Part shown: piece by piece, positions 1-64,000 of the stretch
Layout of the letters: every line of letters starts with the position of its first letter
How positions within the stretch are numbered: position 1 is the first letter of the stretch
The notes under the pieces: generated by a model
What the model was told of the DNA's origin: nothing
Database searches by the model: none
What the model saw: the letters and a program-made list of their open reading frames with translations, nothing else
Position numbers and translations under genes: made by a program
DNA from: Oscillospiraceae bacterium
GTDB taxonomy: Bacteria > Bacillota > Clostridia > Oscillospirales > Acutalibacteraceae
DNA length: 64,000 nt
Direction of reading: 5' to 3'
NCBI GenBank assembly: GCA_015066365.1
Contig: SVON01000003.1
Coordinates: 61,416-125,415 of the forward strand

Positions 1-619
1 GCACGCGGTGCACAACGCCACCTACGTCCTCATCGCTTCTCCGGTGGGTTCGTACTACAAAGAAGGCATCAACCCGGTGAAGATTATGATCGAGACCGAA
101 GATGTGCGTGCGGTGCGCGGCGGCACCGGTGAAGCCAAGTGCGGCGGCAACTACGCCGCATCCAACCGGGCCGGCAAGCGGGCGGAGGAAAAGGGCTATT
201 CTCAGGTGCTGTGGCTGGACGGTGTCCACCGCAAGTACATTGAGGAGGTGGGCGCCATGAACGTGATGTTCAAGATCAAGGGCGAGATCGTCACCCCGGC
301 GCTGTCCGGCTCCATCCTGCCCGGCATCACCCGCAAGTCCATCATCGAGGTGCTGAAAGACAAGGGCTACACCGTGTCCGAGCGGCTCTTATCCATCGAC
401 GAGCTGACCGCCGCTATGGCGGACGGCACCTTGGAAGAGGCCTGGGGCTGCGGTACCGCCGCGGTGGTGTCTCCCATCGGCGAGCTGGCCTATGAGGGCA
501 GGCAGTATCCCGTCAACGGCGGCGAAATCGGCCCCGTGACCCAGATGCTGTACGATACCCTCACCGGCATTCAGTGGGGCAAGACCCCCGACCCCTACGG
601 CTGGACCGTGCAGCTGTAA
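1..619 (+). CDS. ilvE: branched-chain amino acid aminotransferase, C-terminal part (5' end outside window; reading frame of ORF 8..619)
   Basis: ORF is open to the window edge. Translation resembles fold-type IV aminotransferases (GGTGEAKCGGNYAAS, EEVGAMNVMF, GITRKSIIE). A terminator follows. Confidence 0.85.
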   Translation, partial: HAVHNATYVLIASPVGSYYKEGINPVKIMIETEDVRAVRGGTGEAKCGGNYAASNRAGKRAEEKGYSQVLWLDGVHRKYIEEVGAMNVMFKIKGEIVTPALSGSILPGITRKSIIEVLKDKGYTVSERLLSIDELTAAMADGTLEEAWGCGTAAVVSPIGELAYEGRQYPVNGGEIGPVTQMLYDTLTGIQWGKTPDPYGWTVQL

Positions 620-629
620 ATTGAGAGAA

Positions 630-665
630 AGGCTCACAAGGTCATCCACCTTGTGAGCCTTTTTA
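630..665 (+). terminator. rho-independent terminator of ilvE
   Basis: aggctcacaagg / ccttgtgagcct stem followed by a T-run. Confidence 0.75.
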
Positions 666-687
666 TGTGTGGTGAATAGACCAAAGG

Positions 688-817
688 CCCCCTTGTGCAA
701 AGGGGGCTGTCAGCCGTTAGGCTGACTGGGGGATTGTTAATTGACAAAACGTGTGTGTAGTTGACAATCCCTCCGACCTCGCTATCGCTCGGCCACCTCC
801 CTTTACACAAGGGAGGC
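688..817. repeat. hairpin-rich intergenic repeat element (three short GC hairpins)
   Basis: Hairpins at 688-706 (cccccttgtgcaaaggggg), 709-726 (gtcagccgttaggctgac) and 796-816 (cctccct..agggagg). Segment 772-817 is closely similar to 19518-19562. Confidence 0.5.
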
Positions 818-842
818 TACGGGGAACTTCGTTGTTTGAAAG

Positions 843-871
843 TTGACTTTTAATAGGTGTAATGATACAAT
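843..871 (+). promoter_or_regulatory. sigma-A type promoter for the AT-rich orphan gene
   Basis: TTGACT (843-848), 17-bp spacer, TACAAT (866-871). Confidence 0.5.
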
Positions 872-906
872 TAATAAAGGTTGTGTTGTAAAAGGAGTTG
901 TGCTTT

Positions 907-1575
907 ATGGGTATATTTGCAGATTTAAGAGCGATTGCCAATGTTCAAAAAATCAGAAATGGTAGCACTGCAAAACTCTCTATATCTCAGATTACGAATT
1001 TACTTGTAAATATGATGGATGCTAGAAACAATCTTTCAGTGCAGCAGTACAGAGAAGTTTGTATACTTTTCGAACGACTTCGCAAGGATAAGAAGAAAAT
1101 AAAAGTTGATTACAGGGAATATTTGCGCATTGCTTTAGGAATAATTATGGAATTTGATTTGATTGCACCCTATGAACTCTTTTGTGGAGGGGATAGCGAG
1201 GAGTTCTCTTTGTTATTGAATGCGGTGCGACAAGAAACTAGGCCAAGTGCTGATTTTGAATTGAGTATGGAAGAAAAACAGTACGCCAAAGAATTAGTGA
1301 AAAAGTCAAATGGAATAATTACCGAGGAAGAATCAATAGGTTTTGTCAAAATACTATTATTGCAAGCAAGGTTTGACAAAGAGAAAATTATAGATGCGTT
1401 TGACGACTTTTCATATGATATCGTTAATAAGTGTGGCGAGATTTCCTCTATAGCTAAAGTATCGTTTTTTATAGGAGCTTTGAATGCTAATGGTATCATT
1501 AGCGAAAGTGAAATGCATGAAATGAATGATTCTTTTAATAAAGTGATTATGGAAACACTTATGAATAAACAATAA
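907..1575 (+). CDS. hypothetical protein encoded in an AT-rich island
   Basis: ATG at 907 lies 9 nt after AAAGGAG. The 222-aa protein looks mostly helical and I recognise no motif. Composition is sharply A/T-rich compared with the flanks. Confidence 0.7.
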   Translation: MGIFADLRAIANVQKIRNGSTAKLSISQITNLLVNMMDARNNLSVQQYREVCILFERLRKDKKKIKVDYREYLRIALGIIMEFDLIAPYELFCGGDSEEFSLLLNAVRQETRPSADFELSMEEKQYAKELVKKSNGIITEEESIGFVKILLLQARFDKEKIIDAFDDFSYDIVNKCGEISSIAKVSFFIGALNANGIISESEMHEMNDSFNKVIMETLMNKQ

Positions 1576-1593
1576 AAAATCTCGCCGCCCCAC

Positions 1594-1622
1594 TTGACAA
1601 ACCGGTGGGGTGGTGCTATAAT
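1594..1622 (+). promoter_or_regulatory. consensus sigma-A promoter of the T-box operon
   Basis: TTGACA (1594-1599), 17-bp spacer, TATAAT (1617-1622). Confidence 0.7.
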
Positions 1623-1644
1623 TCCTTTAACACTTTAACTTGTG

Positions 1645-1911
1645 AAATGCGTTGACGGAGAATTTCTCGTTCATCCGAACGTCCCAGAGAGCCGCCGTTG
1701 CTGTGAGGGCGGCACGTTCCGAATGAGAGTCTGGCTCCTGAGCAGAGTGCCCCAACCCTTTTGGCAGTAGGGCATTACGGCTTGCCCCGTTACCATGGCA
1801 GGAGGCTTGTTGGAGCCTTGCAGAGTGACCGCTTATGCGGTAATTAGGGTGGTACCACGGAATGACATTTCGTCCCTAAGGCATAGTATTGCCTTAGGGT
1901 TTTTTATTTTT
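1645..1911 (+). promoter_or_regulatory. T-box riboswitch leader (tRNA-sensing transcription attenuator)
   Basis: Stem I K-turn pair GCGUUGACGGAG / CUCCUGAGC. AG-bulge CAGAGAG with a distal loop. T-box motif AATTAGGGTGGTACCACGG at 1842-1860. Terminator ccctaaggc/gccttaggg (1874-1899) plus T-run, whose 5' arm can pair with TAGGG of the T-box as an antiterminator. Confidence 0.85.
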
Positions 1912-1948
1912 GGCGTGCCAACACGCGCACACAGAGGAGAGAGTTTGT

Positions 1949-3313
1949 ATGAAACACATCCGCATCGCCGACACGACCTTGTGTCAGGGTAACTACACCT
2001 TCAAGGAGAAGATCGAGATGGCCCGCCAGTTGGAAAAACTGGGGGTGGACGTGATCGAGCTGCCCGCCATCACCGAGGTGCGCTCCGACACCCTGTTGGT
2101 GCGCACCATGGCCTCCTTTGTGAAGAATGCCATTCTGTCGGTGGCGGCGGGTGTCACCGCCGAGAGCGTGGAGTTGGCGGCTGCCGCCCTGGAGGGTGCC
2201 GCCAAGCCCCAAATCCGTATTCAGCTGCCGGTGTCCCCGGTGGGGATGGAATACACCTGCCACAAAAAGGCGGATAAGATGCTGGGTTGGATCTCCGAGA
2301 TCGTTGCCGCCGCCAAGCAAAAGGGCGTGGCGGTGGAATTCTGCGCCGTGGACGCCACCCGTGCCGACGACGGCTATCTGCAGAAAGCCATTGATGCCGC
2401 CACCGAGGCCGGGGCGGATACCGTCTCCGTGTGGGATTCCACCGGTGGTCGTCTGCCGGACGATTTCGCCGCCTTTGTGAACGAGATCAAGACCGACCTG
2501 CCCCTGGGCGTGGCCTGCGATAACCAAAACGGCCTGGCCGCTGCCTCCGCCATTTTGGCGGTGCAGGCCGGCGCCGACTGCGTCAAGACCGCCATCGGCG
2601 GTGCCATCACCGACCTTGTCACCTTTGCAACGATGGTGAAAAACTGCGGCGACAGCTACGGCTTTGCCACCGGCATCCGTTACACCGAGATGGGCCGCAT
2701 CGTGGGGCAGATCGCCTGGATCACCGACCCGGCCCGCAACGAGAAGCCCGCCGGTGTCACCGCCACCGCCGCTGAGGGTATCCAGCTGGACGCCAACGAC
2801 GACCGGGAGGCGGTTGCTGCTGCGGTAGCCAAACTGGGCTACGACCTGTCCGAGGAAGACTCCGCCCGCGTCTATGAGGAGTTTTGCCGGGTGGCGGAGA
2901 AAAAGACGGTGGCCGCCAAGGAACTGGAGGCCATCGTGGCCAACGTGGCTATGCAGGTACCGGACGCTTATCAGTTGGTCAGCTACGTCATCAACTCCGG
3001 TAACATCATCTCCGCTTCCGCACAAATCTCGTTACAGCGCGACGGAAAAACCCTCCAGAGCGTGTCCATCGGGGATGGCCCCATCGACGCCGCCTTCAAG
3101 GCGATTGACCAGATCATCGGTCACCACTACGAGCTGGACGATTTCCAGATTCAAGCGGTCACCGAGGGCAAAGAGGCGGTGGGTCAGGCGCTGGTGAAGC
3201 TCCGTGACCGGGGACGGCTCTATTCCGGCACCGGTATCTCCACCGACATTCTGGGCGCCTCTCTGCGGGCCTATCTCAACGCCGTTAATAAGATCATTTA
3301 TGAGGAGGGTTAA
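1949..3313 (+). CDS. 2-isopropylmalate/citramalate synthase-like protein with degenerate catalytic motifs and an intact LeuA-type C-terminal regulatory domain
   Basis: ATG at 1949 follows GAGGAGAG. The HMGL-like fold is recognisable (IADTTL.., VDVIELP, EFCAVDATR), as is a C-terminal LeuA_dimer-like region (GDGPIDAAFKAID...TEGKEAVGQA...G.GISTDILGAS). The canonical RDGEQ and HxH motifs are replaced. Confidence 0.75.
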   Translation: MKHIRIADTTLCQGNYTFKEKIEMARQLEKLGVDVIELPAITEVRSDTLLVRTMASFVKNAILSVAAGVTAESVELAAAALEGAAKPQIRIQLPVSPVGMEYTCHKKADKMLGWISEIVAAAKQKGVAVEFCAVDATRADDGYLQKAIDAATEAGADTVSVWDSTGGRLPDDFAAFVNEIKTDLPLGVACDNQNGLAAASAILAVQAGADCVKTAIGGAITDLVTFATMVKNCGDSYGFATGIRYTEMGRIVGQIAWITDPARNEKPAGVTATAAEGIQLDANDDREAVAAAVAKLGYDLSEEDSARVYEEFCRVAEKKTVAAKELEAIVANVAMQVPDAYQLVSYVINSGNIISASAQISLQRDGKTLQSVSIGDGPIDAAFKAIDQIIGHHYELDDFQIQAVTEGKEAVGQALVKLRDRGRLYSGTGISTDILGASLRAYLNAVNKIIYEEG

Positions 3314-3316
3314 CGA

Positions 3317-5821
3317 ATGAAACTCTCTTTTTCAACCAAGGGGTGGCATAGTCCCACCTTTGAGCAGTTCTGCGACGTGGCGAAAGACCTGCGTTTTCAG
3401 GGCATTGAACTGCACAATATCTACAACCGCCTGTTCACCGACAAGGACGGCGCTTTTCACGATTACGCTGCCGCGGCGACCCGTCGCCGCCTGTTTGAAA
3501 AGGGGCTGGATATCCCCTGCATCGACACGGTGTGCAACGCTTCTGACGGTCCCACCGACCGGGCGGTGGAGGAGATCACCCGGTGCGTGGAGATCGCCGC
3601 CAATCTGTCCATCCCCTGCGTGCGGTTGAAGGCCGCTGACGCCGAGGATAAAGAGGCCGCTGTGGCGCAGGTGTCGGCGTTGGTTCAGCGGATGCTGCCC
3701 ACCGCCGAGTCACAAAAGGTGACGCTGATTATCGAAACCTCCGGTCTGTTTGCCGATACGGCGGTGCTCCGCGATCTGCTGGACCGCTTTGCCAGCGATC
3801 ACGTAGCGGCGCTGTGGCATTGGTCTGCCGCCTATTTCGGCGGCGGCGAAACGCCGGAGCAGGTGATTAAGAACCTGGGTGCCTACGTGCGCCACGTCCA
3901 CGTCAGCGATGCCGTCTGTCACGAGGCGGGTCTGGAATACTGTCTGATGGGGGAGGGCGATCTGCCGGTCAAGGAGCTGATGCTGGCTCTGCGCTCGGTC
4001 AACTACGACGGCTTTATCTCGCTGGTGTGGGATCCGGTCTGGTGCCCCGAACTGGACGATATGGAGGTGATCCTCACCCAGTTTGTCCACTATATGCGCC
4101 AGTTTGGGGATACCTCCCGCAACGAGAGCGCCCTCTACTGGAATCGCGCCCATACCGGTAAATACGTGTGGGAAAAGGACCGGCTTATCGACTGCACCTT
4201 CTCTCAGGTGCTGGATCGGATGGTGGAGGAATTCCCCGATCAGTACTGCTTCAAGTACACCACCCTGGATTACACCCGCACCTACGCCCAGTTCCGGGAC
4301 GACGTGGACGAGTGTGCCCGCGCCCTGATCGCCATGGGGGTCAAGGCCGGCACCCACGTGGCGGTATGGGCCTCCAACGTGCCCCAGTGGTACATCGCCT
4401 TTTGGGCGACGGTAAAGCTGGGCGCGGTGCTGGTGACGGTGAACACCGCCTATAAGATTCACGAGATCGAGTATCTTCTGCGCCAGTCGGATAGCCACAC
4501 CCTGATTATGACCGAGGGGGCCAAGGATTGCCACTACGGCAAGATCGTGGCAGAGCTTTGCCCGGAACTGGCCTCGCTGAAACCCGGTCAGCCCCTCCAC
4601 GCCAAGCGCCTGCCTTTTCTGCGCAACGTGGTGACGGTGGGCTATCGGCAAAAGGGCTGTCTGGAGTGGAACGACCTGATGGAGCGGGCATCGCAAACCC
4701 CGCTGTCTGAGGTGCACCGGATGGCCGCCTTGGTCAACAAGGACGACGTGTGCAATATGCAGTATACCTCCGGCACCACCGGCTTCCCCAAGGGCGTGAT
4801 GCTGACCCACTACAACGTGGTGAACAACGGCAAATACATCGGCGACCACATGGAGCTGTCCACCGCCGACCGGATGATGATCCAGGTGCCGATGTTCCAT
4901 TGTTTCGGTATGGTGTTGAGTATGACCGCCAGTATGACCCACGGCACCACCATGTTGCCCCTGCCGTATTTCTCGCCCAAGCCGGCGCTGGCCTGCGTCC
5001 ACAATGAGCACGTCACCGCCTTTAACGGCGTGCCCACCATGTTTATTGCGATGATGCAGCACCCGGATTTTGAAAAGACGGATTTCTCCTATCTGCGTAT
5101 CGGCATTATGGCGGGCTCCAACTGCCCCGCCGACCTGATGAAGGAGGCCGCCAACGGACGGATGGGGATGAAGGAGATCGTGTCGGTGTATGGCCAGACC
5201 GAGGCCGCCCCCGGCTGTACGATGAGCAGCTACTACGACTCGCTGGAGGTGCGTACCGAAACGGTGGGCAGCGCCTTTGCCAACGTAGAGTGCAAGATCA
5301 TTGACCCCGAGACCGGTGCCGATTGTCCGGATGGGGTCAATGGCGAGTTCGTGGCCCGGGGCTATAACATTATGAAGGGGTATTACAAGATGCCCGCCGC
5401 CACCGCCGAGGCCATCGACGCTCAGGGCTGGCTTCATACCGGCGACCTGGCCTGCCGCCGCCCCGACGGCAACTATAACATCACCGGCCGTCTGAAGGAT
5501 ATGATCATCCGGGGCGGCGAAAATATCTATCCCAAAGAGATTGAGGAATTTATCTATACCTGCCCCAAGGTGCGGGACGTGCAGGTCATCGGTGTGCCGG
5601 ACGAGAAGTACGGCGAGGAGATCATGGCCTGCGTCATTCTCAAGGAGGGGGAACGGATGACCGAGACGGAAATGTCTCAGTATATCGCCGCCCATATGGC
5701 CCGGCACAAGGTGCCCCGCTACATCCGATTTGTGGAAAAATTTCCTATGAATGCCGCGGGCAAAATTCTTAAATATAAGATGAGAGAAGAAGCCGAGGCG
5801 TGGATCAAAAGTAAGGAGTGA
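3317..5821 (+). CDS. fusion protein: N-terminal xylose-isomerase-like TIM barrel (sugar phosphate isomerase/epimerase family) plus C-terminal AMP-dependent acyl-CoA synthetase/ligase
   Basis: RBS GAGGAGGG precedes the ATG. Residues 1-~270 are TIM-barrel-like (GIELHN.., IIETSG, HVHVSD, ISLVWD). The C-terminal ~560 aa carry ANL motifs (YTSGTTGFPKGVMLTH, GYNIMKGYY, TGDL, GRLKDMIIRGGENIYP). Confidence 0.8.
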   Translation: MKLSFSTKGWHSPTFEQFCDVAKDLRFQGIELHNIYNRLFTDKDGAFHDYAAAATRRRLFEKGLDIPCIDTVCNASDGPTDRAVEEITRCVEIAANLSIPCVRLKAADAEDKEAAVAQVSALVQRMLPTAESQKVTLIIETSGLFADTAVLRDLLDRFASDHVAALWHWSAAYFGGGETPEQVIKNLGAYVRHVHVSDAVCHEAGLEYCLMGEGDLPVKELMLALRSVNYDGFISLVWDPVWCPELDDMEVILTQFVHYMRQFGDTSRNESALYWNRAHTGKYVWEKDRLIDCTFSQVLDRMVEEFPDQYCFKYTTLDYTRTYAQFRDDVDECARALIAMGVKAGTHVAVWASNVPQWYIAFWATVKLGAVLVTVNTAYKIHEIEYLLRQSDSHTLIMTEGAKDCHYGKIVAELCPELASLKPGQPLHAKRLPFLRNVVTVGYRQKGCLEWNDLMERASQTPLSEVHRMAALVNKDDVCNMQYTSGTTGFPKGVMLTHYNVVNNGKYIGDHMELSTADRMMIQVPMFHCFGMVLSMTASMTHGTTMLPLPYFSPKPALACVHNEHVTAFNGVPTMFIAMMQHPDFEKTDFSYLRIGIMAGSNCPADLMKEAANGRMGMKEIVSVYGQTEAAPGCTMSSYYDSLEVRTETVGSAFANVECKIIDPETGADCPDGVNGEFVARGYNIMKGYYKMPAATAEAIDAQGWLHTGDLACRRPDGNYNITGRLKDMIIRGGENIYPKEIEEFIYTCPKVRDVQVIGVPDEKYGEEIMACVILKEGERMTETEMSQYIAAHMARHKVPRYIRFVEKFPMNAAGKILKYKMREEAEAWIKSKE

Positions 5822-5826
5822 CCGCT

Positions 5827-6630
5827 GTGGTCGGACAATATAAAGTGATGGACGCCCACTGTCACGTCTATCCCGCCGCCATCGCCGCCAAAGCGGTGGC
5901 GGGGACCGATGCCTTTTATGGGGTCAAATCGGTGTACGACGGCACGGTGGAAACCCTGCTGGACAAGGAGATCGCCGCCGGGGTGGACCACTGTGTCATC
6001 CAGTCGGTGGCCACCACCCCTAAGCAGGTTAGTAGCATCAACGAGTTTATCGCCCGCACCGTGGCGGCGGGGGAGGGTCGGTTCACCGGCCTGGGCACCC
6101 TCCATCCGGACAGCACCGATTTGGTCGGGGATGTGAACCACATTCTGGAATTGGGGCTCAAAGGCGTAAAACTCCATCCCGACATTCAGGCGTTCAAGAT
6201 CGACGATTATCGGTGCCTGAAAATCTACGAACTGTGTGAACAGCACCACCTTCCGGTGCTGCTCCATACCGGAGACGACCGATACGATTATTCCAACCCC
6301 AACCGCCTATTGCCGGTGCTGGAGATCTACCAGGATCTCACCTTTATCGGCGCTCATCTGGCGGGCTATTCCATCTGGGAGGAGGCCTGCGACAAGCTGG
6401 GCCACGCCCCCAACCTGTACGTGGATTGTTCCTCGTCCTTCTTCTGCCTGTCTACGGAAAAGGCGGAGGAACTGATGCGCCGCTGGGGCGCTGACCGCGT
6501 GCTATTCGGCACGGATTACCCCATGTGGGCGGCGGATAAGGAGCTGGCCACCCTGCTGTCGATGCACTTTAGCGAAGAGGAGTTCAAAAAGATTTTGTGG
6601 GATAATGCGTACCGTCTGTTTGTGGAATAA
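5827..6630 (+). CDS. amidohydrolase-2 family metal-dependent hydrolase/decarboxylase-like protein
   Basis: Motifs MDAHCHVYP, GVKLHPD, PVLLHTGD, AHLAG, LFGTDYPMW. Start is uncertain: GTG 5818 overlaps the upstream stop, GTG 5827 lies 8 nt after AAGGAG, and ATG 5848 is also possible. Confidence 0.8.
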   Translation: MVGQYKVMDAHCHVYPAAIAAKAVAGTDAFYGVKSVYDGTVETLLDKEIAAGVDHCVIQSVATTPKQVSSINEFIARTVAAGEGRFTGLGTLHPDSTDLVGDVNHILELGLKGVKLHPDIQAFKIDDYRCLKIYELCEQHHLPVLLHTGDDRYDYSNPNRLLPVLEIYQDLTFIGAHLAGYSIWEEACDKLGHAPNLYVDCSSSFFCLSTEKAEELMRRWGADRVLFGTDYPMWAADKELATLLSMHFSEEEFKKILWDNAYRLFVE

Positions 6631-6641
6631 CAGAACCAAAA

Positions 6642-6670
6642 AAGAGCCGAGGCGTTAGCCTCGGCTCTTT
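6642..6670. terminator. bidirectional rho-independent terminator between convergent genes
   Basis: aagagccgaggc / gcctcggctctt 12-bp arms with a 4-nt loop. Confidence 0.7.
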
Positions 6671-6678
6671 CCGATTTC

Positions 6679-6885
6679 TCACGTCTGATATTCCAAAATG
6701 TCACCGACGTTGCACTCCAGCGCCTCGCAAATGGCCGCCAGGGTGGAAAAACGCACCGCCGTCACCTTGTTGTTTTTGATCTTGGAGAGGTTGACGTTGG
6801 AGATGCCCACCCGCTCAGCCAGTTCATTGAGGGACATTTTTCGCTCCACCATCATCCGGTCCAATCGGAGAACGATCTTACCCAT
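6679..6885 (-). CDS. small XRE/Cro-type helix-turn-helix transcriptional regulator
   Basis: 68 aa starting MGKIVLRLDRMM..., with HTH segment SLNELAERVGISNVNLSKI. RBS AAGGAGG. Sits directly downstream of the membrane-protein gene. Confidence 0.85.
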   Translation of the reverse strand: MGKIVLRLDRMMVERKMSLNELAERVGISNVNLSKIKNNKVTAVRFSTLAAICEALECNVGDILEYQT

Positions 6886-6895
6886 ACCGCCCTCC

Positions 6896-7456
6896 TTACA
6901 GCAGACCGTCCACGTCCTGCTCCAGCTGGGCACCGTGGACGAAGATCTGGGTCAGGCACAGCACGAGCACCCCCATAAAGACGCCGTTCATATCCATACT
7001 GTTCTCGGTGGCGTCCACGCCGGTGATCAGACGGACGACGATACTCATGATCAGGCCCACCACCGGCACGGCGATGGAGAAATAGCCGATCTCCCGCATC
7101 CTGCGGATGTTGTCCTTTTGGAAGGGGGAGGCGTTTTCGGAGTTCTTAAAGATCAAATGCAGGTTGCGGAATACCAGCGCCATCACCGCCAGGATAAGGG
7201 TGGCCCCGATGCCAAACAGCAGAAAGGCGGTCCAATCCATCTCACCGTGGATCACCGGCACGTTGGTCTGAAAGCCGTACACCGTCAGGGTGGCACCGCA
7301 GCACTCCTTGGCCTCAAAGCCTACAAAGTATTTGACCCACTCCGGCTGAATGGCGGCACATACGGTGGCGGCGGCCATCAGGGCGGTTCCCACCCAATGG
7401 AATACCTCCAAAATCTTAGCCAGTATGTTTCCGAGTTTATAGAAATTCTTTTTCAT
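6896..7456 (-). CDS. multi-pass membrane protein (DUF2975-like partner of the small HTH regulator)
   Basis: ATG at 7456 follows AGGAGG. Several hydrophobic segments. The gene pair arrangement is typical of DUF2975 plus HTH; the family assignment is from memory. Confidence 0.65.
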   Translation of the reverse strand: MKKNFYKLGNILAKILEVFHWVGTALMAAATVCAAIQPEWVKYFVGFEAKECCGATLTVYGFQTNVPVIHGEMDWTAFLLFGIGATLILAVMALVFRNLHLIFKNSENASPFQKDNIRRMREIGYFSIAVPVVGLIMSIVVRLITGVDATENSMDMNGVFMGVLVLCLTQIFVHGAQLEQDVDGLL

Positions 7457-7489
7457 AAAGCAGACCTCCTTGGTGGTTTCTTTACCACA

Positions 7490-7544
7490 AGCATAGCACA
7501 AATTTTAATGTTTGTCAATAGGAATTTATCGATAAACATTAAAA
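7490..7544 (-). promoter_or_regulatory. promoter overlapped by a 14-bp-arm palindrome (candidate operator of the XRE regulator)
   Basis: On the minus strand: TTGACA (7513-7518), 17-bp spacer, TATGCT (7490-7495). Inverted repeat ttttaatgtttgtc (7503-7516) / gataaacattaaaa (7531-7544) has one mismatch and overlaps the -35. Confidence 0.5.
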
Positions 7545-7556
7545 ACAAGCCAAAAC

Positions 7557-7584
7557 AAGAGCCGAGGCAGATGCCTCGGCTCTT
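7557..7584 (-). terminator. terminator hairpin downstream of plsC
   Basis: aagagccgaggc / gcctcggctctt, with arms identical to the hairpin at 6642-6669. Confidence 0.6.
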
Positions 7585-7637
7585 TCTCATACGGGTTGTG
7601 AGGAATGGAGGAATGCCTTTTGGAACGGGTGCAACCG

Positions 7638-8432
7638 TTACATTTCTAAATCTTCGCGGATCCTATGGTCCGCCCGTGCCGCCATGGCGGCGGTGTTGTT
7701 CTCTTTCACGTAATCGGTGTCCATCACGTCCACCACGTGCAAATGCACCCGTTTATACCCCGGCAATACCCGGCGCTTCTCATAGCGAATGGAGGCCACC
7801 ACCACCGGGCAGTCTGCCAGCTTGGCGATCTTAAAGCTGCCGCCGTGAAAGGGGAGCAGGTCGCCGGTGCGGCTGCGGGTGCCCTCGGGATAGATGCCCA
7901 TACAGCGCTCCTGCTGGGTGATCACCTCGGCTCCGTGCTTGATGGCGGTGACGGCGTTGCGGGGGTTTTCCCGGTCGATGGGGAAGAAGCCGGCACGGCG
8001 CATGGCGGCGCCCAGCACCGGCACCTGAAACACCTCCGGCTTGCCTACAAAGCACATCTGCGTCTTTTTGAACAGAGCAAAGGTGGCGATGGGGTCAAAG
8101 GCGGAGCGGTGGTTGCACACAAACAGGAAGGGGGTGTCGGGAAGCCTTTCCGCCCCTACCAGTTTCTTGCGGATGCCCAGCTGAGCCATCACCCAACTGA
8201 GTGTATGTACCTCGCACCAGTGATAAAAATTCTTCAGCCTTTTCGAGGGGGTGTCGGTCTGGGGGGTCATCAGAAGAGCGGAGAACAGCCAGATAACGTA
8301 CAAAAGCACCGCCGCTACGTAGTAGCCCAGCCACACCGGCAACAGCCACCACAGGGAGAGGCCGTTGCAAAAGAAAAAGGTCAGCGCCGTGGCCGTGCTG
8401 CTGGCAGCGATAAAACTCAACAACAAAAGCAT
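7638..8432 (-). CDS. plsC: 1-acyl-sn-glycerol-3-phosphate acyltransferase
   Basis: NHRSAFD (HX4D) and IYPEGTRSRTG motifs, an N-terminal TM segment, and RBS GGAGG. Confidence 0.85.
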   Translation of the reverse strand: MLLLLSFIAASSTATALTFFFCNGLSLWWLLPVWLGYYVAAVLLYVIWLFSALLMTPQTDTPSKRLKNFYHWCEVHTLSWVMAQLGIRKKLVGAERLPDTPFLFVCNHRSAFDPIATFALFKKTQMCFVGKPEVFQVPVLGAAMRRAGFFPIDRENPRNAVTAIKHGAEVITQQERCMGIYPEGTRSRTGDLLPFHGGSFKIAKLADCPVVVASIRYEKRRVLPGYKRVHLHVVDVMDTDYVKENNTAAMAARADHRIREDLEM

Positions 8433-8562
8433 AGAGGAACCTCCGTTGATCGGATAAATATCCCTTTTATTTTACCTGTTTTTGCCGGTTTCGTCAAGTG
8501 CCAGCCAATGAAAAAGACCGCCCACCATCCGGTGAACGGTCTTAGTCAAGACTAATGATGAA

Positions 8563-8841
8563 TTAGTTCTCGCCCTTCATGCTGGCGAAGCACTCGCTGC
8601 AGTAAACGGGGCGGTCCTCACGGGGCTTGAAGGGCACCTTGCACTCCTTGCCGCAGTTGGCGCACACAGCGTCGTGCATCTCGCGCTCGGGACGACCGGC
8701 GTTCTTGCGGGCGTCACGGCAGGCCTTGCAGCGCTGGGGCTCGTTAACGAAACCCTTCTCGGCGTAGAACTCCTGCTCACCGGCGGTGAAGATGAACTCG
8801 TTACCGCACTCTTTGCATACTAAAGTCTTGTCCTCGTACAT
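8563..8841 (-). CDS. zinc-ribbon protein with four CxxC pairs
   Basis: Begins MYEDKTLVCKECGNEF..., then CKACRD, CANCGKEC and CSECF. ATG at 8841 follows GAGGT. Confidence 0.75.
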   Translation of the reverse strand: MYEDKTLVCKECGNEFIFTAGEQEFYAEKGFVNEPQRCKACRDARKNAGRPEREMHDAVCANCGKECKVPFKPREDRPVYCSECFASMKGEN

Positions 8842-8888
8842 TGTGGTTACCTCACTCTGATAGATATATTGCAACCGGCCTCATGCCG

Positions 8889-9425
8889 TTATTGCCTGGT
8901 TAATTTGCGCCGCAGGCGCTGTATCGCATTGTCCACCGCTTTTTTGTTGGTGTTCAGCCGGATGGCGATCTCCTCATAGGAGCATTCGCTCAGCCTGAGC
9001 AGCATCACCTTGTATTCCAGCGGGGTCAGGCGCTGTTGCATCCGCGCCAGAAAATCGGCGGATGTCTCCAGATCCTGTATGCGCAGGGCCGGATCTGCAG
9101 AGGGGTCCGGCAGGTCGGTATCCTCTTTGAGAGGTACCTCGTTGACCACTTTGCCGCCCACACGCCGGATGGCATCTAACAGCCGATGGCGGATGCAGGT
9201 GGTGGCGTAGGTGGTAAAGGCGGCGCCGCCCTCGGGGCGGTAGGTGCGTACTGCGGCCAGCAGACCGATGAGCGCCTCTTGGGCCAGGTCCTCGGCCTCG
9301 AGGCCCTCGCAGGCAAGGCGGCGGATCTGGTCGTGGATGAGCGGCTCCATCCGGCAGACGATCTGGCCAAAGGCCTCTCCGTCACCGGCGGCAGCTTGAT
9401 GGATGGGTAGTGATTGGTGTTCCAT
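8889..9425 (-). CDS. sigma-70 family RNA polymerase sigma factor (small, regions 2 and 4)
   Basis: Region 2-like DLAQEALIGLLAAVRTYRPEGGAAFTTYATTCIRHRLLDAIR. Region 4 HTH-like YEEIAIRLNTNKKAVDNAIQRLRRKL. Confidence 0.8.
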   Translation of the reverse strand: MEHQSLPIHQAAAGDGEAFGQIVCRMEPLIHDQIRRLACEGLEAEDLAQEALIGLLAAVRTYRPEGGAAFTTYATTCIRHRLLDAIRRVGGKVVNEVPLKEDTDLPDPSADPALRIQDLETSADFLARMQQRLTPLEYKVMLLRLSECSYEEIAIRLNTNKKAVDNAIQRLRRKLTRQ

Positions 9426-9639
9426 ATCATCCCTCCGTCAAACCCTCGGAATAGGCATACCTATTCCATACTGGTGTTTTCACGCACCTACCCTACTATA
9501 CTGGAATTCCGTTCCCTTGTCAACACCCATTTTGTCAGAATGCTAGAAAATCGTGAAAATAGTGCAAAATCTCTCGTGCTATTTTAACAAAATGCCCAAG
9601 AATTTGCTGCTTTTTGCGGAATTTACGGTGGAATAGCGG

Positions 9640-9668
9640 TTGACTTTTCCTGCTATTCATATTAAAAT
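9640..9668 (+). promoter_or_regulatory. candidate sigma-A promoter of glyQS
   Basis: TTGACT (9640-9645), 17-bp spacer, TAAAAT (9663-9668). Confidence 0.45.
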
Positions 9669-9722
9669 GATTAGGTATATTGCCGGAAAGCCATTCCGGA
9701 TGAATATGGAGGTAGAAACACT

Positions 9723-11144
9723 ATGAAAAACACCGAAAAAACCATGGAAAAAATCGTGACCTTGTGCAAAGGCCGCGGTTATATCTTCCCCGGCTCCGAG
9801 ATCTACGGCGGTCTGGCCAACACCTGGGACTACGGTCCTTTGGGCGTGGAGCTGAAGAACAACGTCAAAAAGGCGTGGTGGAAGAAGTTTGTTCAGGAGA
9901 ACCCCTATAACGTGGGTCTGGACGCCGCCATCCTGATGAATCCCCAGACCTGGGTTGCTTCCGGTCACCTGGCCGGTTTTTCCGACCCGCTGATGGACTG
10001 CAAAGAGTGTAAAGAGCGTTTTCGCGCGGATAAGATCATCGAGGACTGGTGTCAGGAGACCGGTTATGAGTTGCCCAAGCCCATCGACGCCTTCTCCCAG
10101 GCGGAGATGAAGGAGTTTGTGGAGGAGCACACCATTCCCTGTCCCACCTGCGGCAAGCACAATTTCACCGACATCCGTCAGTTCAACCTGATGTTCAAGA
10201 CCTTCCAGGGTGTCACCGAGGACGCTAAGAACACCGTGTATCTGCGTCCCGAGACCGCCCAGGGCATCTTTACCAACTTTGTAAACGTTCAGCGCACCAC
10301 CCGCCGGAAACTCCCCTTTGGTATCGCCCAGATCGGTAAGTCTTTCCGTAACGAGATCACCCCCGGTAACTTCATTTTCCGGGTGCGCGAGTTCGAGCAG
10401 ATGGAGCTGGAGTTCTTCTGTATGCCCGGCACCGACCTGGAGTGGTTCAGCTACTGGCGTGAGTTCTGCCACAACTGGCTGCTGGCCATTGGTCTGAAAG
10501 AGGAGAACATCCGTCTGCGCGACCACGACCCGGAGGAGTTGTGCTTCTATTCCAAAGCGACCACCGACTTTGAGTTCCTGTTCCCCTTCGGCTGGGGTGA
10601 GCTGTGGGGCGTGGCGGATCGTACCGACTACGACCTGACCCAGCACCAGAACACCTCCAACAAGGACCTGACCTACTTCGATCAGGAGTCCGGCCAGCAC
10701 GTGATCCCCTACGTGGTGGAGCCCTCTTTGGGCGTGGAGCGTACCGTGCTGTCCGTTCTGTGCGACGCCTATGACGAAGAGGTGGTGGACGCCGAGAAGA
10801 ACGACGTGCGTACCGTGCTGCGTCTGCATCCCGCCCTGGCTCCTTTCAAGTGCGCTGTGCTGCCCCTGTCCAAGAAGCTGGGCGACAAGGCCCGGGAGAT
10901 CCAGCTGGAGCTGTCCAAGTACTTTATGGTGGACTACGACGACGCCGGCTCCATCGGCAAGCGGTATCGCCGCGAGGACGAGATCGGTACCCCCTATTGC
11001 ATCACCGTGGACTTTGAGACGGTGGGTGATGACAATACCCCCGCCGATAATGCCGTCACCGTTCGTGACCGTGACACCATGGAGCAGGTGCGTGTGCCGA
11101 TCGCTGAGCTGAAGGATTACATTGAGTCTAAGATCGCATTCTGA
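9723..11144 (+). CDS. glyQS: glycine--tRNA ligase (homodimeric class II type)
   Basis: [23 protein letters not shown], class II motifs ([25 protein letters not shown]), and a C-terminal anticodon-binding region. Confidence 0.9.
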
Positions 11145-11157
11145 TCAAACCTATTTT

Positions 11158-11193
11158 GAAAGGTCTGTGGCAAAAGCCACAGACCTTTTTTTG
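11158..11193 (+). terminator. rho-independent terminator of glyQS
   Basis: aggtctgtggc / gccacagacct stem plus a T-run. Confidence 0.8.
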
Positions 11194-11284
11194 GGGGGCG
11201 GTCGAGGGCGCCCTCTCCTACATCCCATCAATACGGGAGAGAACTTGTAGGGCGGGGACATGCTCCCGCCGTTTCAATCTTTGC

Positions 11285-11313
11285 TTGCATAATTGCCACG
11301 TTTGCGGTATAAT
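11285..11313 (+). promoter_or_regulatory. sigma-A promoter of the FTR-like/thioredoxin operon
   Basis: TTGCAT (11285-11290), 17-bp spacer, TATAAT (11308-11313). Confidence 0.55.
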
Positions 11314-11335
11314 CTATTTAGAAAGAGGTGATACG

Positions 11336-11536
11336 ATGGCGGTACGGTTGAACGAAGACAAAGACGTGGTGGAACGCATCAAGGCGGGGCTCAAAGCCAA
11401 GGGTGGCTATTGTCCTTGTCGGCTTCCCAAAAAAGAAGAGTTTAAGTGCATCTGTCAAGAATTTCGCGAGCAGATCGCCGACCCGGAGTTTGAGGGGTAT
11501 TGCCACTGTAGGCTGTATTATAAGAGTAAAGATTAA
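11336..11536 (+). CDS. small ferredoxin-thioredoxin-reductase catalytic-subunit-like Cys-rich protein
   Basis: 66 aa with CPC..CIC..CHC cysteine spacing (GGYCPCRLPKKEEFKCICQEF...GYCHCRLYY). RBS AGAGGTG. Lies immediately upstream of trxA. Confidence 0.7.
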   Translation: MAVRLNEDKDVVERIKAGLKAKGGYCPCRLPKKEEFKCICQEFREQIADPEFEGYCHCRLYYKSKD

Positions 11537-11548
11537 GGAGAACGGATT

Positions 11549-11860
11549 ATGGCGGTATTACACATTACAGAAGAGAATTTTGAAAAAGAAGTGTTGCAGG
11601 CGGAGAAACCGGTGCTGCTGGATTTCTGGGCTACCTGGTGTGGTCCCTGCAGGATGATGGGCCCCATTTTGGAGGAGTACGCCGCGTTGCACCCCGAGTA
11701 CGCGGTGGGCAAGGTGAATGTGGATGAGCAGGAGGCTCTGGCGGCGGCTTTTCGCATTGAGAGCATCCCCACGCTGGTGGTCATCAAAGAGGGTAAGACT
11801 ACCGCTCTGGCGGTGGGGGTGCAGACCCCGGAGCAGCTGGACGCTTTGATGGCAAAATGA
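11549..11860 (+). CDS. trxA: thioredoxin
   Basis: WCGPC active site in a 103-aa protein. Confidence 0.92.
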   Translation: MAVLHITEENFEKEVLQAEKPVLLDFWATWCGPCRMMGPILEEYAALHPEYAVGKVNVDEQEALAAAFRIESIPTLVVIKEGKTTALAVGVQTPEQLDALMAK

Positions 11861-11883
11861 CGCTGTAAAGCATAGTGCCTTTA

Positions 11884-11919
11884 CACCTCTCGGCGAGTCT
11901 GCTGAGAGGTGCTTTTTTA
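11884..11919 (+). terminator. rho-independent terminator of trxA
   Basis: cacctctc / gagaggtg stem plus TTTTTT. Confidence 0.7.
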
Positions 11920-11957
11920 TGCTCAAAATCTCCGAAAAACCCATTAACCGTAGGGAT

Positions 11958-11974
11958 TGTCGAACTTTGTCGGA
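11958..11974 (+). promoter_or_regulatory. two adjacent 0A-box-like sites upstream of spo0A
   Basis: TGTCGAA (11958-11964) and TGTCGGA (11968-11974), compared with the 0A-box consensus TGNCGAA. Confidence 0.45.
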
Positions 11975-12073
11975 AAGAAAATACCATTTTTTGTCATTTT
12001 GCTATTGCCATTTTTTGGTAATTGTGGTAAGATAATCTCGCCGGCAAACAAAACAGAGGAGAATCGGAGAACG

Positions 12074-12835
12074 ATGAGCAGAAAAATCAATGTCCTATTA
12101 GCGGATAACAGCGACTATTTTGCCATTCCCTGTGCCAACGTGATGAAGGCTCACGGACTGGATGTGACCCTGACGGAAAAGGATGGAAAAGCGGTATTGG
12201 AGGCGATTTCCGACAATCCGCCGGACGTATTGCTGATGGATCTGTTTTTACCCCGTCTGGACGCCTTGGGTGTGTTGGAGGGGATGAAGCAGCTGGAGTT
12301 ACCTGTTCGCCCCCAGGTGATGGTGATGTCCGGATTTGACAATCCGGCGTTGGAGCGGGAGATTATGAGTGCCGGGGCGGATTATTATTTTCTCAAGCCC
12401 TTTGATGCCGGTGCCATGAGTCAACGCATTCTGACCCTGTGCGGGGAGCATACCGAGCCACCGACCGGTCGTCCGGTATCCCGCAATCTGGAGATGCAGG
12501 TCACCGAGATCATCCACCAGATCGGTGTCCCCGCCCACATTAAAGGCTACCAGTATCTGCGGGACGCCATCCTGATGGCCATTGAGGACGGGGAAATCAT
12601 CAACGCCGTTACCAAACGCTTATACCCGGCGGTGGCCAAGCGCCACGGCACCACCTCCTCCCGGGTGGAGCGGGCCATCCGTCACGCCATAGAGGTGGCG
12701 TGGGATCGGGGTGACGTGGATACCCTTACCGCCTATTTTGGCTATACCATCCATAACGAGAGGGGTAAGCCCACCAACTCGGAATTCATCGCCATGATTG
12801 CGGATAAATTCCGTTTGCAGTTAAAGATTTCCTGA
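12074..12835 (+). CDS. spo0A: sporulation master regulator Spo0A
   Basis: Receiver domain (LLADNS.., [13 protein letters not shown]) plus a Spo0A-specific C-terminal domain ([51 protein letters not shown]). Confidence 0.93.
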
Positions 12836-12905
12836 TTTGGCACTTTCCACCGAAAAAATGGCATAAATTTCTCCCCAAAAACATAAAATAAATTGGTTCG
12901 TGAGG

Positions 12906-12934
12906 TTGACAACGCGGACCGCTTCGGGTAAAAT
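12906..12934 (+). promoter_or_regulatory. candidate sigma-A promoter
   Basis: TTGACA (12906-12911), 17-bp spacer, TAAAAT (12929-12934). Confidence 0.5.
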
Positions 12935-12988
12935 TGTAAGGTAAAGTCGCGGAATTTGTCCATTTTTTGCGACAGGGGAGTTTATGGT

Positions 12989-13588
12989 ATGAATCGAGTT
13001 ATTGTTATCAGTCGTGAATACGCCAGTGGCGGCAGCGAGATCGGACGGCGGTTGGCTGCCCGGTTGGGGATACCATTCTATGACCGTAAGTTTGTGGACG
13101 AGGCGGTTAAGAGCAGTGGCCTGCCGGAGGATTTTGTCCAGCACGAAGAACGAAAGTTTATCAGCAGTCTGCTGTTTAATCTGTCCACCGGTGGCTATCA
13201 TTACGCCAACGACCGGTCGGTGTCCGACCAGATACATATCGCCGAGTGCAACGCACTGAAAAACGTGGCCGCCCAGGGGGATTGCGTCATCGTGGGTCGG
13301 TGTGCCGATTACATCCTGCGGGATGAGGCAGAGATCTTCAGCGTGTTTGTTCACGCCAGTATGGCCACCCGTGTGCGCCGTTGCGTAGAGGAATATGGGA
13401 TGGATGAGCGCCGTATCGAGCAGACCATCCGGGATAAGGACCGCACCCGGGCCCGCCATTACGAATATTATACCGACCGCACCTGGGGTGATCGCAACAA
13501 CTATCACCTGAGTCTTAATGCCGGCCGTCTGGGGATCGACCAGTCGGTAGAGCTGATCTGCCAGGCGTTGGATCTTGTCAAAAAATAA
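12989..13588 (+). CDS. cytidylate-kinase-like family protein (P-loop-like N-terminus)
   Basis: MNRVIVISREYASGGSEIGRRLAARLGIPFYD is typical of this family. RBS GGGGAG. Confidence 0.7.
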   Translation: MNRVIVISREYASGGSEIGRRLAARLGIPFYDRKFVDEAVKSSGLPEDFVQHEERKFISSLLFNLSTGGYHYANDRSVSDQIHIAECNALKNVAAQGDCVIVGRCADYILRDEAEIFSVFVHASMATRVRRCVEEYGMDERRIEQTIRDKDRTRARHYEYYTDRTWGDRNNYHLSLNAGRLGIDQSVELICQALDLVKK

Positions 13589-13601
13589 GGCGGTGCAAGG
13601 A

Positions 13602-13886
13602 ATGGGAAATAACAGACACGGACATCATCATCGGGAACCCAGAGAGGCCTATCTTTTTGGCGAGCACGATATCGGCAACCACCACTATCGTTTTAAGTAC
13701 GACGGCAAGGTGTATACCATCACCGAGCAGGTCATCATCCCGGAAAAAGAGACCGAGGAAAAGGTGCTTCTGGAGGAGACCGACAGCCGCGCCGCCTACG
13801 AGGCGTGGAATCACATCAAACGCCCTGAGCGGTTCGGTGGCATCGTGGTGCTGCCCCAACCAAAAAACGCCGGGGAGAACGAATAA
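13602..13886 (+). CDS. hypothetical small His-rich protein
   Basis: The ORF is followed by a strong terminator. Start is uncertain (ATG 13602, GTG 13593 or TTG 13575). No recognisable motif. Confidence 0.45.
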   Translation: MGNNRHGHHHREPREAYLFGEHDIGNHHYRFKYDGKVYTITEQVIIPEKETEEKVLLEETDSRAAYEAWNHIKRPERFGGIVVLPQPKNAGENE

Positions 13887-13891
13887 AAAAA

Positions 13892-13927
13892 GAATCGACG
13901 GCCATCCGGCCGTCGGTTCTTTTTTTG
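13892..13927 (+). terminator. rho-independent terminator
   Basis: gaatcgacggcc / ggccgtcggttc stem plus a T-run. Confidence 0.8.
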
Positions 13928-13991
13928 CCCTTGACACAACGGTGCGATGGATGTATGATGTGTATAAATTTACTTTTTAGGAGTGATTCGT

Positions 13992-14672
13992 ATGAAAAAA
14001 GCATTGTCCCTGTGTTTAGTTGTGTTGCTGTGTCTGACCTTCGCCGCCTGCGGTGACGAGGACAAGGCGGCGGCCCCTGCCGCTACCGATAACGCCGCCA
14101 CCACGGATGCCGCTCTGGTTGGCACTTGGGTCGCGGCCGATGGCGAGACGGCTATTTTCAATGCGGATGCCACCGGCTCCATTGACGGTGATCCCTTTGA
14201 TTGGTCCGTTTCCGGCAATAAGCTGACCGTGACCGAGCAGAATGGCGGCACCGGCAAACTGGTATTCACCTATGCGGTGGCAGGAAATACTCTGACTCTG
14301 ACCAACGATGAGGGTAGCTCTATGGTGTACAACAAGACTGTCGCCTCTGCAGAGCCTTCCGGCACCACCGCGCCCACTCAGACTCCCGACCCGGTGACCC
14401 CCACCGTCGCCAACCCCTCTCAAGTTGTGAGCGACGGCAGCGACCTGATCGGCATCTGGAAGGCTGACGACGGCTTGGTGATGACCATCAATGCCGACGG
14501 CACCGGTTCGATGGATGACGATGCCATCACCTGGAGCGTTAGTGGCAGCACCCTGGCTTTGACCGAGAAGGCCAGCGGCGAGACCATCTCGGTGGTGTAC
14601 GGCACCTCCGGCGATACTTTGACCTTCTTCACCCCCGAAGGCATCGTGATTATGATGTTCACCAAGCAGTAA
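13992..14672 (+). CDS. lipoprotein with two internal ~90-aa repeats
   Basis: Signal peptide plus lipobox (LTFAAC). Repeats GTWVAADGETAIFNADATGS...WSVSGNKLTV and GIWKADDGLVMTINADGTGS...WSVSGSTLAL. Confidence 0.8.
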   Translation: MKKALSLCLVVLLCLTFAACGDEDKAAAPAATDNAATTDAALVGTWVAADGETAIFNADATGSIDGDPFDWSVSGNKLTVTEQNGGTGKLVFTYAVAGNTLTLTNDEGSSMVYNKTVASAEPSGTTAPTQTPDPVTPTVANPSQVVSDGSDLIGIWKADDGLVMTINADGTGSMDDDAITWSVSGSTLALTEKASGETISVVYGTSGDTLTFFTPEGIVIMMFTKQ

Positions 14673-14799
14673 GCGTAAAACGTAAGCAAAAAAGCAGGCA
14701 CCCCACGGGGCGCCTGTTTTTTTGTGCTTTTCTCTTGCACTTTTTGACGGAAAGGTTTACAATAAAAGAGTATATGTCATTAAGGAAAGGCGGACACCT

Positions 14800-16188
14800 A
14801 TGCTGCTGCAAAAGAACCAGTTCATTGAATTGACCGTCACCGGCATCACCGGCGAGGGGAACGGCGTAGCCCGGTACGTAGCGGAAGAATACCCTGCACC
14901 GGGCTTCGTGGTGTTTATCCCCGGCACCGCTCTGGGTGACCGGTTGGTGTGCCGTATCCTCAAGGTGCAGAAGAACTGCGCCTTTGGTAAGATTGAAGAG
15001 CTGTTGGAACGATCCCCCGACCGTAAAGAGACTCAGGATTGCCCTGCCTACGGCAAGTGCGGAGGATGCAACTGGCGGCACGTGACCTATGAGGCGGAGT
15101 GCCGGTATAAGCACGCCTGGGTGCAGGATACCATCCGGCGGGTGGGGGGCATTGACGCCCCGGTGTTGCCGCTGATGGGGGGCGTGCGGGCCAACCGCTA
15201 CCGCAACAAAGCCCAGTTCCCGGTGGCTCCCGGCCCGGACGGTCGTCCGGTCATCGGCTTTTACGCCCCCCGGAGTCACCGCATTATTCCCTGCCGGGAT
15301 TGCAAGTTACAGCCCAAGGGCTATGCCGCCGTGCTGGAGGTGGTGGAGCGTTGGATGGTGGAGAACGCCGTCCCAGCCTACGATGAGACCGCCCACACCG
15401 GCTTGGTGCGGCATATCTATATCCGTCAGGCCGCCGTCACCGGAGAGATGATGGTGTGCCTCGTGTGTAAAGAGCGCAAACTGCCTGCCGAGGAGGCCCT
15501 GGTGTCCTTGCTGGTGGAGGCGGCGCCCCAGATGGTGTCCCTGTCGGTGAACGTAAACCCCGACAAGACCAACGTGATCCTGGGTAAGCGCACCGTCACT
15601 CTATGGGGGGCAGACTCCATCGTGGACCGGCTGTGCGGTCTGCATTTCCGGTTGTCGCCCCACTCTTTCTATCAGGTGAACCACGCCCAAACCGAGCGGT
15701 TGTACCGTTTGGCGGCCCAGGCCGCCGCGCTGACCGGAAAAGAGACCTTGCTGGACCTGTACTGCGGTACCGGCACCATCGGTCTGTCTATGGCGCACAC
15801 CGCCGGCGCTGTCATCGGCGTAGAGGTGGTGGAGGCGGCGGTGCGGGACGCCAAGAAGAACGCCACCGCCAACCGCATCCGCAACGCCCGGTTTATCTGC
15901 GCCGATGCGGCGCAGGCCGCCGCTCAGCTGGCGGCGGAGGGCACCCAGGTGGACGTGGTGGTGCTGGACCCGCCCCGCAAGGGCTGTTCCCCCGACCTGA
16001 TCGACACCGTAGCCGGGATGAACCCGGAGCGGGTGGTGTACGTGTCCTGCGACCCGGCCACGTTGGCGCGGGATCTGAAGCTGTTTAGGGAAAAGGGGTA
16101 TTACACCGAATGGGTGCAGCCCGTTGACCTATTCCCCAGAACGGCTCATTGTGAAAACGTGGTGCGCCTATCCAAACATAACGCATAA
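14800..16188 (+). CDS. 23S rRNA (uracil-5-)-methyltransferase, RumA/RlmD type with TRAM domain
   Basis: N-terminal TRAM-like barrel, Cys cluster (CPAYGKCGGCNW), SAM motif (LDLYCGTGTIGL), and DPPRKG..YVSC. Confidence 0.85.
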   Translation: MLLQKNQFIELTVTGITGEGNGVARYVAEEYPAPGFVVFIPGTALGDRLVCRILKVQKNCAFGKIEELLERSPDRKETQDCPAYGKCGGCNWRHVTYEAECRYKHAWVQDTIRRVGGIDAPVLPLMGGVRANRYRNKAQFPVAPGPDGRPVIGFYAPRSHRIIPCRDCKLQPKGYAAVLEVVERWMVENAVPAYDETAHTGLVRHIYIRQAAVTGEMMVCLVCKERKLPAEEALVSLLVEAAPQMVSLSVNVNPDKTNVILGKRTVTLWGADSIVDRLCGLHFRLSPHSFYQVNHAQTERLYRLAAQAAALTGKETLLDLYCGTGTIGLSMAHTAGAVIGVEVVEAAVRDAKKNATANRIRNARFICADAAQAAAQLAAEGTQVDVVVLDPPRKGCSPDLIDTVAGMNPERVVYVSCDPATLARDLKLFREKGYYTEWVQPVDLFPRTAHCENVVRLSKHNA

Positions 16189-16202
16189 AACAGAGGTAAC
16201 CT

Positions 16203-17351
16203 ATGAGCAAACCGGTCTTACACTGCCCCCACGCCAAAAAGTGCGGTGGCTGTCAACTGCAGAATATGACCTATGAGCGTCAGCTCAGCTTTAAGCAGGT
16301 CAAGGTGATCAAGCTGCTGGGTAAATACCGCCACGTGGACGAGATCATCGGGATGCCCCACCCCTATCACTACCGCAACAAGGTGCAGGCCGCCTTCGGT
16401 GAGCGGGGGCGGGAGATCATCTCCGGCATCTACCAGTCCTCCACCCACAAGATCGTGCCGGTGGATCGTTGTCTCATCGAGGACGAAAAAGCCGACGAGA
16501 TCATCGTCACCATCCGCAAGCTGGTTAAGAGCTTTAAGCTGCGCGCTTTCAACGATGAGATTATGAAAGGCTTTCTCCGCCACGTGCTGATCAAACGGGG
16601 ATTTTCCAGCGGTCAGGTGATGGTGGTGCTGGTGACCGGCACGATGGAGTTCCCCAAAGAGGAGCCGTTTGTCAATGCCCTCTTGTCCCGCCACCCGGAG
16701 ATTACCACCATCGTCCAAAACGTGAACAACAAGCGCACCAGTCTGCTTCTGGGTGAGGAGAGCCGGGTGCTGTTTGGTGACGGCTATATTGAGGAAGATC
16801 TGTGCGGCTTCCGGTTCCGCATTTCCCCCAAGGCGTTTTACCAGATCAACCCCACCCAGACCGAGGTGCTGTATAATAAAGCGCTGACCTTTGCCGAACT
16901 CACCGGCAAGGAGACGGTGCTGGACGCCTATTGCGGCACCGGTACCATCGGCATCATCGCCTCGCCCCGCGCTAAGGGGGTGGTGGGCGTGGAGCTCAAC
17001 GCTGACGCCGTCAAGGACGCCAAGGTCAACGCCGGGCTGAACGGCGTGGAGAATATTGAGTTCTACGAGGACGACGCCGGCCGCTTTATGGTGAAAGAGG
17101 CTCAGCGCGGGGCCCGGTACGACGTGGTGCTGATGGATCCGCCCCGGGCCGGTGCCAGCCAGGAGTTTCTCAGATCTCTGGTGACTCTGGCCCCTAAGAA
17201 GGTAGTCTATATCTCTTGCAACCCGGAGACCCAGGCTCGTGACCTGGCGTTTTTGGTGAAAAACGGTTACCGGGTGAAGAAAATTCAGCCGGTGGATATG
17301 TTCCCCCACACCGAGCACGTGGAGTGCGTGGTGAGCCTTATGCGGAAATAA
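16203..17351 (+). CDS. second RumA-family RNA (uracil-5-)-methyltransferase, lacking TRAM
   Basis: CPHAKKCGGCQLQ, LDAYCGTGTIGI, DPPRAG and YISCNP motifs. Confidence 0.85.
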   Translation: MSKPVLHCPHAKKCGGCQLQNMTYERQLSFKQVKVIKLLGKYRHVDEIIGMPHPYHYRNKVQAAFGERGREIISGIYQSSTHKIVPVDRCLIEDEKADEIIVTIRKLVKSFKLRAFNDEIMKGFLRHVLIKRGFSSGQVMVVLVTGTMEFPKEEPFVNALLSRHPEITTIVQNVNNKRTSLLLGEESRVLFGDGYIEEDLCGFRFRISPKAFYQINPTQTEVLYNKALTFAELTGKETVLDAYCGTGTIGIIASPRAKGVVGVELNADAVKDAKVNAGLNGVENIEFYEDDAGRFMVKEAQRGARYDVVLMDPPRAGASQEFLRSLVTLAPKKVVYISCNPETQARDLAFLVKNGYRVKKIQPVDMFPHTEHVECVVSLMRK

Positions 17352-17391
17352 ATCCAAGCTTCCTACATATCCTAACAAACAGAGGTGCCTT

Positions 17392-17649
17392 ATGAAGAAA
17401 CCAAAGATACCGTGGAAGACTGCCTTTTGGGAGATCGTAGGGGAGTTGGCGCTCTACGTGGCGTTTTTTGTCGTGGGGGCGTTGGTGCTCGACCTATGCG
17501 GTGTGGATTTTATCGGCAGTGACGTAGATTTTGAATGGATCGTGCTGATCGGTTTAGGCGTTTTGGTGGTGCTTGCGGTAGTCGGGTACATCGTCTATCG
17601 TCTTGTGAAGAAGAAAGCCGAGCCCACAGAGAATAAAACCGACGAATAA
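17392..17649 (+). CDS. small two-TM membrane protein
   Basis: Two hydrophobic segments and a plausible RBS. No known motif. Confidence 0.5.
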   Translation: MKKPKIPWKTAFWEIVGELALYVAFFVVGALVLDLCGVDFIGSDVDFEWIVLIGLGVLVVLAVVGYIVYRLVKKKAEPTENKTDE

Positions 17650-17675
17650 CATTTATGAAAAAGGAGGTGCCCGGT

Positions 17676-19025
17676 ATGGAGCAGAGCGAAAAGTACATCC
17701 AAATGACCACTGCGCCGGTGGGGCGCCTCATCGGTAAATTGGCGGTGCCTACCGTTATTACCATGCTGATCACCTCCATCTACAATATGGCGGACACCTT
17801 CTTCGTGGGGCTGCTGGACAACACCTCTGCCACCGGTGCGGTGGGGGTGGTGTTCTCCTTTATGGCCATCATCCAGGCCTGCGGCTTTTTGTTCGGCCAG
17901 GGCTCCGGCAATTACATCTCCCGCGCCCTGGGTCGCCAGGAACGGGAAAAGGCGGAGAAAATGGCTTCGGTGGGCTTTTATTCCTCCATTTTGGCGGGGT
18001 TGCTGATTGCGGTGTTGGGCACGATCTTTTTGGACCCCCTGTGTCGGGTGTTGGGTGCCACCGAAACCATCCTGCCCTATGCCCGAAACTATCTGCGCAT
18101 CATCCTGATGGGTGCGCCCTATATGACCGCGGCGCTGACCCTCAACAACCAGCTCCGGTTTCAGGGCGCGGCCTTTTATAGTATGATCGGCATCGGCTCC
18201 GGCGGCGTGCTGAATATCCTTTTAGATCCCCTTTTCATTTTCACCTTTGAGATGGGTGTCACCGGCGCGGCGGTGGCTACGGTCATTAGCCAGGCGGTGA
18301 GCTTTTTGCTGCTTCTGTTCGGCACCTTCCAAAAGGATAACCTGCGGGTGCGGCCCGGTCTGTTCCGTCCGAAATGGGCGGACTTTGCCGAGATGCTGCG
18401 GGGTGGATTTCCCTCTCTGTGCCGGCAGGGTCTGTCCAGTCTGTCCACCATCGTGCTGAATCTCACCGCCGGCGGTATCGGTCAGGATGCCGCGATTGCC
18501 GCTATGTCGGTGGCAGGGCGGGTGATGCATATGGCCTTTGCGGCGATTTTGGGCTTCGGTCAGGGATTTCAGCCGGTGTGCGGGTTTAACTACGGTGCCG
18601 GGTTGTATCACCGGGTGAAAGAGGCTTTTTGGTTCTGTGTGCGGTTGGGCACCTGCCTATTGCTGGTGGCCTCGGTGGCGGGCTTTGTGTTCGCGCCGGA
18701 GCTGGTGAGCCTATTTAGTAGTGACCCGCAGGTGCTGGAATACGGTCGGGTGGCTCTGCGTCTGCAGTGCGTCAGCTTTCCGCTGATGGCGTGGACCGTG
18801 ATGTGCACCATGCTTACCCAGACCATCGGACGGGTGGTACCGGCCAGCTTTCTGTCCATGGCCCGGCAGGGGCTGTTCTTTATCCCGTTGGTGGCCGGTC
18901 TGCCTTTGTTGATCCGCGGTTTGCTGGGCGTGCAGATGGCGCAACCTCTGTCGGATCTGCTGACGGCGGCGGTGTCGGTGCCGGTGTATCTGACGGTGGC
19001 GCGGCGGTATTTGCAAGAACCGTAA
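17676..19025 (+). CDS. MATE family efflux transporter
   Basis: Twelve-TM-like profile with a typical N-terminus (LAVPTVITMLITSIYNMADTFFVG). ATG 17676 follows AAAGGAGG. Confidence 0.85.
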   Translation: MEQSEKYIQMTTAPVGRLIGKLAVPTVITMLITSIYNMADTFFVGLLDNTSATGAVGVVFSFMAIIQACGFLFGQGSGNYISRALGRQEREKAEKMASVGFYSSILAGLLIAVLGTIFLDPLCRVLGATETILPYARNYLRIILMGAPYMTAALTLNNQLRFQGAAFYSMIGIGSGGVLNILLDPLFIFTFEMGVTGAAVATVISQAVSFLLLLFGTFQKDNLRVRPGLFRPKWADFAEMLRGGFPSLCRQGLSSLSTIVLNLTAGGIGQDAAIAAMSVAGRVMHMAFAAILGFGQGFQPVCGFNYGAGLYHRVKEAFWFCVRLGTCLLLVASVAGFVFAPELVSLFSSDPQVLEYGRVALRLQCVSFPLMAWTVMCTMLTQTIGRVVPASFLSMARQGLFFIPLVAGLPLLIRGLLGVQMAQPLSDLLTAAVSVPVYLTVARRYLQEP

Positions 19026-19092
19026 AAAAACACTTGACATTGCAAAATTTTATGGTAGAATACTATTCGTGACTGAACGAGATCACATCTAT

Positions 19093-19169
19093 GGGCCTTT
19101 AACTCAGTTGGTTAGAGTAGCCGGCTCATAACCGGTCAGTCCCGGGTTCAAGTCCCTGAAGGCCCACCA
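19093..19169 (+). tRNA. tRNA with CAU anticodon (elongator Met or lysidine-modified Ile2; not initiator-like)
   Basis: Cloverleaf: acceptor GGGCCTT/AAGGCCC, D stem ACTC/GAGT, anticodon loop CTCATAA, T loop TTCAAGT, encoded CCA. Confidence 0.9.
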
Positions 19170-19235
19170 GAGTTCATTCGGACCTCGCGGTCCGTTTTTA
19201 CATAGCGGCCCACCCCACGGTGGACTCGCCCATAT

Positions 19236-19311
19236 AGGGGTATAGCTCAGTTGGTAGAGCAGCGGTCTCCAAAACCGCGTGTCGTGAGTTCGAATCTTAC
19301 TGCCCCTGCCA
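19236..19311 (+). tRNA. tRNA-Trp (anticodon CCA)
   Basis: Acceptor AGGGGTA/TGCCCCT, anticodon loop CTCCAAA, T arm GTGAG-TTCGAAT-CTTAC, encoded CCA. Confidence 0.92.
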
Positions 19312-19348
19312 AGCAAAAAGGCCGTCCGCAAGGACGGCCTTTTTGCTT
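19311..19348 (+). terminator. rho-independent terminator after the tRNA pair
   Basis: aagcaaaaaggccgtcc / ggacggcctttttgctt long stem. Confidence 0.8.
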
Positions 19349-19460
19349 GGCAGGAGAAACAAGCACCGCTCACGGACACGCCGAAAATGCTCCCTTGGGA
19401 GCATTTTCACAAGGAGTTGCGAGTAGAAACTGCGACAAGCACAATCTTGGCGCAACTCCA

Positions 19461-19484
19461 CGTGTCGTGAGTTCGAATCTCACT
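19461..19484 (+). repeat. partial copy of the tRNA-Trp 3' part (variable/T-arm region)
   Basis: cgtgtcgtgagttcgaatctcact compared with tRNA positions 19278-19301 (cgtgtcgtgagttcgaatcttact): one mismatch. Confidence 0.8.
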
Positions 19485-19517
19485 ACAAGTTTGTACGGAC
19501 TCCATCGAACCACCTTA

Positions 19518-19562
19518 TCCGACCTTGCTTACGCTCGGTCACCTTCCCCTCGAGGGGAAGGC
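19518..19562. repeat. second copy of the hairpin repeat element seen at 772-817
   Basis: tccgaccttgcttacgctcggtcaccttcccctcgaggggaaggc compared with tccgacctcgctatcgctcggccacctccctttacacaagggaggc. Confidence 0.55.
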
Positions 19563-19576
19563 TTTTTCGCCGCCCA

Positions 19577-19598
19577 CGTGTCGTGAGTTCGGAAATCT
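19577..19598 (+). repeat. second, more degenerate partial copy of the tRNA-Trp 3' part
   Basis: cgtgtcgtgagttcggaaatct: same core with a 2-nt insertion. Confidence 0.65.
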
Positions 19599-19675
19599 TT
19601 TTCTTGCGCAACACCGTGGTGTATGGTATAATACCTGCATTGTGTAATTTGGATGTTTAACCAGGAGGTTTTTCT

Positions 19676-20434
19676 ATGGCATTTTGCAGAAATTGTGGTT
19701 TTCAGGTAGCGGATTTGTCCGTTTATTGCCCCAATTGTGGAAACAAAGTATGGCGTCCGGCACAGTCCGTGAGCCGGGTGGTGGAACAGCCTCAGACACC
19801 GCCGGTGCAGGCCTACGCCGCCCCCGAGGCTCCGGTGCAGACCTATGCCGCCCCCGAGGTGCCGGTGCAGACCTACGCCGCCCCTGAGGCTCCGGTGCAG
19901 ACCTACGCCGCCCCCGAGGTGCCGTTGCAGTCTTTTGCTCAGACCCCTCTGTACGTTTCTGCTCAGGCACCGATGCAGCCGACCGCTCCGACGCAAGCCT
20001 CCGTTTATACTCGCCCCCGGAGTGTGTCTAAGGGCGGTCGAGGTCTCGGCATTATCTCTTTGCTGTTGGGCCTGGTTAATTTGCTCCCAGCGCTGATCAT
20101 CACGATCATGACCATCTATGTCTCTATTGCAGGCATTGTTCAGTATAGTGAGCTTGCGAATCAGGTCGGCGATGAGGTGATGGGCTTTGTTGAGGAGGCC
20201 AGAGACGAACTTGGTGCACACCTTGACGCCAGCGATATCAGTGGTGACTATGTGGCATGGCTTGGTCTTGTTTTTGTGGCAGCGGTGGGCACCGTGGTAT
20301 GCGCCGTTATCGCGAAAAAGAGAGGTTCTCGCCGAGGGGCGCGAATAGGCGGCCTTGTTCTAGGGGTTATGGAACTGGTACTATGTGTGACGGCGATTGT
20401 GGCGCTGGTTTTGCTGTTTTGCATTGTTGGATAA
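19676..20434 (+). CDS. zinc-ribbon membrane protein with Pro/Ala-rich decapeptide repeats
   Basis: N-terminus CRNCG...CPNCG, then (PVQTYAAPEA/V) repeated about 4 times, then three or four C-terminal TM segments. Confidence 0.75.
   Translation: MAFCRNCGFQVADLSVYCPNCGNKVWRPAQSVSRVVEQPQTPPVQAYAAPEAPVQTYAAPEVPVQTYAAPEAPVQTYAAPEVPLQSFAQTPLYVSAQAPMQPTAPTQASVYTRPRSVSKGGRGLGIISLLLGLVNLLPALIITIMTIYVSIAGIVQYSELANQVGDEVMGFVEEARDELGAHLDASDISGDYVAWLGLVFVAAVGTVVCAVIAKKRGSRRGARIGGLVLGVMELVLCVTAIVALVLLFCIVG
19801..19935 (+). repeat. in-frame 30-bp tandem repeat, about 4.3 copies
   Basis: gccggtgcagacctacgccgcccccgaggy units at 19801, 19831, 19861 and 19891, plus a partial unit. Confidence 0.9.
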
Positions 20435-20442
20435 ATAAAAAA

Positions 20443-20472
20443 AGCACCTGTTCTGCGGAACAGGTGCTTTTC
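20443..20472. terminator. bidirectional terminator between convergent genes
   Basis: agcacctgttc / gaacaggtgct stem flanked by A-run and T-run. Confidence 0.8.
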
Positions 20473-20474
20473 GT

Positions 20475-21326
20475 TTACTCCGTTTTTCCCAGTATCGCCA
20501 TGGCGCCGGCCCGGTATTTTCGGGGGGAGACGTGGTATTTTTCTTTGAACAGCTTATTGAAATAGGAGGTGTTCTGGAATCCCACGTCCAGCATCACCTC
20601 AAACACCGGTCGTTCGGTGGTGGCCAACTCTTCTGCTGCTCGCTCCAGCCGGATCGTGTTGACGTAGGCGGAGGGGGTGGTGCCCATATACTTGCGCATG
20701 CTGCGGGTCAGATGCTCCTGGGTCTTGCCGGACAGCTCCACCAGGCGAGCAATCCCCTGCACCATATTTTCCTGCTTCCGCATTTCGCTGCAGGCTTTAC
20801 GGAGCCAATAGGGGTTCAGGTTCACGTTGCCGCTGCCCACCGCGCACAGTACCAGGATGTCGATGAGCAGGGTGATGCCTTCCGTCGTTTGCACCTCTTG
20901 GGGGATGGGGTTGGTCACGTCCCGCAGCCATTTCATACGGCGGAGCAGCAACCGGCTTAATTCGTGGGTCAGCGTCACCTTGTCCGCCAGAGGGGTCTGG
21001 GCGGTGGAGGGGGCGCACAGCGCCGCCAATTTTTTGGCTTGCTCAAACTGCTCCTGGGAAAAAGCCAGATTAAAAAACTGAGCAGGGGCTTGATCCTTGC
21101 GGGAGAAGAAATGATAGTCCGCCGGATGCACCAGCACCAGCGTGTCGGGATAAAGGGTCTCCACGTGGCCGTTGATATGGTGCAGGATGGGGCCCTCCTC
21201 CACGATAAACACCTCGTAAAAGTCGTGGTGGTGGGGCACCGAGTGGCCGGTGGCCTCGTTCAGCACCGTGCGGCGGGAATAAAAGGAAACGTAAGGAAAA
21301 ACGTCTTTTTTTCGCAGTTGGCTCAT
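20475..21326 (-). CDS. AraC family transcriptional regulator (cupin N-domain plus HTH)
   Basis: C-terminal AraC HTH (LTRSMRKYMGTTPSAYVNTIRLERAAEELATT...GFQNTSYFNKLFKEKYHVSPRKYR). Divergent from cassette 1. Confidence 0.85.
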   Translation of the reverse strand: MSQLRKKDVFPYVSFYSRRTVLNEATGHSVPHHHDFYEVFIVEEGPILHHINGHVETLYPDTLVLVHPADYHFFSRKDQAPAQFFNLAFSQEQFEQAKKLAALCAPSTAQTPLADKVTLTHELSRLLLRRMKWLRDVTNPIPQEVQTTEGITLLIDILVLCAVGSGNVNLNPYWLRKACSEMRKQENMVQGIARLVELSGKTQEHLTRSMRKYMGTTPSAYVNTIRLERAAEELATTERPVFEVMLDVGFQNTSYFNKLFKEKYHVSPRKYRAGAMAILGKTE

Positions 21327-21476
21327 AATTATCACCCAATATCAAAATAACACGAAAAATATCAATAGTCAAGTAGACTTTTCTCTTATATTGATATAGT
21401 ATGGTAGCAATAAATTGTTTCTCTGCGGTGGCTTCTCTGGCGATTTGGCACCTCAGGCGAGAAAGGAAGTGTGACA

Positions 21477-23396
21477 ATGCAGAACTATACACGCAATCTG
21501 CTGGCCTTGTTGTGTGCGGTAGCGATGCTTTTCTCTCTGGTTTCCTGCGGCACGCAGGCTCAGGGTGAGGAGGGCGAAGCCCCCAACAAGGTGGAGGCTA
21601 ACAGCGTGGCGAAGATCTTGGAGCGGGACGGCTATCTGGAGGGGATCTGGTGGCCTTGGTTTACCCACGACGATCTGGGCCATGGTCTGACCGCCAACGA
21701 GACTATGGTAAAGTATGTGAGCAACGCTTGGTCTACGGTGGGCGTGGACAAGTATAGCGATAAATATCTGCTGGAGCAGATCTATAACCTGAAGGCTTTG
21801 GGCTTTAACATTATGGGTTATGAAGGCTCGATCTACGCAGAGGGCGTCATTTTTGACGAAGCCGGCGATGTGCTGGGCATTAAGGAGGATTACCTCCAGA
21901 ATGTCCGCCGTCTGCTGAACGTCTGCCGTCAGGCCGAGATGCCGGTGCTGTGGACGGTGTGCTGTCACTCCACCTCGGCGGTTTCCTATTACAATCTGGA
22001 GGTTTGGTACCGGATGACCCAGATGTATGCGGTCAAGGAGGTAGCCGACCACTATGTTGAGCGATTTGTCAAACCGTTGTGCGCGGTGCTGGCAGAATAT
22101 CCGGACGTGGTGGTGATGTGTGCCACCACCTCTGAGGTAGAGAACGAGATGAACGACCCCGATATGGGCAACTTCACCGAGCATCGGGAAACCTATGGCG
22201 TCACCAAAGAGTCGATGCTATATTTTGTCAACGCGGTGGCGGATACCCTGGCGGCAGAGCTGCCGAACGTGGATCGCACCCTCTGCGGTAGCACCGACAA
22301 TATGACCATGTACTCCGAGACCAACCTGACCTTTATCGGTCACCAAGAGTATAATGCCAACGCTTCTGCCGACGACATTTCTAAATTCCGTTCTCCGTTG
22401 CCGATGTTGGCCACCGAGTTCGGCTTGGGCGACGGCAAATATCCCACCGAGGACGAGCTGGTCGATGCCCAGCTTACCTTCCGGAATAATTTCAAGAGCA
22501 AGGGCTGGAGCGGATGGTTTATGTGGTGCTGGTCCAATCAGTCCGGCGGTAGTTCTTATGACCTGATTGCCAAAAACGGTGGGATTACCGATTTCCGCAA
22601 GGTGGCCTATGAGATCCACGATTATATTGAGGAATACCGGGCGGAGTATCGGGGCGAGACCCTTTCGGTCAACACCCCCACTATGTTCTTTCACTCCGGC
22701 GACGGCCTGGTAGAGTGGATAAAGCCTACCCAGTCTCACACCTATAAGCTGGAGCGATCGCTGAACGGCGGCGCTTGGACCACCATCGCCACCACCGGCG
22801 CTACGGTGGATTCTGTGGGCCGTAAATACACCTATCAGGACACCACCCTGCCCACCAACGGCAAGGTGCAGTACCGGGTGATTGTTACCTCCGGCGGCAA
22901 GACCGTCACCTCCCTCTCCAACGTGGTGGACGTTCTGCCTCCTGCCCAGAACCTGGCGCAGAATGGCGGCTTTGAGGATGGACTGACCGGCTGGACCAAG
23001 TTTGGTAGTGACGGCACCTACCGGGCTACCAACGCCACCGCCCACACCGGCTCTTACAGTTTGGAGCTGGATTATGGCAGCGGCGAGTGGCAGGGGATGT
23101 ATCAGCCCGCCCTTCAGGTGAAGCCGAACACCAACTACACCCTGACGTATTACTACAAACACGCCGGCGACGATACCGCCAACAACTGCTATTGCTTTGT
23201 ACGCGGCGGGGATGGCACCATTAATGCGGCGGAGATCGTTGGCCAGGCCTATATGAACGGCGGCAACACCACCGAATGGAAGAAGGAGACCATTTCCTTC
23301 CGCACCGGTGACAGCGATAAGCTGTGCATCGACTTCCGTGTGGTAGCCGGCACGCACACCTATATCGACGACGTTATGTTGGTCGAATTGCTGTAA
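21477..23396 (+). CDS. secreted lipoprotein glycoside hydrolase, clan GH-A-like (beta/alpha)8 (GH5-like, family unresolved), plus Fn3/Ig-like and C-terminal CBM4/9-like domains
   Basis: Lipobox LVSCG. IYNLKALGFNIMGYEGS, VENEMND (candidate acid/base) and LATEFGLGDG (candidate nucleophile). C-terminus NGGFEDGLTGW...KPNTNYTLTYYYK. Paralogs at 47129 and 55013. Confidence 0.7.
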   Translation: MQNYTRNLLALLCAVAMLFSLVSCGTQAQGEEGEAPNKVEANSVAKILERDGYLEGIWWPWFTHDDLGHGLTANETMVKYVSNAWSTVGVDKYSDKYLLEQIYNLKALGFNIMGYEGSIYAEGVIFDEAGDVLGIKEDYLQNVRRLLNVCRQAEMPVLWTVCCHSTSAVSYYNLEVWYRMTQMYAVKEVADHYVERFVKPLCAVLAEYPDVVVMCATTSEVENEMNDPDMGNFTEHRETYGVTKESMLYFVNAVADTLAAELPNVDRTLCGSTDNMTMYSETNLTFIGHQEYNANASADDISKFRSPLPMLATEFGLGDGKYPTEDELVDAQLTFRNNFKSKGWSGWFMWCWSNQSGGSSYDLIAKNGGITDFRKVAYEIHDYIEEYRAEYRGETLSVNTPTMFFHSGDGLVEWIKPTQSHTYKLERSLNGGAWTTIATTGATVDSVGRKYTYQDTTLPTNGKVQYRVIVTSGGKTVTSLSNVVDVLPPAQNLAQNGGFEDGLTGWTKFGSDGTYRATNATAHTGSYSLELDYGSGEWQGMYQPALQVKPNTNYTLTYYYKHAGDDTANNCYCFVRGGDGTINAAEIVGQAYMNGGNTTEWKKETISFRTGDSDKLCIDFRVVAGTHTYIDDVMLVELL

Positions 23397-23402
23397 GGAG
23401 GG

Positions 23403-25997
23403 ATGGCTGTGAAACTGAAACAAATACTTTCTTTTGCGCTGTCCCTTTCTTTGCTGATCGGTCTGCTGTTGGTGGTGCCGATCATCCGAGTCGCCGCCGC
23501 GGACAATCTGGCGGCTAACGGCGACCTGGAGATGGGTAACACCAACGGCTGGGAGGTTGCCAACGCGTCGGTGGACAGCAGTGTGAAATACGCCGGCAAC
23601 TATTCCTTGAAGCTGACCGCTATCTCTGCGTACAGCGGCGCGGCCTATAAGATCGTGCCGGTGGGCAAGGGCGCTACCGTCACCGTGTCCTTCTATTATC
23701 GGTACGCCTCTGATCCCGGCAGCAAGACCTATCACGTGTATACCTATATGGGCTCAAACGCCAACGCAGGACCTTACAACAACGCGGATAAAACGTTTAG
23801 CGCTCCCAGCGGGTGCGAGTCTATCTCCACGTGGAAACAGATCTCCTACACCTTCAACAGCGGCGACTACGCCAATATTTATCTGAAGTTCTGCCCCGGC
23901 GGCAGCGGCGGTACCGCTTGCTACATCGATAATCTGGTGGTCACCTCCACCGGCGGTACGACGGAGAAGGTAGACCCTTATCTCACCTCCTTTGGCACCA
24001 AGTACAACCGCCCCGCATCCGCCAGCTATAACCTGATCAAAAACGGTGGCTTTGAGTCCACCTCCGACGCTCCGTGGAACACCGCCTCTTTCTTAAAGGG
24101 GAATCTGTCGGTGATTACCGATCTAGGTGCCTACGCAGGCGAAAAAAGCCTGTATTTTGACGCGGGCGACACCGCCACCTCCGCCTGGCACACCTTCCCG
24201 GTGGCGGTGGAGAAATACACCCAATACACCTTCTCGGCGTGGGTGAAAGCGCCCCGCTTGAGCGCTACCAACCGGGCCACCGCCACCTTTGGCGTGGCCA
24301 ATGCGGAGACCGGCAACTTCCTCGTCTATGAGCCGTATAACGGCAACGGTTATGGCGCAGCATCGATTTCCACTCCGGAAATGCAGTTGATGGCACCCTC
24401 TCCGGATGGGGCGTGGCACCTGCGGTCGGTGACCTTCTATTCCGGCACCGCCTCTCAGGTCAACGTGGCGATCTCCGGCAGCCAGAGTCAGCTGTATTTG
24501 GACGATATCGCTCTGTATAAGAGCGCCTACGGCGTGGAGTACATCAGCGAACGGCGGACCGGCACCATCACCGCCCAGAACAATACTGGCAATAAATACT
24601 GTGCGGATGCGGATTCTCTGATTCCCGCCCCCCAGATGACCGGTAAAGCGGCGCAGCAGCATTGGTCGGACAATCCGGCGTGGCGCAACGGCTTTATGTC
24701 CTTTACGGACACCGGCGACAGCCACGGCACGGCGCTGAAATACACCGCCTCGGCCAGGCCGCTGAAGCTGGCTTACATCGACTGGATCGACGTGCAGCCG
24801 AATACCTCCTACACCCTAACGATGGACGTAAAGCGGGTGCGTGCCGGCGATGGGCGCATAGCGCTGCTGGATGATCAGATTCTGAATCCGGCTGAGTTCT
24901 ATACGGTGCCTTTCTCTGCGACGGATACCGCCTGGAAGACCTATTCCATCACCTTTAACACCGGGGTGTATTCCCGCATTGGTTTTGCCATTGTGGATGG
25001 CGGCGGTACGGTATATCTTGATAAAACCCGCCTGTTTAAGACCTCTCAAGCCGTTGCTACCGAGCCGGAGGATAGCGAAATGCCGGTGCTCAAGCCCACC
25101 GGTGGCAAGACCAGCGTAATGGAGATGGGGGATACCGCCCCCACCGACGTCATCCGAAACGGCGGATTTGAGCAGGGCTCCCTGACGGATTATATCGGGT
25201 ATCAGTCCACGGTGATTTCCGCTGCGGCGGCGCATACCGGCGCCTATGGTGCCCATCTGAAGGGGGATGGCTCTTGGGGCGCTATGCTGGAGCAGGTCAA
25301 CATCCCGGTGAAGGACGGTAAGGTCTACACCTTCACGTATTGGTACAAAGCCAATTCCAGCGGTGCGAATATCACGCTCAAGGGCAATACCACCAACACC
25401 CAGTACGCCTATGCTTGGGTGAACAACGGAGAGTGGACCAAGGTGACGGCCACCTTTGCGGTAGAGGGGGACACCGCTCTATGGCTTAACGCTTGCGGTG
25501 GCGGAGACGGCAAAAAAGAGGACGTGTATCTGGATGAACTTTCTCTTGTGGAGCGGGATTCCGGGTCCACCCTGGGTATCGCTTTTATGATGGAACTGGA
25601 CGCTTTGGGCGTGATGCGCAATGAGCGATTGGAAACGGTCCTCTCCAACGCGACGGTGGATGCCTATGGCAACGGAGAGGCGTACCGTCTGGTGCAGATG
25701 GGTGCGGTGATGACCAATAAGGCCTCGGTGGGCACCGATCCTGCGTTGTTCAAACGGGATAACCTGGACGCCGAGAGCCGTATAGTGGACATACCGGCGG
25801 TGTATCTGAACAGCGTTTCCGAAGCCAACGTTACTTTTGCGGTGCGTGTGATCAACGTACCCCGCCGTTCGGCCAACGTGGTGGTCTATGCTCGTCCTTA
25901 CTACGTGTTTGCAAAGGATGGGGAAGAGATCGTGGTGTACGGCGACATTTACAGTCGCAGCTATAACAATTCCGGCGAGGATATTTTGCTGGATTAA
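23403..25997 (+). CDS. secreted multi-CBM (CBM4/9-like jelly-roll array) protein with no recognisable catalytic domain
   Basis: Signal peptide. At least four modules of the form NG(D/G)(L/F)E..(G/S)...W...(K/Q)PNT.YT(F/L). The start could instead be GTG 23409, which has better spacing from AAGGAGG. Paralog at 48757. Confidence 0.7.
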   Translation: MAVKLKQILSFALSLSLLIGLLLVVPIIRVAAADNLAANGDLEMGNTNGWEVANASVDSSVKYAGNYSLKLTAISAYSGAAYKIVPVGKGATVTVSFYYRYASDPGSKTYHVYTYMGSNANAGPYNNADKTFSAPSGCESISTWKQISYTFNSGDYANIYLKFCPGGSGGTACYIDNLVVTSTGGTTEKVDPYLTSFGTKYNRPASASYNLIKNGGFESTSDAPWNTASFLKGNLSVITDLGAYAGEKSLYFDAGDTATSAWHTFPVAVEKYTQYTFSAWVKAPRLSATNRATATFGVANAETGNFLVYEPYNGNGYGAASISTPEMQLMAPSPDGAWHLRSVTFYSGTASQVNVAISGSQSQLYLDDIALYKSAYGVEYISERRTGTITAQNNTGNKYCADADSLIPAPQMTGKAAQQHWSDNPAWRNGFMSFTDTGDSHGTALKYTASARPLKLAYIDWIDVQPNTSYTLTMDVKRVRAGDGRIALLDDQILNPAEFYTVPFSATDTAWKTYSITFNTGVYSRIGFAIVDGGGTVYLDKTRLFKTSQAVATEPEDSEMPVLKPTGGKTSVMEMGDTAPTDVIRNGGFEQGSLTDYIGYQSTVISAAAAHTGAYGAHLKGDGSWGAMLEQVNIPVKDGKVYTFTYWYKANSSGANITLKGNTTNTQYAYAWVNNGEWTKVTATFAVEGDTALWLNACGGGDGKKEDVYLDELSLVERDSGSTLGIAFMMELDALGVMRNERLETVLSNATVDAYGNGEAYRLVQMGAVMTNKASVGTDPALFKRDNLDAESRIVDIPAVYLNSVSEANVTFAVRVINVPRRSANVVVYARPYYVFAKDGEEIVVYGDIYSRSYNNSGEDILLD

Positions 25998-26006
25998 ATA
26001 AGCCCC

Positions 26007-26036
26007 AAAAGGATGTCGGTTAACCGGCATCCTTTT
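26007..26036 (+). terminator. rho-independent terminator
   Basis: aaaaggatgtcgg / ccggcatcctttt. Confidence 0.75.
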
Positions 26037-26130
26037 TGCTTATTTTGGCTCGTTGACACGGCGCGGACACCGTGGTATAATGAGGGGCGTAGCGGCGTGA
26101 TGCCGTAATTTCCGCAAGAGAGGCTAGATT

Positions 26131-27537
26131 ATGAAACGATGGCTTAGTATCCTGCTGGCTGTGCTGATGTTGGTGGCGATGACCGCCTGCGGCGACAGCG
26201 GCAAAGAAAAAAACGAAACCAAAAGACCTTCGATGGATCCGGCGGATTACGTGGCGCCGGAGCCGTTGGTGTACACCGAGCTGCCCAAGAACCTTAAGGC
26301 GGAACAGGTGGGCTCCTTCTCCGGTGAGGCCAAAGCCACCAACGGAGGTCTGTATTACAAAGAGGGGGACAAATACGGCATTATGACCCTCAACGGCCTG
26401 GTGGATTCCGGCCCGATTTACACGGTTTGTCAGCCCAATAAGCAGTATTTTATGGTGGCAAAGACGGTGGGCGATACCACCAAGGTGACCACCGCCAACG
26501 TGGTGGGTCTGGTGGATGCCCTGGGTCGGGAGATCATCCCGATGAAATACGCCTCCATTGAGCTGATCGGTGAGCGTTTTGCCCGTGTGGCGGAGCTGAC
26601 CGGTACCACCGATAAGGAAGAGGAAAAACTCACCAAATTTGCCGATCAGAAGGGAAATACCGTGCTGTGCACCGGTAATTGGTACCTCTATGACCTAAAG
26701 ACCGGTCAGCCGGTACCCGGCGCCACCGGCACCAAGCCGTATATCAGCTTTGACTGCGGCGGCTACGTCAAATACGTGACCGACGCCAAAAAATCGGTGG
26801 TGGCCACCCCGGACGGCAAAGCCCTGCCGGAAGAACCCATTCACCTGAAAAACGGCTATTACGCCATCAAGTCCACCCATACGGTGTACAGCAGCGAGGG
26901 CGTGAAGCTGTTCTCCTACGACCCCAAGGTGTATACACCGGTAGAAAGTGAGAGCATCGAGGGCTTTATTCTGGCTGAAAAGCAGGAGAAGGGCAACAAG
27001 ACCTACGTCCTGCTCAACGAAAAGGGTGAGGTTGCCTCAGCGGTGTTTGATCACAAACCGGAGCAACACGGTACGCTGTTCCACGTGGGCAAGGCACTGG
27101 TAAAGCTGGACGGCACTCCGGTGGTAAAGGCCGGTTGCAACAGCGTGTATTGGGAGCCCGTTTACGGTCAGAGCTGGGCGGTCAGCGACGGCAAGACCAC
27201 CAAAGTGGTGGATGCCACCGGTCGGGTGGTGTTTGAGAATAAGACCACCGGCTCTAAGGTGGATACCAAGCTGATGCTGTGCTATAAGAGTGGCAGCGAG
27301 AAGCGGTATTACTATTCTTCTAAAGACAAGGGCTTTACCGTCGGCGGTGCCGGTCTGGCCCCCTTCCTGGTCAAAAAGGCCAACGGCACCACCAGCTACG
27401 ACGTGGTGAACGTGCTCAATGGCGAGGTGATTTTGACTGGTTATACCGACTATACCGTGTCGGATGCCGGCGATACGTTAGTGTATGTATATGCAAAAAA
27501 GCCGGATGGCAACACCGACGTTTTCGTAGTGCGATAA
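26131..27537 (+). CDS. lipoprotein, probable WG-repeat (KWG-like beta-repeat) protein
   Basis: Lipobox MTACG. Repeated (K)YG(I/L)..(L)NG/(D)..G(R/K)E(I)IP.KY-type segments. Confidence 0.6.
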   Translation: MKRWLSILLAVLMLVAMTACGDSGKEKNETKRPSMDPADYVAPEPLVYTELPKNLKAEQVGSFSGEAKATNGGLYYKEGDKYGIMTLNGLVDSGPIYTVCQPNKQYFMVAKTVGDTTKVTTANVVGLVDALGREIIPMKYASIELIGERFARVAELTGTTDKEEEKLTKFADQKGNTVLCTGNWYLYDLKTGQPVPGATGTKPYISFDCGGYVKYVTDAKKSVVATPDGKALPEEPIHLKNGYYAIKSTHTVYSSEGVKLFSYDPKVYTPVESESIEGFILAEKQEKGNKTYVLLNEKGEVASAVFDHKPEQHGTLFHVGKALVKLDGTPVVKAGCNSVYWEPVYGQSWAVSDGKTTKVVDATGRVVFENKTTGSKVDTKLMLCYKSGSEKRYYYSSKDKGFTVGGAGLAPFLVKKANGTTSYDVVNVLNGEVILTGYTDYTVSDAGDTLVYVYAKKPDGNTDVFVVR

Positions 27538-27554
27538 TCCAATAGATACAAATA

Positions 27555-27597
27555 ACAGACAGGCACCGTTCGTAAGAGGGTGTCTGTTTGTTTTTTT
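27555..27597 (+). terminator. rho-independent terminator
   Basis: acagaca...tgtctgt stem plus a long T-run. Confidence 0.7.
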
Positions 27598-27715
27598 GGG
27601 TGCGTTGGGAGGGGGGTGTGAAACAACCGCATACCGCCCTCTAACGACCGCATAGAGCAAACGGCTTGCTCGGAGCAAGCGCGTGTGTTATTCTGAAATG
27701 GGAAGGAGGAAGCCT

Positions 27716-28150
27716 ATGAAAGTGACCACCATCGTGGATCCGACCTGTAAAGAAGAAGAAGTGATCATCCGGGTGCGTAGCCGCAACGAGCTGAGTGAAA
27801 AAATGGAACGCCTGGCAGCAGGAGAAACCGCAGAACTAATGGGTTTTCTGGAAGATAAAGCGGTGATTCTCGACTATGTGAAGGTGCATCGCTTTACAGT
27901 GGAGAAGGACAAGATCTATGCCCATTGTGCCGATAATGTCTATTGGGTCAAGCGCCGCTTGTATCAAATTGAGCAGAATGCCCCGGATTGCTTTGTGAAG
28001 ATTCATCAATCCTGCCTGGCAAACGTGCATCAGATCGCTCGGTTTGAGACGGCTTTCACCGGCACCCTGCGCGTGGTGTTTAAGAACGGGGACGTGGACT
28101 ACGTTTCCCGGCGCAATCTCAAACAAGTGAAAGAAAGGTTTGGGCTGTAA
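27716..28150 (+). CDS. LytTR-domain DNA-binding protein without a receiver domain
   Basis: C-terminal LytTR-like segment FVKIHQSCLANVHQIARFE....LRVVFKNGDVDYVSRR. RBS GGAAGGAGG. Confidence 0.8.
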   Translation: MKVTTIVDPTCKEEEVIIRVRSRNELSEKMERLAAGETAELMGFLEDKAVILDYVKVHRFTVEKDKIYAHCADNVYWVKRRLYQIEQNAPDCFVKIHQSCLANVHQIARFETAFTGTLRVVFKNGDVDYVSRRNLKQVKERFGL

Positions 28151-28153
28151 GTT

Positions 28154-28558
28154 ATGAATAAATATGCAAAAGAATTTTTCCACCGCGGCTTGCTGTTTGC
28201 CGGCTTTGGGCCGGTGGTGGCCGGGGTGGTGCTCGCCTGTGTCCCGGCGGAAAACCTGACCGGAGGCCAGGTGCTTCTGGCGGTGGTGTCCACCTATCTC
28301 CTGGCGTTTATCCACGCCGGAGCCAGCGTGTTTCAACAGATCGAGCATTGGCCCCTGGCCAAATCTCTCCTCTGCCATTTTGGTTCACTCTATCTGGCCT
28401 ATTCGCTGTGTTACCTGGTGAATTCCTGGATTCCGTTCGACCCGGTGGTGCTGGGCATCTTTACCGGCATCTTTGTGGCGGTGTACTTCGTGGTGTGGGG
28501 TGTGGTGGTGCTTTGCCTGCGTGCCGCTGGCAAAGCGCTGAACCGGCATATCCATTGA
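28154..28558 (+). CDS. four-TM membrane protein (DUF3021-like partner of LytTR proteins)
   Basis: 134 aa with four hydrophobic segments. Starts 3 nt after the LytTR stop. Family assignment is from memory. Confidence 0.65.
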   Translation: MNKYAKEFFHRGLLFAGFGPVVAGVVLACVPAENLTGGQVLLAVVSTYLLAFIHAGASVFQQIEHWPLAKSLLCHFGSLYLAYSLCYLVNSWIPFDPVVLGIFTGIFVAVYFVVWGVVVLCLRAAGKALNRHIH

Positions 28559-28569
28559 ACAAAAACAAA

Positions 28570-28601
28570 AAACGCCTCTCCCAACCGGGAGAGGCGTTTT
28601 T
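28570..28601. terminator. bidirectional terminator
   Basis: aacgcctctcc / ggagaggcgtt stem flanked by A-run and T-run. Confidence 0.8.
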
Positions 28602-28612
28602 GCTTTTCGGTT

Positions 28613-29308
28613 TTAGCGAACCAGTCCCTCGCGGTAGAGGTGGGCGTCGCCGGAATGCTGGACGATCTGGGGGATCACCATGCCGTCGCCGTGGTGATAG
28701 AAGAGGATTTCGGTCACGCCGGTGTGGCATATATTGAACCGGGGGTAGAATACATTGTAGGGAATGTCCATCACACTGCTGAGGAAGGCCAGACCAAAGC
28801 CGTAGTGGGCGAACAGAGCCACCCGGGCCGGGTTATCCCCGATGATGTGATAACAGCCGTTTTCCCGGTCGTGGCGATAGCCCAACTCTTCCAGAAACGT
28901 GTCCACGGCGGCGTCCACCCGGTTGACCCCCCGGGCAAAGTTGGTGTCGGCAAAATAGGGGTGGGTGTACCACGCTCGGCCCAGCTTTTTCACTTCCGGG
29001 TCGTTGAGCTTGCGCACCATCTCCGGCACTTCCAGAATCCACTGGAGGTTGCCGCCTTGATCCTTGGCGCTGAAATCGTCAAAAGCGTGTGCTTCGTGAG
29101 CCCAGTCGCAGAGAATGGGCTCTTTCCCCAGCAGGTCGCAGGTGGGTTGGGCGGTTTGAATGGCCCGGGTGGAGGTGGAGGAATACACCTTGTTTAGCCC
29201 CAAATTCAGAAACCGTTTGGACAAGGCCTTGGCCTGCTCGTGTCCCAGAGGGGTCAGGCTGTCGGGGTCGTAGATGGGCTGACCGTGACGGATGAAATAC
29301 AGACGCAT
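28613..29308 (-). CDS. histidine phosphatase (phosphoglycerate-mutase-like) family protein
   Basis: RHG motif at the N-terminus (MRLYFIRHGQP), then LTPLGHEQA and a downstream H (FAHYG). Paralog at 46062..46790. Confidence 0.8.
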   Translation of the reverse strand: MRLYFIRHGQPIYDPDSLTPLGHEQAKALSKRFLNLGLNKVYSSTSTRAIQTAQPTCDLLGKEPILCDWAHEAHAFDDFSAKDQGGNLQWILEVPEMVRKLNDPEVKKLGRAWYTHPYFADTNFARGVNRVDAAVDTFLEELGYRHDRENGCYHIIGDNPARVALFAHYGFGLAFLSSVMDIPYNVFYPRFNICHTGVTEILFYHHGDGMVIPQIVQHSGDAHLYREGLVR

Positions 29309-29641
29309 AACGCAACACTCCTTTGCTGTTCGCCGGTGGCGAAATGTGTTTTTTTCATCCTACCAGTTTCCGGCGGGAAAAGCAACCGTTTTTCGCAAAA
29401 AAGCGAAAAAAGCAGAGAGGTTACTTAGGAGGTCAAACAGGGCGATTTCTTGGCAAGTTGCACAAAAAACGCCGGTGTGGCGCTGTTTTTGGCGATGATG
29501 AAATTTTATTGTTGATTTTGCCTAACGAATGCCGACGAAAAATAGGCAAAATTCCATAAGTGATTGCTGATTTTGCTAAAAAAAGTAGTCGTTTTTCAGA
29601 GAAATCGTTAAATTTTTATATGTAACAATGGATAAATGCTA

Positions 29642-29670
29642 TTGCAAAATTGCTCTTTTTTTAGTAAAAT
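29642..29670 (+). promoter_or_regulatory. candidate sigma-A promoter of the GH2-ABC-GH130 block
   Basis: TTGCAA (29642-29647), 17-bp spacer, TAAAAT (29665-29670). Confidence 0.5.
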
Positions 29671-29718
29671 ATATGTAAATGTGAGTTAGTGTGGACAAAT
29701 CCATCCAAAAGAAGGTGA

Positions 29719-32571
<2,853 letters not shown>

Positions 32572-32659
32572 TGCCAGTTCCGTAATCTCTATTTTATTTA
32601 TTTCTTTATTATAAGACTTAATCGCAAGCAAAATTTTCAAGGAAAGTGAGTTGTAGACC

Positions 32660-35600
32660 ATGAGACGCTTTGGATTGATTCTGTGCGTGATCGCGCTGAT
32701 GTGTCAGTTCTTGGCTATGCCTGTTTACGCAGAGCCTATCGCCGACGACACGTTGGTTACGGACCACATCCCGGATCTGAACGCTGCAGCGAATTTCGTG
32801 GACGAAGAGTATGACTATAACCAGTACGTTAAGGATCAGAACTCTTCCGTGATGGCTCAGCAGGCCGTCACCATTAACGCCACGGACGTTGCCGAGAAGA
32901 CCGACAGTGTGGTCGTACAGGGCAGCCACCTTCTGTGGGGCACGGAGAAAGACTCCTCTGCCACCTGGAACGTGGAGGTGCCGGCTGATGGCTGGTACAC
33001 CGTATCCTTTACCTATGCCGCCGTACCCGGCGGTAGCTCGGACATTGAGTTGGGTTTCCTGCTCAATGGCAACGTCCCCTTCCCGGAGGCAGAGCGCTTT
33101 ACTCTGCCCCGCATCTGGGTGGATGACGGTGGCATCCGTGAATCCAACGGCAACCAGTTTGCTCCCGAGCAGAAGCAGCTCTACACCAAGCAGACCCGTC
33201 CTCTGCGCGACGTGAACGGCTTTGTGAGCGAGGATCTGCGTGTGTATCTGACCGCCGGCAGCAACTACGTATCCCTGGTTTCCTACGGAGAGGGCTTTAA
33301 GCTGTACGGCATCGAGCTGGGCGTCCCCAAGACGGTCCCCACGCTGAAGCAGGCTCTGGCCCAGTGGAAGGCGCAGGGCATCCAGTATTATTCCGGCCAG
33401 GAGCTGGTGCTGGAGGCTGAGAATACCGACAGAAAGAACGACCGTTCCGTGATCGGTAAGTCGGATAACAGTAACCCCGGTGTTACCCCCTGCAACCCCT
33501 ATAAGCAGATGGTGAACTACATCGGTGGCAGCAACTGGTCTATGCCCGACGAGTACATCACCTGGAAGGTGAGCGCCCCCAAGGCCGGCATCTATAAGCT
33601 GGGCTTCCACTTCCGTCAAAACTATCTGATCAACGCCACCTCCTACCGCAGTCTGAAGGTCAACGGCGAGTATCAGTACGCTGAGCAGGAGAGCCTGGCC
33701 TTTGATTACGGCAACGGCTGGCAGTTCAGCGATACCGTGCTGAAGGGCAAGGAGCTGTTGGTGTACCTGGACAAGGGATCCAACGAGCTGACCATGTCGG
33801 TCACCCTGGGCGATATGAGCACCTTTAGTGCTAAGATGGAGACCATGGTGCTCCGTCTGGGCCGTATGTATCTGGATATCGTGTCCATCGTGGGTGAGAC
33901 CCCCGACTCCAACCGTGACTACGACCTGTTTAAGCGGATCTCCGACCTGGAGCAGCGTATGCGGGATGAGTACAAGCGCATCGAGGGTCTGATCGCTGAG
34001 CGTACCGATGCCGATGGCAACATTGACGATATCGCCGCTCTGCTGCAGAAGATGAACGTGGTTATCGAGAAAATGGTGGAGAAGCAGTACGAGGCGCAGC
34101 TCTACAAGGGCACTTTCTACGATTGTTACGCTTCTCTGTCTGCTCAGCTGCAGGAAATGAAGAATATGGCTCTGGACATCGACTGCATCGTGTTCACCGC
34201 CCCCGGTCGCGAGTGCCAGCGCACCACCGCCGGTTTCTTTTCCACCCTGCAGTTCGAGGCCGAGCGTTTCATCGCCTCCTTTATGCTGGACTACAACAAC
34301 ACCGCCAGCTCCCAGGGTAAAGAGAACCTGACCATCTGGGTCAACTGGTCCCGTGACCAAACGCTGGTTCTGAACTCTCTGATCACCAGTAAGTTTACCC
34401 CCCAATACAACATCGGCGTAACGGTGCGTATGACCAACGCCTCTCTGTTGCAGGGTATTATGTCGGGCAACGGTCCCGACTGTAGCTTGTCCGATTCCCG
34501 TACCACCCCCATTAACTTGGCTATGCGTGGTGCTCTGGTGGATCTGAGCAAGATGGAGGGCTACGACGACCTGTTCTACGGCCCCAACGATACCTATGGC
34601 GAGATCCCCGCGGGTAAAACGATCAAACCCTTCTTTGCCCACGGCTCCGACGAGCCCTACCGTTACGGCGACGGCGTTTACGCCCTGCCGGCAACCCAGC
34701 AGTTCTATATGATGTTCTATCGTACCGACGTGTTTGAGAAATACGGTATCGTGGACGAGAACGGCGTGGCCAAGCCGCCCAAGACCTGGGACGAGTTCCT
34801 GGAAATTGCCAGTATCTTTATGCTGAACAATATGCAGGTGGGTCTGCCCTATACGGAACTGAAAGACATCGGTCAGGTGAACGGCGGTGTGGCATCGCTG
34901 AACATCTTCCCGACCCTGCTGATGCAGGAAGGCCTGTCTATTTATAATAAGGATATGACCGGCACCTCCTTTGCAGAGGTGGATACCATGCGTGTGTTCG
35001 AGGAGTGGACCGATTACTATACTAAGTACAACCTGCCTAAGGAATACAGCTTCTTCAACCGTTTCCGCGTGGGTCAGGTACCGATGGCCATTCAGGCTTA
35101 CGGTCAGTACAGTGCGTTGGCCGCCGCTGCCCCTGAAATCAAGGGCCGCTGGGAGATGGCTGAGATCCCCGGAACTCCCGTGGTGGATGAGAACGGCAAC
35201 CCCGTCATCGACCCCGCGACCGGTGAGCAGAAGATCGACAACCGTCAGGCCGGTTTCGGCAGCGCCTGTATGATTCTGGAGCTGTCCGAGCATAAAGAGG
35301 CTTCTTGGAAACTGCTGAAGTGGTGGATGAGTGAGGAAACCCAGTACAGCTACTCCCTGGATATCGAGTCCATTCTGGGTGTGGCCGGTCGTTATTCCTC
35401 CGCCAACGTGGACGCTACCCTGAACCTGGATTGGGGTAAAGAAGCCAGCAATATTCTGGGTGCCCAGTGGAAGAAAGTGGACGAGATCCGTGAGATTCCC
35501 GGCGGCTATTACGTCTCCCGCGCCGTTGACCAGGCTTTCTGGAACGTGCTGTCTATGAACGCCAACCCCAAGGATATGATGAAGAAGTGGGGCGAGGTTG

Positions 35601-35665
35601 CTGACGTGGAGATCACCAGTAAGATCGAACAGTATAAACATCTTGGGAAAGGAGGAGCCAACTAA
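32660..35665 (+). CDS. giant extracellular solute-binding protein: signal peptide, two CBM6/35-like modules, a coiled-coil linker and a C-terminal family-1 SBP domain
   Basis: N-terminal modules carry ATWNVEVPADGWYTVSFTYA and ITWKVSAPKAGIYKLGFHFR signatures. The C-terminal ~450 aa are SBP-like (NLTIWVNWSRDQ..., KTWDEF, AIQAYGQY..). Permease genes follow directly. Confidence 0.7.
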   Translation: MRRFGLILCVIALMCQFLAMPVYAEPIADDTLVTDHIPDLNAAANFVDEEYDYNQYVKDQNSSVMAQQAVTINATDVAEKTDSVVVQGSHLLWGTEKDSSATWNVEVPADGWYTVSFTYAAVPGGSSDIELGFLLNGNVPFPEAERFTLPRIWVDDGGIRESNGNQFAPEQKQLYTKQTRPLRDVNGFVSEDLRVYLTAGSNYVSLVSYGEGFKLYGIELGVPKTVPTLKQALAQWKAQGIQYYSGQELVLEAENTDRKNDRSVIGKSDNSNPGVTPCNPYKQMVNYIGGSNWSMPDEYITWKVSAPKAGIYKLGFHFRQNYLINATSYRSLKVNGEYQYAEQESLAFDYGNGWQFSDTVLKGKELLVYLDKGSNELTMSVTLGDMSTFSAKMETMVLRLGRMYLDIVSIVGETPDSNRDYDLFKRISDLEQRMRDEYKRIEGLIAERTDADGNIDDIAALLQKMNVVIEKMVEKQYEAQLYKGTFYDCYASLSAQLQEMKNMALDIDCIVFTAPGRECQRTTAGFFSTLQFEAERFIASFMLDYNNTASSQGKENLTIWVNWSRDQTLVLNSLITSKFTPQYNIGVTVRMTNASLLQGIMSGNGPDCSLSDSRTTPINLAMRGALVDLSKMEGYDDLFYGPNDTYGEIPAGKTIKPFFAHGSDEPYRYGDGVYALPATQQFYMMFYRTDVFEKYGIVDENGVAKPPKTWDEFLEIASIFMLNNMQVGLPYTELKDIGQVNGGVASLNIFPTLLMQEGLSIYNKDMTGTSFAEVDTMRVFEEWTDYYTKYNLPKEYSFFNRFRVGQVPMAIQAYGQYSALAAAAPEIKGRWEMAEIPGTPVVDENGNPVIDPATGEQKIDNRQAGFGSACMILELSEHKEASWKLLKWWMSEETQYSYSLDIESILGVAGRYSSANVDATLNLDWGKEASNILGAQWKKVDEIREIPGGYYVSRAVDQAFWNVLSMNANPKDMMKKWGEVADVEITSKIEQYKHLGKGGAN

Positions 35666-36591
35666 TGGGTGCTAAAATGAAGAATCCCTTGCGGAGAAAC
35701 AAAAAAGTCAGCTTTGCACAGGACGCACTGCGTACGCCCTTTATTATGATGCTGCTTCCTTTCTTGCTTCTGTTTGTTCTGTTTACCTTGATTCCCATCG
35801 GTGCTTCCGTGGTACTGAGCTTCTTCGATTACGACGTGGTCAACACCCCCACCTTTACGGGTTTGGCCAACTATCTGAAGATGTTCGTCAACGACTACGA
35901 GTTCCCGATCGCTTTGGCCAACACGCTGAAGTTCGCTCTGGTCACCGGCCCTATCAGCTTCGCTCTGGCGTTCCTGCTGGCCTGGATGATCAACGAGTTT
36001 GGTCCCAAGACCCGCAGCGTGCTGTCCTTCCTGTTCTACTCTCCCGCTCTGGTGGGTAACGGCTATTTCATCTGGCAGATCATGTTCTCCGGTGATAGCT
36101 ACGGTTACGTCAACAGCTTGTTGATCTCTATGGATCTGATTACCGATCCCATCATTTGGTTCCGTGATCCCAACTATGCCTTCACCATCGTGATGATCGT
36201 GCAGTTGTGGATGAGTATGGGTATCTCCTTCCTGGCCAACATCGCCGGTCTGAATAACGTGGACGAAGCGATGTACGAGGCGGGTGCTATCGACGGTATC
36301 CGTAACCGTTGGGCAGAGCTGTGGTACATCACCATTCCGTCTATGAAGAGCATTCTGCTGTTCTCGGCGGTTATGCAGGTGCAGGCCACCTTCTCCATCA
36401 GCTCGGTGGCGACCACTCTGACCGGTTTCCCCTCTGTGAACCACTCGACCGAAACCATTCTGACCCATATTACCGACGTGGGTACCATCCGATTTGATAT
36501 GGGTTATGCCTCGGCGTTGTCCGTGTTCCTATTTGCCATTATGATGATTGTGCGACTAGGCCTTGGACGATTGCTTGTAACTAAGGATTAA
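35665..36591 (+). CDS. carbohydrate ABC transporter permease (MalF/LplB-like)
   Basis: Six-TM profile and EAA loop (DEAMYEAGAIDGIRNRWAELWYITIP). The ATG overlaps the upstream TAA. Confidence 0.85.
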   Translation: MGAKMKNPLRRNKKVSFAQDALRTPFIMMLLPFLLLFVLFTLIPIGASVVLSFFDYDVVNTPTFTGLANYLKMFVNDYEFPIALANTLKFALVTGPISFALAFLLAWMINEFGPKTRSVLSFLFYSPALVGNGYFIWQIMFSGDSYGYVNSLLISMDLITDPIIWFRDPNYAFTIVMIVQLWMSMGISFLANIAGLNNVDEAMYEAGAIDGIRNRWAELWYITIPSMKSILLFSAVMQVQATFSISSVATTLTGFPSVNHSTETILTHITDVGTIRFDMGYASALSVFLFAIMMIVRLGLGRLLVTKD

Positions 36592-36605
36592 AGGGGGGAA
36601 GCGTT

Positions 36606-37505
36606 GTGAAGTTATTTAATTCCGGCAAGCTTAAGCTGACGGCCCACAAGAAAAAGAACTACAAGCGCTTCACCCGTTCCAGAGCAGCCAACGTGGTATT
36701 CGTATCCTTTCTGCTGTTGGCCGGCTTGTTTATGGTTCTGCCGCTGATTTATTCGGTGATGACCTCCTTCAAGCCTCTGGATGAGTTGTTGGCGTTCCCG
36801 CCCAAGTTTTACGTGACCCGTCCCACGATGCAGAACTACGCGGTTCTGCCCAGTCTGCTGGACAACCTGCAGGTGCCGTTCTCCCGTTACCTGTTCAACA
36901 GCTTGTTCATCAGTGTGGCCATTACGGTGGGCCACATCATCGTGGCCGGTATGGCGGCTTTTACGCTCTCCAACTGTAAGCACAAGTTCATCTCCGCCGT
37001 GTTCTGGGGCGTTCAGATCGCTCTGTTGTTCAACGGCTACACTCTGGGTATTCCCCAGTATTTGATCTTCTCCAAGATTGGCATTATCGACACCTATTGG
37101 GTCTACATACTGCCGGCGTTGCAGTCCACCACCGGTGTATTCTTGATGAAGCAGTATATGGACGTCAGTGTGCCGAAGGCCCTGATGGAGGCGGCGCTGT
37201 TGGATGGCGCCGGCTACTACCGTATTTTCTGGAGATTGGTGATGCCTCTGGTAAAACCGGCTTGGCTGACCCTGGCTCTGTTCTCCTTCCGTGACGCATG
37301 GGCGCTGCAGCCCGGCGGCACCATCTTCGACGAAAGTCTGAAGACTCTGCCTGTGGCGATGAACCAGATTGCTGCCAGCGGTATTGCCCGTTCCGGTAGC
37401 GTGATGGCGGCCACGGTGCTGCTGATGATTCCTCCGATTCTTGTGTATTTGGTTTCTCAGTCCAACGTTATGGAAACCATGAGTTCGGCAGGTATGAAGG
37501 ATTAA
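36606..37505 (+). CDS. carbohydrate ABC transporter permease (MalG/LplC-like)
   Basis: EAA loop (LMEAALLDGAGYYRIFWRLVMP). GTG start follows a G-rich RBS. Confidence 0.85.
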   Translation: MKLFNSGKLKLTAHKKKNYKRFTRSRAANVVFVSFLLLAGLFMVLPLIYSVMTSFKPLDELLAFPPKFYVTRPTMQNYAVLPSLLDNLQVPFSRYLFNSLFISVAITVGHIIVAGMAAFTLSNCKHKFISAVFWGVQIALLFNGYTLGIPQYLIFSKIGIIDTYWVYILPALQSTTGVFLMKQYMDVSVPKALMEAALLDGAGYYRIFWRLVMPLVKPAWLTLALFSFRDAWALQPGGTIFDESLKTLPVAMNQIAASGIARSGSVMAATVLLMIPPILVYLVSQSNVMETMSSAGMKD

Positions 37506-37507
37506 GT

Positions 37508-40500
37508 ATGAGTAGTATGAAGAAAAGAAAGGGGGACCACAGGATGATACGCATGAAAGCGCGGCGTGTTCTGGCGTTTATGCTGGTGCTGATGATGCTT
37601 CTCAGCGGCACCACCGCATTTGCGGCAGACGTTGAAGACGTCCCGTATTATTCCTACTGCTATTGGGAAGGCCCCAGCCGCTTTGAGGCTGTTCCCATGC
37701 GCGCGATGTTTGAAGCAACTAAGTACATCAACGGCGATACCCTAGGTACCAAAGCCCTTGAGAGTGCTGAATACGTTACCCTGTCTCCGGATAAGACGGA
37801 ATTGTACGTTCTGGATAGCGGTAACAGCCGTATCCTGGTGATCGATACCAACACCTTCACCCTGAAGAAGGAGATCGCCACCATTCCGTTTAGTCAGACG
37901 GATTACGTGATTGCCAAGCAGACCCAGAAGGTGAAACCCAACACCGACTACGTGCTGTTCTGGTGGACCAAGCTGATGGAGGGCGAGGGTAACCTGGAGC
38001 TGTCCATCCGCAACACTGCCACCAACGCCGCCATCGCCTATCAGGGCGAGGCTTTCTCCAAGGAGTTGGAGGCGTGGGGCAAGAACGTTATGACCTTTAA
38101 CACCGGCGACGCCTCTGAGATCGCGGTCGAGATCGGCCAGTCCTCGGATGACCGCTGTGTGTATCAGCTGGATGAGGCCTTTTTGGTGGAGAAGGCGGTG
38201 CTGGAGGCTACCGCTACCTCCTTCAATCTGGAGGGCCCCATTAAGTTGGAGTTCTACGAAGAAGGCGGCACCTACCGTCTGGTCACCTCCACCAAGGTGG
38301 GGGACAAGACCCTCGAGACCAAGTATAACCTGATCGTCGACGGTTATTATCAGGAAACTTGGGCTTATGCCGAAGAGGCTATGGCGGCGGTGTTTGCTAA
38401 CGAGGCGAATCTGTACGATCATCTGAGCACTTCCGATTTTGAGATCACGCTGGAGCCCAGTGATCGGGGCGACGGTAGCTTTGACGTGTCGATGAGCATT
38501 CCCGACACCGACAACGTCGAGGATCTGAAAGCACAGATGGCCGCCTTTAAGGTGGAGCTGCAGAAGATTACGCTGAAGGAGACTCTGGACAGCCTGGAGG
38601 CGGTGTTTGCCACCGACTTTAACAGCGACATGGGCTCCTGGACCGGCGACTGCGGTTCCTCCCGCGACGTGGTGCAGGATCTGGACGAGGCTTCCGATGC
38701 CGGTTCGATGAAGATCGAGAGCACCCTGAGCTATAAGGGCGCTTTGGGTATGTACGTCAGCGCCAAGGGCGAGATTTATCTGGCCGATACCGAGAACTTC
38801 CGTATTCTCATTATGGATTCCAACGGTTATCTGAACCGCTTGATCCTGAAGCCGGAGGACCCGGAGAACAAGAAGGGCATCCCCAAGGATCTGGAGTTCA
38901 AGCCCAAGCGGATCGTGATGGACAACAAGGGCTATCTCTTTGTGGTCAGCAGCGGCTGCTACTACGGTATGCTGGTGTACGATGAGACCGAGGATTTCAA
39001 AGGCTTCCACGGCTCTTACAAGGTTGAGGCGACGGTTCTGGATACCATCGAGGGTTGGATCACCGGTCTGTTTATGACCAATGAGAAGAACGCTCAGTCC
39101 CAGAAGAAGCTGCCTCAGGAAATCCTGGACATCTCCATTGATGCCGACGGTATGCTGTATACCTTGTCCGGCGGTGGTGCCGGTCAGGTGAAGCGTCTGG
39201 GCCTGAACGGTAACCAGACCCTGAACCATAAGTTCGGCTTCCAGACCCAGAGCGGTGACCTGGTCAACTTCTCTGAGAACCCGGCCATGTACTGGCATAA
39301 GCACGATCAGTATATCCTGAGTATGGCGGCTATCACCGTTGACTCTCAGGGCTTCTCCTACGTTCTGGATAAGAACCGCGGCCGTATCTTCATGTACGAC
39401 GAAGAGTGCCGCGCCGTGTGTTCCTTCTCTACCGGCTTTGGTGCCGGTGATCAGGTGGGTACCTTTGTTACCCCCCAGTCCATCGTGTGCAGCGACAACC
39501 GTCTGTTTGTGGTGGACTTCGTGACCGGTGGTATCACCGTGTTTGAGCTGACCGAGTACGGTCGTCTGTTCAAGCAGGCTGACGTGCTGACCATCGACGG
39601 TGAGTACGAGAAGGCGCTGCCCATCTGGCAGAAGGTGCTGAAGATGGACGCCAACAACCAGCGCGCCTACGAGGGCGTCGCCAAGGCGATGCTGTCCCTG
39701 GGCAACAAGGCGAAAAACGCCGGCGATATGGTGAAGGCCAATGAGTATTACGAGGCTTGTATGAATTACGCCGAGATGGGTCACGATCAGCAGACCTATT
39801 CCGAGGCCTTCAGCGAGGTACAGACCGAGTGGTTGACCAACAACTTCTGGTGGATCTTCCTGCTGTGTCTGGCTTTGGTGGGCGGTATTGCGGCCCTGCT
39901 GGTGCTGTCCAAGAAGCGTAAGCTCATCAACATCAAGAACGATAAGCTGCGCGTGGCGCTGACCGTTCCCTTCCATCCCTTCCAGGCCTTCCAGGCGATG
40001 AAGTATCAGAAGTTTACTTCGGCTAAGCTGAGCATTGCATTCCTGGTAATCTTCTACCTGTGCAGTGTGTCGGAGGACCTGTACGGCGGCTTTATGTACG
40101 TGATTACCGACGTAGCCAACTACAACGCCATTTATACCTTGATCGGTACGGTGGGTATTCTGTTGCTGTGGGTGATCGTCAACTGGGGCATCTGTATTCT
40201 GAACGACGGTAAAGGCTCTCTGAAAGAGGTCTTTACGATGTCTGCGTACAGTATGACTCCCTTGATCGTCTACTCGGTGATCTTTACGGTGGGCTCCCAC
40301 GTGATTGCTGCTTCCGAGACCTCTACTTTCGGAATCATCAGCACGATTATGTTTATATACACGGCACTGCTGCTGCTCATTGGTATGACGGTGGTGCACG
40401 AGTATACCTTCTTCAAGTCGATGAAGATGGCCATTTTGACAATTCTCGGTATGTTGTTGGCGGCGTTCGTGATCTTCTCGGTCATTCTGTTGACCCAGCA

Positions 40501-40549
40501 GTTCGTCGTATTCTTTGTCAACATCATCGATGAGATCGCACTACGATAA
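37508..40549 (+). CDS. large membrane protein: signal/anchor, NHL-type beta-propeller with inserted CBM-like module, TPR segment and a C-terminal Yip1-like multi-TM domain
   Basis: NHL-like blades (LDSGNSRILVIDTN, LADTENFRILIMDSNG, LDKNRGRIFMYDEE, RLFVVDFVTGGITVFE). KPNTDYVLFWW module. TPR-like DGEYEKALPIWQKVLKMDANNQRAYEG. About six TM segments in the last ~230 aa. Confidence 0.65.
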   Translation: MSSMKKRKGDHRMIRMKARRVLAFMLVLMMLLSGTTAFAADVEDVPYYSYCYWEGPSRFEAVPMRAMFEATKYINGDTLGTKALESAEYVTLSPDKTELYVLDSGNSRILVIDTNTFTLKKEIATIPFSQTDYVIAKQTQKVKPNTDYVLFWWTKLMEGEGNLELSIRNTATNAAIAYQGEAFSKELEAWGKNVMTFNTGDASEIAVEIGQSSDDRCVYQLDEAFLVEKAVLEATATSFNLEGPIKLEFYEEGGTYRLVTSTKVGDKTLETKYNLIVDGYYQETWAYAEEAMAAVFANEANLYDHLSTSDFEITLEPSDRGDGSFDVSMSIPDTDNVEDLKAQMAAFKVELQKITLKETLDSLEAVFATDFNSDMGSWTGDCGSSRDVVQDLDEASDAGSMKIESTLSYKGALGMYVSAKGEIYLADTENFRILIMDSNGYLNRLILKPEDPENKKGIPKDLEFKPKRIVMDNKGYLFVVSSGCYYGMLVYDETEDFKGFHGSYKVEATVLDTIEGWITGLFMTNEKNAQSQKKLPQEILDISIDADGMLYTLSGGGAGQVKRLGLNGNQTLNHKFGFQTQSGDLVNFSENPAMYWHKHDQYILSMAAITVDSQGFSYVLDKNRGRIFMYDEECRAVCSFSTGFGAGDQVGTFVTPQSIVCSDNRLFVVDFVTGGITVFELTEYGRLFKQADVLTIDGEYEKALPIWQKVLKMDANNQRAYEGVAKAMLSLGNKAKNAGDMVKANEYYEACMNYAEMGHDQQTYSEAFSEVQTEWLTNNFWWIFLLCLALVGGIAALLVLSKKRKLINIKNDKLRVALTVPFHPFQAFQAMKYQKFTSAKLSIAFLVIFYLCSVSEDLYGGFMYVITDVANYNAIYTLIGTVGILLLWVIVNWGICILNDGKGSLKEVFTMSAYSMTPLIVYSVIFTVGSHVIAASETSTFGIISTIMFIYTALLLLIGMTVVHEYTFFKSMKMAILTILGMLLAAFVIFSVILLTQQFVVFFVNIIDEIALR

Positions 40550-40579
40550 GCCGATCGGCAAAGAAAGGAAGAGCTAGTT

Positions 40580-42979
40580 ATGATGAAAAGAACAGTTTGT
40601 CTGTGCCTGGTTATGTTGCTCTTGTTGCCGATGGTGCTGACCGGATGCGGTACCGAACTGGAGAAAACGACCAAAGGCTTTAACGAAAAGTTCGGCGATA
40701 AGCGAGTTGCCATCCACACGGTGGATAACGAGCGCTTTCAGCTGATCTATCAGGATTACGGCCTGCAGCATGTGATCATGCTGTACGATAAGCAGGCGGG
40801 CAAGGTGTATAGTTCCGTCCCGTATGACTACTATCTGGGTCAGAACCCGCTGAGCGCGGACAACGCCTATGCCGATAGCATCCTGTCTAACCCCCTCAGC
40901 ATTAGTTACATCAAGACCAACGAAGAGACCAATATGAGCAACATCGACTATGCCGATGCTTCTACCGACTGTATTGAAAAGCAGCAGTCCATTCAGAAGC
41001 CTCTGCTGGACGAGAACGGTAAGCAGCAGGTGGATGCCGACGGCAATCCGCTGTATGAGACCGAGTGGTTGTTCATCGACAGCCCTGCCGGTGACGGCAC
41101 CCAGTGGGAGAAGAACGGCATCACCAGCGAGATCATTGACAACGGTGTGCGTGTGACCTACTCCTTCCCGGAGCTGCGCATCGCGGTGGCGGTGGAGTAC
41201 GTCCTGGAGAGCAACGGCCTGGTGGTGCGCATCCCCATGGATCGCATCGAAGAGGATGACAACCTGCTGTTTGAGGTTTCGGTGCTGCCCTACTTTGCGT
41301 CTGCTGCTCACGAGCAGGAGACCAAGGGTGACTCTTATCTGATGCTTCCCTCTGGTGGCGGTGCTCTGGTGTACGGCCAGAAGCTGAACAAAAAGGCAAC
41401 CTACTCCGAGGCTGTGTACGGTACGGATGCCAGCGAGCCGGTCTCGATGATCAAGCGCATTGATCGTCAGGTGCATATGCCGGTGTTCGGTGCCAAGATG
41501 GGTAAGACCACGGTTGCTGAGAACACCGATGCCAGCGTGCTGGGCATTCTGGAGAACGGCGCCAGCTGTGGCCGCATTAACGCCACCATCGGCGATGCCG
41601 ACGTGGGTTATTCCTGCGCCTACGCCTCCTTCCGTGTCCGCGGTCAGGATGAGGTGCTGTACAACAGCATGGGCAACCAGGAGCTGGCTGCCCCTAGCTT
41701 CAGCAAATCCATTGTGGATTACAAAGAACTGTCTGTGCGCTACATCCCGGTGGATGGCGATGCCTCCTATATGGGTATGGCCAACACCTATCGCAGCTAT
41801 CTGCAGAGTAAGGGCTATCTGAAGTCCCGTCCCACCAGCACTCCGGCTCTGTCGGTCAGCCTGCTGGGCGGCACCCAGACCCGTGAGTCCTTCTTCGGCA
41901 TCCCCTACGATACCACCACAACCACCACCACGGTGGAGCAGTCCCTGACCATTTCCAAGGAACTGAAGAAATTGGTGGGTAACGACCAGCTGCTGGTGAC
42001 CCTGATGGGTTACGGCGAGGGCGGCTTGGCCAACACCGTAGTTGGTGGTGGCTATGAGCTGGAGGGCGACGACGACGCCTGGGCGGCTCTGCGCGATTAC
42101 GCGAAGAAGAACAACATCGTTCTGTCTCTGGATTATGAGACCATCAAGTTCAATGAGAGCGGTTCCGGCTTCTCGGTCGGGGACGACGCGGCCTATACCA
42201 TCTCCCAGCTGGAGGCGAAGATGCGCACCTACGTGCTGAACACCGCTGTGGAGAATGAGGCTAAGTACTGGTATTTGCTGACCCGTAGCCAGCAGGCTGA
42301 GGCGGTGCGCAAGGCAATCGAGAACGCTAAGGAGAACGGCTTCAATTCCGTTTCCTTCGCCACCTTGAGCAGTGTGGCCTATTCCGACTATCACGACGGT
42401 CACTATACCGCCAAGGCGCATATGGCCGAGGACGTGGCCGCCCTGCTGAAAGAGGTCAAGAAGAACGGCCTCGGCATTGTGTCCACTAAGGCCAATGAGT
42501 ACGCCGCTCTGAATGCGGATTACATCATCGAGACGCCCTTGCAGTCCTCTAAGCTGAGCCTGTTCGATGAGGAGATTCCCTTCTACTCCATCGTGTTCCA
42601 GGGCTACAAGGCGCTGACCTCGACCTCCATCAATACCTCTGTCAACGTGAAGAACGCGTATCTGAACGCGGTGGCCACCGGTGCTGCACTGCAGTTTACT
42701 CTGTGCGACACCCCCCACGATTCTCTGCGGTTTGAAGAGGATACCGCCTACATCACCAGTCGCTACGCCAACTGGAAGAAAGATATTGCCGCGATGGTCA
42801 AGGAGTACGACGCTGTCCACGACAGGGTGGGCAACAAGGCCATTGTGGAATACACCAAGAAGGACGGCGTGTCCAAGACGGTGTTTGAGGACGGTACCAC
42901 CATCTACGTAAACTACAATAAAACCGCTACCGGTTGCCCCGCGGGTGAGATTCCTGCTCAGGGCTTCATCGTCGGTTAA
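40580..42979 (+). CDS. large uncharacterised lipoprotein (possibly DUF5696-type)
   Basis: Lipobox LTGCG. 799 aa with no catalytic motif I can name. The DUF assignment is a recollection of similar loci and is not verified. Confidence 0.55.
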   Translation: MMKRTVCLCLVMLLLLPMVLTGCGTELEKTTKGFNEKFGDKRVAIHTVDNERFQLIYQDYGLQHVIMLYDKQAGKVYSSVPYDYYLGQNPLSADNAYADSILSNPLSISYIKTNEETNMSNIDYADASTDCIEKQQSIQKPLLDENGKQQVDADGNPLYETEWLFIDSPAGDGTQWEKNGITSEIIDNGVRVTYSFPELRIAVAVEYVLESNGLVVRIPMDRIEEDDNLLFEVSVLPYFASAAHEQETKGDSYLMLPSGGGALVYGQKLNKKATYSEAVYGTDASEPVSMIKRIDRQVHMPVFGAKMGKTTVAENTDASVLGILENGASCGRINATIGDADVGYSCAYASFRVRGQDEVLYNSMGNQELAAPSFSKSIVDYKELSVRYIPVDGDASYMGMANTYRSYLQSKGYLKSRPTSTPALSVSLLGGTQTRESFFGIPYDTTTTTTTVEQSLTISKELKKLVGNDQLLVTLMGYGEGGLANTVVGGGYELEGDDDAWAALRDYAKKNNIVLSLDYETIKFNESGSGFSVGDDAAYTISQLEAKMRTYVLNTAVENEAKYWYLLTRSQQAEAVRKAIENAKENGFNSVSFATLSSVAYSDYHDGHYTAKAHMAEDVAALLKEVKKNGLGIVSTKANEYAALNADYIIETPLQSSKLSLFDEEIPFYSIVFQGYKALTSTSINTSVNVKNAYLNAVATGAALQFTLCDTPHDSLRFEEDTAYITSRYANWKKDIAAMVKEYDAVHDRVGNKAIVEYTKKDGVSKTVFEDGTTIYVNYNKTATGCPAGEIPAQGFIVG

Positions 42980-43000
42980 TGAAAGGAGGATGACGATACA

Positions 43001-43894
43001 ATGAAACGATCTTTGAAAGACTTTAGTCAAAAAAGAAGAATGTATGGCCGTATGTTCATCCTCCCTTGGGAGATTGGCTTTGTCATTTTCTTCCTGATCC
43101 CGTTGGCTCAGTCTCTGATGTTCGTGTTCTCCAACGTAACCATCGGTCAAAGCGACTTTAATACGGTTTGGACCGGTATGGACAACATCAACTACATCTT
43201 CAACCAGTCTCCCAAGTATGTGGAGAACTTGGTGGATTCGCTAACCTCCTTCACTTACTCCATCCCCCTGGTGGTGGCCCTGAGTTTGATCGTGGCGGTT
43301 ATGCTGAATCAGAAGTTTAAGGGCCGCGTGATCTTCCGTTCCATTTTCTTCCTGCCTGTGATCATTGCCACCGGTGTGGTAATGAACTACATCCAGGGCG
43401 ACGCCGCCGCAGAGGCTCTGCGTAGCGGCGGTGCGGAGGCTTCCTCCTCCGGTGTGAACGTGACCGAGATCCTGCAGGGTATGAACCTGTCCACCGAGAT
43501 CACGGACTTCTTAGTAGGCTTTGTTAACCAGATCTTCAACCTGTTCTGGGATTGCGGCGTGCAGATCGTTCTGTTCATTTCCGGTCTGCAGTCCATTCCT
43601 GAGCAGCTGTACGAGGTGTGCAAGGTTGAGGGTGCCAACGAGTGGGAAAAATTCTGGTACGTGACCTTCCCGATGCTGAGTGGTACCACGCTGCTGGTGG
43701 TGGTGTTCACCGCCATTGAGATCTTCACCGACTCCGCCAACCTGGTGATGAAGCAAGCCTACGCCGCCATGCAGCAGCAGATTTACGATCGCAGTGCGGC
43801 GATGCTGTGGGTCTACTTTGCTCTGGTCGGTTTGATCCTAGGTGTGGTCGTGCTCCTGTTGCAGAAGAAGATATTCGCCAAATGGGCGACCTGA
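43001..43894 (+). CDS. carbohydrate ABC transporter permease (MalF-like), second pair
   Basis: TM profile and EAA-type loop (IPEQLYEVCKVEGANEWEKFWYVTFP). RBS AAAGGAGG. Confidence 0.85.
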   Translation: MKRSLKDFSQKRRMYGRMFILPWEIGFVIFFLIPLAQSLMFVFSNVTIGQSDFNTVWTGMDNINYIFNQSPKYVENLVDSLTSFTYSIPLVVALSLIVAVMLNQKFKGRVIFRSIFFLPVIIATGVVMNYIQGDAAAEALRSGGAEASSSGVNVTEILQGMNLSTEITDFLVGFVNQIFNLFWDCGVQIVLFISGLQSIPEQLYEVCKVEGANEWEKFWYVTFPMLSGTTLLVVVFTAIEIFTDSANLVMKQAYAAMQQQIYDRSAAMLWVYFALVGLILGVVVLLLQKKIFAKWAT

Positions 43895-43918
43895 TGCCGA
43901 TATGTGAGGTGATGAAAA

Positions 43919-44878
43919 GTGTTTAATTTTAAGAAAATCAAGAACGACCCGCAGTCGGCTCTGTTGATGAAAAAACGCTTAACTCATGGTATCGTGTCGT
44001 TTGTGCGTTATTTCTTCCTGCTGGCATTGAGCTACGTGGTTCTGTTCCAGCTGATCTTTATGATCAGCTACTCCATCCGTCCCCCTGTGGACGCCTACAA
44101 CCCCAGCGTTGTGTGGATTCCCTCCGAGTTCACCCTGGAGAATTTTACGGTGGCATATGACTCGTTGGATTATCTGAACTCCGGTCTGGTTTCTGTGTAC
44201 ATTATGATGATCGCCGCGTTGATCGAGGTGTTTACCTGTGCGGTGATCGCTTACGGCTTCGCCCGCTTCGACTTCAAGGAGAAAGGACTCGTTTTCTTCC
44301 TGGTGCTGGTCACCATTATGGTGCCGGTGCAGATGCTGGTGGTGCCTATGTACCTGAACTTCTCGCACTTTGACATCTTGGGCATCGGTAACCTGATCCG
44401 TGAGTGGACCGGCACCGACATCCGTCCCAATATGCTGAACACCGCCTGGACCTTCTATCTGCCGTCCCTGTTTGGTGTTGGCGTGCGTTCCGGTCTGTTC
44501 ATCTTCATCTACCGTAAGTTCTTTGAGGGTCTGCCCCGCGAGTTGGAAGAGGCTGCTTACGTGGATGGTGCCGGCCCCCTGCGCACCTTCCTGTCGGTCA
44601 TCCTGCCTTCTTCCGGTGTGGTGTTCCTGACGGTGACCATCTTCTCCAGCATTTGGCACTGGAACGAAAACTATCTGTCCGGCTTGTTCCTGCAGGAGAA
44701 GCCCAGCCTGGCTGTGATGATGGATCTGCTGGATACCTCGCTGGAGCAGAACGGCGGCGACAACCGTATGACCCGTATGGCGGCTTGCTTGCTGTTCATT
44801 CTGCCGATGCTCATTATGTATATGATTCTGCAGCGTAAGTTCGTGCAGAGTATCGACCGTGTGGGTATCGTTGGTTAA
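43919..44878 (+). CDS. carbohydrate ABC transporter permease (MalG-like), second pair
   Basis: EAA loop (LPRELEEAAYVDGAGPLRTFLSVILP). GTG start follows GAGGTG. Confidence 0.85.
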   Translation: MFNFKKIKNDPQSALLMKKRLTHGIVSFVRYFFLLALSYVVLFQLIFMISYSIRPPVDAYNPSVVWIPSEFTLENFTVAYDSLDYLNSGLVSVYIMMIAALIEVFTCAVIAYGFARFDFKEKGLVFFLVLVTIMVPVQMLVVPMYLNFSHFDILGIGNLIREWTGTDIRPNMLNTAWTFYLPSLFGVGVRSGLFIFIYRKFFEGLPRELEEAAYVDGAGPLRTFLSVILPSSGVVFLTVTIFSSIWHWNENYLSGLFLQEKPSLAVMMDLLDTSLEQNGGDNRMTRMAACLLFILPMLIMYMILQRKFVQSIDRVGIVG

Positions 44879-44917
44879 TGCCCACCACACAACTGTAACT
44901 GAAAAGGAGTTTTTACT

Positions 44918-45904
44918 ATGGCTAAGATTGTAAACGGTGTTTCTCTGCCCAACATCCCCTGGCAGGATCGTCCCGCCGGCTGCGACAACGTGGTGTGGCG
45001 TTATTCCGAGAACCCCATCATTAAGCGCAACCCCGCTAAGAATTGTCAGCGCGTGTTTAACAGCGCCGTCGTGCCGTGGGGCGACGAGTTTATCGGTGTG
45101 TTCCGCGCCGATACTACCATCACCACCCCCAACCTGCACGTGGGTCATTCCAAGGATGGTATCAACTGGGAGATCGAGCCCGAGGCCATCGACTGGCGTG
45201 ATGAGAACGGCGAGCCCTTCGTTTCTACCTACTATTACGATCCCCGCGTCACCTGGATCGAGGATGCTTACTATGTGATGTGGTGCACCGAGCAGGGCGG
45301 CCCCGTTCTGGGTCTGGGCAAGACCAACGATTTCAAGAACTTCACCCGTCTGCCCAACGTCACCCTGCCCTTCAACCGTAACGGCGTGCCCTTCCCCCGC
45401 AAGGTGAACGGCAAGTACCTGATGTTTAACCGTCCCTCCGACGACGGCCACACCCCCTTCGGTGACATTTGGCTGTCTGAGTCTCCCGACCTGGTTTACT
45501 GGGGCAACCACAAGCACGTGATGGCCCGTGGCACCAACGTGTGGTGGGAGTCCACCAAGATCGGTGCCGGTAATGTGCCGATCGAGACCGATGAGGGCTG
45601 GCTGGTGTTCTACCATGGTGTTATCAATACCTGTAATGGTTTTGTGTACTCCTTTGGTGCGATGCTGTGCGACCTGGACGATCCCTCCAAGGTGATCTAT
45701 CGCGGCCGCGAGTACCTGATCACCCCCGAAGAGGATTATGAGACCGTGGGCTTTGTTCCCAACGTTTGCTTCCCCTGCGCTTGCCTGGCGGATGCCGACA
45801 CCGGTCGTATCGCCATCTACTACGGTGCGGCTGACACCTATGTGGCCCTGGCCTTCACCACCGTGGACGAGGTTCTGGACTACCTGAAGAACAACCATCA
45901 GTAA
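44918..45904 (+). CDS. GH130 family beta-mannoside phosphorylase/hydrolase-like protein
   Basis: 328 aa. NPIIKRNP...VFNSAVVPWGDEFIGVFRAD...DPRVTWIED.YYVMW...NGVPFPRKVNGKYLMFNRP...GAG..PIETDEGWLVFYHGV is typical of five-bladed-propeller GH130. Confidence 0.8.
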   Translation: MAKIVNGVSLPNIPWQDRPAGCDNVVWRYSENPIIKRNPAKNCQRVFNSAVVPWGDEFIGVFRADTTITTPNLHVGHSKDGINWEIEPEAIDWRDENGEPFVSTYYYDPRVTWIEDAYYVMWCTEQGGPVLGLGKTNDFKNFTRLPNVTLPFNRNGVPFPRKVNGKYLMFNRPSDDGHTPFGDIWLSESPDLVYWGNHKHVMARGTNVWWESTKIGAGNVPIETDEGWLVFYHGVINTCNGFVYSFGAMLCDLDDPSKVIYRGREYLITPEEDYETVGFVPNVCFPCACLADADTGRIAIYYGAADTYVALAFTTVDEVLDYLKNNHQ

Positions 45905-45910
45905 TGCATA

Positions 45911-45945
45911 AAAAACGCCCCTGCGTAGGCAGGGGCGTTTTTTTT
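45911..45945 (+). terminator. rho-independent terminator ending the 16-kb block
   Basis: aacgcccctgc / gcaggggcgtt stem plus a T-run. Confidence 0.85.
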
Positions 45946-46061
45946 GCGCTCATTTACCGATTATCGTAGGATTTTATTATGAGTGGGGGAGATTTTGCAA
46001 TTCTTCCTGTGCTATACTGTACTTAAGATAAGGTAATACACTGAAAAGGAGGAATTCTGGG

Positions 46062-46790
46062 ATGATTTTTTATTATGTGCGTCACGGTGACCCCGTCTAT
46101 AATCCCGACAGCCTGACCCCGCTGGGGGAGCGGCAGGCAGAGGCGGTGGCGAAGCGTTTGTGTATGTTTGGGGTGAACAAGATCTATGCCTCCACCTCCA
46201 ACCGGGCGATCTTGACCGGTAAGCCCACCGCCGATATCCTGGGCAAGGAGATCGAGCAGTTGGAGTTCTGCAACGAGGCCAACATCGCTAAGGATTTTAT
46301 GATCGGCGAGTGGCCCCATCCCGATCAGGACTGGGCCTGGCGGCATAAGGATGTGCGTCCTTTGTTCCTGGATCCCGAGGTGATCGCTATGGGCCACGAC
46401 TGGTACAAGCACCCCAAACTGGCTCAGTATACCTTTGCCCACGGCATTGAGGCGATGTACGAGGGGGTAGATAAGCTGTTTGCCGAGCTGGGCTATGAGC
46501 ACGATCGCTACACCGGCACCTACAAGCCGGTTAATGACAACGATAAGCGGGTGGCGCTGTTTGCCCATCAGGGCTGCAGCACGGTGTTTCTCAGCTGTCT
46601 GTTGGATATTCCGTATCCCATTTTCTCCACCCGGTTTGATATGTGTCACAGCGGCTTCACCGCCATCGACTTCCACCCGGACAAAAATGGCGTGGTGGTG
46701 CCCCGTATTATGACTCTGTCCAACGACTCTCACTTGTACCGGGAGGGTTTGCCGCTGAAGTACAATCACGACAACCGTTGCCGATTTTGA
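46062..46790 (+). CDS. histidine phosphatase family protein (paralog of 28613..29308)
   Basis: MIFYYVRHGDPVYNPDSLTPLGERQA..., VALFAHQG, SNDSHLYREGL. Colinear with the other copy. Confidence 0.8.
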   Translation: MIFYYVRHGDPVYNPDSLTPLGERQAEAVAKRLCMFGVNKIYASTSNRAILTGKPTADILGKEIEQLEFCNEANIAKDFMIGEWPHPDQDWAWRHKDVRPLFLDPEVIAMGHDWYKHPKLAQYTFAHGIEAMYEGVDKLFAELGYEHDRYTGTYKPVNDNDKRVALFAHQGCSTVFLSCLLDIPYPIFSTRFDMCHSGFTAIDFHPDKNGVVVPRIMTLSNDSHLYREGLPLKYNHDNRCRF

Positions 46791-46797
46791 TTTTCCC

Positions 46798-46828
46798 AAT
46801 GCCGAGCCGAATGGCTCGGCATTTTTTA
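46798..46828 (+). terminator. rho-independent terminator
   Basis: aatgccgagcc / ggctcggcatt stem plus a T-run. Confidence 0.8.
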
Positions 46829-46923
46829 TCGTGTATACGGGGGAGAGAAGAGGGCGTTTTTTTCAAAAAATACAGAAATTAAAGAAAAATTAAAAATTTT
46901 TTCAACTTTTTATCTAAAAATGA

Positions 46924-46952
46924 TTGCATTTTGCAAAAACTTTTGTTATGAT
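46924..46952 (+). promoter_or_regulatory. candidate sigma-A promoter of cassette 2
   Basis: TTGCAT (46924-46929), 17-bp spacer, TATGAT (46947-46952). This leaves a ~170-nt leader. Confidence 0.5.
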
Positions 46953-47128
46953 ATCAGTGTGTTGTATTATGGGTTGATAGTATACCCTTATTATCTGTGT
47001 TGTCAAATCACAATACAACAGATACCGAGTGTTCGCTGCGGAAAAGGGCGGATAATTCCCATAAGCAAGCGGACGGCACCGGGTGTGACCGCCGCAAAAA
47101 ATATTTTTTGAGAGGAAGCGTGAAACAC

Positions 47129-48736
47129 ATGCGTAGAATCGCGAAAAAGACCCTGTTGCCCTTGCTGTGTGTGGTGGCGCTGATGGCCTGCACCTTTGGT
47201 GCGCTCTCCATCTCCGGCGCTACTCCTAGTGTGGAAAAAAGCGAGGCAATCCTGTCGAAATACGACGTCGACTCCTGGAACGGTACCATCCAGACCGGTA
47301 AGGCCGGCGACGGCATCGTCACCGCCTGGGATATTCTGAAGGTGGATGGCTATATCGAGGGTGTCTGGATCCCCTGGTTGACCCACTCTTGGTTGGGTTC
47401 CAGTTTGGCCCCCAACGACCTGGAGGCTTACGATAGTTATCTGGGTGACGATGGCTCTACCAAGGATTATTGGCAGAATATGAGCCAGACTGGTATTGAT
47501 CAGTATGACAACACCCAGTTGGAGATGGAGATCTTCAACCTGAAGGCTCTGGGCTTTAATGTGATGGCCTATGCGGGCTCCCCCTGGGGCGAGGGCCGTA
47601 TCAACGATACGAACACCTGGGAGTGCACCGGTGTTAAGCCGGAGTACCTGACCAATATGCGCCGTCTGTTGGATATTTGCCGCAAGGTGAATATGCCCGT
47701 TTGCTGGTACCTCCACTTCCACTCTTCCGCCGTGCCCGGCTACGCTAATTTGGATATGTGGTATAAGATCGCTCAGGTACAGGGCAATAAGGAGTACGCC
47801 GATTCCTACGCCGAGAACTTCGTTAAGCCCGTCTGCGAGGTGCTGGCTGAGTATCGCGACGTAGTCGTGATGTGCGGCATCGCTGACGAGACCTTTAACG
47901 AGATCAACGACTCCGATTTGGGCGATAAGTTCGAAGCGGGCCGTGACCAGTACGGCGTCACCGAAGAGGACTCTATGTATTTCCATGCCCAGATCGGCAA
48001 GATGGTCAAGCAGGTGATGCCGGATATGCCCACCACCTGTGCCGACAACGCCGACCAGTACGCTATGTACGGCGACGCCATCCTGGATATGCCCGGCCGT
48101 AACCAGTATTCCGACAGCGCCAACGCCTCCACTGATGTGACCAGCGCCTGGGCTACCGGTCCTCTGATGGCGGGTGAGTACGGTATGAGCGGCTCCTCCG
48201 GTGAGTACACCGAGGAAAACTGGTCCTCCACCATGATCGCCAAGCGCGAGGATTATCTGGACGCCGGCTACAGCGGCTTCTTCCAGTGGGCCTATGAGCC
48301 GGTCTTTAAGACCGCCGGCGCCGCCGCCCCCAACGGCAACCAGATGATCTATCAGGGCGGCACCACCCCCTACGACCTGCGTCTGGGCTGCTACAAGGCC
48401 TATTACTGGGCGATGGAACAGCAGGGCAAATCTGCCGATGCTCCCTCCGCTATGTACTATTGCGGCAAGACCATCTCTCTGACCAGCGGCGGCAGCTATG
48501 CCGGCAACGGTAAGGTTTACTACATCCGTCCCGAGAACGACGCCACCGTTACGGTGCAGCGTTCCACCGATGGCGGTGCCACCTGGACCACCATCAGTGG
48601 TACCACCACCTATGACACCAACGCAGACAACCGCCGCGCTTGCCTGACCGACCCCAACCCCGTGACCAGCGGCACCGTGCAGTACCGCGTCACTGCCAAC
48701 GGCTATACGTCCTACACCAACGTGTGGGCCTACTAA
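47129..48736 (+). CDS. secreted clan GH-A-like glycoside hydrolase paralog plus Fn3/Ig-like domain (no terminal CBM)
   Basis: Signal peptide (possible lipobox LMAC). IFNLKALGFNVMAYAGS, ETFNEIND and MAGEYGMSG align with the cassette 1 and 3 enzymes. Confidence 0.7.
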   Translation: MRRIAKKTLLPLLCVVALMACTFGALSISGATPSVEKSEAILSKYDVDSWNGTIQTGKAGDGIVTAWDILKVDGYIEGVWIPWLTHSWLGSSLAPNDLEAYDSYLGDDGSTKDYWQNMSQTGIDQYDNTQLEMEIFNLKALGFNVMAYAGSPWGEGRINDTNTWECTGVKPEYLTNMRRLLDICRKVNMPVCWYLHFHSSAVPGYANLDMWYKIAQVQGNKEYADSYAENFVKPVCEVLAEYRDVVVMCGIADETFNEINDSDLGDKFEAGRDQYGVTEEDSMYFHAQIGKMVKQVMPDMPTTCADNADQYAMYGDAILDMPGRNQYSDSANASTDVTSAWATGPLMAGEYGMSGSSGEYTEENWSSTMIAKREDYLDAGYSGFFQWAYEPVFKTAGAAAPNGNQMIYQGGTTPYDLRLGCYKAYYWAMEQQGKSADAPSAMYYCGKTISLTSGGSYAGNGKVYYIRPENDATVTVQRSTDGGATWTTISGTTTYDTNADNRRACLTDPNPVTSGTVQYRVTANGYTSYTNVWAY

Positions 48737-48756
48737 TCGAAAGGAGGAACTGAATT

Positions 48757-51003
48757 ATGAAACATTTTAGAAAAGTTAGCGCAGTCCTCCTGGCTGTGGT
48801 GATGCTGGCGGTTATGTTACCTTCCTTCATCAGCATAGATGCCCCCGTTGAGGCCGCCGAGGTCGGCGTGGTTGAAAACGGCAATTTCAGTAGCTACGAG
48901 TCCTATACCGGCAGCAGCGGCCAGACTGCCTGGAAGGCCACCGGTTGGGACGTGCGTGACTGGGGTGTTACTATGGGTGCCTCCGGTCAGAGCGGCAAGG
49001 GCGTCCAGCTGTCTAAGGATCCCTCCCACGCCGGAGCTACCTCTCTGACCCAGGTGGTGCCTGTCAACACCAACGCCACCTACACCTTCTCCTTTTACGC
49101 TAAGGCTCCCAAGACCGACTGCGACTACGTGGCGTGCTTCACCTACTCTCTGGATTTGGGCACTACTTCCGGTGACTGCAACACCTCTTTGGTGAGTCAG
49201 GCTACCATCAACCCCGGTAGCACCAGCTGGAAGAAGTTTACCTATACCGTGAACACCGGCTCCAACAAGTATCTGAAGATTCGTTTCATCAGTACCGGTG
49301 TCGGTTCCGGTGACTCCTATCTGGATACCGTGGCCCTGACCGTGGTCAATGCCGGCGACACCGGCACCCACGCCAAGCCCACCCTGAAGAGCTTCACCAC
49401 CGAGAAGAACCGCCCCAATTCCGACAGCAACAATGTGATTAAGCAGCCCGGCTTTGAGGCCACCACCAGTGCTCAGTGGAACACCTCTGCTTTCCTGACC
49501 AACGGTGTGTCCCACGTCACCGGCGATGCCGCCGGCGCTCACTCCGGTAGTGGCTATCTGAAGTATTATCGCGGCAGCGTGGCTCCCGGCACCTGGTCTC
49601 AGTTCAGCGTGGATCTGCCCTCTGCCGGTGAGTACGTCTTCTCCGCCTGGGTGCGTACCCCTGGGCTGTCCGCCAATAACAAGGGTGTGGCCAGCATCGG
49701 TATTATGGACGAGGACACCAATAAGTTCCTGACCTATGATGACGGTTACTACGGTCACTATTCCACCCCCGAGATCCAGATCCGTTCCACCGCCACCGAT
49801 AACGACTGGCACCTGCGTGCCGTCACCTTCTACGTGGGCGGCGCTTCCACCATTCGGATCGCTATGTACGGTCTGTCCTCCGAGATGTACGTGGACGATA
49901 TCTCCATCCACCTGTTGACCAATGGTGTGACCTATTCCGGCAACCAGAAGGGCACCCTGTCTGCCAGCACCTCTGTCAGCAATAAGTATTGCGAGGCCGA
50001 GGATAGCCTGATCCCCGACAGCGCCTTTAACGGCGATGCATCTAAGACGTTCTGGAGCCAGTCCTCCGGTTGGAACAACGGTATGCTGGAGTTTGCCAAG
50101 GATGCTACTGCTACTACCCGTGGCACCACGCTGCACTACAAGGGCACCAACACCGGCTCTAAAAAGCTGTACAACTACATCAAGTTTGTCTATGTGGAGC
50201 CCAACACCAGCTACACCGTATCCTTCGACTATCGTGTGGCTACCGCCGGCAACCAGCTGATGTTCATTGATAACAACATCGAGAATCCCCAGATTTTCCA
50301 CACCGCCTCTTTGGGCTCTGCCAGCAACAGCTGGAAGACCTATGCCTTCACCTTCAGCTCCGGTAACTACAACCGCATCGGTATTGTGTTCCGCAACCAC
50401 GCTTCCGCCGAGTCCTACTTCGACGATTTCCGCTTCTTCAAGTATTCCGACGGTATCGCTACCGAGCCGGAAGAGGAAGTATTCCCCACCCTGAAGCACA
50501 CCGGTGGTGAGAAGTCTCGTATGGAGATGGATACCGGCAAGCTGGGTCTGGCCTTCCGCTTTAATCTGGATTGCACCGGCGTGACCCTGAATGGTCAGCA
50601 CATTGGTAACTACGCCAACGGTAAGGTGCAGGCCTTTGAGGACGGCGTGGATTATACGCTGAAAGCTGCCGGCGCCGTGATGACCAACGACGCTTCTGTG
50701 GGTAATGATAAAAATGCCTTTGTGCGCGAGAACACCAACACCGCCAAGACGGTGATCGACGTCAATGCCAAGTATCTGTTCAACGTGTATCACAAGAACT
50801 ACTATGGCATCGATCAGGATGGTATCACCTATGCGGTGCGTATCACCAACATCCCTGAGAGTCACATCTCTACGGTAATCTATGCCCGTCCTTACTATAT
50901 CTTTGATTACAACGGCCGCGATGTGATTGTGTACGGTGATATCGTCTCTGCTTGCTACGAGACCTTCCCCGACATCAACGACGGTTGGCTGGAGTGGGAT
51001 TGA
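48757..51003 (+). CDS. secreted multi-CBM protein, paralog of 23403..25997
   Basis: Same module order and the same conserved C-terminal domain (GAVMTNDASVG...YARPYYIF...VIVYGDIV). Confidence 0.7.
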   Translation: MKHFRKVSAVLLAVVMLAVMLPSFISIDAPVEAAEVGVVENGNFSSYESYTGSSGQTAWKATGWDVRDWGVTMGASGQSGKGVQLSKDPSHAGATSLTQVVPVNTNATYTFSFYAKAPKTDCDYVACFTYSLDLGTTSGDCNTSLVSQATINPGSTSWKKFTYTVNTGSNKYLKIRFISTGVGSGDSYLDTVALTVVNAGDTGTHAKPTLKSFTTEKNRPNSDSNNVIKQPGFEATTSAQWNTSAFLTNGVSHVTGDAAGAHSGSGYLKYYRGSVAPGTWSQFSVDLPSAGEYVFSAWVRTPGLSANNKGVASIGIMDEDTNKFLTYDDGYYGHYSTPEIQIRSTATDNDWHLRAVTFYVGGASTIRIAMYGLSSEMYVDDISIHLLTNGVTYSGNQKGTLSASTSVSNKYCEAEDSLIPDSAFNGDASKTFWSQSSGWNNGMLEFAKDATATTRGTTLHYKGTNTGSKKLYNYIKFVYVEPNTSYTVSFDYRVATAGNQLMFIDNNIENPQIFHTASLGSASNSWKTYAFTFSSGNYNRIGIVFRNHASAESYFDDFRFFKYSDGIATEPEEEVFPTLKHTGGEKSRMEMDTGKLGLAFRFNLDCTGVTLNGQHIGNYANGKVQAFEDGVDYTLKAAGAVMTNDASVGNDKNAFVRENTNTAKTVIDVNAKYLFNVYHKNYYGIDQDGITYAVRITNIPESHISTVIYARPYYIFDYNGRDVIVYGDIVSACYETFPDINDGWLEWD

Positions 51004-51041
51004 TCCTTTTAATCAGCCCCGCTGATTTGTAACCAAATAAT

Positions 51042-51076
51042 AAAATCCCGGTCACGGTTCCCGTGACCGGGATTTT
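51042..51076 (+). terminator. rho-independent terminator
   Basis: aaaatcccggtcacgg / ccgtgaccgggatttt. Confidence 0.85.
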
Positions 51077-51141
51077 TAAAGACCGCCTGGATGGCTGTGC
51101 TCATCTGTGGCATACAGAAACTTCAAAATGAGGAGAGCACA

Positions 51142-51927
51142 ATGGAAGCTTTTAATCATTGGTTGAATCAAATACAGCATAACGGCCAGGGTGTTGAACT
51201 GTACAATCTGGTGGGCACCCTTTGTTTTGTCGTGCTGGTTATTAGCGGTATTTGGTATGTTTGGCGGCAAAAACTGAGTTTTTTTAAGGCGATGCCCATT
51301 GTGGTGATGGCCTGTGTGTTTTTGATTTACGCTCAGCATCTGATGACCTGGTATCGCCGAGATTTTGCGCTGGAGAGTTACATGGGCACCGCTAACGTTG
51401 GCTATGCTTTTACGCTGTTGCCGCTGTTTTGTTGGCTGTGTGCAAAGGCCTTTTCCGTTTCCACCGCTACGGTGGGGGAACTGGTGGCGGTCACCACCCT
51501 CTCTTGGCACGTAATCGGCCGCTCCGGTTGCACCTTTTCCGGTTGTTGCCGTGGTGTTGACTGCCCGTGGGGCGTCTATTCCGTCTATGCCGGCGGAAAC
51601 ACGTTTCCGGTCTGCTGGCTGGAGAGTTTGATCGCTCTGGGCGTATTGGTGTTTCTGCTGGTGCGTCTGTTCCGCCGGGAGCGCGGTGTGCCGGATGATG
51701 GGCGCGCCTTACCGTACGCTCTGCTGCTGTACGGTAGTGGCCGCTTTTTCTCCGAGTTTTTGCGGCACCACCCTCAGGAGGATATCCTCTTTGGCTTTTT
51801 GCCGGAGTTCTCGGTTCACGCCCTGCTGATGGCGATGGTGGGCGGTATTCTGCTGTACAGCGTTATACGGGGACACCGGCCTGCTGTTTCGTCTGCAACG
51901 GCGGATACGGCGGTTTCACAAGAATAA
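51142..51927 (+). CDS. Lgt (prolipoprotein diacylglyceryl transferase) family membrane protein, Cys-rich variant motif
   Basis: Aligns by eye to the C-terminal two thirds of Lgt. GRSGCTFSGCCRG corresponds to the GR.GNF.N.E..G signature, FPVCWLESL to P.QLYE, and YGSGRFFSEFLR to YG.FRF..EF.R. Confidence 0.6.
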   Translation: MEAFNHWLNQIQHNGQGVELYNLVGTLCFVVLVISGIWYVWRQKLSFFKAMPIVVMACVFLIYAQHLMTWYRRDFALESYMGTANVGYAFTLLPLFCWLCAKAFSVSTATVGELVAVTTLSWHVIGRSGCTFSGCCRGVDCPWGVYSVYAGGNTFPVCWLESLIALGVLVFLLVRLFRRERGVPDDGRALPYALLLYGSGRFFSEFLRHHPQEDILFGFLPEFSVHALLMAMVGGILLYSVIRGHRPAVSSATADTAVSQE

Positions 51928-51988
51928 GTTTACAAAAATGTGGGTCTGGGTCTGTTTGGCTCCGCCCCCATGAAACGAGGTTTCATAA

Positions 51989-52843
51989 ATGGAACAATTC
52001 AACAACTGGCTTAATGAAATTCAGCACAATGGAAGAGGCATCGAGCTGTACAATCTGACCGGTACCGTCTGTATAGCGCTGTTGGCGGTTTCGATACTGC
52101 TATACGTTTGGCGGCAGAGGCTGAATCCGTTTAAGGCGATTCCCATCGGGATAATCGTGTACTATTTTCTCGGCTATGCCCAGCATATCATGACCTGGTA
52201 CCGACGCGATTTTGCGTTCGGCGAGGGGTATTATGGCACCGCCAACATCGGGTATGCGTTCGTCCTGCTGCCGCTTCTCTGCTGGCTGTGCGACGTCACC
52301 TTTAACCTGCCCAAGCACACCTCCGGCGAGCTGGCGGCGATCACCACGCTGGGATGGCACTTTGTGGGTCGCTCCGGCTGCACCTTTACCGGCTGTTGCC
52401 ACGGCATTCCCAGCAGTTGGGGTATCTACACCCACAAAATTGACAGCCTTGCCTTCCCGGTCTGTTGGCTGGAGAGCCTGCTTACTCTGGGCATCCTGAT
52501 CTTCCTGCTGGTGCGGCTGTTCCGCCGTGGTCTTATGCCGGAAGGGAAACAGAGCCGCTTCCGTCTGGTGAACTGGTATTACCGCAAGCGCCGTATGCTG
52601 GATAACGGTCGGGCGCTTCCCTATATGTTGCTGTTTTACGGCACCGGCCGTTTCTTCACCGAGTTTTTGCGGTACCACCCCGAGGACGATATCCTCTTCG
52701 GTTTCCTGCCGGAGTTCTCCATTCACGCCCTGCTGATGGCAGTGGTGGGCGGTTATCTTTTGTACCGCCTGATTAAAAAAGAGAAGGCTGCGGCTGTACC
52801 GGAAGAGGAAGCGCTTCCTACCCTCAAGGGTCAGCGGCACTAA
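51989..52843 (+). CDS. second Lgt-family membrane protein (tandem paralog)
   Basis: MEQFNNWLNEIQHNG..., GRSGCTFTGCCHG, FPVCWLESL and YGTGRFFTEFLR. Colinear with the upstream gene. Confidence 0.6.
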   Translation: MEQFNNWLNEIQHNGRGIELYNLTGTVCIALLAVSILLYVWRQRLNPFKAIPIGIIVYYFLGYAQHIMTWYRRDFAFGEGYYGTANIGYAFVLLPLLCWLCDVTFNLPKHTSGELAAITTLGWHFVGRSGCTFTGCCHGIPSSWGIYTHKIDSLAFPVCWLESLLTLGILIFLLVRLFRRGLMPEGKQSRFRLVNWYYRKRRMLDNGRALPYMLLFYGTGRFFTEFLRYHPEDDILFGFLPEFSIHALLMAVVGGYLLYRLIKKEKAAAVPEEEALPTLKGQRH

Positions 52844-52857
52844 TCGATAACACAAGC

Positions 52858-52890
52858 AAAAGGCTGTGGCGGTTGCCACAGCCTTTTTTT
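52858..52890 (+). terminator. rho-independent terminator
   Basis: aaaggctgtggc / gccacagccttt stem plus a T-run. Confidence 0.85.
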
Positions 52891-53015
52891 GCTTTTTTCA
52901 CCCTTTTGCAACTCTTTGAATGGAGTAGGGGAGAGAGGCTTTCCATTAAATGGAATTATGGCGTTGCTTCATTATAAAAATGACTAAAATTCTTGCAGAA
53001 ATGACAGATTTTCTA

Positions 53016-53044
53016 GCGGAAAAGTATTGCAAAAAAAGTCCATC
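53016..53044 (+). promoter_or_regulatory. candidate sigma-A promoter, giving a ~280-nt leader before the SBP gene
   Basis: TTGCAA (53016-53021), 17-bp spacer, TATGAT (53039-53044). Confidence 0.5.
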
Positions 53045-53333
53045 TATGATATGATTACTATGCAGAATAGCATCAGTGTGGGTTTTTGTCCCCGAAGCAA
53101 GCGAAAGCGGCGTTTTTCATCGTGAAATCAGCCGGTTTCCGGCTGTCCGCTGATGGCACTGCGATGCTTGTTCGGATGGTTTTCACCCGCACCGATCTCG
53201 ACATTCGAAAACCAGATGAAACCTGCGACACTTTTTTGAAAAGGGAGGCGAACAATCGGGCTGTAACGGATTAGCCCTCCGGTATTTTACTTAACTTGTC
53301 TCTAATAAAAATTTTATTTAGGAGGAAACCAAT

Positions 53334-54896
53334 ATGAAAACAGCAAAGTTCAGCCGTATTCTCAGCCTGTTGGCTCTGGTGCTGGTTGCCACGATGCTGC
53401 TGACCCTGGTCAGCTGTGGCAGCACCACCCCGGTTGGGGATATCCCCGCTGCAGAAGAGGACGTTTCTAGCGATCCCTCTGACGGCAATGGCGACGTTGC
53501 GGATCCCTCTGTGACCGATCCCAGCGACACCGACCCCACTTCTTCTGACCCTACTGCCAGTGACCCCACTAGCAGCACTCCCACCAGCAGTGGCACCGGT
53601 GGTATTCCGATCATCACCAAGCCCAACCCCAGCGGCAGTGGCACCACCCAGACCACCACTTCTCTGACCAACCCCACGGTGGATCCTGGCAAGGATGTTC
53701 TGAAGGCTGTTCCGAAGGAGCTGAAGGGCACCAGCATCAAGATGCTGATCTGGTGGACCGCCGGTAAGGACGATAAGGCCGAGGCCGCTAAATTCGAGAA
53801 GGCCACCGGCATCAAGGTTTCTTATGAAACCGCCGCTCTGACCAAGTATCAGACCAACCTGTCCGCTAAGGTTATGGCTAAGAACGCTCCCGCTCTGGCC
53901 GCCATCATCAACGAGTGGTATCCCCAGCCCATCACCCGTGGTCTGATGCAGCCCCTGACCAACGTAAAGGGTTGGAACTACAAGGATAGCAAGCTGTACT
54001 CTCTGTCTCTGATGGATCAGTTCGGCTACAAGGGCAAGCACTACGGCGTGGCTCTGAAGGGCTCCAACATGACCACCTTCGAGGTGATGTTCTTCAACAA
54101 GAACATCCTGAAGAAGCAGGGCGTCAAGCAGGATCCCTATCAGCTGTGGAAAGCCGGTAAGTGGAACTGGGATACTTGCTTGGATATCGCCAAGAAGTGC
54201 ACCGATTCCAAGCGCAAGCTGTTTGGTATGTCCAACGTTGGTCAGTATTTCTGGATGCTGTCCGCCGGTGAGGACTTTGTTAAGTCCACCAAGGCCGGTC
54301 TGAAGAACAACATCGGCTCCGCCGGCGTTCTGAACGCCTGGAACCACAACTGGAACCTGACCTACACCCACAAGGTTATCGATACCTCTTACACCGGCCA
54401 GACTCCCTTCTTCCAGGGCAAGGCCGCTATGCTGGGCGCCGGTTCCTACATGATGCAGGCCGATGCCAGCCACTCCAACTACGTTCCTCAGAACATGAAG
54501 GACGAGTGGGGTGTCGTTCCCTTCCCGTCTCCCAAGGGCAAGTCTGTTGCCGCTTGCGAGGGTACCGTTTGGGGCTTCCCCACCAGCGTCTCCGGCAACA
54601 AGCTGCAGGCCGCTGCCTGGTACCTGCGTTACTTCCTGGATGACTACAACTATTCCGCCCGTGACTTCTATCCCAAGTCTGAGTGCTGGGAGGTCATGAA
54701 GTGGATGTGGGATCAGACCATCCAGTCCTACAACTCCGTCGGTGTTCTGACCTACGGCGGTGAGTACAACGCTTACTCCATCCAGTATTCTCTGGTTGAC
54801 GAGGCTGACACCACCGGTAAGCTGAAGGCTAACCTGGAGTCCTGGATCGGCGTTCTGGATGCCAACATCAAGAAGATCGAGAACGAGTTGGCTTGA
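53334..54896 (+). CDS. extracellular solute-binding lipoprotein (carbohydrate ABC, family 1) with Ser/Thr/Pro/Asp-rich tether
   Basis: Lipobox LVSCG, linker DPSDTDPTSSDPTASDPTSSTPTSS, then an SBP-like body (IKMLIWW.., KAAMLGAGSYM). RBS TAGGAGG. Confidence 0.8.
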   Translation: MKTAKFSRILSLLALVLVATMLLTLVSCGSTTPVGDIPAAEEDVSSDPSDGNGDVADPSVTDPSDTDPTSSDPTASDPTSSTPTSSGTGGIPIITKPNPSGSGTTQTTTSLTNPTVDPGKDVLKAVPKELKGTSIKMLIWWTAGKDDKAEAAKFEKATGIKVSYETAALTKYQTNLSAKVMAKNAPALAAIINEWYPQPITRGLMQPLTNVKGWNYKDSKLYSLSLMDQFGYKGKHYGVALKGSNMTTFEVMFFNKNILKKQGVKQDPYQLWKAGKWNWDTCLDIAKKCTDSKRKLFGMSNVGQYFWMLSAGEDFVKSTKAGLKNNIGSAGVLNAWNHNWNLTYTHKVIDTSYTGQTPFFQGKAAMLGAGSYMMQADASHSNYVPQNMKDEWGVVPFPSPKGKSVAACEGTVWGFPTSVSGNKLQAAAWYLRYFLDDYNYSARDFYPKSECWEVMKWMWDQTIQSYNSVGVLTYGGEYNAYSIQYSLVDEADTTGKLKANLESWIGVLDANIKKIENELA

Positions 54897-55012
54897 TGAC
54901 GACGCATACGTCCGGATTTTCGGTCGTATGATGGAACAGTAATGTATTCCGGCGGGGCCCCGGTTAGCCGAGGTCCCGCTTTGGGATTTCTTGTGAAGAA
55001 AGGATGAGTGAG

Positions 55013-57058
55013 ATGAGTAGAGCCAAAACAAAGGCAATACTGCCCATTCTGTGCTCAATCGCCTTGTTGTTCTGTGCCTTTGGTGCGACCTACGCCTCCG
55101 GTAAAAACCCGGAGGAGCGCAGCACCGCCACCGGCATTGATATGATCTTGGAGCGCGACGGCTATATCGAGGGTATTTGGTACCCCTGGTTCCAGCATAC
55201 CTGGCTGGGTCACTGCTTGACCGGCAACGATATGATGGCCGATGTGCTCAACAGCGATAACCCCTTGAAGGTTGGTCTCGACCAGTATGGTGAGATCAAC
55301 ATTTATCGTGAGATCTACAACCTGAAGGCTTTGGGTTTCAACCTCCTCGGTTACGAAGGTTCTCCCTTCGGCGAGGGTGTTATTTATGATCAGAACGGCG
55401 ACGTGCTGGGCATCAAAGAAGAGTACCTGAACAATGTCCGCCGTTTCCTGGACATCTGTCGAGAGGTCGGTATGCCGGTTCTGTGGACCGTTTGCTTCCA
55501 CACCACCGCCGCCAACGATCTGTACGACGATGGTCGTCTGATTTGGGACCGTGTGTCTCAGGCTTATGCCAACCCCGAGGTGGCCGATCACTACGCCGAG
55601 CGTTTTGTGAAGCCCCTGTGTAAGGTGTTGGGCGAGTATCCCGAGACCGTTGTGATGGTCTCTGCCGGCGTTGAGCTGGAGAATGAGATCAACGATAGCG
55701 AGATCGGTAACTACTTCGATCAGCGTTACAACTACGGTGTTACCCAGGAGGCGATGCTGTACTTCATCAATGCGGTGAACTCTATGGTGAAGAAGCAGCT
55801 GCCCAACGTGGACACCACCATCGCTTCCACCTCCAAGGATATGTCCATCTACGAGGGGATCGATTTCGATTACATCGGTAAGAACCACTACACCATCAGC
55901 GCTCACGCTCCCGACATTGCCGAGATGCGTGGCACCACCCCCATGCTGGTCACCGAGTTCGGTCTGGGTGACGGCGTCGTGGTGGAGGATGAGGTTTGGA
56001 CCATTAAGCAGATTCAGTTCCGTGACAACTTTGTCAACGCCGGCTATAAGGGCTGGATGTACTGGTGCTGGTCCAACCAGGGCTACGGCGGTCCCTACGA
56101 CCTGCTGGTGGCCGGTGGTAAGTCCACCACCGAGTTCCGCGCCGGTGCTTTTACCATTAAGTACAACGCGGATTATATGAAGGCGATGCACAAGGGCGAA
56201 GAGATTGTTCTGGATGCGCCGGTCCTGTTCTGTAACAAGGGCTCCGGCACCGTGGAGTGGATCTCTTCCCGCCAGGCTACCAAGCTGTCCCTGCTCCGTT
56301 CTCTGGACGGTGGTAAGAGCTGGAAGACCCTGCTGAAGAAGGTGGATCCCACCGAGTACGAGGCAGACTTCAAGGGCACTTACGTGGACGAGGTTGTGGC
56401 CAATATGCAGCCGGATGGCACCAAGGTGATGTATAAGATGGTCGCTTATGACGACGACGGCAACGTGCGTGAGTCTGAGCCCTCCAACAACGCCACCGTG
56501 GTTGGCCCTCCCGTGAACATTCTGGCCAACTACAACTGCAGCTTCGAGGACGGCCTGGATGGCTGGCAGGAGTTTGGTACCAATGGTGAGACCGGTAACT
56601 ATACCGCCACCATCGTGGATCTTGGCAAGGACGCTCCCGACGGCAAAAAGGTTCTGGAGTTCAAGCAGAACACCGGTAAGGGCGAGTGGTCCGGTATCCA
56701 CATGGATGGTATCGACGTTAAGCCCAACACCCAGTATAAGATCATCTTGAAGTACAAGATCGCTCCCGAGGCCGAGTTTGGGTACGACGTATCCGACGAG
56801 GTCAACAAGATGTCCGGTTACTTCTTTATCCGCGGCATCGGCGCCGATGGCACCGGTACCGGTAAGGGCGACATCTACGATGAGTCTATCGCCTGTATGT
56901 ATATGCTGCGCGGTAGCAAACTGGAGTGGAAGGACGACAGCATCAGCTTTAAGACCAACGAGAGTGGCAAGCTGGGTCTGGACCTGCGTTGCGTCCACTA
57001 TCTGGGCGTCCCGGTCCACTATTACATCGACAGCATTGAGTTGTACGAAGTTCTGTAA
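55013..57058 (+). CDS. secreted clan GH-A-like glycoside hydrolase paralog plus Fn3/Ig-like and C-terminal CBM4/9-like domains
   Basis: ILERDGYIEGIWYPWF, IYNLKALGFNLLGYEGS, ELENEIND and LVTEFGLGDG. An alternative ATG at 55004 is possible. Confidence 0.7.
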   Translation: MSRAKTKAILPILCSIALLFCAFGATYASGKNPEERSTATGIDMILERDGYIEGIWYPWFQHTWLGHCLTGNDMMADVLNSDNPLKVGLDQYGEINIYREIYNLKALGFNLLGYEGSPFGEGVIYDQNGDVLGIKEEYLNNVRRFLDICREVGMPVLWTVCFHTTAANDLYDDGRLIWDRVSQAYANPEVADHYAERFVKPLCKVLGEYPETVVMVSAGVELENEINDSEIGNYFDQRYNYGVTQEAMLYFINAVNSMVKKQLPNVDTTIASTSKDMSIYEGIDFDYIGKNHYTISAHAPDIAEMRGTTPMLVTEFGLGDGVVVEDEVWTIKQIQFRDNFVNAGYKGWMYWCWSNQGYGGPYDLLVAGGKSTTEFRAGAFTIKYNADYMKAMHKGEEIVLDAPVLFCNKGSGTVEWISSRQATKLSLLRSLDGGKSWKTLLKKVDPTEYEADFKGTYVDEVVANMQPDGTKVMYKMVAYDDDGNVRESEPSNNATVVGPPVNILANYNCSFEDGLDGWQEFGTNGETGNYTATIVDLGKDAPDGKKVLEFKQNTGKGEWSGIHMDGIDVKPNTQYKIILKYKIAPEAEFGYDVSDEVNKMSGYFFIRGIGADGTGTGKGDIYDESIACMYMLRGSKLEWKDDSISFKTNESGKLGLDLRCVHYLGVPVHYYIDSIELYEVL

Positions 57059-57073
57059 GGAGGTGGAGAGAAT

Positions 57074-60000
57074 ATGTTGAATATGAAAAAAGCATTGGCT
57101 CTCCTGGCCTCCTTGCTGCTGTTGTGCAGCTTGGTTCCTGTGGGTGCTCTGTTGGCCGCCAATGCGGACGACAACAACATCGTGGTCAACGGTGATTTTG
57201 AAAACGGCAGCAACGGCTGGAATATGAGCAGCTATGCTACCATTGTGGATACTGCTCACGCCGGCAACGGCGCTCTGAAGCTGGAGAATCCCTCCGCTTG
57301 GGGCGAGGCCGCCACTCAGATTGTGAACGTTGATTCCAACACTGAGTACACCGTGATCTGGTATTCCAAACGCGTGTCCGGCACCGGCGCTTTCGATCTG
57401 TTCATTATGAACAACAACGGCTACGCCAATCTGGACCGCGAGGGTCCCAACTGGATGAACGAGACCTCCGGCAACTGGGTTAAGAATCAGTGCGTGGTGA
57501 AGACCGGCACCGCTACCCAGGTGATGCTGAAGTTCTCCTGCGAAGTGCCCAATGCCGGCGTCATCCTGGTGGATGACCTGACTATGGTCAAGAAGGGTGG
57601 CAGCACCCCCGAGCCCGATCTGCCGGGTTCTGATACGGTCCTGTCTCTGGACTTCAACGACGGTTCCGTCAACGGCTTCTCCGGTGGCGCCTCTGTCGTT
57701 GCCGACGGTCCCGACGGTAGCAACTGCCTGAAGTGGACTGCTGCCGGCAACTGGGGCTGTACCGAAAAGGCTGGCGTGATCGTTAAGCCTAACACCGATT
57801 ATACCGCTACCTTTATGGTGAAGGCCAGCGTGGCCGGCTCCATGGGTATCACCATCCAGAATGGTGACTGGGGCGCTTGGCTGAACTGCCCCGCCTTTGC
57901 GGTTACCACCGAGTGGAAGAAGGTTGTCTATACCTTTAACACCGCTACTTATCCCAACGCCAGCGGCGCCATCCTGTTCAAGTTCCAGGATGTGGGTCAG
58001 GCGATGGATCTGTACATTGACGACCTGGTTATCGTTGAGGGCACCGGCACCCCCGATGAGCCCGATAATCCCCCCGAGGTGACCGTCGCCAACGGCGATT
58101 TTGAGACTGGTGATGAGACCGGTTGGCAGATTCACCAGTCTACCGCGATTGAGGCTGGCGCTGCCCACGACGGTTCGTATGGTGCCCATCTGAAGGGCGT
58201 CGGCGGCTGGGGCGGTATGCTGAATCAGGCTATCACCGTCACTGCCGGCAGCTCCTATGAGCTGACCTTCTGGATCAAGGTGAATGCCAACGGCGTGAAT
58301 ATGCAGCTCAAGGACGGCGGCGAGACCGGTTCTAACCTGGTCGGCGACTGGTTCGACGTCAGTGGTGCCGGTGACTGGACTGAGAAGAAGTACATTGTTA
58401 CCCCCACCACCGAGGTGCTGTTCATTAACTTCTGCGGCGCCGGTAACGGCACCGCCGAGGACGCTTACGTGGATAGCTTTACCATCACCGAGCTGAAAGA
58501 GGCTTCTTTTGACGGCTATATCACCAATGGTGATTTCGAGACCGGCAAGATCGACGGCTGGGAGAACCTGTGGGGTTCCTGCAGCGTGGAGATCGTGGGT
58601 GGCCGTAACGGCGGCTCCGCTCTGAAGCTTTCCTGCAACCAGTGGCAGCTCTTCCGTCAGATCGTTGAAGTAGAGCCCAACACCGATTACGTGGTGCACG
58701 CTTACTCCAAGGATGCGGCCAATATGGCTCTGATCGCCAAGACCTGTCCTGCCGACCAGAACATACCCGGTGCCAACGTATCCTTTGCCTCCGGTTCCGG
58801 CTGGTCTAAGACCACTATGGAGTTCAACTCCGGCAATACCAACCAGATTTATCTGGCTCTGATGGGTGCCGATAATGGTGCTACCGGTATCTTTGATGAC
58901 TTTGCTATGTACAAGAAGGGTGACGAGCCCGGCGGCGACGACCCCGATCAGCCTATCGATCCTGCCTATCCCACCGAGTTGGTTAACGGCGACTTCGAGA
59001 AGGGTGAAGAGGGCTGGACCCTGGCCGCTTCCGCCAGCATTGTGAGCGACAACACCCATAAGGGTACCGGCGCTCTGAAGATCGAGAATCCCTCTTTATG
59101 GAGTGAGGCTGTTGTGCAGGCCGTGTCCGTGCAGAAGGACACCAACTACGTGATCACCTGGTACTCCAAGCGCGTGAGCGGTGCAGGCTCCTTCAACCTG
59201 ATCCTGATGAACGATGCCGACCACAACTATTCCGTGGTAAGCGGTCAGAACTGGATGAACGAGACCTCCGGCGACTGGGTGAAGAACGAGGTTATTATCA
59301 ACACCGGTTCTCAGAATGTGATCAAGTTTAAGTTCACCTCTGAGGTCAACGACGCCGGTGTCATCCTGATCGACGACGTTCAGATGATCATTGAGGGCTC
59401 TGAGCCGGTGGATCCCACCGCCAGCCTGATCAAGAACGGCTCCTTTGAGGACGGTAAGGACGATTGGTCTTGGGGCGGCGAGTCTGCCGTAGCCGACGAT
59501 CCTTACGAGGGTTCTCACTCTGCGAAGTTGGTCAACAACTCTGCTTGGGGTGTAGGTATCGAGCAGGTCGTTAAGGTGGAGAAGAACACCGACTACGTGC
59601 TGCGTTTCTACACCAAGCGTGTCACCGGCGCTGGTGTCTGGGTTCTGTCTCTGATGGACAACGACACCGTCAACGTGACCAACGTCAACATCGAGGCTAC
59701 CTCCGGTCAAAAGTGGTTTAGCCACACCACCACCAACAAGTGGGAGGAGCACATCATCGAGTTCAACTCCGGTGAGGTGACCAAGGTTCTGGTGAAATTC
59801 GGCCCCGAGGCCGACAATGCCGGTTCCTTCCTGGTGGACTATATCGGTATGTGGACCAAGGGCAACGAGCCCTCTCCCGACAACCCCGATAACCCCGACA
59901 ATCCTGTGGTGCCTCCCAAGGCCCAGATGTTTATGACCTCGTTCGGCGTGTTGAACAACCGTCCCATCAGCAACGAGGACAACCTGCTGACCAACGCCAG

Positions 60001-61354
60001 CTTTGAGAAGTCCGGCGGTCAGTGGAAAGAGGGCTTCACCGGCGAGACCGTCTCTGTGGTGAAGGATTCTACCACTCTGTTTGGCAGCAAGAGCCTGTAC
60101 TTCAATACCGCCGGTATCAAAGAGGAGACCAAGATGATCTTCTGGCTCGACCTGGCTCCTGAGACCGACTATGTATTCTCCACCTGGCTGAAGGGTGCCT
60201 TCCTGGCCGACGATAACAGCGGTCTGGCCACCATCGGTATCGTGGATGAAAACGGTCGTTTCCTAGCCCAGTACGTTGAGAGCGACATCAAGCGCTTCCT
60301 CAATGGTAAGCGTCAGATCGTCCCCACCGCCTGGGATAACGAGTGGCACATTCGCGGTATTGAGTTCAACACCGGCGAGTGCACTAAGGTGGGTATCGCT
60401 TTGGCCGGTACCAACTCTCAGATGTGGATCGACGATATGGCTCTGTTTGAGGTCGGCCAGGGCAAGAAGTATATGTCTGCCAATGCGGCCGGTAACGTCT
60501 CTCTGAGCTACGATATCGACTCCAACGCCATCGCCTGTAAGGATAAGGACAGCCTGATTCCCGATCCTACCTTTAGCAAGGGTACCAACGATTTCTGGAA
60601 ATCCAGCTATGGTTGGAAGAATGGCTTCCTGAGCGTTGTCGGCAACAAGTACGAGTACGGCAAGTCTCTGAAGTACACCTACTCCAAGGATACGGCGCCT
60701 CTGTCGGTCATCAAGACCATTGAGGTTGAGCCCAACACCGATTACACCTTTGTTGTGGATCTGAAGATTCTGGAGGATGGTTGGGGCAAGCTGATGCTGT
60801 GCGACGGTAAGAAGCGTGAGCCCGTCTCCTTCCTGGAGGTCAGCTTCGACTCTTACGATTACGACCCCGAGGCCAGCTACTATGGTTGGTATACCACCGT
60901 CTGCAAGTTCAATACCGACGTATACGACAAGATCTCTCTGGTCATCCTCAACGATGGTGGTCAGGCGTTGTTGGATAATATGCGTCTGTTCAAGAGCGAG
61001 AAGGGCATCAAGAACACCGATGCGTTTACGCCTCCTCCCGAGGAGCCTACGCCCGATGTTCCGCCCTCTGACAACAACTGGTGGACCGACTATCCTGTGA
61101 TCGATGATCCCGTGATCGATGATCCCGTGATCGACGATCCCCTGCAGGGTGGTACCGACGATCCCTACGTGGAGGATGAGCCCATCGAGGCGCCCAGCAA
61201 GCCCATCAAGCTGGTTCCCACCGTGGCCAAGACGGACAACAGTGCTTGGCTGTGGGTCGGCATTGGCGGCGGCATCCTGCTGTTGGCCGGTGCCAGCGCG
61301 TTCCTGTTCTTCTTCCTGAAGAAGAAAAAGAGCACTCCTCCTGCTGCGGAATAA
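57074..61354 (+). CDS. 1426-aa cell-surface multi-CBM array protein with a C-terminal TM anchor
   Basis: Signal peptide. At least eight NG(D/S)FE..(G)W...PNT(D/E)Y modules. PVIDD repeated three times. Terminal hydrophobic segment plus KKKKS tail, with no LPXTG motif. Confidence 0.75.
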   Translation: MLNMKKALALLASLLLLCSLVPVGALLAANADDNNIVVNGDFENGSNGWNMSSYATIVDTAHAGNGALKLENPSAWGEAATQIVNVDSNTEYTVIWYSKRVSGTGAFDLFIMNNNGYANLDREGPNWMNETSGNWVKNQCVVKTGTATQVMLKFSCEVPNAGVILVDDLTMVKKGGSTPEPDLPGSDTVLSLDFNDGSVNGFSGGASVVADGPDGSNCLKWTAAGNWGCTEKAGVIVKPNTDYTATFMVKASVAGSMGITIQNGDWGAWLNCPAFAVTTEWKKVVYTFNTATYPNASGAILFKFQDVGQAMDLYIDDLVIVEGTGTPDEPDNPPEVTVANGDFETGDETGWQIHQSTAIEAGAAHDGSYGAHLKGVGGWGGMLNQAITVTAGSSYELTFWIKVNANGVNMQLKDGGETGSNLVGDWFDVSGAGDWTEKKYIVTPTTEVLFINFCGAGNGTAEDAYVDSFTITELKEASFDGYITNGDFETGKIDGWENLWGSCSVEIVGGRNGGSALKLSCNQWQLFRQIVEVEPNTDYVVHAYSKDAANMALIAKTCPADQNIPGANVSFASGSGWSKTTMEFNSGNTNQIYLALMGADNGATGIFDDFAMYKKGDEPGGDDPDQPIDPAYPTELVNGDFEKGEEGWTLAASASIVSDNTHKGTGALKIENPSLWSEAVVQAVSVQKDTNYVITWYSKRVSGAGSFNLILMNDADHNYSVVSGQNWMNETSGDWVKNEVIINTGSQNVIKFKFTSEVNDAGVILIDDVQMIIEGSEPVDPTASLIKNGSFEDGKDDWSWGGESAVADDPYEGSHSAKLVNNSAWGVGIEQVVKVEKNTDYVLRFYTKRVTGAGVWVLSLMDNDTVNVTNVNIEATSGQKWFSHTTTNKWEEHIIEFNSGEVTKVLVKFGPEADNAGSFLVDYIGMWTKGNEPSPDNPDNPDNPVVPPKAQMFMTSFGVLNNRPISNEDNLLTNASFEKSGGQWKEGFTGETVSVVKDSTTLFGSKSLYFNTAGIKEETKMIFWLDLAPETDYVFSTWLKGAFLADDNSGLATIGIVDENGRFLAQYVESDIKRFLNGKRQIVPTAWDNEWHIRGIEFNTGECTKVGIALAGTNSQMWIDDMALFEVGQGKKYMSANAAGNVSLSYDIDSNAIACKDKDSLIPDPTFSKGTNDFWKSSYGWKNGFLSVVGNKYEYGKSLKYTYSKDTAPLSVIKTIEVEPNTDYTFVVDLKILEDGWGKLMLCDGKKREPVSFLEVSFDSYDYDPEASYYGWYTTVCKFNTDVYDKISLVILNDGGQALLDNMRLFKSEKGIKNTDAFTPPPEEPTPDVPPSDNNWWTDYPVIDDPVIDDPVIDDPLQGGTDDPYVEDEPIEAPSKPIKLVPTVAKTDNSAWLWVGIGGGILLLAGASAFLFFFLKKKKSTPPAAE
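61094..61138 (+). repeat. in-frame 15-bp tandem repeat, 3 copies (PVIDD)
   Basis: cctgtgatcgatgat / cccgtgatcgatgat / cccgtgatcgacgat. Confidence 0.9.
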
Positions 61355-61372
61355 GCAGTAGCCTAACCTAAT

Positions 61373-61410
61373 AAAAACCGGCAAGCAAACATATTTGCTT
61401 GCCGGTTTTT
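61373..61410 (+). terminator. rho-independent terminator
   Basis: aaaaaccggcaagcaaa / tttgcttgccggttttt. Confidence 0.85.
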
Positions 61411-61437
61411 CTATGTCCTGCGACACCCAGCACAACA

Positions 61438-61480
61438 CAAAAAGGCCCGGAACCTAGTGGCTAGGTTCCGGGCTTTTTTT
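61438..61480. terminator. second, bidirectional terminator (serves the convergent AraC gene)
   Basis: aaaaaggcccggaacctag / ctaggttccgggcttttttt. Confidence 0.8.
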
Positions 61481-61488
61481 GTGATGGA

Positions 61489-62406
61489 TTATAGGTCGTA
61501 GGAGTCAGCGATCTCGGTCTGGATTTCTTTTTCCTTATACTGGCTCTTAAACTGATTTTGATACTCCTTGGGGGTGATACCGTAACGGGATTTGAACACC
61601 GAAATAAAGTAGGAGGTGGCAGAGAAACCGGACTGGGCCGACACCGTCTCGATGTTCAGGTTGGGGTTCTCCAGCAGCTTGGCGGCGTATTGCAGACGCA
61701 GATCGGCGATCATCTGCATACAGGTGGTGCCGGTGGACTGCTTAAACAGCAGGGCCAGATGGTTGGGGGAGACGTGGGCCTTTTCACCCAACTCCTGCAT
61801 GGTGATCTTTTTGCGGAAGTTATAAAAAATATACTGCAGGGTCTGGTGGACCACCGGGTTGGCGGCGCTGTATGTAGGCAGCCCTTGCTTTTCAGTGTGG
61901 GTATCCCGAATGATGTGCAGACAGATATAGGACAGCATCAGCTGGATCCGCAGGCTCTGCGGGTTGGCCATTGCAAAGCAGTAGATGAGCTCGTTGAGCA
62001 GCATCAGAAGCCGGTTGTAATCCGCCTCGTTCAGCTTGGCGGTATGGATATGGTTGTGCTGCAACAGCAGATCTCGCACCTCGTTGGAGATGGCTTGCTC
62101 GTCAAACCGCAGGTGTACCACGTGCAGGTCGGTGCCGGGGTCCGGCACCAGAGCGTGGATGTCCATCGGGGTCAGCAGATAGGCACAGCCGGCCGATAGG
62201 GGATAGTTATTGCCGTTGTACTGGTGCACGCCGGTGCCGTCCAGCACGATCTCGATCTCAAAATAGTCGTGCCAGTGCAGGTCACGGCTCTCCCATTGGT
62301 CTTTGACGATGCGCTCGTCCAGCGCCAAAAAGAAGGGACTTTGCATCCGATACATATAGCCTTGATCGGCGGAAATAAAATGCGAGGGAGCAATCGGCTT
62401 AATCAT
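61489..62406 (-). CDS. AraC family transcriptional regulator
   Basis: Cupin-like N-terminus. C-terminal HTH pair (MQELGEKAHVSPNHLALLFKQSTG...GFSATSYFISVFKSRYGITPKEYQ). Confidence 0.85.
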   Translation of the reverse strand: MIKPIAPSHFISADQGYMYRMQSPFFLALDERIVKDQWESRDLHWHDYFEIEIVLDGTGVHQYNGNNYPLSAGCAYLLTPMDIHALVPDPGTDLHVVHLRFDEQAISNEVRDLLLQHNHIHTAKLNEADYNRLLMLLNELIYCFAMANPQSLRIQLMLSYICLHIIRDTHTEKQGLPTYSAANPVVHQTLQYIFYNFRKKITMQELGEKAHVSPNHLALLFKQSTGTTCMQMIADLRLQYAAKLLENPNLNIETVSAQSGFSATSYFISVFKSRYGITPKEYQNQFKSQYKEKEIQTEIADSYDL

Positions 62407-62577
62407 ACATACCTCCCTAGGGTACTAAACTTTTAATCTCCACAATCATTATATCAATATTTCACAAAAAATCAAGTATTTTTTTATGAACATATCATTT
62501 TTTAACGAAAAAAGCCCCCTGTTCCGGGTGTTCCGGGACAGGGGGCCTGGTTATTGGGGTTGGAATGTCAGCGCGTT

Positions 62578-64000
62578 TTAGCCGGTGTACTCCTCATCGG
62601 AGGTAGCGGTAACCACACGCCAGGATTCGTAAACGGTGGGATCGGCTTCCATGGTGTCGCCCTTATCGGTGTTTTTCGCACCGGCACTCTTCAGGTTATG
62701 GATACCATTGGCATCATAACGACCGAGGATGACCGAACCATCCTTCTGAATGCGGAACACAGACATAGTCAGAGCGCCGTCAGCGCCATTGACAGTCGTA
62801 CCGTAGTAGCCGATGTAACCGGCGGTCATGTAGGTGAAGTTGAGGGTCACCTCAGCGGGTACCAGATAGTTGGCGTAATCCGGGATCAGCATGGTGTCGC
62901 CCTTCTTCAGATACACAGAGCCGCCGCCAATGTAGTTATCGTAACCGCTGGAGTGGTTGTGCCCATACAGGAAGATGATGTTCAGACCAGCCTCACCTGC
63001 CTCGTTCAGAACCTCTACGATGGGGGCGGCAGTACGGGCGTTCTTGCCGCTAACGGTACGCATAGAGAAGTTCAGCGGCACGTGGCTCACCACGAAGATG
63101 GGCTTGTTCCAATCGGAAGCCACCTTCTCATCCAGATAGGCATCCAGCTCCTTAGCGGCAAATTCACCGCCTTCGCCCAGGTCGGTGTAGCTATCTTCGT
63201 TGATGATGTACAGACCATAGGGGGCGTTGAAGGGATCGTTGTTGCCCTCCTTGGTCAGGCCAACGGTTTCTTTAGGATCGTGGTTGCCCTGAGAGTAGAA
63301 CTTGTTGTTGTACACAACCTTGGAGATCTCCGCATCCAGACCGGCCAGACCGGCAGAGGTCTCCGGCTCGGAAGTGCCGGCGGAATAGTCACCGCCGGAG
63401 ATGAAACCGTCAAACAGACCGTAGCCATCGTCCGCCATAGCGCCCAGAATGCTACGCACGGTCTCACGACCGGCTTCGATGTTACCACCGATGGGCTGGA
63501 AGTCAGAGCCAGCGATGATGATGGTCTCGGACAGATCCGACACGTTGGCGGGATCGTACATGGCGTGGGCCACGGAGCGGGCGATGTCATAATAGTCGTC
63601 GGCGATCTCGGCGGGGTAGTAGCCTACCTGGTCCAGGGTGTCGCCGGTGATCAGCGCGTACCAAGCGGTGGCGGTGATATAGTCGGCGATGGCGTCGTTC
63701 ATCACGCCATCAATACCGCGGAAGTTCTCCACAGCGGTATAGGAGGGGACGGACTCGGCGCCGGTCAGAGCGGCAATGCCCAGGCTCTCATCGTTGTCAA
63801 AGTAGAGAGTGGCATCGGTAGCAGCATCCACCTGGTTGATGAGAGCCTGCGCCTCATCATCGGCAGAGTCGATGATGACGTAGTCCCAATCCTCTGCCAA
63901 AACAGCATCGGCAGTGGTCTCGATGGTGGTCCACTGACCGTACTGGTAGCGGGCATAGGTGTCGCCCACCAGGCTACCCAGCACCAGGCTGTCATAGTCG
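62578..64000 (-). CDS. calcineurin-like metallophosphoesterase domain protein (5' end probably outside window)
   Basis: GSDFQ, SGGDY, SQGNHD and FLYGHNHS metallophosphatase motifs. The frame stays open to the window edge beyond the GTG at 63984. Confidence 0.75.
   Translation of the reverse strand, partial: DYDSLVLGSLVGDTYARYQYGQWTTIETTADAVLAEDWDYVIIDSADDEAQALINQVDAATDATLYFDNDESLGIAALTGAESVPSYTAVENFRGIDGVMNDAIADYITATAWYALITGDTLDQVGYYPAEIADDYYDIARSVAHAMYDPANVSDLSETIIIAGSDFQPIGGNIEAGRETVRSILGAMADDGYGLFDGFISGGDYSAGTSEPETSAGLAGLDAEISKVVYNNKFYSQGNHDPKETVGLTKEGNNDPFNAPYGLYIINEDSYTDLGEGGEFAAKELDAYLDEKVASDWNKPIFVVSHVPLNFSMRTVSGKNARTAAPIVEVLNEAGEAGLNIIFLYGHNHSSGYDNYIGGGSVYLKKGDTMLIPDYANYLVPAEVTLNFTYMTAGYIGYYGTTVNGADGALTMSVFRIQKDGSVILGRYDANGIHNLKSAGAKNTDKGDTMEADPTVYESWRVVTATSDEEYTG

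Follow-up and report, generated by a model that had tools for sequence, protein, structure and literature searches.

The fourth gene of a conserved seven-gene operon in the 64,000-nucleotide stretch of Oscillospiraceae DNA analysed here (the window) encodes a protein in which an NHL propeller with a CBM-type insert is joined, through TPR-like helices and a transmembrane helix (TM1), to a Yip1 membrane domain (Table 1). We consider the chances about even that this propeller-Yip1 protein, without being an enzyme, organises or tethers the parts of a twin CUT1 importer and in addition captures glycan. The way in which Gram-positive gut and fibre-degrading bacteria retain large glycans and their binding proteins at the cell surface and hand them over to ABC importers is poorly understood compared with the well-described Sus-type machines in Bacteroidota. 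The nested CBM insert and an unanchored giant SBP encoded in the same operon give falsifiable predictions on what the protein holds and binds.

Table 1. Features of the propeller-Yip1 gene and of the surrounding cassette (positions are those of the window).
Feature	Residues	Positions	Strand	Basis or remarks
Whole ORF, 1013 aa: NHL propeller, CBM insert, TPR, TM1, Yip1		37508..40549	+	
Signal peptide, h-region 20-37, cleavage-type site between AFA and AD	13-40	37544..37627	+	hydropathy; sequence
Conserved N-terminal strands (VPYYSYCYWEGPSR) and NHL blade 1	41-125	37628..37882	+	
Insert part 1, C-terminal two thirds of CBM_4_9-type beta-sandwich	126-231	37883..38200	+	
Nested module B, alpha/beta	232-366	38201..38605	+	
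Insert part 2, CBM N-terminal strands (DFNSDMGSW motif)	367-411	38606..38740	+	
NHL blades 2-6, with conserved helical hairpin 510-531 (LFMTNEK)	412-682	38741..39553	+	
TPR-like helices, about two repeats	683-760	39554..39787	+	Pfam, PDB match, AF2
Juxtamembrane helix continuous with TM1, then cytoplasmic KKRK	761-804	39788..39919	+	hydropathy, AF2
Cytoplasmic linker with conserved HPF motif; split forms divide here	805-838	39920..40021	+	
Yip1 five-helix membrane domain; conserved NWG, GKG, HEY, terminal Glu	839-1013	40022..40546	+	
Cassette gene 1: giant SBP, 1001 aa		32660..35665	+	cleavage-type signal peptide; no lipobox, no other hydrophobic segment
Cassette genes 2-3: permease pair A/B		35665..37505 (35665-36591, 36606-37505)	+	
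Cassette gene 5: DUF5696 lipoprotein, 799 aa		40580..42979	+	lipobox LTGC
Cassette genes 6-7: permease pair C/D		43001..44878 (43001-43894, 43919-44878)	+	

A conserved twin-importer cassette

The propeller-Yip1 gene lies between permeases A/B and the DUF5696 lipoprotein gene, with permeases C/D further downstream. Thus, its location inside an ABC permease operon, as proposed in a first-pass annotation, holds. The permeases match UgpA/UgpE, MalF/MalG and GlcT/GlcU models, and the SBP domain is of the SBP_bac_1/8 type. The pairs A/B and C/D share 24% identity, each pair keeps its slot, and judged by sequence the two are ancient and distinct. An ABC_tran match was not found among the cassette genes; the single MalK/MsmX-type (OB_MalK) ATPase of the genome is encoded unlinked, on contig C17. 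In 22 of 22 loci, the signal peptide of the giant SBP is of the AXA type and lacks a lipobox. A lipobox is present in the DUF5696 protein in 17 of the 22; no sequence-level relative of DUF5696 was found in the PDB.

CUT1 sugar importers of the MalEFGK2/MsmEFGK type in Gram-positive polysaccharide utilisation loci employ the same permease and SBP families and are energised by a shared MsmX/MsmK ATPase. The cassette differs from the textbook arrangement in three respects: two distinct permease pairs are combined in one fixed unit, the 1001-aa SBP is unanchored and bears a 550-aa N-terminal extension, and two extra membrane or surface proteins (propeller-Yip1 and DUF5696) are fixed parts of it.

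Each of the 21 related loci compared, whose homologs share 25-70% identity, has the seven genes in this order, and the flanking genes vary, with different glycan-degrading neighbours in different genomes. In a second set of 29 loci, taken from other genomes of the phylum, DUF5696 is encoded directly downstream in 26, and in nine the NHL-TPR-TM1 part and the Yip1 part are encoded by adjacent genes, with the division falling in the cytoplasmic linker. The coexistence of split and fused forms is classic evidence that both halves work together. When 400 genomes of the phylum were sampled, about 8% had the cassette (19 of 278 genera), and in some genomes this Yip1 type is matched at least six times. 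The operon is widespread among Gram-positive bacteria that live in the gut or degrade fibre, and would take up sugars through two channels. The conserved order is a functional linkage, but it says nothing on which function. A promoter and terminator scan of 29200-46200 gave no signal above shuffled expectation.

Export and domain architecture

The reading frame is uninterrupted. A second possible start, the ATG at 37544 (M13, MIRMK...), follows a Shine-Dalgarno-like AAGGGGG run and agrees with the annotated start of several homologs; if it is used, the protein may be 1001 instead of 1013 aa long. Hydropathy places a signal peptide at residues 20-40, TM1 at 780-802 (including FWWIFLLCLALVGGIAALLVL at 780-800) followed by KKRK, and five more hydrophobic helices at 840-1008. 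The AXA motif suggests that the signal peptide is cleaved. The protein is exported, and its six-bladed propeller and approximately two TPR repeats are extracellular, kept near the membrane by the helix that runs on into TM1. An AF2 model of the whole protein (pLDDT 86.9, pTM 0.70) contains the propeller with its insert, four TPR-like helices (683-757), a helix leading into the membrane (761-804) and the Yip1 helices (839-1012).

The first-pass annotation had read the protein as an NHL propeller followed by a TPR-like segment, a transmembrane helix and about five further helices of a Yip1-like domain, and each of these elements is borne out. NHL (PF01436) scores 36.1 bits against a Pfam cut-off of 20, and the four motif copies were located at residues 102-115 (LDSGNSRILVIDTN), 425-440 (LADTENFRILIMDSNG), 620-633 (LDKNRGRIFMYDEE) and 665-680 (RLFVVDFVTGGITVFE). 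The best Foldseek matches are solved six-bladed NHL domains, among them Thin (6xg7, E 4.5e-10, TMt 0.62, 275 columns), TRIM71 and TRIM2; the match to 8j72_A has a TMt of 0.63 over about 275 columns. Residues 692-753 match the designed consensus TPR CTPR-rv4 in the PDB (E 2.6e-8). The Pfam TPR profiles stay below their cut-offs (TPR_12, 18.0 versus 30.1 bits; TPR_2, 16.5 versus 27), and precomputed TPR family matches are present in many homologs.

Repeat family and fold are common to the window protein and the propellers of TRIM71, TRIM2, Thin and Brat. However, in eukaryotes the ligands of NHL domains are intracellular RNA or proteins, and none of these domains has a CBM insert or a Yip1 domain. 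A comparable arrangement is found in PknD of M. tuberculosis, where an extracellular NHL propeller serves as sensor domain and is tethered by one transmembrane helix. Among members with less than 40% identity, propeller conservation is mainly that of the repeated structural Asp...Arg motifs of NHL repeats (e.g., D103/R108, D427/R432, D621, D670), the remaining conserved residues being Gly and aromatic positions. A conserved cluster of His, Glu, Asn or Cys was not seen in the propeller of these members, and the propeller itself yielded no sugar-binding motif. Homologs of other lineages bear an extra propeller-like segment.

An apparently permuted CBM-type insert with a nested module

The insert (residues 126-411, with KVKPNTDYVLFWW at 141-153) follows blade 1. 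It is modelled as a beta-sandwich with a pLDDT of 90.8. The strands that correspond to the N-terminus of a CBM are placed after the part that corresponds to its C-terminal two thirds, which indicates a circular permutation; the insert thus appears to be a circularly permuted sandwich of the CBM4/9/16/22 type. In native order, the Pfam CBM_4_9 profile aligns over positions 52-132 with 19.3 bits, and in re-permuted order over positions 8-132 with 24.1 bits, just under the cut-off of 25.9. A profile of the insert matches the window ORFs 57074-61354 (E 1.5e-70), 23403-25997 (E 2.5e-13), 21471-23396 (E 2.7e-12) and 48757-51003 (E 5.5e-10), the products of which pass the CBM_4_9 cut-off. Alignment with hhalign to canonical modules of the same genome gives a probability of 99.5 (E 1.3e-22, 137 columns). 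On these profile comparisons, the insert is homologous to the CBM modules in this genome's giant surface proteins.

Foldseek matches of the insert comprise 8xmz, CBM16, CBM22 and CBM4 with probabilities of 0.96-1.0 but weak E-values (3e-3 to 9e-2), and include a porphyran CBM. CBM16-1 of C. polysaccharolyticus Man5A (PDB 2zey, 3oeb) is matched at 22-24% identity over about 104 columns with a probability of 0.97-0.99. Unlike canonical CBM4/9/16/22 modules, the insert is permuted, sits in a propeller loop and is interrupted by a 135-aa module. The earlier proposal of a jelly-roll insert akin to the CBM modules of neighbouring genes therefore stands as to kinship, whereas the simple jelly roll gives way to an apparently permuted fold with a nested module.

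CBM-type inserts are present in about 37% of the listed homologs. The insert is absent from 71 of the 120 homologs listed, and hence glycan binding would not be a general property of the family unless the propeller itself binds sugar. In the Acutalibacteraceae loci, neither giant SBP length nor DUF5696 length goes along with the presence of the insert. Module B is confined to the eight listed homologs with the longest inserts. The genome contains no paralog of it, and a search of 1.84 billion representatives returned four matches, three of which are repeats in giant proteins. The Pfam match of module B is weak (DUF4364, E 0.003), and no confident fold relative was found in the PDB or BFVD; the top PDB match, a chain of the Tuc2009 tripod, was set aside (TM 0.16, rmsd 17 Å). 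The idea that the giant SBP and the insert carry the same module was rejected, as the N-terminal modules of the SBP do not match the CBM profile of the insert.

The Yip1 domain

Yip1 (PF04893) is matched by residues 820-989 with 46.9 bits against a Pfam cut-off of 28.6, and the alignment spans profile positions 3-172 of 173. Five transmembrane helices (hydropathy, 840-1008) follow a basic linker. In members below 40% identity, the conserved positions are HPF, NWGIC, GKGS, HEY (HEYTFFK) and the terminal Glu. With the cytoplasmic loops included, mean column identity in distant members is 0.46 for Yip1 and 0.45 for the propeller.

In Bacillus, YknW is part of the four-component ABC exporter YknWXYZ and is reported to modulate the assembly of YknXYZ (Yamada et al., 2012, as cited in PMC4887032). 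On this account, the earlier statement that bacterial Yip1 proteins have no defined function needs to be qualified. Like the window protein, YknW is a polytopic membrane protein of the Yip1 family whose gene accompanies those of an ABC transporter, but the propeller, TPR and CBM ectodomain are absent from it. Furthermore, YknYZ is a MacB-type exporter with a membrane-fusion protein, whereas the neighbours of the window gene are MalF/MalG-type importer permeases. In the cassette, partners of the YknW type (a MacB exporter and a membrane-fusion protein) were not found; the genes around propeller-Yip1 encode BPD_transp_1 importer permeases and an SBP. The parallel is weakened by YknYZ being a MacB-type exporter and not a type I importer.

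Possible functions

If the propeller-Yip1 protein organises the cassette, the Yip1 bundle would pack against one or both permease dimers, especially through its conserved cytoplasmic loops and intramembrane polar residues, which would parallel the reported modulation of YknXYZ assembly by YknW. The ectodomain of propeller and TPR would hold the giant SBP, itself anchored neither by a lipid nor in the membrane, and/or the DUF5696 lipoprotein over the permeases. Direct capture of polysaccharide would be added in this lineage by the CBM insert. The GH2 and GH130 genes that flank the cassette and the CBM16-like fold make a glycan containing beta-mannosides or beta-galactosides a reasonable guess for the substrate. 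The signal peptide of the giant SBP might, however, stay uncleaved and serve as its own anchor, which would remove the main argument for a tether. A structural, gating or scaffold accessory had been suggested in the first-pass annotation; the conserved order, the split and fused forms and the YknW precedent fit such a part, and the role itself we infer.

An overlapping reading, to which we give roughly one chance in four, is that the protein binds glycan at the cell surface: polysaccharide would be bound directly by the propeller, helped by the CBM in those homologs that have one, and be presented to DUF5696 and the SBPs, and Yip1 would be a mere sturdy anchor. CBM-type insertions in some homologs and an extra propeller-like segment in others are typical of an exposed binding platform, and the different glycan-degrading neighbours in different genomes point the same way. 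However, a single helix or a lipid would be anchor enough, yet Yip1 is conserved like the propeller and is retained as a separate gene in split forms, and the propeller lacks an identified sugar-binding motif of its own. It is improbable, though less so than the two alternatives taken up next, that Yip1, by touching the permeases or the MsmX/MalK-type ATPase that they share, coordinates or regulates both importers, with the ectodomain sensing a substrate or partner. Such coupling would be consistent with the conserved cytoplasmic motifs HPF, GKGS and HEYTFFK, with a gene position between two permease pairs that diverged anciently and have one unlinked ATPase in common, and with the reported modulation of ABC complex assembly by YknW. 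Yet no signalling or nucleotide-binding domain can be recognised in the protein, and nothing points to a coupling of the two importers.

Some six-bladed propellers are enzymes, and several homologs have precomputed matches to PF08450 (SMP-30/gluconolactonase/LRE-like), a name that one source also gives to the C. bescii protein. That the propeller acts catalytically on a glycan, e.g., as lyase, lactonase or esterase, nevertheless seems very unlikely, and we give it low weight because no catalytic-looking residues are conserved: the conserved propeller positions are mainly structural, with no cluster of metal-binding type, and the best fold matches are non-enzymatic NHL domains. Hardly credible is a general envelope protein that travels with transporter genes and plays no part in uptake. 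The link to transport is drawn from gene context, but the position of the gene is invariant in all 21 + 29 loci, 47 of which have the full order or an adjoining DUF5696 gene. Moreover, the C. bescii operon that includes Athe_0177 is co-regulated on xylan (PMC8579813), and some genomes keep six or more copies of this Yip1 type, as judged by their matches.

The organiser reading can be extended, in a form that we regard as possible but doubtful, to one stable "utilisome" supercomplex in which the propeller-Yip1 protein, with one Yip1 bundle, would be the membrane hub for the two different type I importers, the shared ATPase, the CBM-bearing and otherwise unanchored giant SBP and the glycosidase-shaped lipoprotein. 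In the SusCD utilisomes of Bacteroidota, a glycan-binding surface protein and a lipoprotein resembling an enzyme are lasting parts of the transporter complex. The analogy is one of function only, since proteins, membrane and energy source are wholly different. If such a complex exists, capture, trimming and import of polysaccharide would take place on one machine, and the Yip1 fold would have a general part in assembling membrane complexes, in bacteria as well as in eukaryotes.

A counterpart in a xylan operon

The xylan locus of Caldicellulosiruptor (Anaerocellum) bescii contains the operon xloEFG-X-GH129-axoFGE, which is induced on xylan (Rodionov et al., 2021; PMC8579813). That paper gives "X" (Athe_0177/Csac_2416) no function, and Athe_0177 is listed as an NHL repeat-containing protein that is differentially expressed with its operon on xylan and Avicel (PMC8579813). 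A literature search on the function of this protein (DUF5696, Athe_0177/Csac_2416, and Yip1 with NHL and SBP) found no paper.

The window protein shares 31% identity over 608 aa with C. bescii ACM59329.1 (E 2e-78), which by annotation, slot and its Csac_2416 ortholog is taken to be Athe_0177; Csac_2416 lies within the cluster of another matching locus. A homolog is thus already present, unnamed, in a published operon of which the first-pass annotation was unaware. As A. bescii is genetically tractable, the question is directly testable in that organism. "X" occupies the same slot as the window gene, after the first permease pair and before the DUF5696 gene, labelled "GH129" in that work (PMC8579813), and the second pair. 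The C. bescii protein differs in its length of 716 aa and in lacking a CBM insert; the locus that encodes it is dedicated to xylan, with one SBP at either end.

Domain Architecture and Topology of the Fused Protein

The subject gene starts 2 nt past the stop codon of the preceding permease gene and leaves a 30 nt gap to the next gene. Translation might instead begin at 37544 (M13), which is preceded by a better Shine-Dalgarno-like run and is the annotated start in several homologs. The first-pass annotation, which described an NHL propeller with a CBM-like insert and a TPR segment fused to a Yip1-like membrane domain, is confirmed and refined here, and every peptide string it quoted occurs in the product where it was placed. 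The Yip1 assignment is borne out by Pfam at residues 820-989 (46.9 bits vs. a cut-off of 28.6). The NHL blades are supported both by Pfam NHL repeats (36.1 bits vs. a cut-off of 20) and by similarity of residues 608-700 to the TRIM71 NHL domain in the PDB (E 3.1e-5). Within the TPR-like segment, residues 692-753 are similar to a designed consensus TPR protein from the PDB (E 2.6e-8); on the subject protein, the Pfam TPR models score under their cut-offs. Hydropathy reveals a signal peptide at residues 20-40 with an AFA|AD site, the anticipated strong TM helix at 780-802 (TM1), followed by SKKRK, and five more hydrophobic helices within 840-1008. According to the positive-inside rule, residues 41-778 and the C-terminus would be outside and the linker 805-838 would be cytoplasmic.

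Prediction by AlphaFold2 from 77 family members gave a model with a mean pLDDT of 86.9 and a pTM of 0.70. Six-bladed NHL domains lead the Foldseek matches in the PDB: Thin (6xg7) aligns over 275 columns with E 4.5e-10, TMt 0.62, and an rmsd of 4.7, and TRIM71, TRIM2, and Brat are also among them. Because the model continues from the TPR into the membrane in one helix, the propeller is expected to lie near the membrane surface with no long stalk.

Features of the subject gene (window coordinates) and of its product (residues)
Feature	Position	Strand	Basis or remark
Subject ORF	37508-40549	+	Open frame, 1013 codons
Propeller beta strands	residues 49-128 and 414-681		AlphaFold2 model
Inserted region	residues 126-411		AlphaFold2 model
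Helical hairpin within the propeller	residues 510-531		Lower model confidence, yet conserved sequence LFMTNEK
Four TPR-like helices	residues 683-757		AlphaFold2 model
Single long helix, from TPR straight into membrane	residues 761-804		AlphaFold2 model
Yip1 helices	residues 839-1012		AlphaFold2 model

An Apparently Permuted Carbohydrate-Binding-Type Module Within the Propeller

When 120 homologs are aligned, residues 126-411 stand out as an insertion that separates blade 1 from blade 2. The same site holds a loop of about 20 residues in 71 of the 120 homologs, 150-225 residues in about 37, and 275-370 residues in eight. In its native order, the insert matches Pfam CBM_4_9 only at positions 52-132, through residues 135-210 (19.3 bits). 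Residues 367-411 (FATDFNSDMGSW...) look like the N-terminal strands of this family, as does the stretch that comes next within the shorter inserts (NLVQNGEFDGG...W). When residues 367-411 are placed ahead of 126-231, the match widens to positions 8-132 (24.1 bits, E 5e-5), and the homolog P0057 behaves likewise. In profile-profile comparison, the re-permuted profile aligns colinearly with the canonical modules of the giant proteins in the window over 137 columns (probability 99.5, E 1.3e-22), including the (D/E)F-x-x-G-x-W motif, vs. just 104 columns for the native order. A separate AlphaFold2 model of the insert (pLDDT 90.8, pTM 0.88) has reliable Foldseek matches exclusively to carbohydrate-binding modules: the porphyran-binding CBM 8xmz (97 columns, rmsd 3.1), CBM16-1 (2zey and 3oeb; 104 columns, 22-24% identity), CBM22, and CBM4-2. 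Each of these matches covers only a contiguous two-thirds of the module, with weak E-values. Given the profile gain on re-permutation and the two-thirds-only fold alignments, our reading of the insert is a CBM4/9/16/22-type sandwich that has undergone circular permutation.

The resemblance to modules of neighboring proteins proposed in the first pass holds. The insert profile matches ORF 57074-61354 (E 1.5e-70, eight copies), ORFs 23403-25997, 21471-23396, and 48757-51003 of the window, and 13 other ORFs across the 1.6-Mb genome; it has no match in the giant SBP. One to eight copies of the CBM_4_9-like module occur in at least 13 other large ORFs of the genome, located in the window (21471-25997, 48757-51003, and 57074-61354, plus strand) and on contigs C15, C25, and C26, and one 1426-aa protein carries eight of them. 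For a genome of this small size, that is a large commitment.

Residues 232-366, here called module B, are placed exactly at the site of the termini of the ancestral CBM and are found only in the eight listed homologs with the longest inserts. In the insert model, module B is an alpha/beta unit in which three strands are followed by two helices, one strand, and a long helix. A search for a paralog in the genome found none, and searches of the PDB and BFVD gave no confident fold relative. Among 1.84 billion representative proteins, four match module B. One is a family member; the remaining matches, 1514, 6503, and 1804 aa long, are giant proteins with five or six partial copies, one of them rich in fn3, cadherin, and Big_9 domains.

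Other members carry different additions. In the homolog P0005 (1064 aa), the CBM insert is itself lengthened by 43 residues past the position of P0001 residue 187; the addition has a CxxC...CxxC pattern (TCNACYGEV...CPLCEAEM) and looks like a zinc ribbon set in a loop of the module. The CBM insert is missing from two long members, P0100 (997 aa, locus L002) and P0113 (951 aa), in which a segment of 255-293 residues resembling additional propeller blades follows the position of P0001 residue 72. Different lineages thus enlarge the ectodomain by different modules, suggesting an exposed platform that accepts extras.

The Cassette and Its Split Forms

The gene order in the window is GH2 beta-galactosidase, 1001-aa SBP, permeases A/B, subject gene, 799-aa DUF5696 lipoprotein, permeases C/D, and GH130. 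Across all 21 loci of homologs with 25-70% identity, the order of the seven middle genes is the same. What flanks them differs: GH2 and GH130 accompany the cassette in close relatives (MAGs of Acutalibacteraceae and other Clostridia from goat, sheep, and other samples), and pectate-lyase-like or housekeeping genes elsewhere. When 400 other genomes, sampled evenly across the same GTDB phylum, were searched, a cassette-type Yip1 match occurred in 31 (19 of 278 genera), several of which have six or more Yip1 matches each. Permease pairs A/B and C/D share just 24% identity, and each pair is far nearer to its positional counterpart in distant loci (e.g., 404 vs. 37 bits). No ATPase gene is present within the cassette; the single OB_MalK-containing ATPase of the genome is encoded on a different contig.

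The fused protein is found in 20 of 29 inspected loci. In the other nine, NHL-TPR-TM1 and Yip1 are two abutting genes; of the 29 loci, 26 have DUF5696 directly downstream. Where the genes are split, TM1 and a basic tail end the first product, and the second product opens just ahead of a conserved HPF motif. Hence, the fusion joint is the cytoplasmic linker.

Anchoring of the Binding Proteins and Possible Roles

An AXA-type signal peptide with no lipobox marks the giant SBP in 22 of 22 loci, and the window copy contains no hydrophobic segment other than the signal peptide. For DUF5696, 17 of 22 loci encode a lipobox (LTGC in the window copy). An unanchored SBP of a monoderm bacterium would be lost unless held by something, and the obvious candidates would be the membrane-proximal propeller and TPR of the subject protein or the DUF5696 lipoprotein. 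Assuming that the signal peptide is cleaved as predicted, we infer that one of these two holds the giant SBP. In close relatives (window 32660-32750; related loci L006 and L010-L023), the giant SBP signal peptides contain two conserved cysteines (MRRFG.ALC..ALLCQ.L..PV.A), which form no lipobox. A lone lipoprotein SBP of 520 aa (53334-54896, plus strand; lipobox LVSC) is encoded 8.4 kb past the end of the cassette. Along its whole length it is homologous (26% identity, E 2e-50) to the SBP directly after the cassette in locus L001, and it may be the displaced second binding protein for permeases C/D.

Conservation was measured over 42 members with <40% identity to the query. Mean column identity is about equal in the propeller (0.45), TPR (0.39), and Yip1 (0.46). 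Conserved propeller positions mostly belong to the repeated NHL Asp...Arg motif and are otherwise glycines and aromatics. Conserved positions of the membrane part are H823-P824, N873, N892-W893, G901, G903, Y914, P918, H964, and E1009, several of them in cytoplasmic loops. This pattern fits a conserved protein partner at or within the membrane.

We see about an even chance that the subject protein acts as organiser and tether for a twin CUT1 importer, in a non-catalytic role to which the CBM insert adds glycan capture in this lineage. Two other roles overlap with this one: pure glycan binding, which is possible if somewhat doubtful, and coupling or gating, which we consider distinctly unlikely. 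That the propeller is an enzyme seems highly improbable, as the 42 members show no conserved His, Glu, or Cys cluster in it, which argues against catalysis.

Published Relatives

Our literature search found no paper mentioning DUF5696 and none joining Yip1, NHL, and SBP. The xylan degradation locus of C. bescii contains a xylan-induced operon regulated by XynR and AraR, xloEFG-X-GH129-axoFGE... (PMC8579813), in which X is an unnamed slot. Genetic tools exist for this species, also named Anaerocellum bescii. The supplement of that study gives Athe_0177 the name 'NHL repeat-containing protein', reports its differential expression on xylan and Avicel, and lists Csac_2417 and Csac_2415 as flanking the X slot. 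Loci retrieved with the Yip1 query encode exactly C. bescii ACM59329.1 ('NHL repeat containing / YIP1 family protein'), and the protein of another belongs to a 90% cluster containing Csac_2416. Alignment of the subject protein to ACM59329.1 gives 31% identity over 608 residues (E 2e-78) and also takes in the N-terminal 108 residues; unlike the window protein, ACM59329.1 has no insert. Judging from annotation, slot, and the Csac ortholog, ACM59329.1 is probably the gene tagged Athe_0177. This link means that published transcript evidence exists for the family, with no function assigned. As stated in PMC4887032 (citing Yamada et al., 2012), the Yip1-family protein YknW modulates assembly of the ABC exporter complex YknXYZ. 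New here are the apparently permuted and nested CBM insert, the giant SBP consistently without an anchor, the mapped fission point, and the sequence-verified tie to the published C. bescii operon.

Additional Frames

Elsewhere in the genome, contig C20:14783-15253 (locus L008) carries a second Yip1-domain frame, which is short (250 aa, 29.7 bits). It is not beside a DUF5696 gene, because the genome has just one. The minus strand carries antisense ORFs of nearly gene length opposite most genes in the window (29752-32445, 32618-35641, 37742-40399, and 40574-43150). Codons ending in A are scarcely used: TCA accounts for 3 of 724 Ser, CCA for 3 of 441 Pro, and ACA for 8 of 765 Thr codons, and TTA and CTA for 11 and 16 of 914 Leu codons. 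Complements of stop codons are therefore hardly ever in frame, and the antisense ORFs are a codon-usage artefact. The one opposite the subject gene begins at the first of that gene's two CTA codons (37742).

Follow-up and report, generated by a model that had tools for sequence, protein, structure and literature searches.

Two tandem genes of an Oscillospiraceae genome, here called A and B, encode intact, selectively maintained and divergent members of the Lgt (prolipoprotein diacylglyceryl transferase, PF01790) fold family, and they are part of a small clade in Clostridia, co-inherited with a single glycan-harvesting cassette of putative beta-mannan type. Lipoprotein biogenesis in bacteria is taken to start with one universal step, catalyzed by Lgt, and the enzyme is under study as a target for antibiotics. 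The cysteine-rich signature of the two proteins is not the novelty, because it is common and already in print; what is new is a distinct, cassette-bound Lgt-fold clade. Read from their sequences, A and B could plausibly be active lipid transferases that serve the cassette's exported proteins, a reading that we favor tentatively. The genes lie in a window of 64,000 nucleotides (C26:61416-125415), the whole stretch of DNA analyzed, from a 1.6-Mb MAG that is 87% complete (G000). Coordinates below are those of the window unless a contig is named, and all window features described are on the plus strand.

Paralog A (51142-51927) encodes 261 amino acids and paralog B (51989-52843) encodes 284, with 60% identity between the two proteins along the whole length (BLASTP E 9e-122). 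The start of A is the ATG at 51142, which has a Shine-Dalgarno sequence, GAGGAG, 7 nt upstream and is preferred over the ATG at 51091 because the N termini of orthologues match it. A sequence-only reading of this DNA had recognized tandem Lgt-family paralogs by eye, and profile and structure searches bear this out. Both proteins exceed the gathering score of 24.9 for the Pfam family PF01790 (LGT), A with 51.3 bits over profile columns 95-238 and B with 34.9 bits over columns 55-238. When the A/B family was compared with seven canonical Lgts by hhalign, the relationship was found with 96.2% probability (E 2e-9), pairing GRSGCTFSGCCRG with GRLGNFINGELWG, FPVCWLES with HPSQLYEL, and YGSGRFFSEFLR with YGAFRIIVEFFR. 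The NCBIfam equivalog cutoffs are not reached: A and B score 22 and 13.7 bits against TIGR00544 (cutoff 118.9), and 30.5 and 23.4 bits against NF000778 (cutoff 334). An AlphaFold2 model of B, built from 126 relatives, has a pLDDT of 95.2 and seven transmembrane (TM) helices. Its best Foldseek match is E. coli Lgt, 5AZB (prob 1.0, TM 0.55 both ways, 289 columns), followed by rhodopsins at TM 0.16, which makes 5AZB the sole meaningful PDB match of the predicted fold. A PDB sequence search with A returned no match, and the kinship to 5AZB emerges only by profile and fold.

Compared with E. coli Lgt (5AZB/5AZC; PF01790, TIGR00544), A and B share the 7-TM fold and the position of the active-site motif at the outer end of TM4, but identity is only about 12%, and the arm-2 and head regions are short. 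An N-terminal amphipathic helix (M.xFNxWL) and a cytoplasmic C-terminal tail are new relative to the E. coli protein. The earlier view that the N-terminal region is unlike Lgt is thus correct for the sequence but not for the fold, as the model of B follows 5AZB over 289 columns and places Y21 at the position of E. coli Y26. A further comparison is with archaeal AliA and AliB (arCOG02177/02178), which are likewise paired, very divergent Lgt-like membrane paralogs. These proteins have two conserved arginines, are implicated in lipoprotein lipidation, and differ from each other in their putative catalytic residues (PMC12462473).

A canonical lgt, which the sequence-only reading had left to be looked for, is present elsewhere in the genome (G000:C32:3042-3776; 257 bits; motifs GRWGNFFNQEAFG and YGTGRFLIEGLR), and so is lsp. 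A and B are therefore paralogs, extra copies beside a canonical gene, and not the Lgt of the lineage. The LGT profile relationship is significant and A and B are not the sole lgt genes, so neither ground that the same reading had given for abandoning its proposal applies. Canonical lgt was also present in all six other checked genomes that carry the A/B family. A fourth PF01790 match in the genome (C2:185955) was set aside as a false positive, a multi-pass transporter-like protein.

In a maximum-likelihood tree, the A/B family is monophyletic (100/100) and sits within an N-terminally divergent clade that is split (100/94) from canonical Lgt and the other types with a cysteine signature. The A/B family is distinguished by an N-terminal half and a C-terminal tail peculiar to it. 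Proteins of the B type are marked by a 20-aa basic insert in the cytoplasmic loop between TM5 and TM6 and by a conserved C-terminal tail, EE..LPTLKGQRH, while those of the A type are without the insert and without the LPxLKGxR[KH] tail; the topology of the predicted model places both elements on the cytoplasmic side. A groups with two other short proteins, P0003 and P0008 (98/95), and this group is nested in the B-type clade, so A is a derived duplicate that has lost the insert and the tail. Both copies are under purifying selection, with dN/dS values of 0.17 to 0.23 for A and within 0.12 to 0.23 for the two together, at a dS that is partly saturated. At 90% identity, the close A/B family forms 83 clusters in a set of 5.8 billion proteins, and its hosts are Acutalibacteraceae and other Clostridia gut MAGs. 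No name was found for these proteins in any source, and a literature search for 'Lgt-like' yielded nothing.

Residues were mapped onto E. coli Lgt by combining a MAFFT alignment, hhalign, and the fold match. The signatures GRSGCTFSGCCRG of A (51517-51555, residues 126-138) and GRSGCTFTGCCHG of B (52367-52405, residues 127-139) are exactly as the sequence-only reading gave them, and the conserved Asn and Glu positions are indeed Cys in both proteins. In A, C130, C135, and C136 correspond to N146, E151, and L152. To call the Lgt signature 'replaced', however, holds for these three positions only, since G142, R143, G145, and G154 are kept. Also kept are Y26, G99, D129 (as E/D), P197, E202, Y235, R239, E243, and R246, of which Y235, R239, E243, and R246 fall in the motif YGSGRFFSEFLR of A (51730-51765, residues 197-208); the corresponding motif of B is YGTGRFFTEFLR (52637-52672, residues 217-228). 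The position of H103 is taken by Val or Ile and is preceded directly by an invariant Asn. These kept core residues are invariant in 26 family members, down to 38% identity. Six residues are absolutely required in E. coli Lgt, namely Y26, H103 (or Y/W), R143, N146, G154, and R239 (PMC13251419). A and B retain Y26, R143, G154, and R239, and have Cys in place of N146 and Val/Ile in place of H103. A second set of positions, conserved in Lgt or needed for viability, G99, G142, G145, Y235, R246, E243, and D129, is present in full and is invariant or nearly so in the family.

Two changes among six required residues, together with scores far under the equivalog cutoffs, count against an active transferase. 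They could instead point to non-catalytic pseudoenzymes that assist the secretion of the cassette's very large exported proteins, either as a scaffold in the membrane or by binding signal peptides or lipid. In the same direction, a mycobacterial variant with changes at N146 and Y26, MSMEG_5408 (N146C, Y26H), is assumed to be only weakly active (PMC13251419). We consider pseudoenzymes quite improbable, because such enzymes usually lose active-site residues, while here the phosphate-binding arginines and at least eight other active-site residues are invariant in the family and purifying selection is strong. The retained arginines and core residues, the purifying selection, and the precedent of a partly complementing Leptospira enzyme (below) are the reasons for which we tentatively regard A and B as active lipid transferases.

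The sequence-only reading had been aware of no characterized member of this Cys variant, but the variant proves to be frequent and has been mentioned in print. Of 401 Bacillota genomes sampled, 197 matched a DNA search for the pattern GC-x3-GCC-x-G, usually in the form GCF(L/F)NGCC(Y/F/W)G, and the control, the same pattern read backwards, gave sporadic matches. An exhaustive phmmer search found GC.F.GCC.G in 145 of 149 distant representatives. The Cys triad is a hallmark of a very large Lgt subfamily, defined by Cys at N146, E151, and L152 with R239, E243, and P197 kept, and both A and B belong to it. Roughly every second Bacillota genome of the sample has the signature, and in the genomes that were checked its bearers are extra copies beside a canonical lgt. 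No assigned function was found for such copies.

Related changes have been described in distant Lgts, in which N146 is replaced by C and E151 by C or D (PMC13251419, mBio 2026). For instance, the Lgt of L. interrogans has N146C and a nearby Cys, for which a disulfide has been proposed, and it partly complemented lgt depletion in E. coli; MSMEG_5408 of M. smegmatis also carries N146C (PMC13251419). Going by the description in that paper, A and B have in common with these two proteins the Cys at N146 and the retention of R143 and R239. They differ from the N146C variants in having a triad of cysteines (N146, E151, L152), often with a fourth, and from the Leptospira protein in being extra copies, as that protein is described as the organism's own Lgt. 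Lgt paralogs called Type I, which are about 268 aa long and carry the Cys signature GR.GCF.(N/G)GCCYG, are also found in Bacillota. These share GC-x3-GCC-x-G and the YG/YP..RF..EFLR motif with A and B, and both kinds co-occur with a canonical Lgt. Unlike A and B, the Type I paralogs have a canonical Lgt N terminus, score 120 to 140 bits against PF01790, and adjoin a DUF4190 small membrane protein. In the tree, they lie on the canonical-Lgt side of the 100/94 split from the A/B clade.

What sets the A/B clade apart is its genomic setting. Upstream of A are unk1 (46997-48736), a secreted protein with no Pfam family whose likely start is the Met of ...KHMRRIAKK, and, directly 5' of A, CBM750 (48757-51003), a secreted CBM_4_9 protein. 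Downstream of B, the next gene is always an SBP_bac_8 solute-binding lipoprotein (SBP; 53334-54896) with the canonical lipobox LTLVSC, followed by unk2 (55004-57058) and by a giant CBM_4_9 array (57074-61354) that ends in a TM helix and a Cys-free KKKK tail and lacks LPXTG. The protein unk1 is a GH5-like paralog of unk2, with which it shares ELENE and TEFG motifs, and NE and TEFG motifs are invariant in both. Searches of NCBIfam and of PDB sequences gave no match for the unknown neighbors, and unk2, which also has no Pfam family, was resolved by fold search. Its AlphaFold2 model resembles GH5 beta-mannanases (2c0h, 4ooz, and 5y6t; TMt 0.53 to 0.56), with a C-terminal domain like CBM16/CBM4 (TMt 0.7 to 0.78), as would fit a (beta/alpha)8 glycanase joined to a CBM4/16-like domain. 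In external loci, two ABC permeases, a GH130 gene, a histidine phosphatase, and sometimes a metallophosphatase lie 5' of unk1. The predicted GH5 beta-mannanase-like fold, taken with GH130, suggests a cassette for the utilization of beta-mannan-type glycans.

The order unk1, CBM750, LGT-like gene, SBP, unk2, giant CBM is the same in 11 of 11 external loci, in which the LGT-like proteins are merely 38 to 66% identical. The family and the cassette are also distributed together. In a sample of 201 genomes from the taxonomic family, the A/B family occurs only in G000 (two copies) and, as one distant member, in G194; the CBM750 family occurs in G000 only, and unk2 has one weak match in the other 200 genomes (G170, 26% identity). 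All three families are absent from a same-genus genome. It is because of this strict synteny and co-distribution that we tie the role of A and B to the cassette's exported proteins. Other features of the locus count against such a role. The A-B pair is flanked on both sides by strong hairpin terminators, one 3' of the CBM750 gene (51042-51076; a 16-bp stem and then a T-run, 65 nt 5' of A) and one 3' of B (52858-52887, then TTTTTTT), and translational coupling to the neighbors is absent. The 65 nt between the first terminator and 51142 contain no consensus sigma-70 promoter. In addition, the unk2 and CBM750 families are multi-copy in G000, and four further paralogous unk2/CBM loci there are without an LGT-like gene.

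A unit of its own between terminators would suit generic second Lgt isozymes, which would lipidate ordinary lipobox proteins alongside the canonical enzyme, perhaps with another donor lipid or under other conditions, and would owe their position to co-transfer as a block. Substrates for such isozymes would be plentiful, as a crude scan of the genome counts at least 64 lipobox proteins. Both catalytic arginines and the majority of the core residues are in place, an Lgt with N146C was partly active in a generic way in E. coli (PMC13251419), and Cys-signature paralogs are very common in Bacillota. Such isozymes are harder to square with a cassette position that is strictly conserved in spite of the divergence of the proteins, or with the absence of the clade from nearly all relatives, though these have many lipoproteins. 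The divergent N-terminal half and the conserved cytoplasmic tail argue for a specialized interaction. We therefore judge generic isozymes unlikely; should A and B prove to be redundant in this way, the finding would be routine.

Across 126 diverse sequences of the wider clade, strict invariance is confined to the three cysteines (C131, C136, and C137) and P157, and the R143 position varies among R, H, K, and Q. The triad is located at the outer end of TM4 and in the following loop, as is the Lgt active site, according to the positive-inside rule applied to the model. This conservation, together with the lack of H103, the proposed base, would fit an Lgt fold put to different chemistry, either the transfer of a glycerolipid or glycerophosphate onto a glycan, glycolipid, or wall polymer, or the use of an invariant Cys as a covalent nucleophile. 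The carbohydrate-metabolism setting is in keeping with such an acceptor, as is one distant member found beside a possible GT-C-like membrane protein. Even so, the equivalents of R239, E243, and Y235 hardly vary and Y26 is retained, which matches the Lgt that lipidates proteins, and no glycolipid or teichoic-acid genes were found in the cassette. A structural disulfide is also the simpler account of a Cys at N146 (PMC13251419). A different chemistry or a non-protein acceptor thus has a low probability in our view. The Cys triad is probably structural, as a disulfide like the one proposed for Leptospira Lgt, or else adjusts the head-group pocket, and taken alone it is no sign of lost function.

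For a lipid transferase that serves the cassette, a possible mechanism can be outlined. The two phosphate-binding arginines, with the acidic and aromatic residues around them, would take up a glycerophospholipid on the outer side of the membrane, and the enzyme would pass the diacylglyceryl group, or a related lipid moiety, to the thiol of an exported cassette protein. The simplest candidate acceptor would be the adjacent solute-binding lipoprotein. Its lipobox is of the ordinary LTLV[GS]C form in all orthologues, however, and judged by this motif the canonical Lgt should handle it. Other cassette proteins have ordinary SPase-I-type signal peptides. A search of the cassette proteins found no dedicated acceptor and no special substrate motif, which also counts against a cassette-serving transferase. 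The earlier suggestion of a transferase specialized for a subset of surface proteins consequently keeps its plausibility on the side of the conserved gene neighborhood but gains nothing from a substrate motif.

Two kinds of signal were considered and rejected. The signal peptides of unk1 and unk2 contain LLPxLC, which all 11 orthologues preserve, and MLC[TSA]..P, which takes the form MLC[TS]LLP in the giant CBM proteins, recurs in about 20 large secreted proteins encoded by G000. These conserved cysteines lie near the cytoplasmic end of the signal peptide or in mid-helix. Neither LLPxLC nor MLC was accepted as a non-canonical lipobox, as 132 of the 196 signal peptides predicted for G000 contain Cys, which is found upstream of ordinary lipoboxes too; since it is so general there, a Cys in a signal peptide is weak evidence. 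In the case of LLPxLC, the Cys is moreover only 6 to 7 residues past the basic n-region, on the cytoplasmic side and far from an Lgt-type active site. The second candidate was C-terminal Cys-tail sorting with an Lgt paralog. Among 30 C-terminally anchored proteins of G000, none has a tail of Gly-Cys, TM helix, and basic cluster; the giant CBM protein and three orthologues have a TM helix and KKKK tails without Cys. The Pfam-scanned cassette genes include no CPBP protease.

A more far-reaching version of the cassette-serving transferase would make the clade a substrate-dedicated second lipidation pathway of gut Clostridia, in which a thiol-active Lgt-fold enzyme uses a non-lipobox signal to link the cassette's large surface proteins for glycan capture to lipid of the membrane. 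We regard this as improbable. The candidate signals would be membrane-embedded segments or C-terminal TM helices with basic tails, and the targets at other loci would be BspA-type LRR proteins.

The clade offers a narrow test case, with one or two genes, always within one mannan-type cassette, and few candidate partners. Identification of the transferred moiety and its acceptor would tell whether Gram-positive gut bacteria use dedicated lipid transferases to assemble their surface glycan-harvesting machinery, and would also reveal the role of the invariant cysteines. Some distant members lie in other surroundings. One of these is the member beside the possible GT-C-like membrane protein, a neighbor with no Pfam match that was recognized by eye from a DE motif only. 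The genes of two distant clade members, L040 and L062, directly adjoin or overlap genes whose products are secreted BspA-type LRR_5 surface proteins anchored by a C-terminal TM helix, which we count in favor of the main reading; the tails of these LRR proteins are plain TM helices followed by basic residues.

Two genes of the cassette, unk1 (46997-48736) and unk2 (55004-57058), belong to the same protein family as a third gene of the window, at 21486-23393. Searches with this family against Pfam, NCBIfam and PDB sequences gave no match, and its ELENE(I)ND and TEFG motifs are invariant. The AF2 model of unk2 matches GH5 beta-mannanases and has a C-terminal domain predicted to be CBM4/16-like. 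The family looks like an unclassified glycanase family of clan GH-A. The window's genome (G000) carries 5 paralogs; the 200 other genomes sampled from its taxonomic family yielded 1 weak match.

The giant CBM array that follows unk2 begins with a signal peptide of the MLC[TSA] type (57074-57160), which is found in about 20 other genes genome-wide, for example on contigs C15, C25 and C27. This near-identical signal peptide, common to about 20 large secreted proteins, has the consensus K/R-x-[IV]LA[IV]L..V.MLC[TSA][LV][LIV]P[LM][GS]..SAA. Signal-peptide h-regions in this genome contain Cys unusually often (132 of 196 predicted). At the other end (61230-61354), the array and all its orthologues (C-termini in the external loci L064, L065 and L066) finish with a TM helix, a K/R cluster and a short acidic end, as in …KKKKSTPPAAE, …KRKKKGQPVAE, …KKRKKASATPEE and …RRKKEDEE; neither LPXTG nor Cys occurs in any of these C-termini.

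A strong terminator lies 65 nt 5' of gene A, the first of the LGT-like paralogs A (51142-51927) and B (51989-52843), and no consensus promoter was detected between it and gene A (51042-51141). A-B may be transcribed by read-through of this terminator from the CBM750 gene (48757-51003).

Cys signatures also mark other Lgt subtypes. The type I paralog (about 268 aa, GR.GCF.GGCCYG) is common in other Clostridia and is always directly adjoined by a small Cys-rich membrane protein in 6 loci (L041:6309-7543, L042:6418-7727, L043:5709-6996, L044:5791-7059, L018:1946-3222 and L026:7316-8408); both of the 2 such neighbors scanned match DUF4190. In 3 of the genomes with the window's family, a third Cys-signature subtype, LGT-like and 230-250 aa long with the motif LK.SCFC.GCCYG, is found at one constant housekeeping location (L059:8205-8960, L060:7710-8402 and L061:7722-8450). 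Judged by eye from their N-terminal sequences, the neighbors on one side resemble mnmG, rsmG and a noc/parB-like gene, and those on the opposite side parA/parB.

In L040 (7752-10377) and L062 (6027-8719), genes for distant relatives within the window's clade run up to or into the beginning of a gene for a BspA-type LRR_5 surface protein, which terminates in a TM helix and a basic tail. The signal of the upstream protein in L062, 1562 aa long, reads …VTYAWFALSKSPE and by eye looks similar to the SipW/TasA type.
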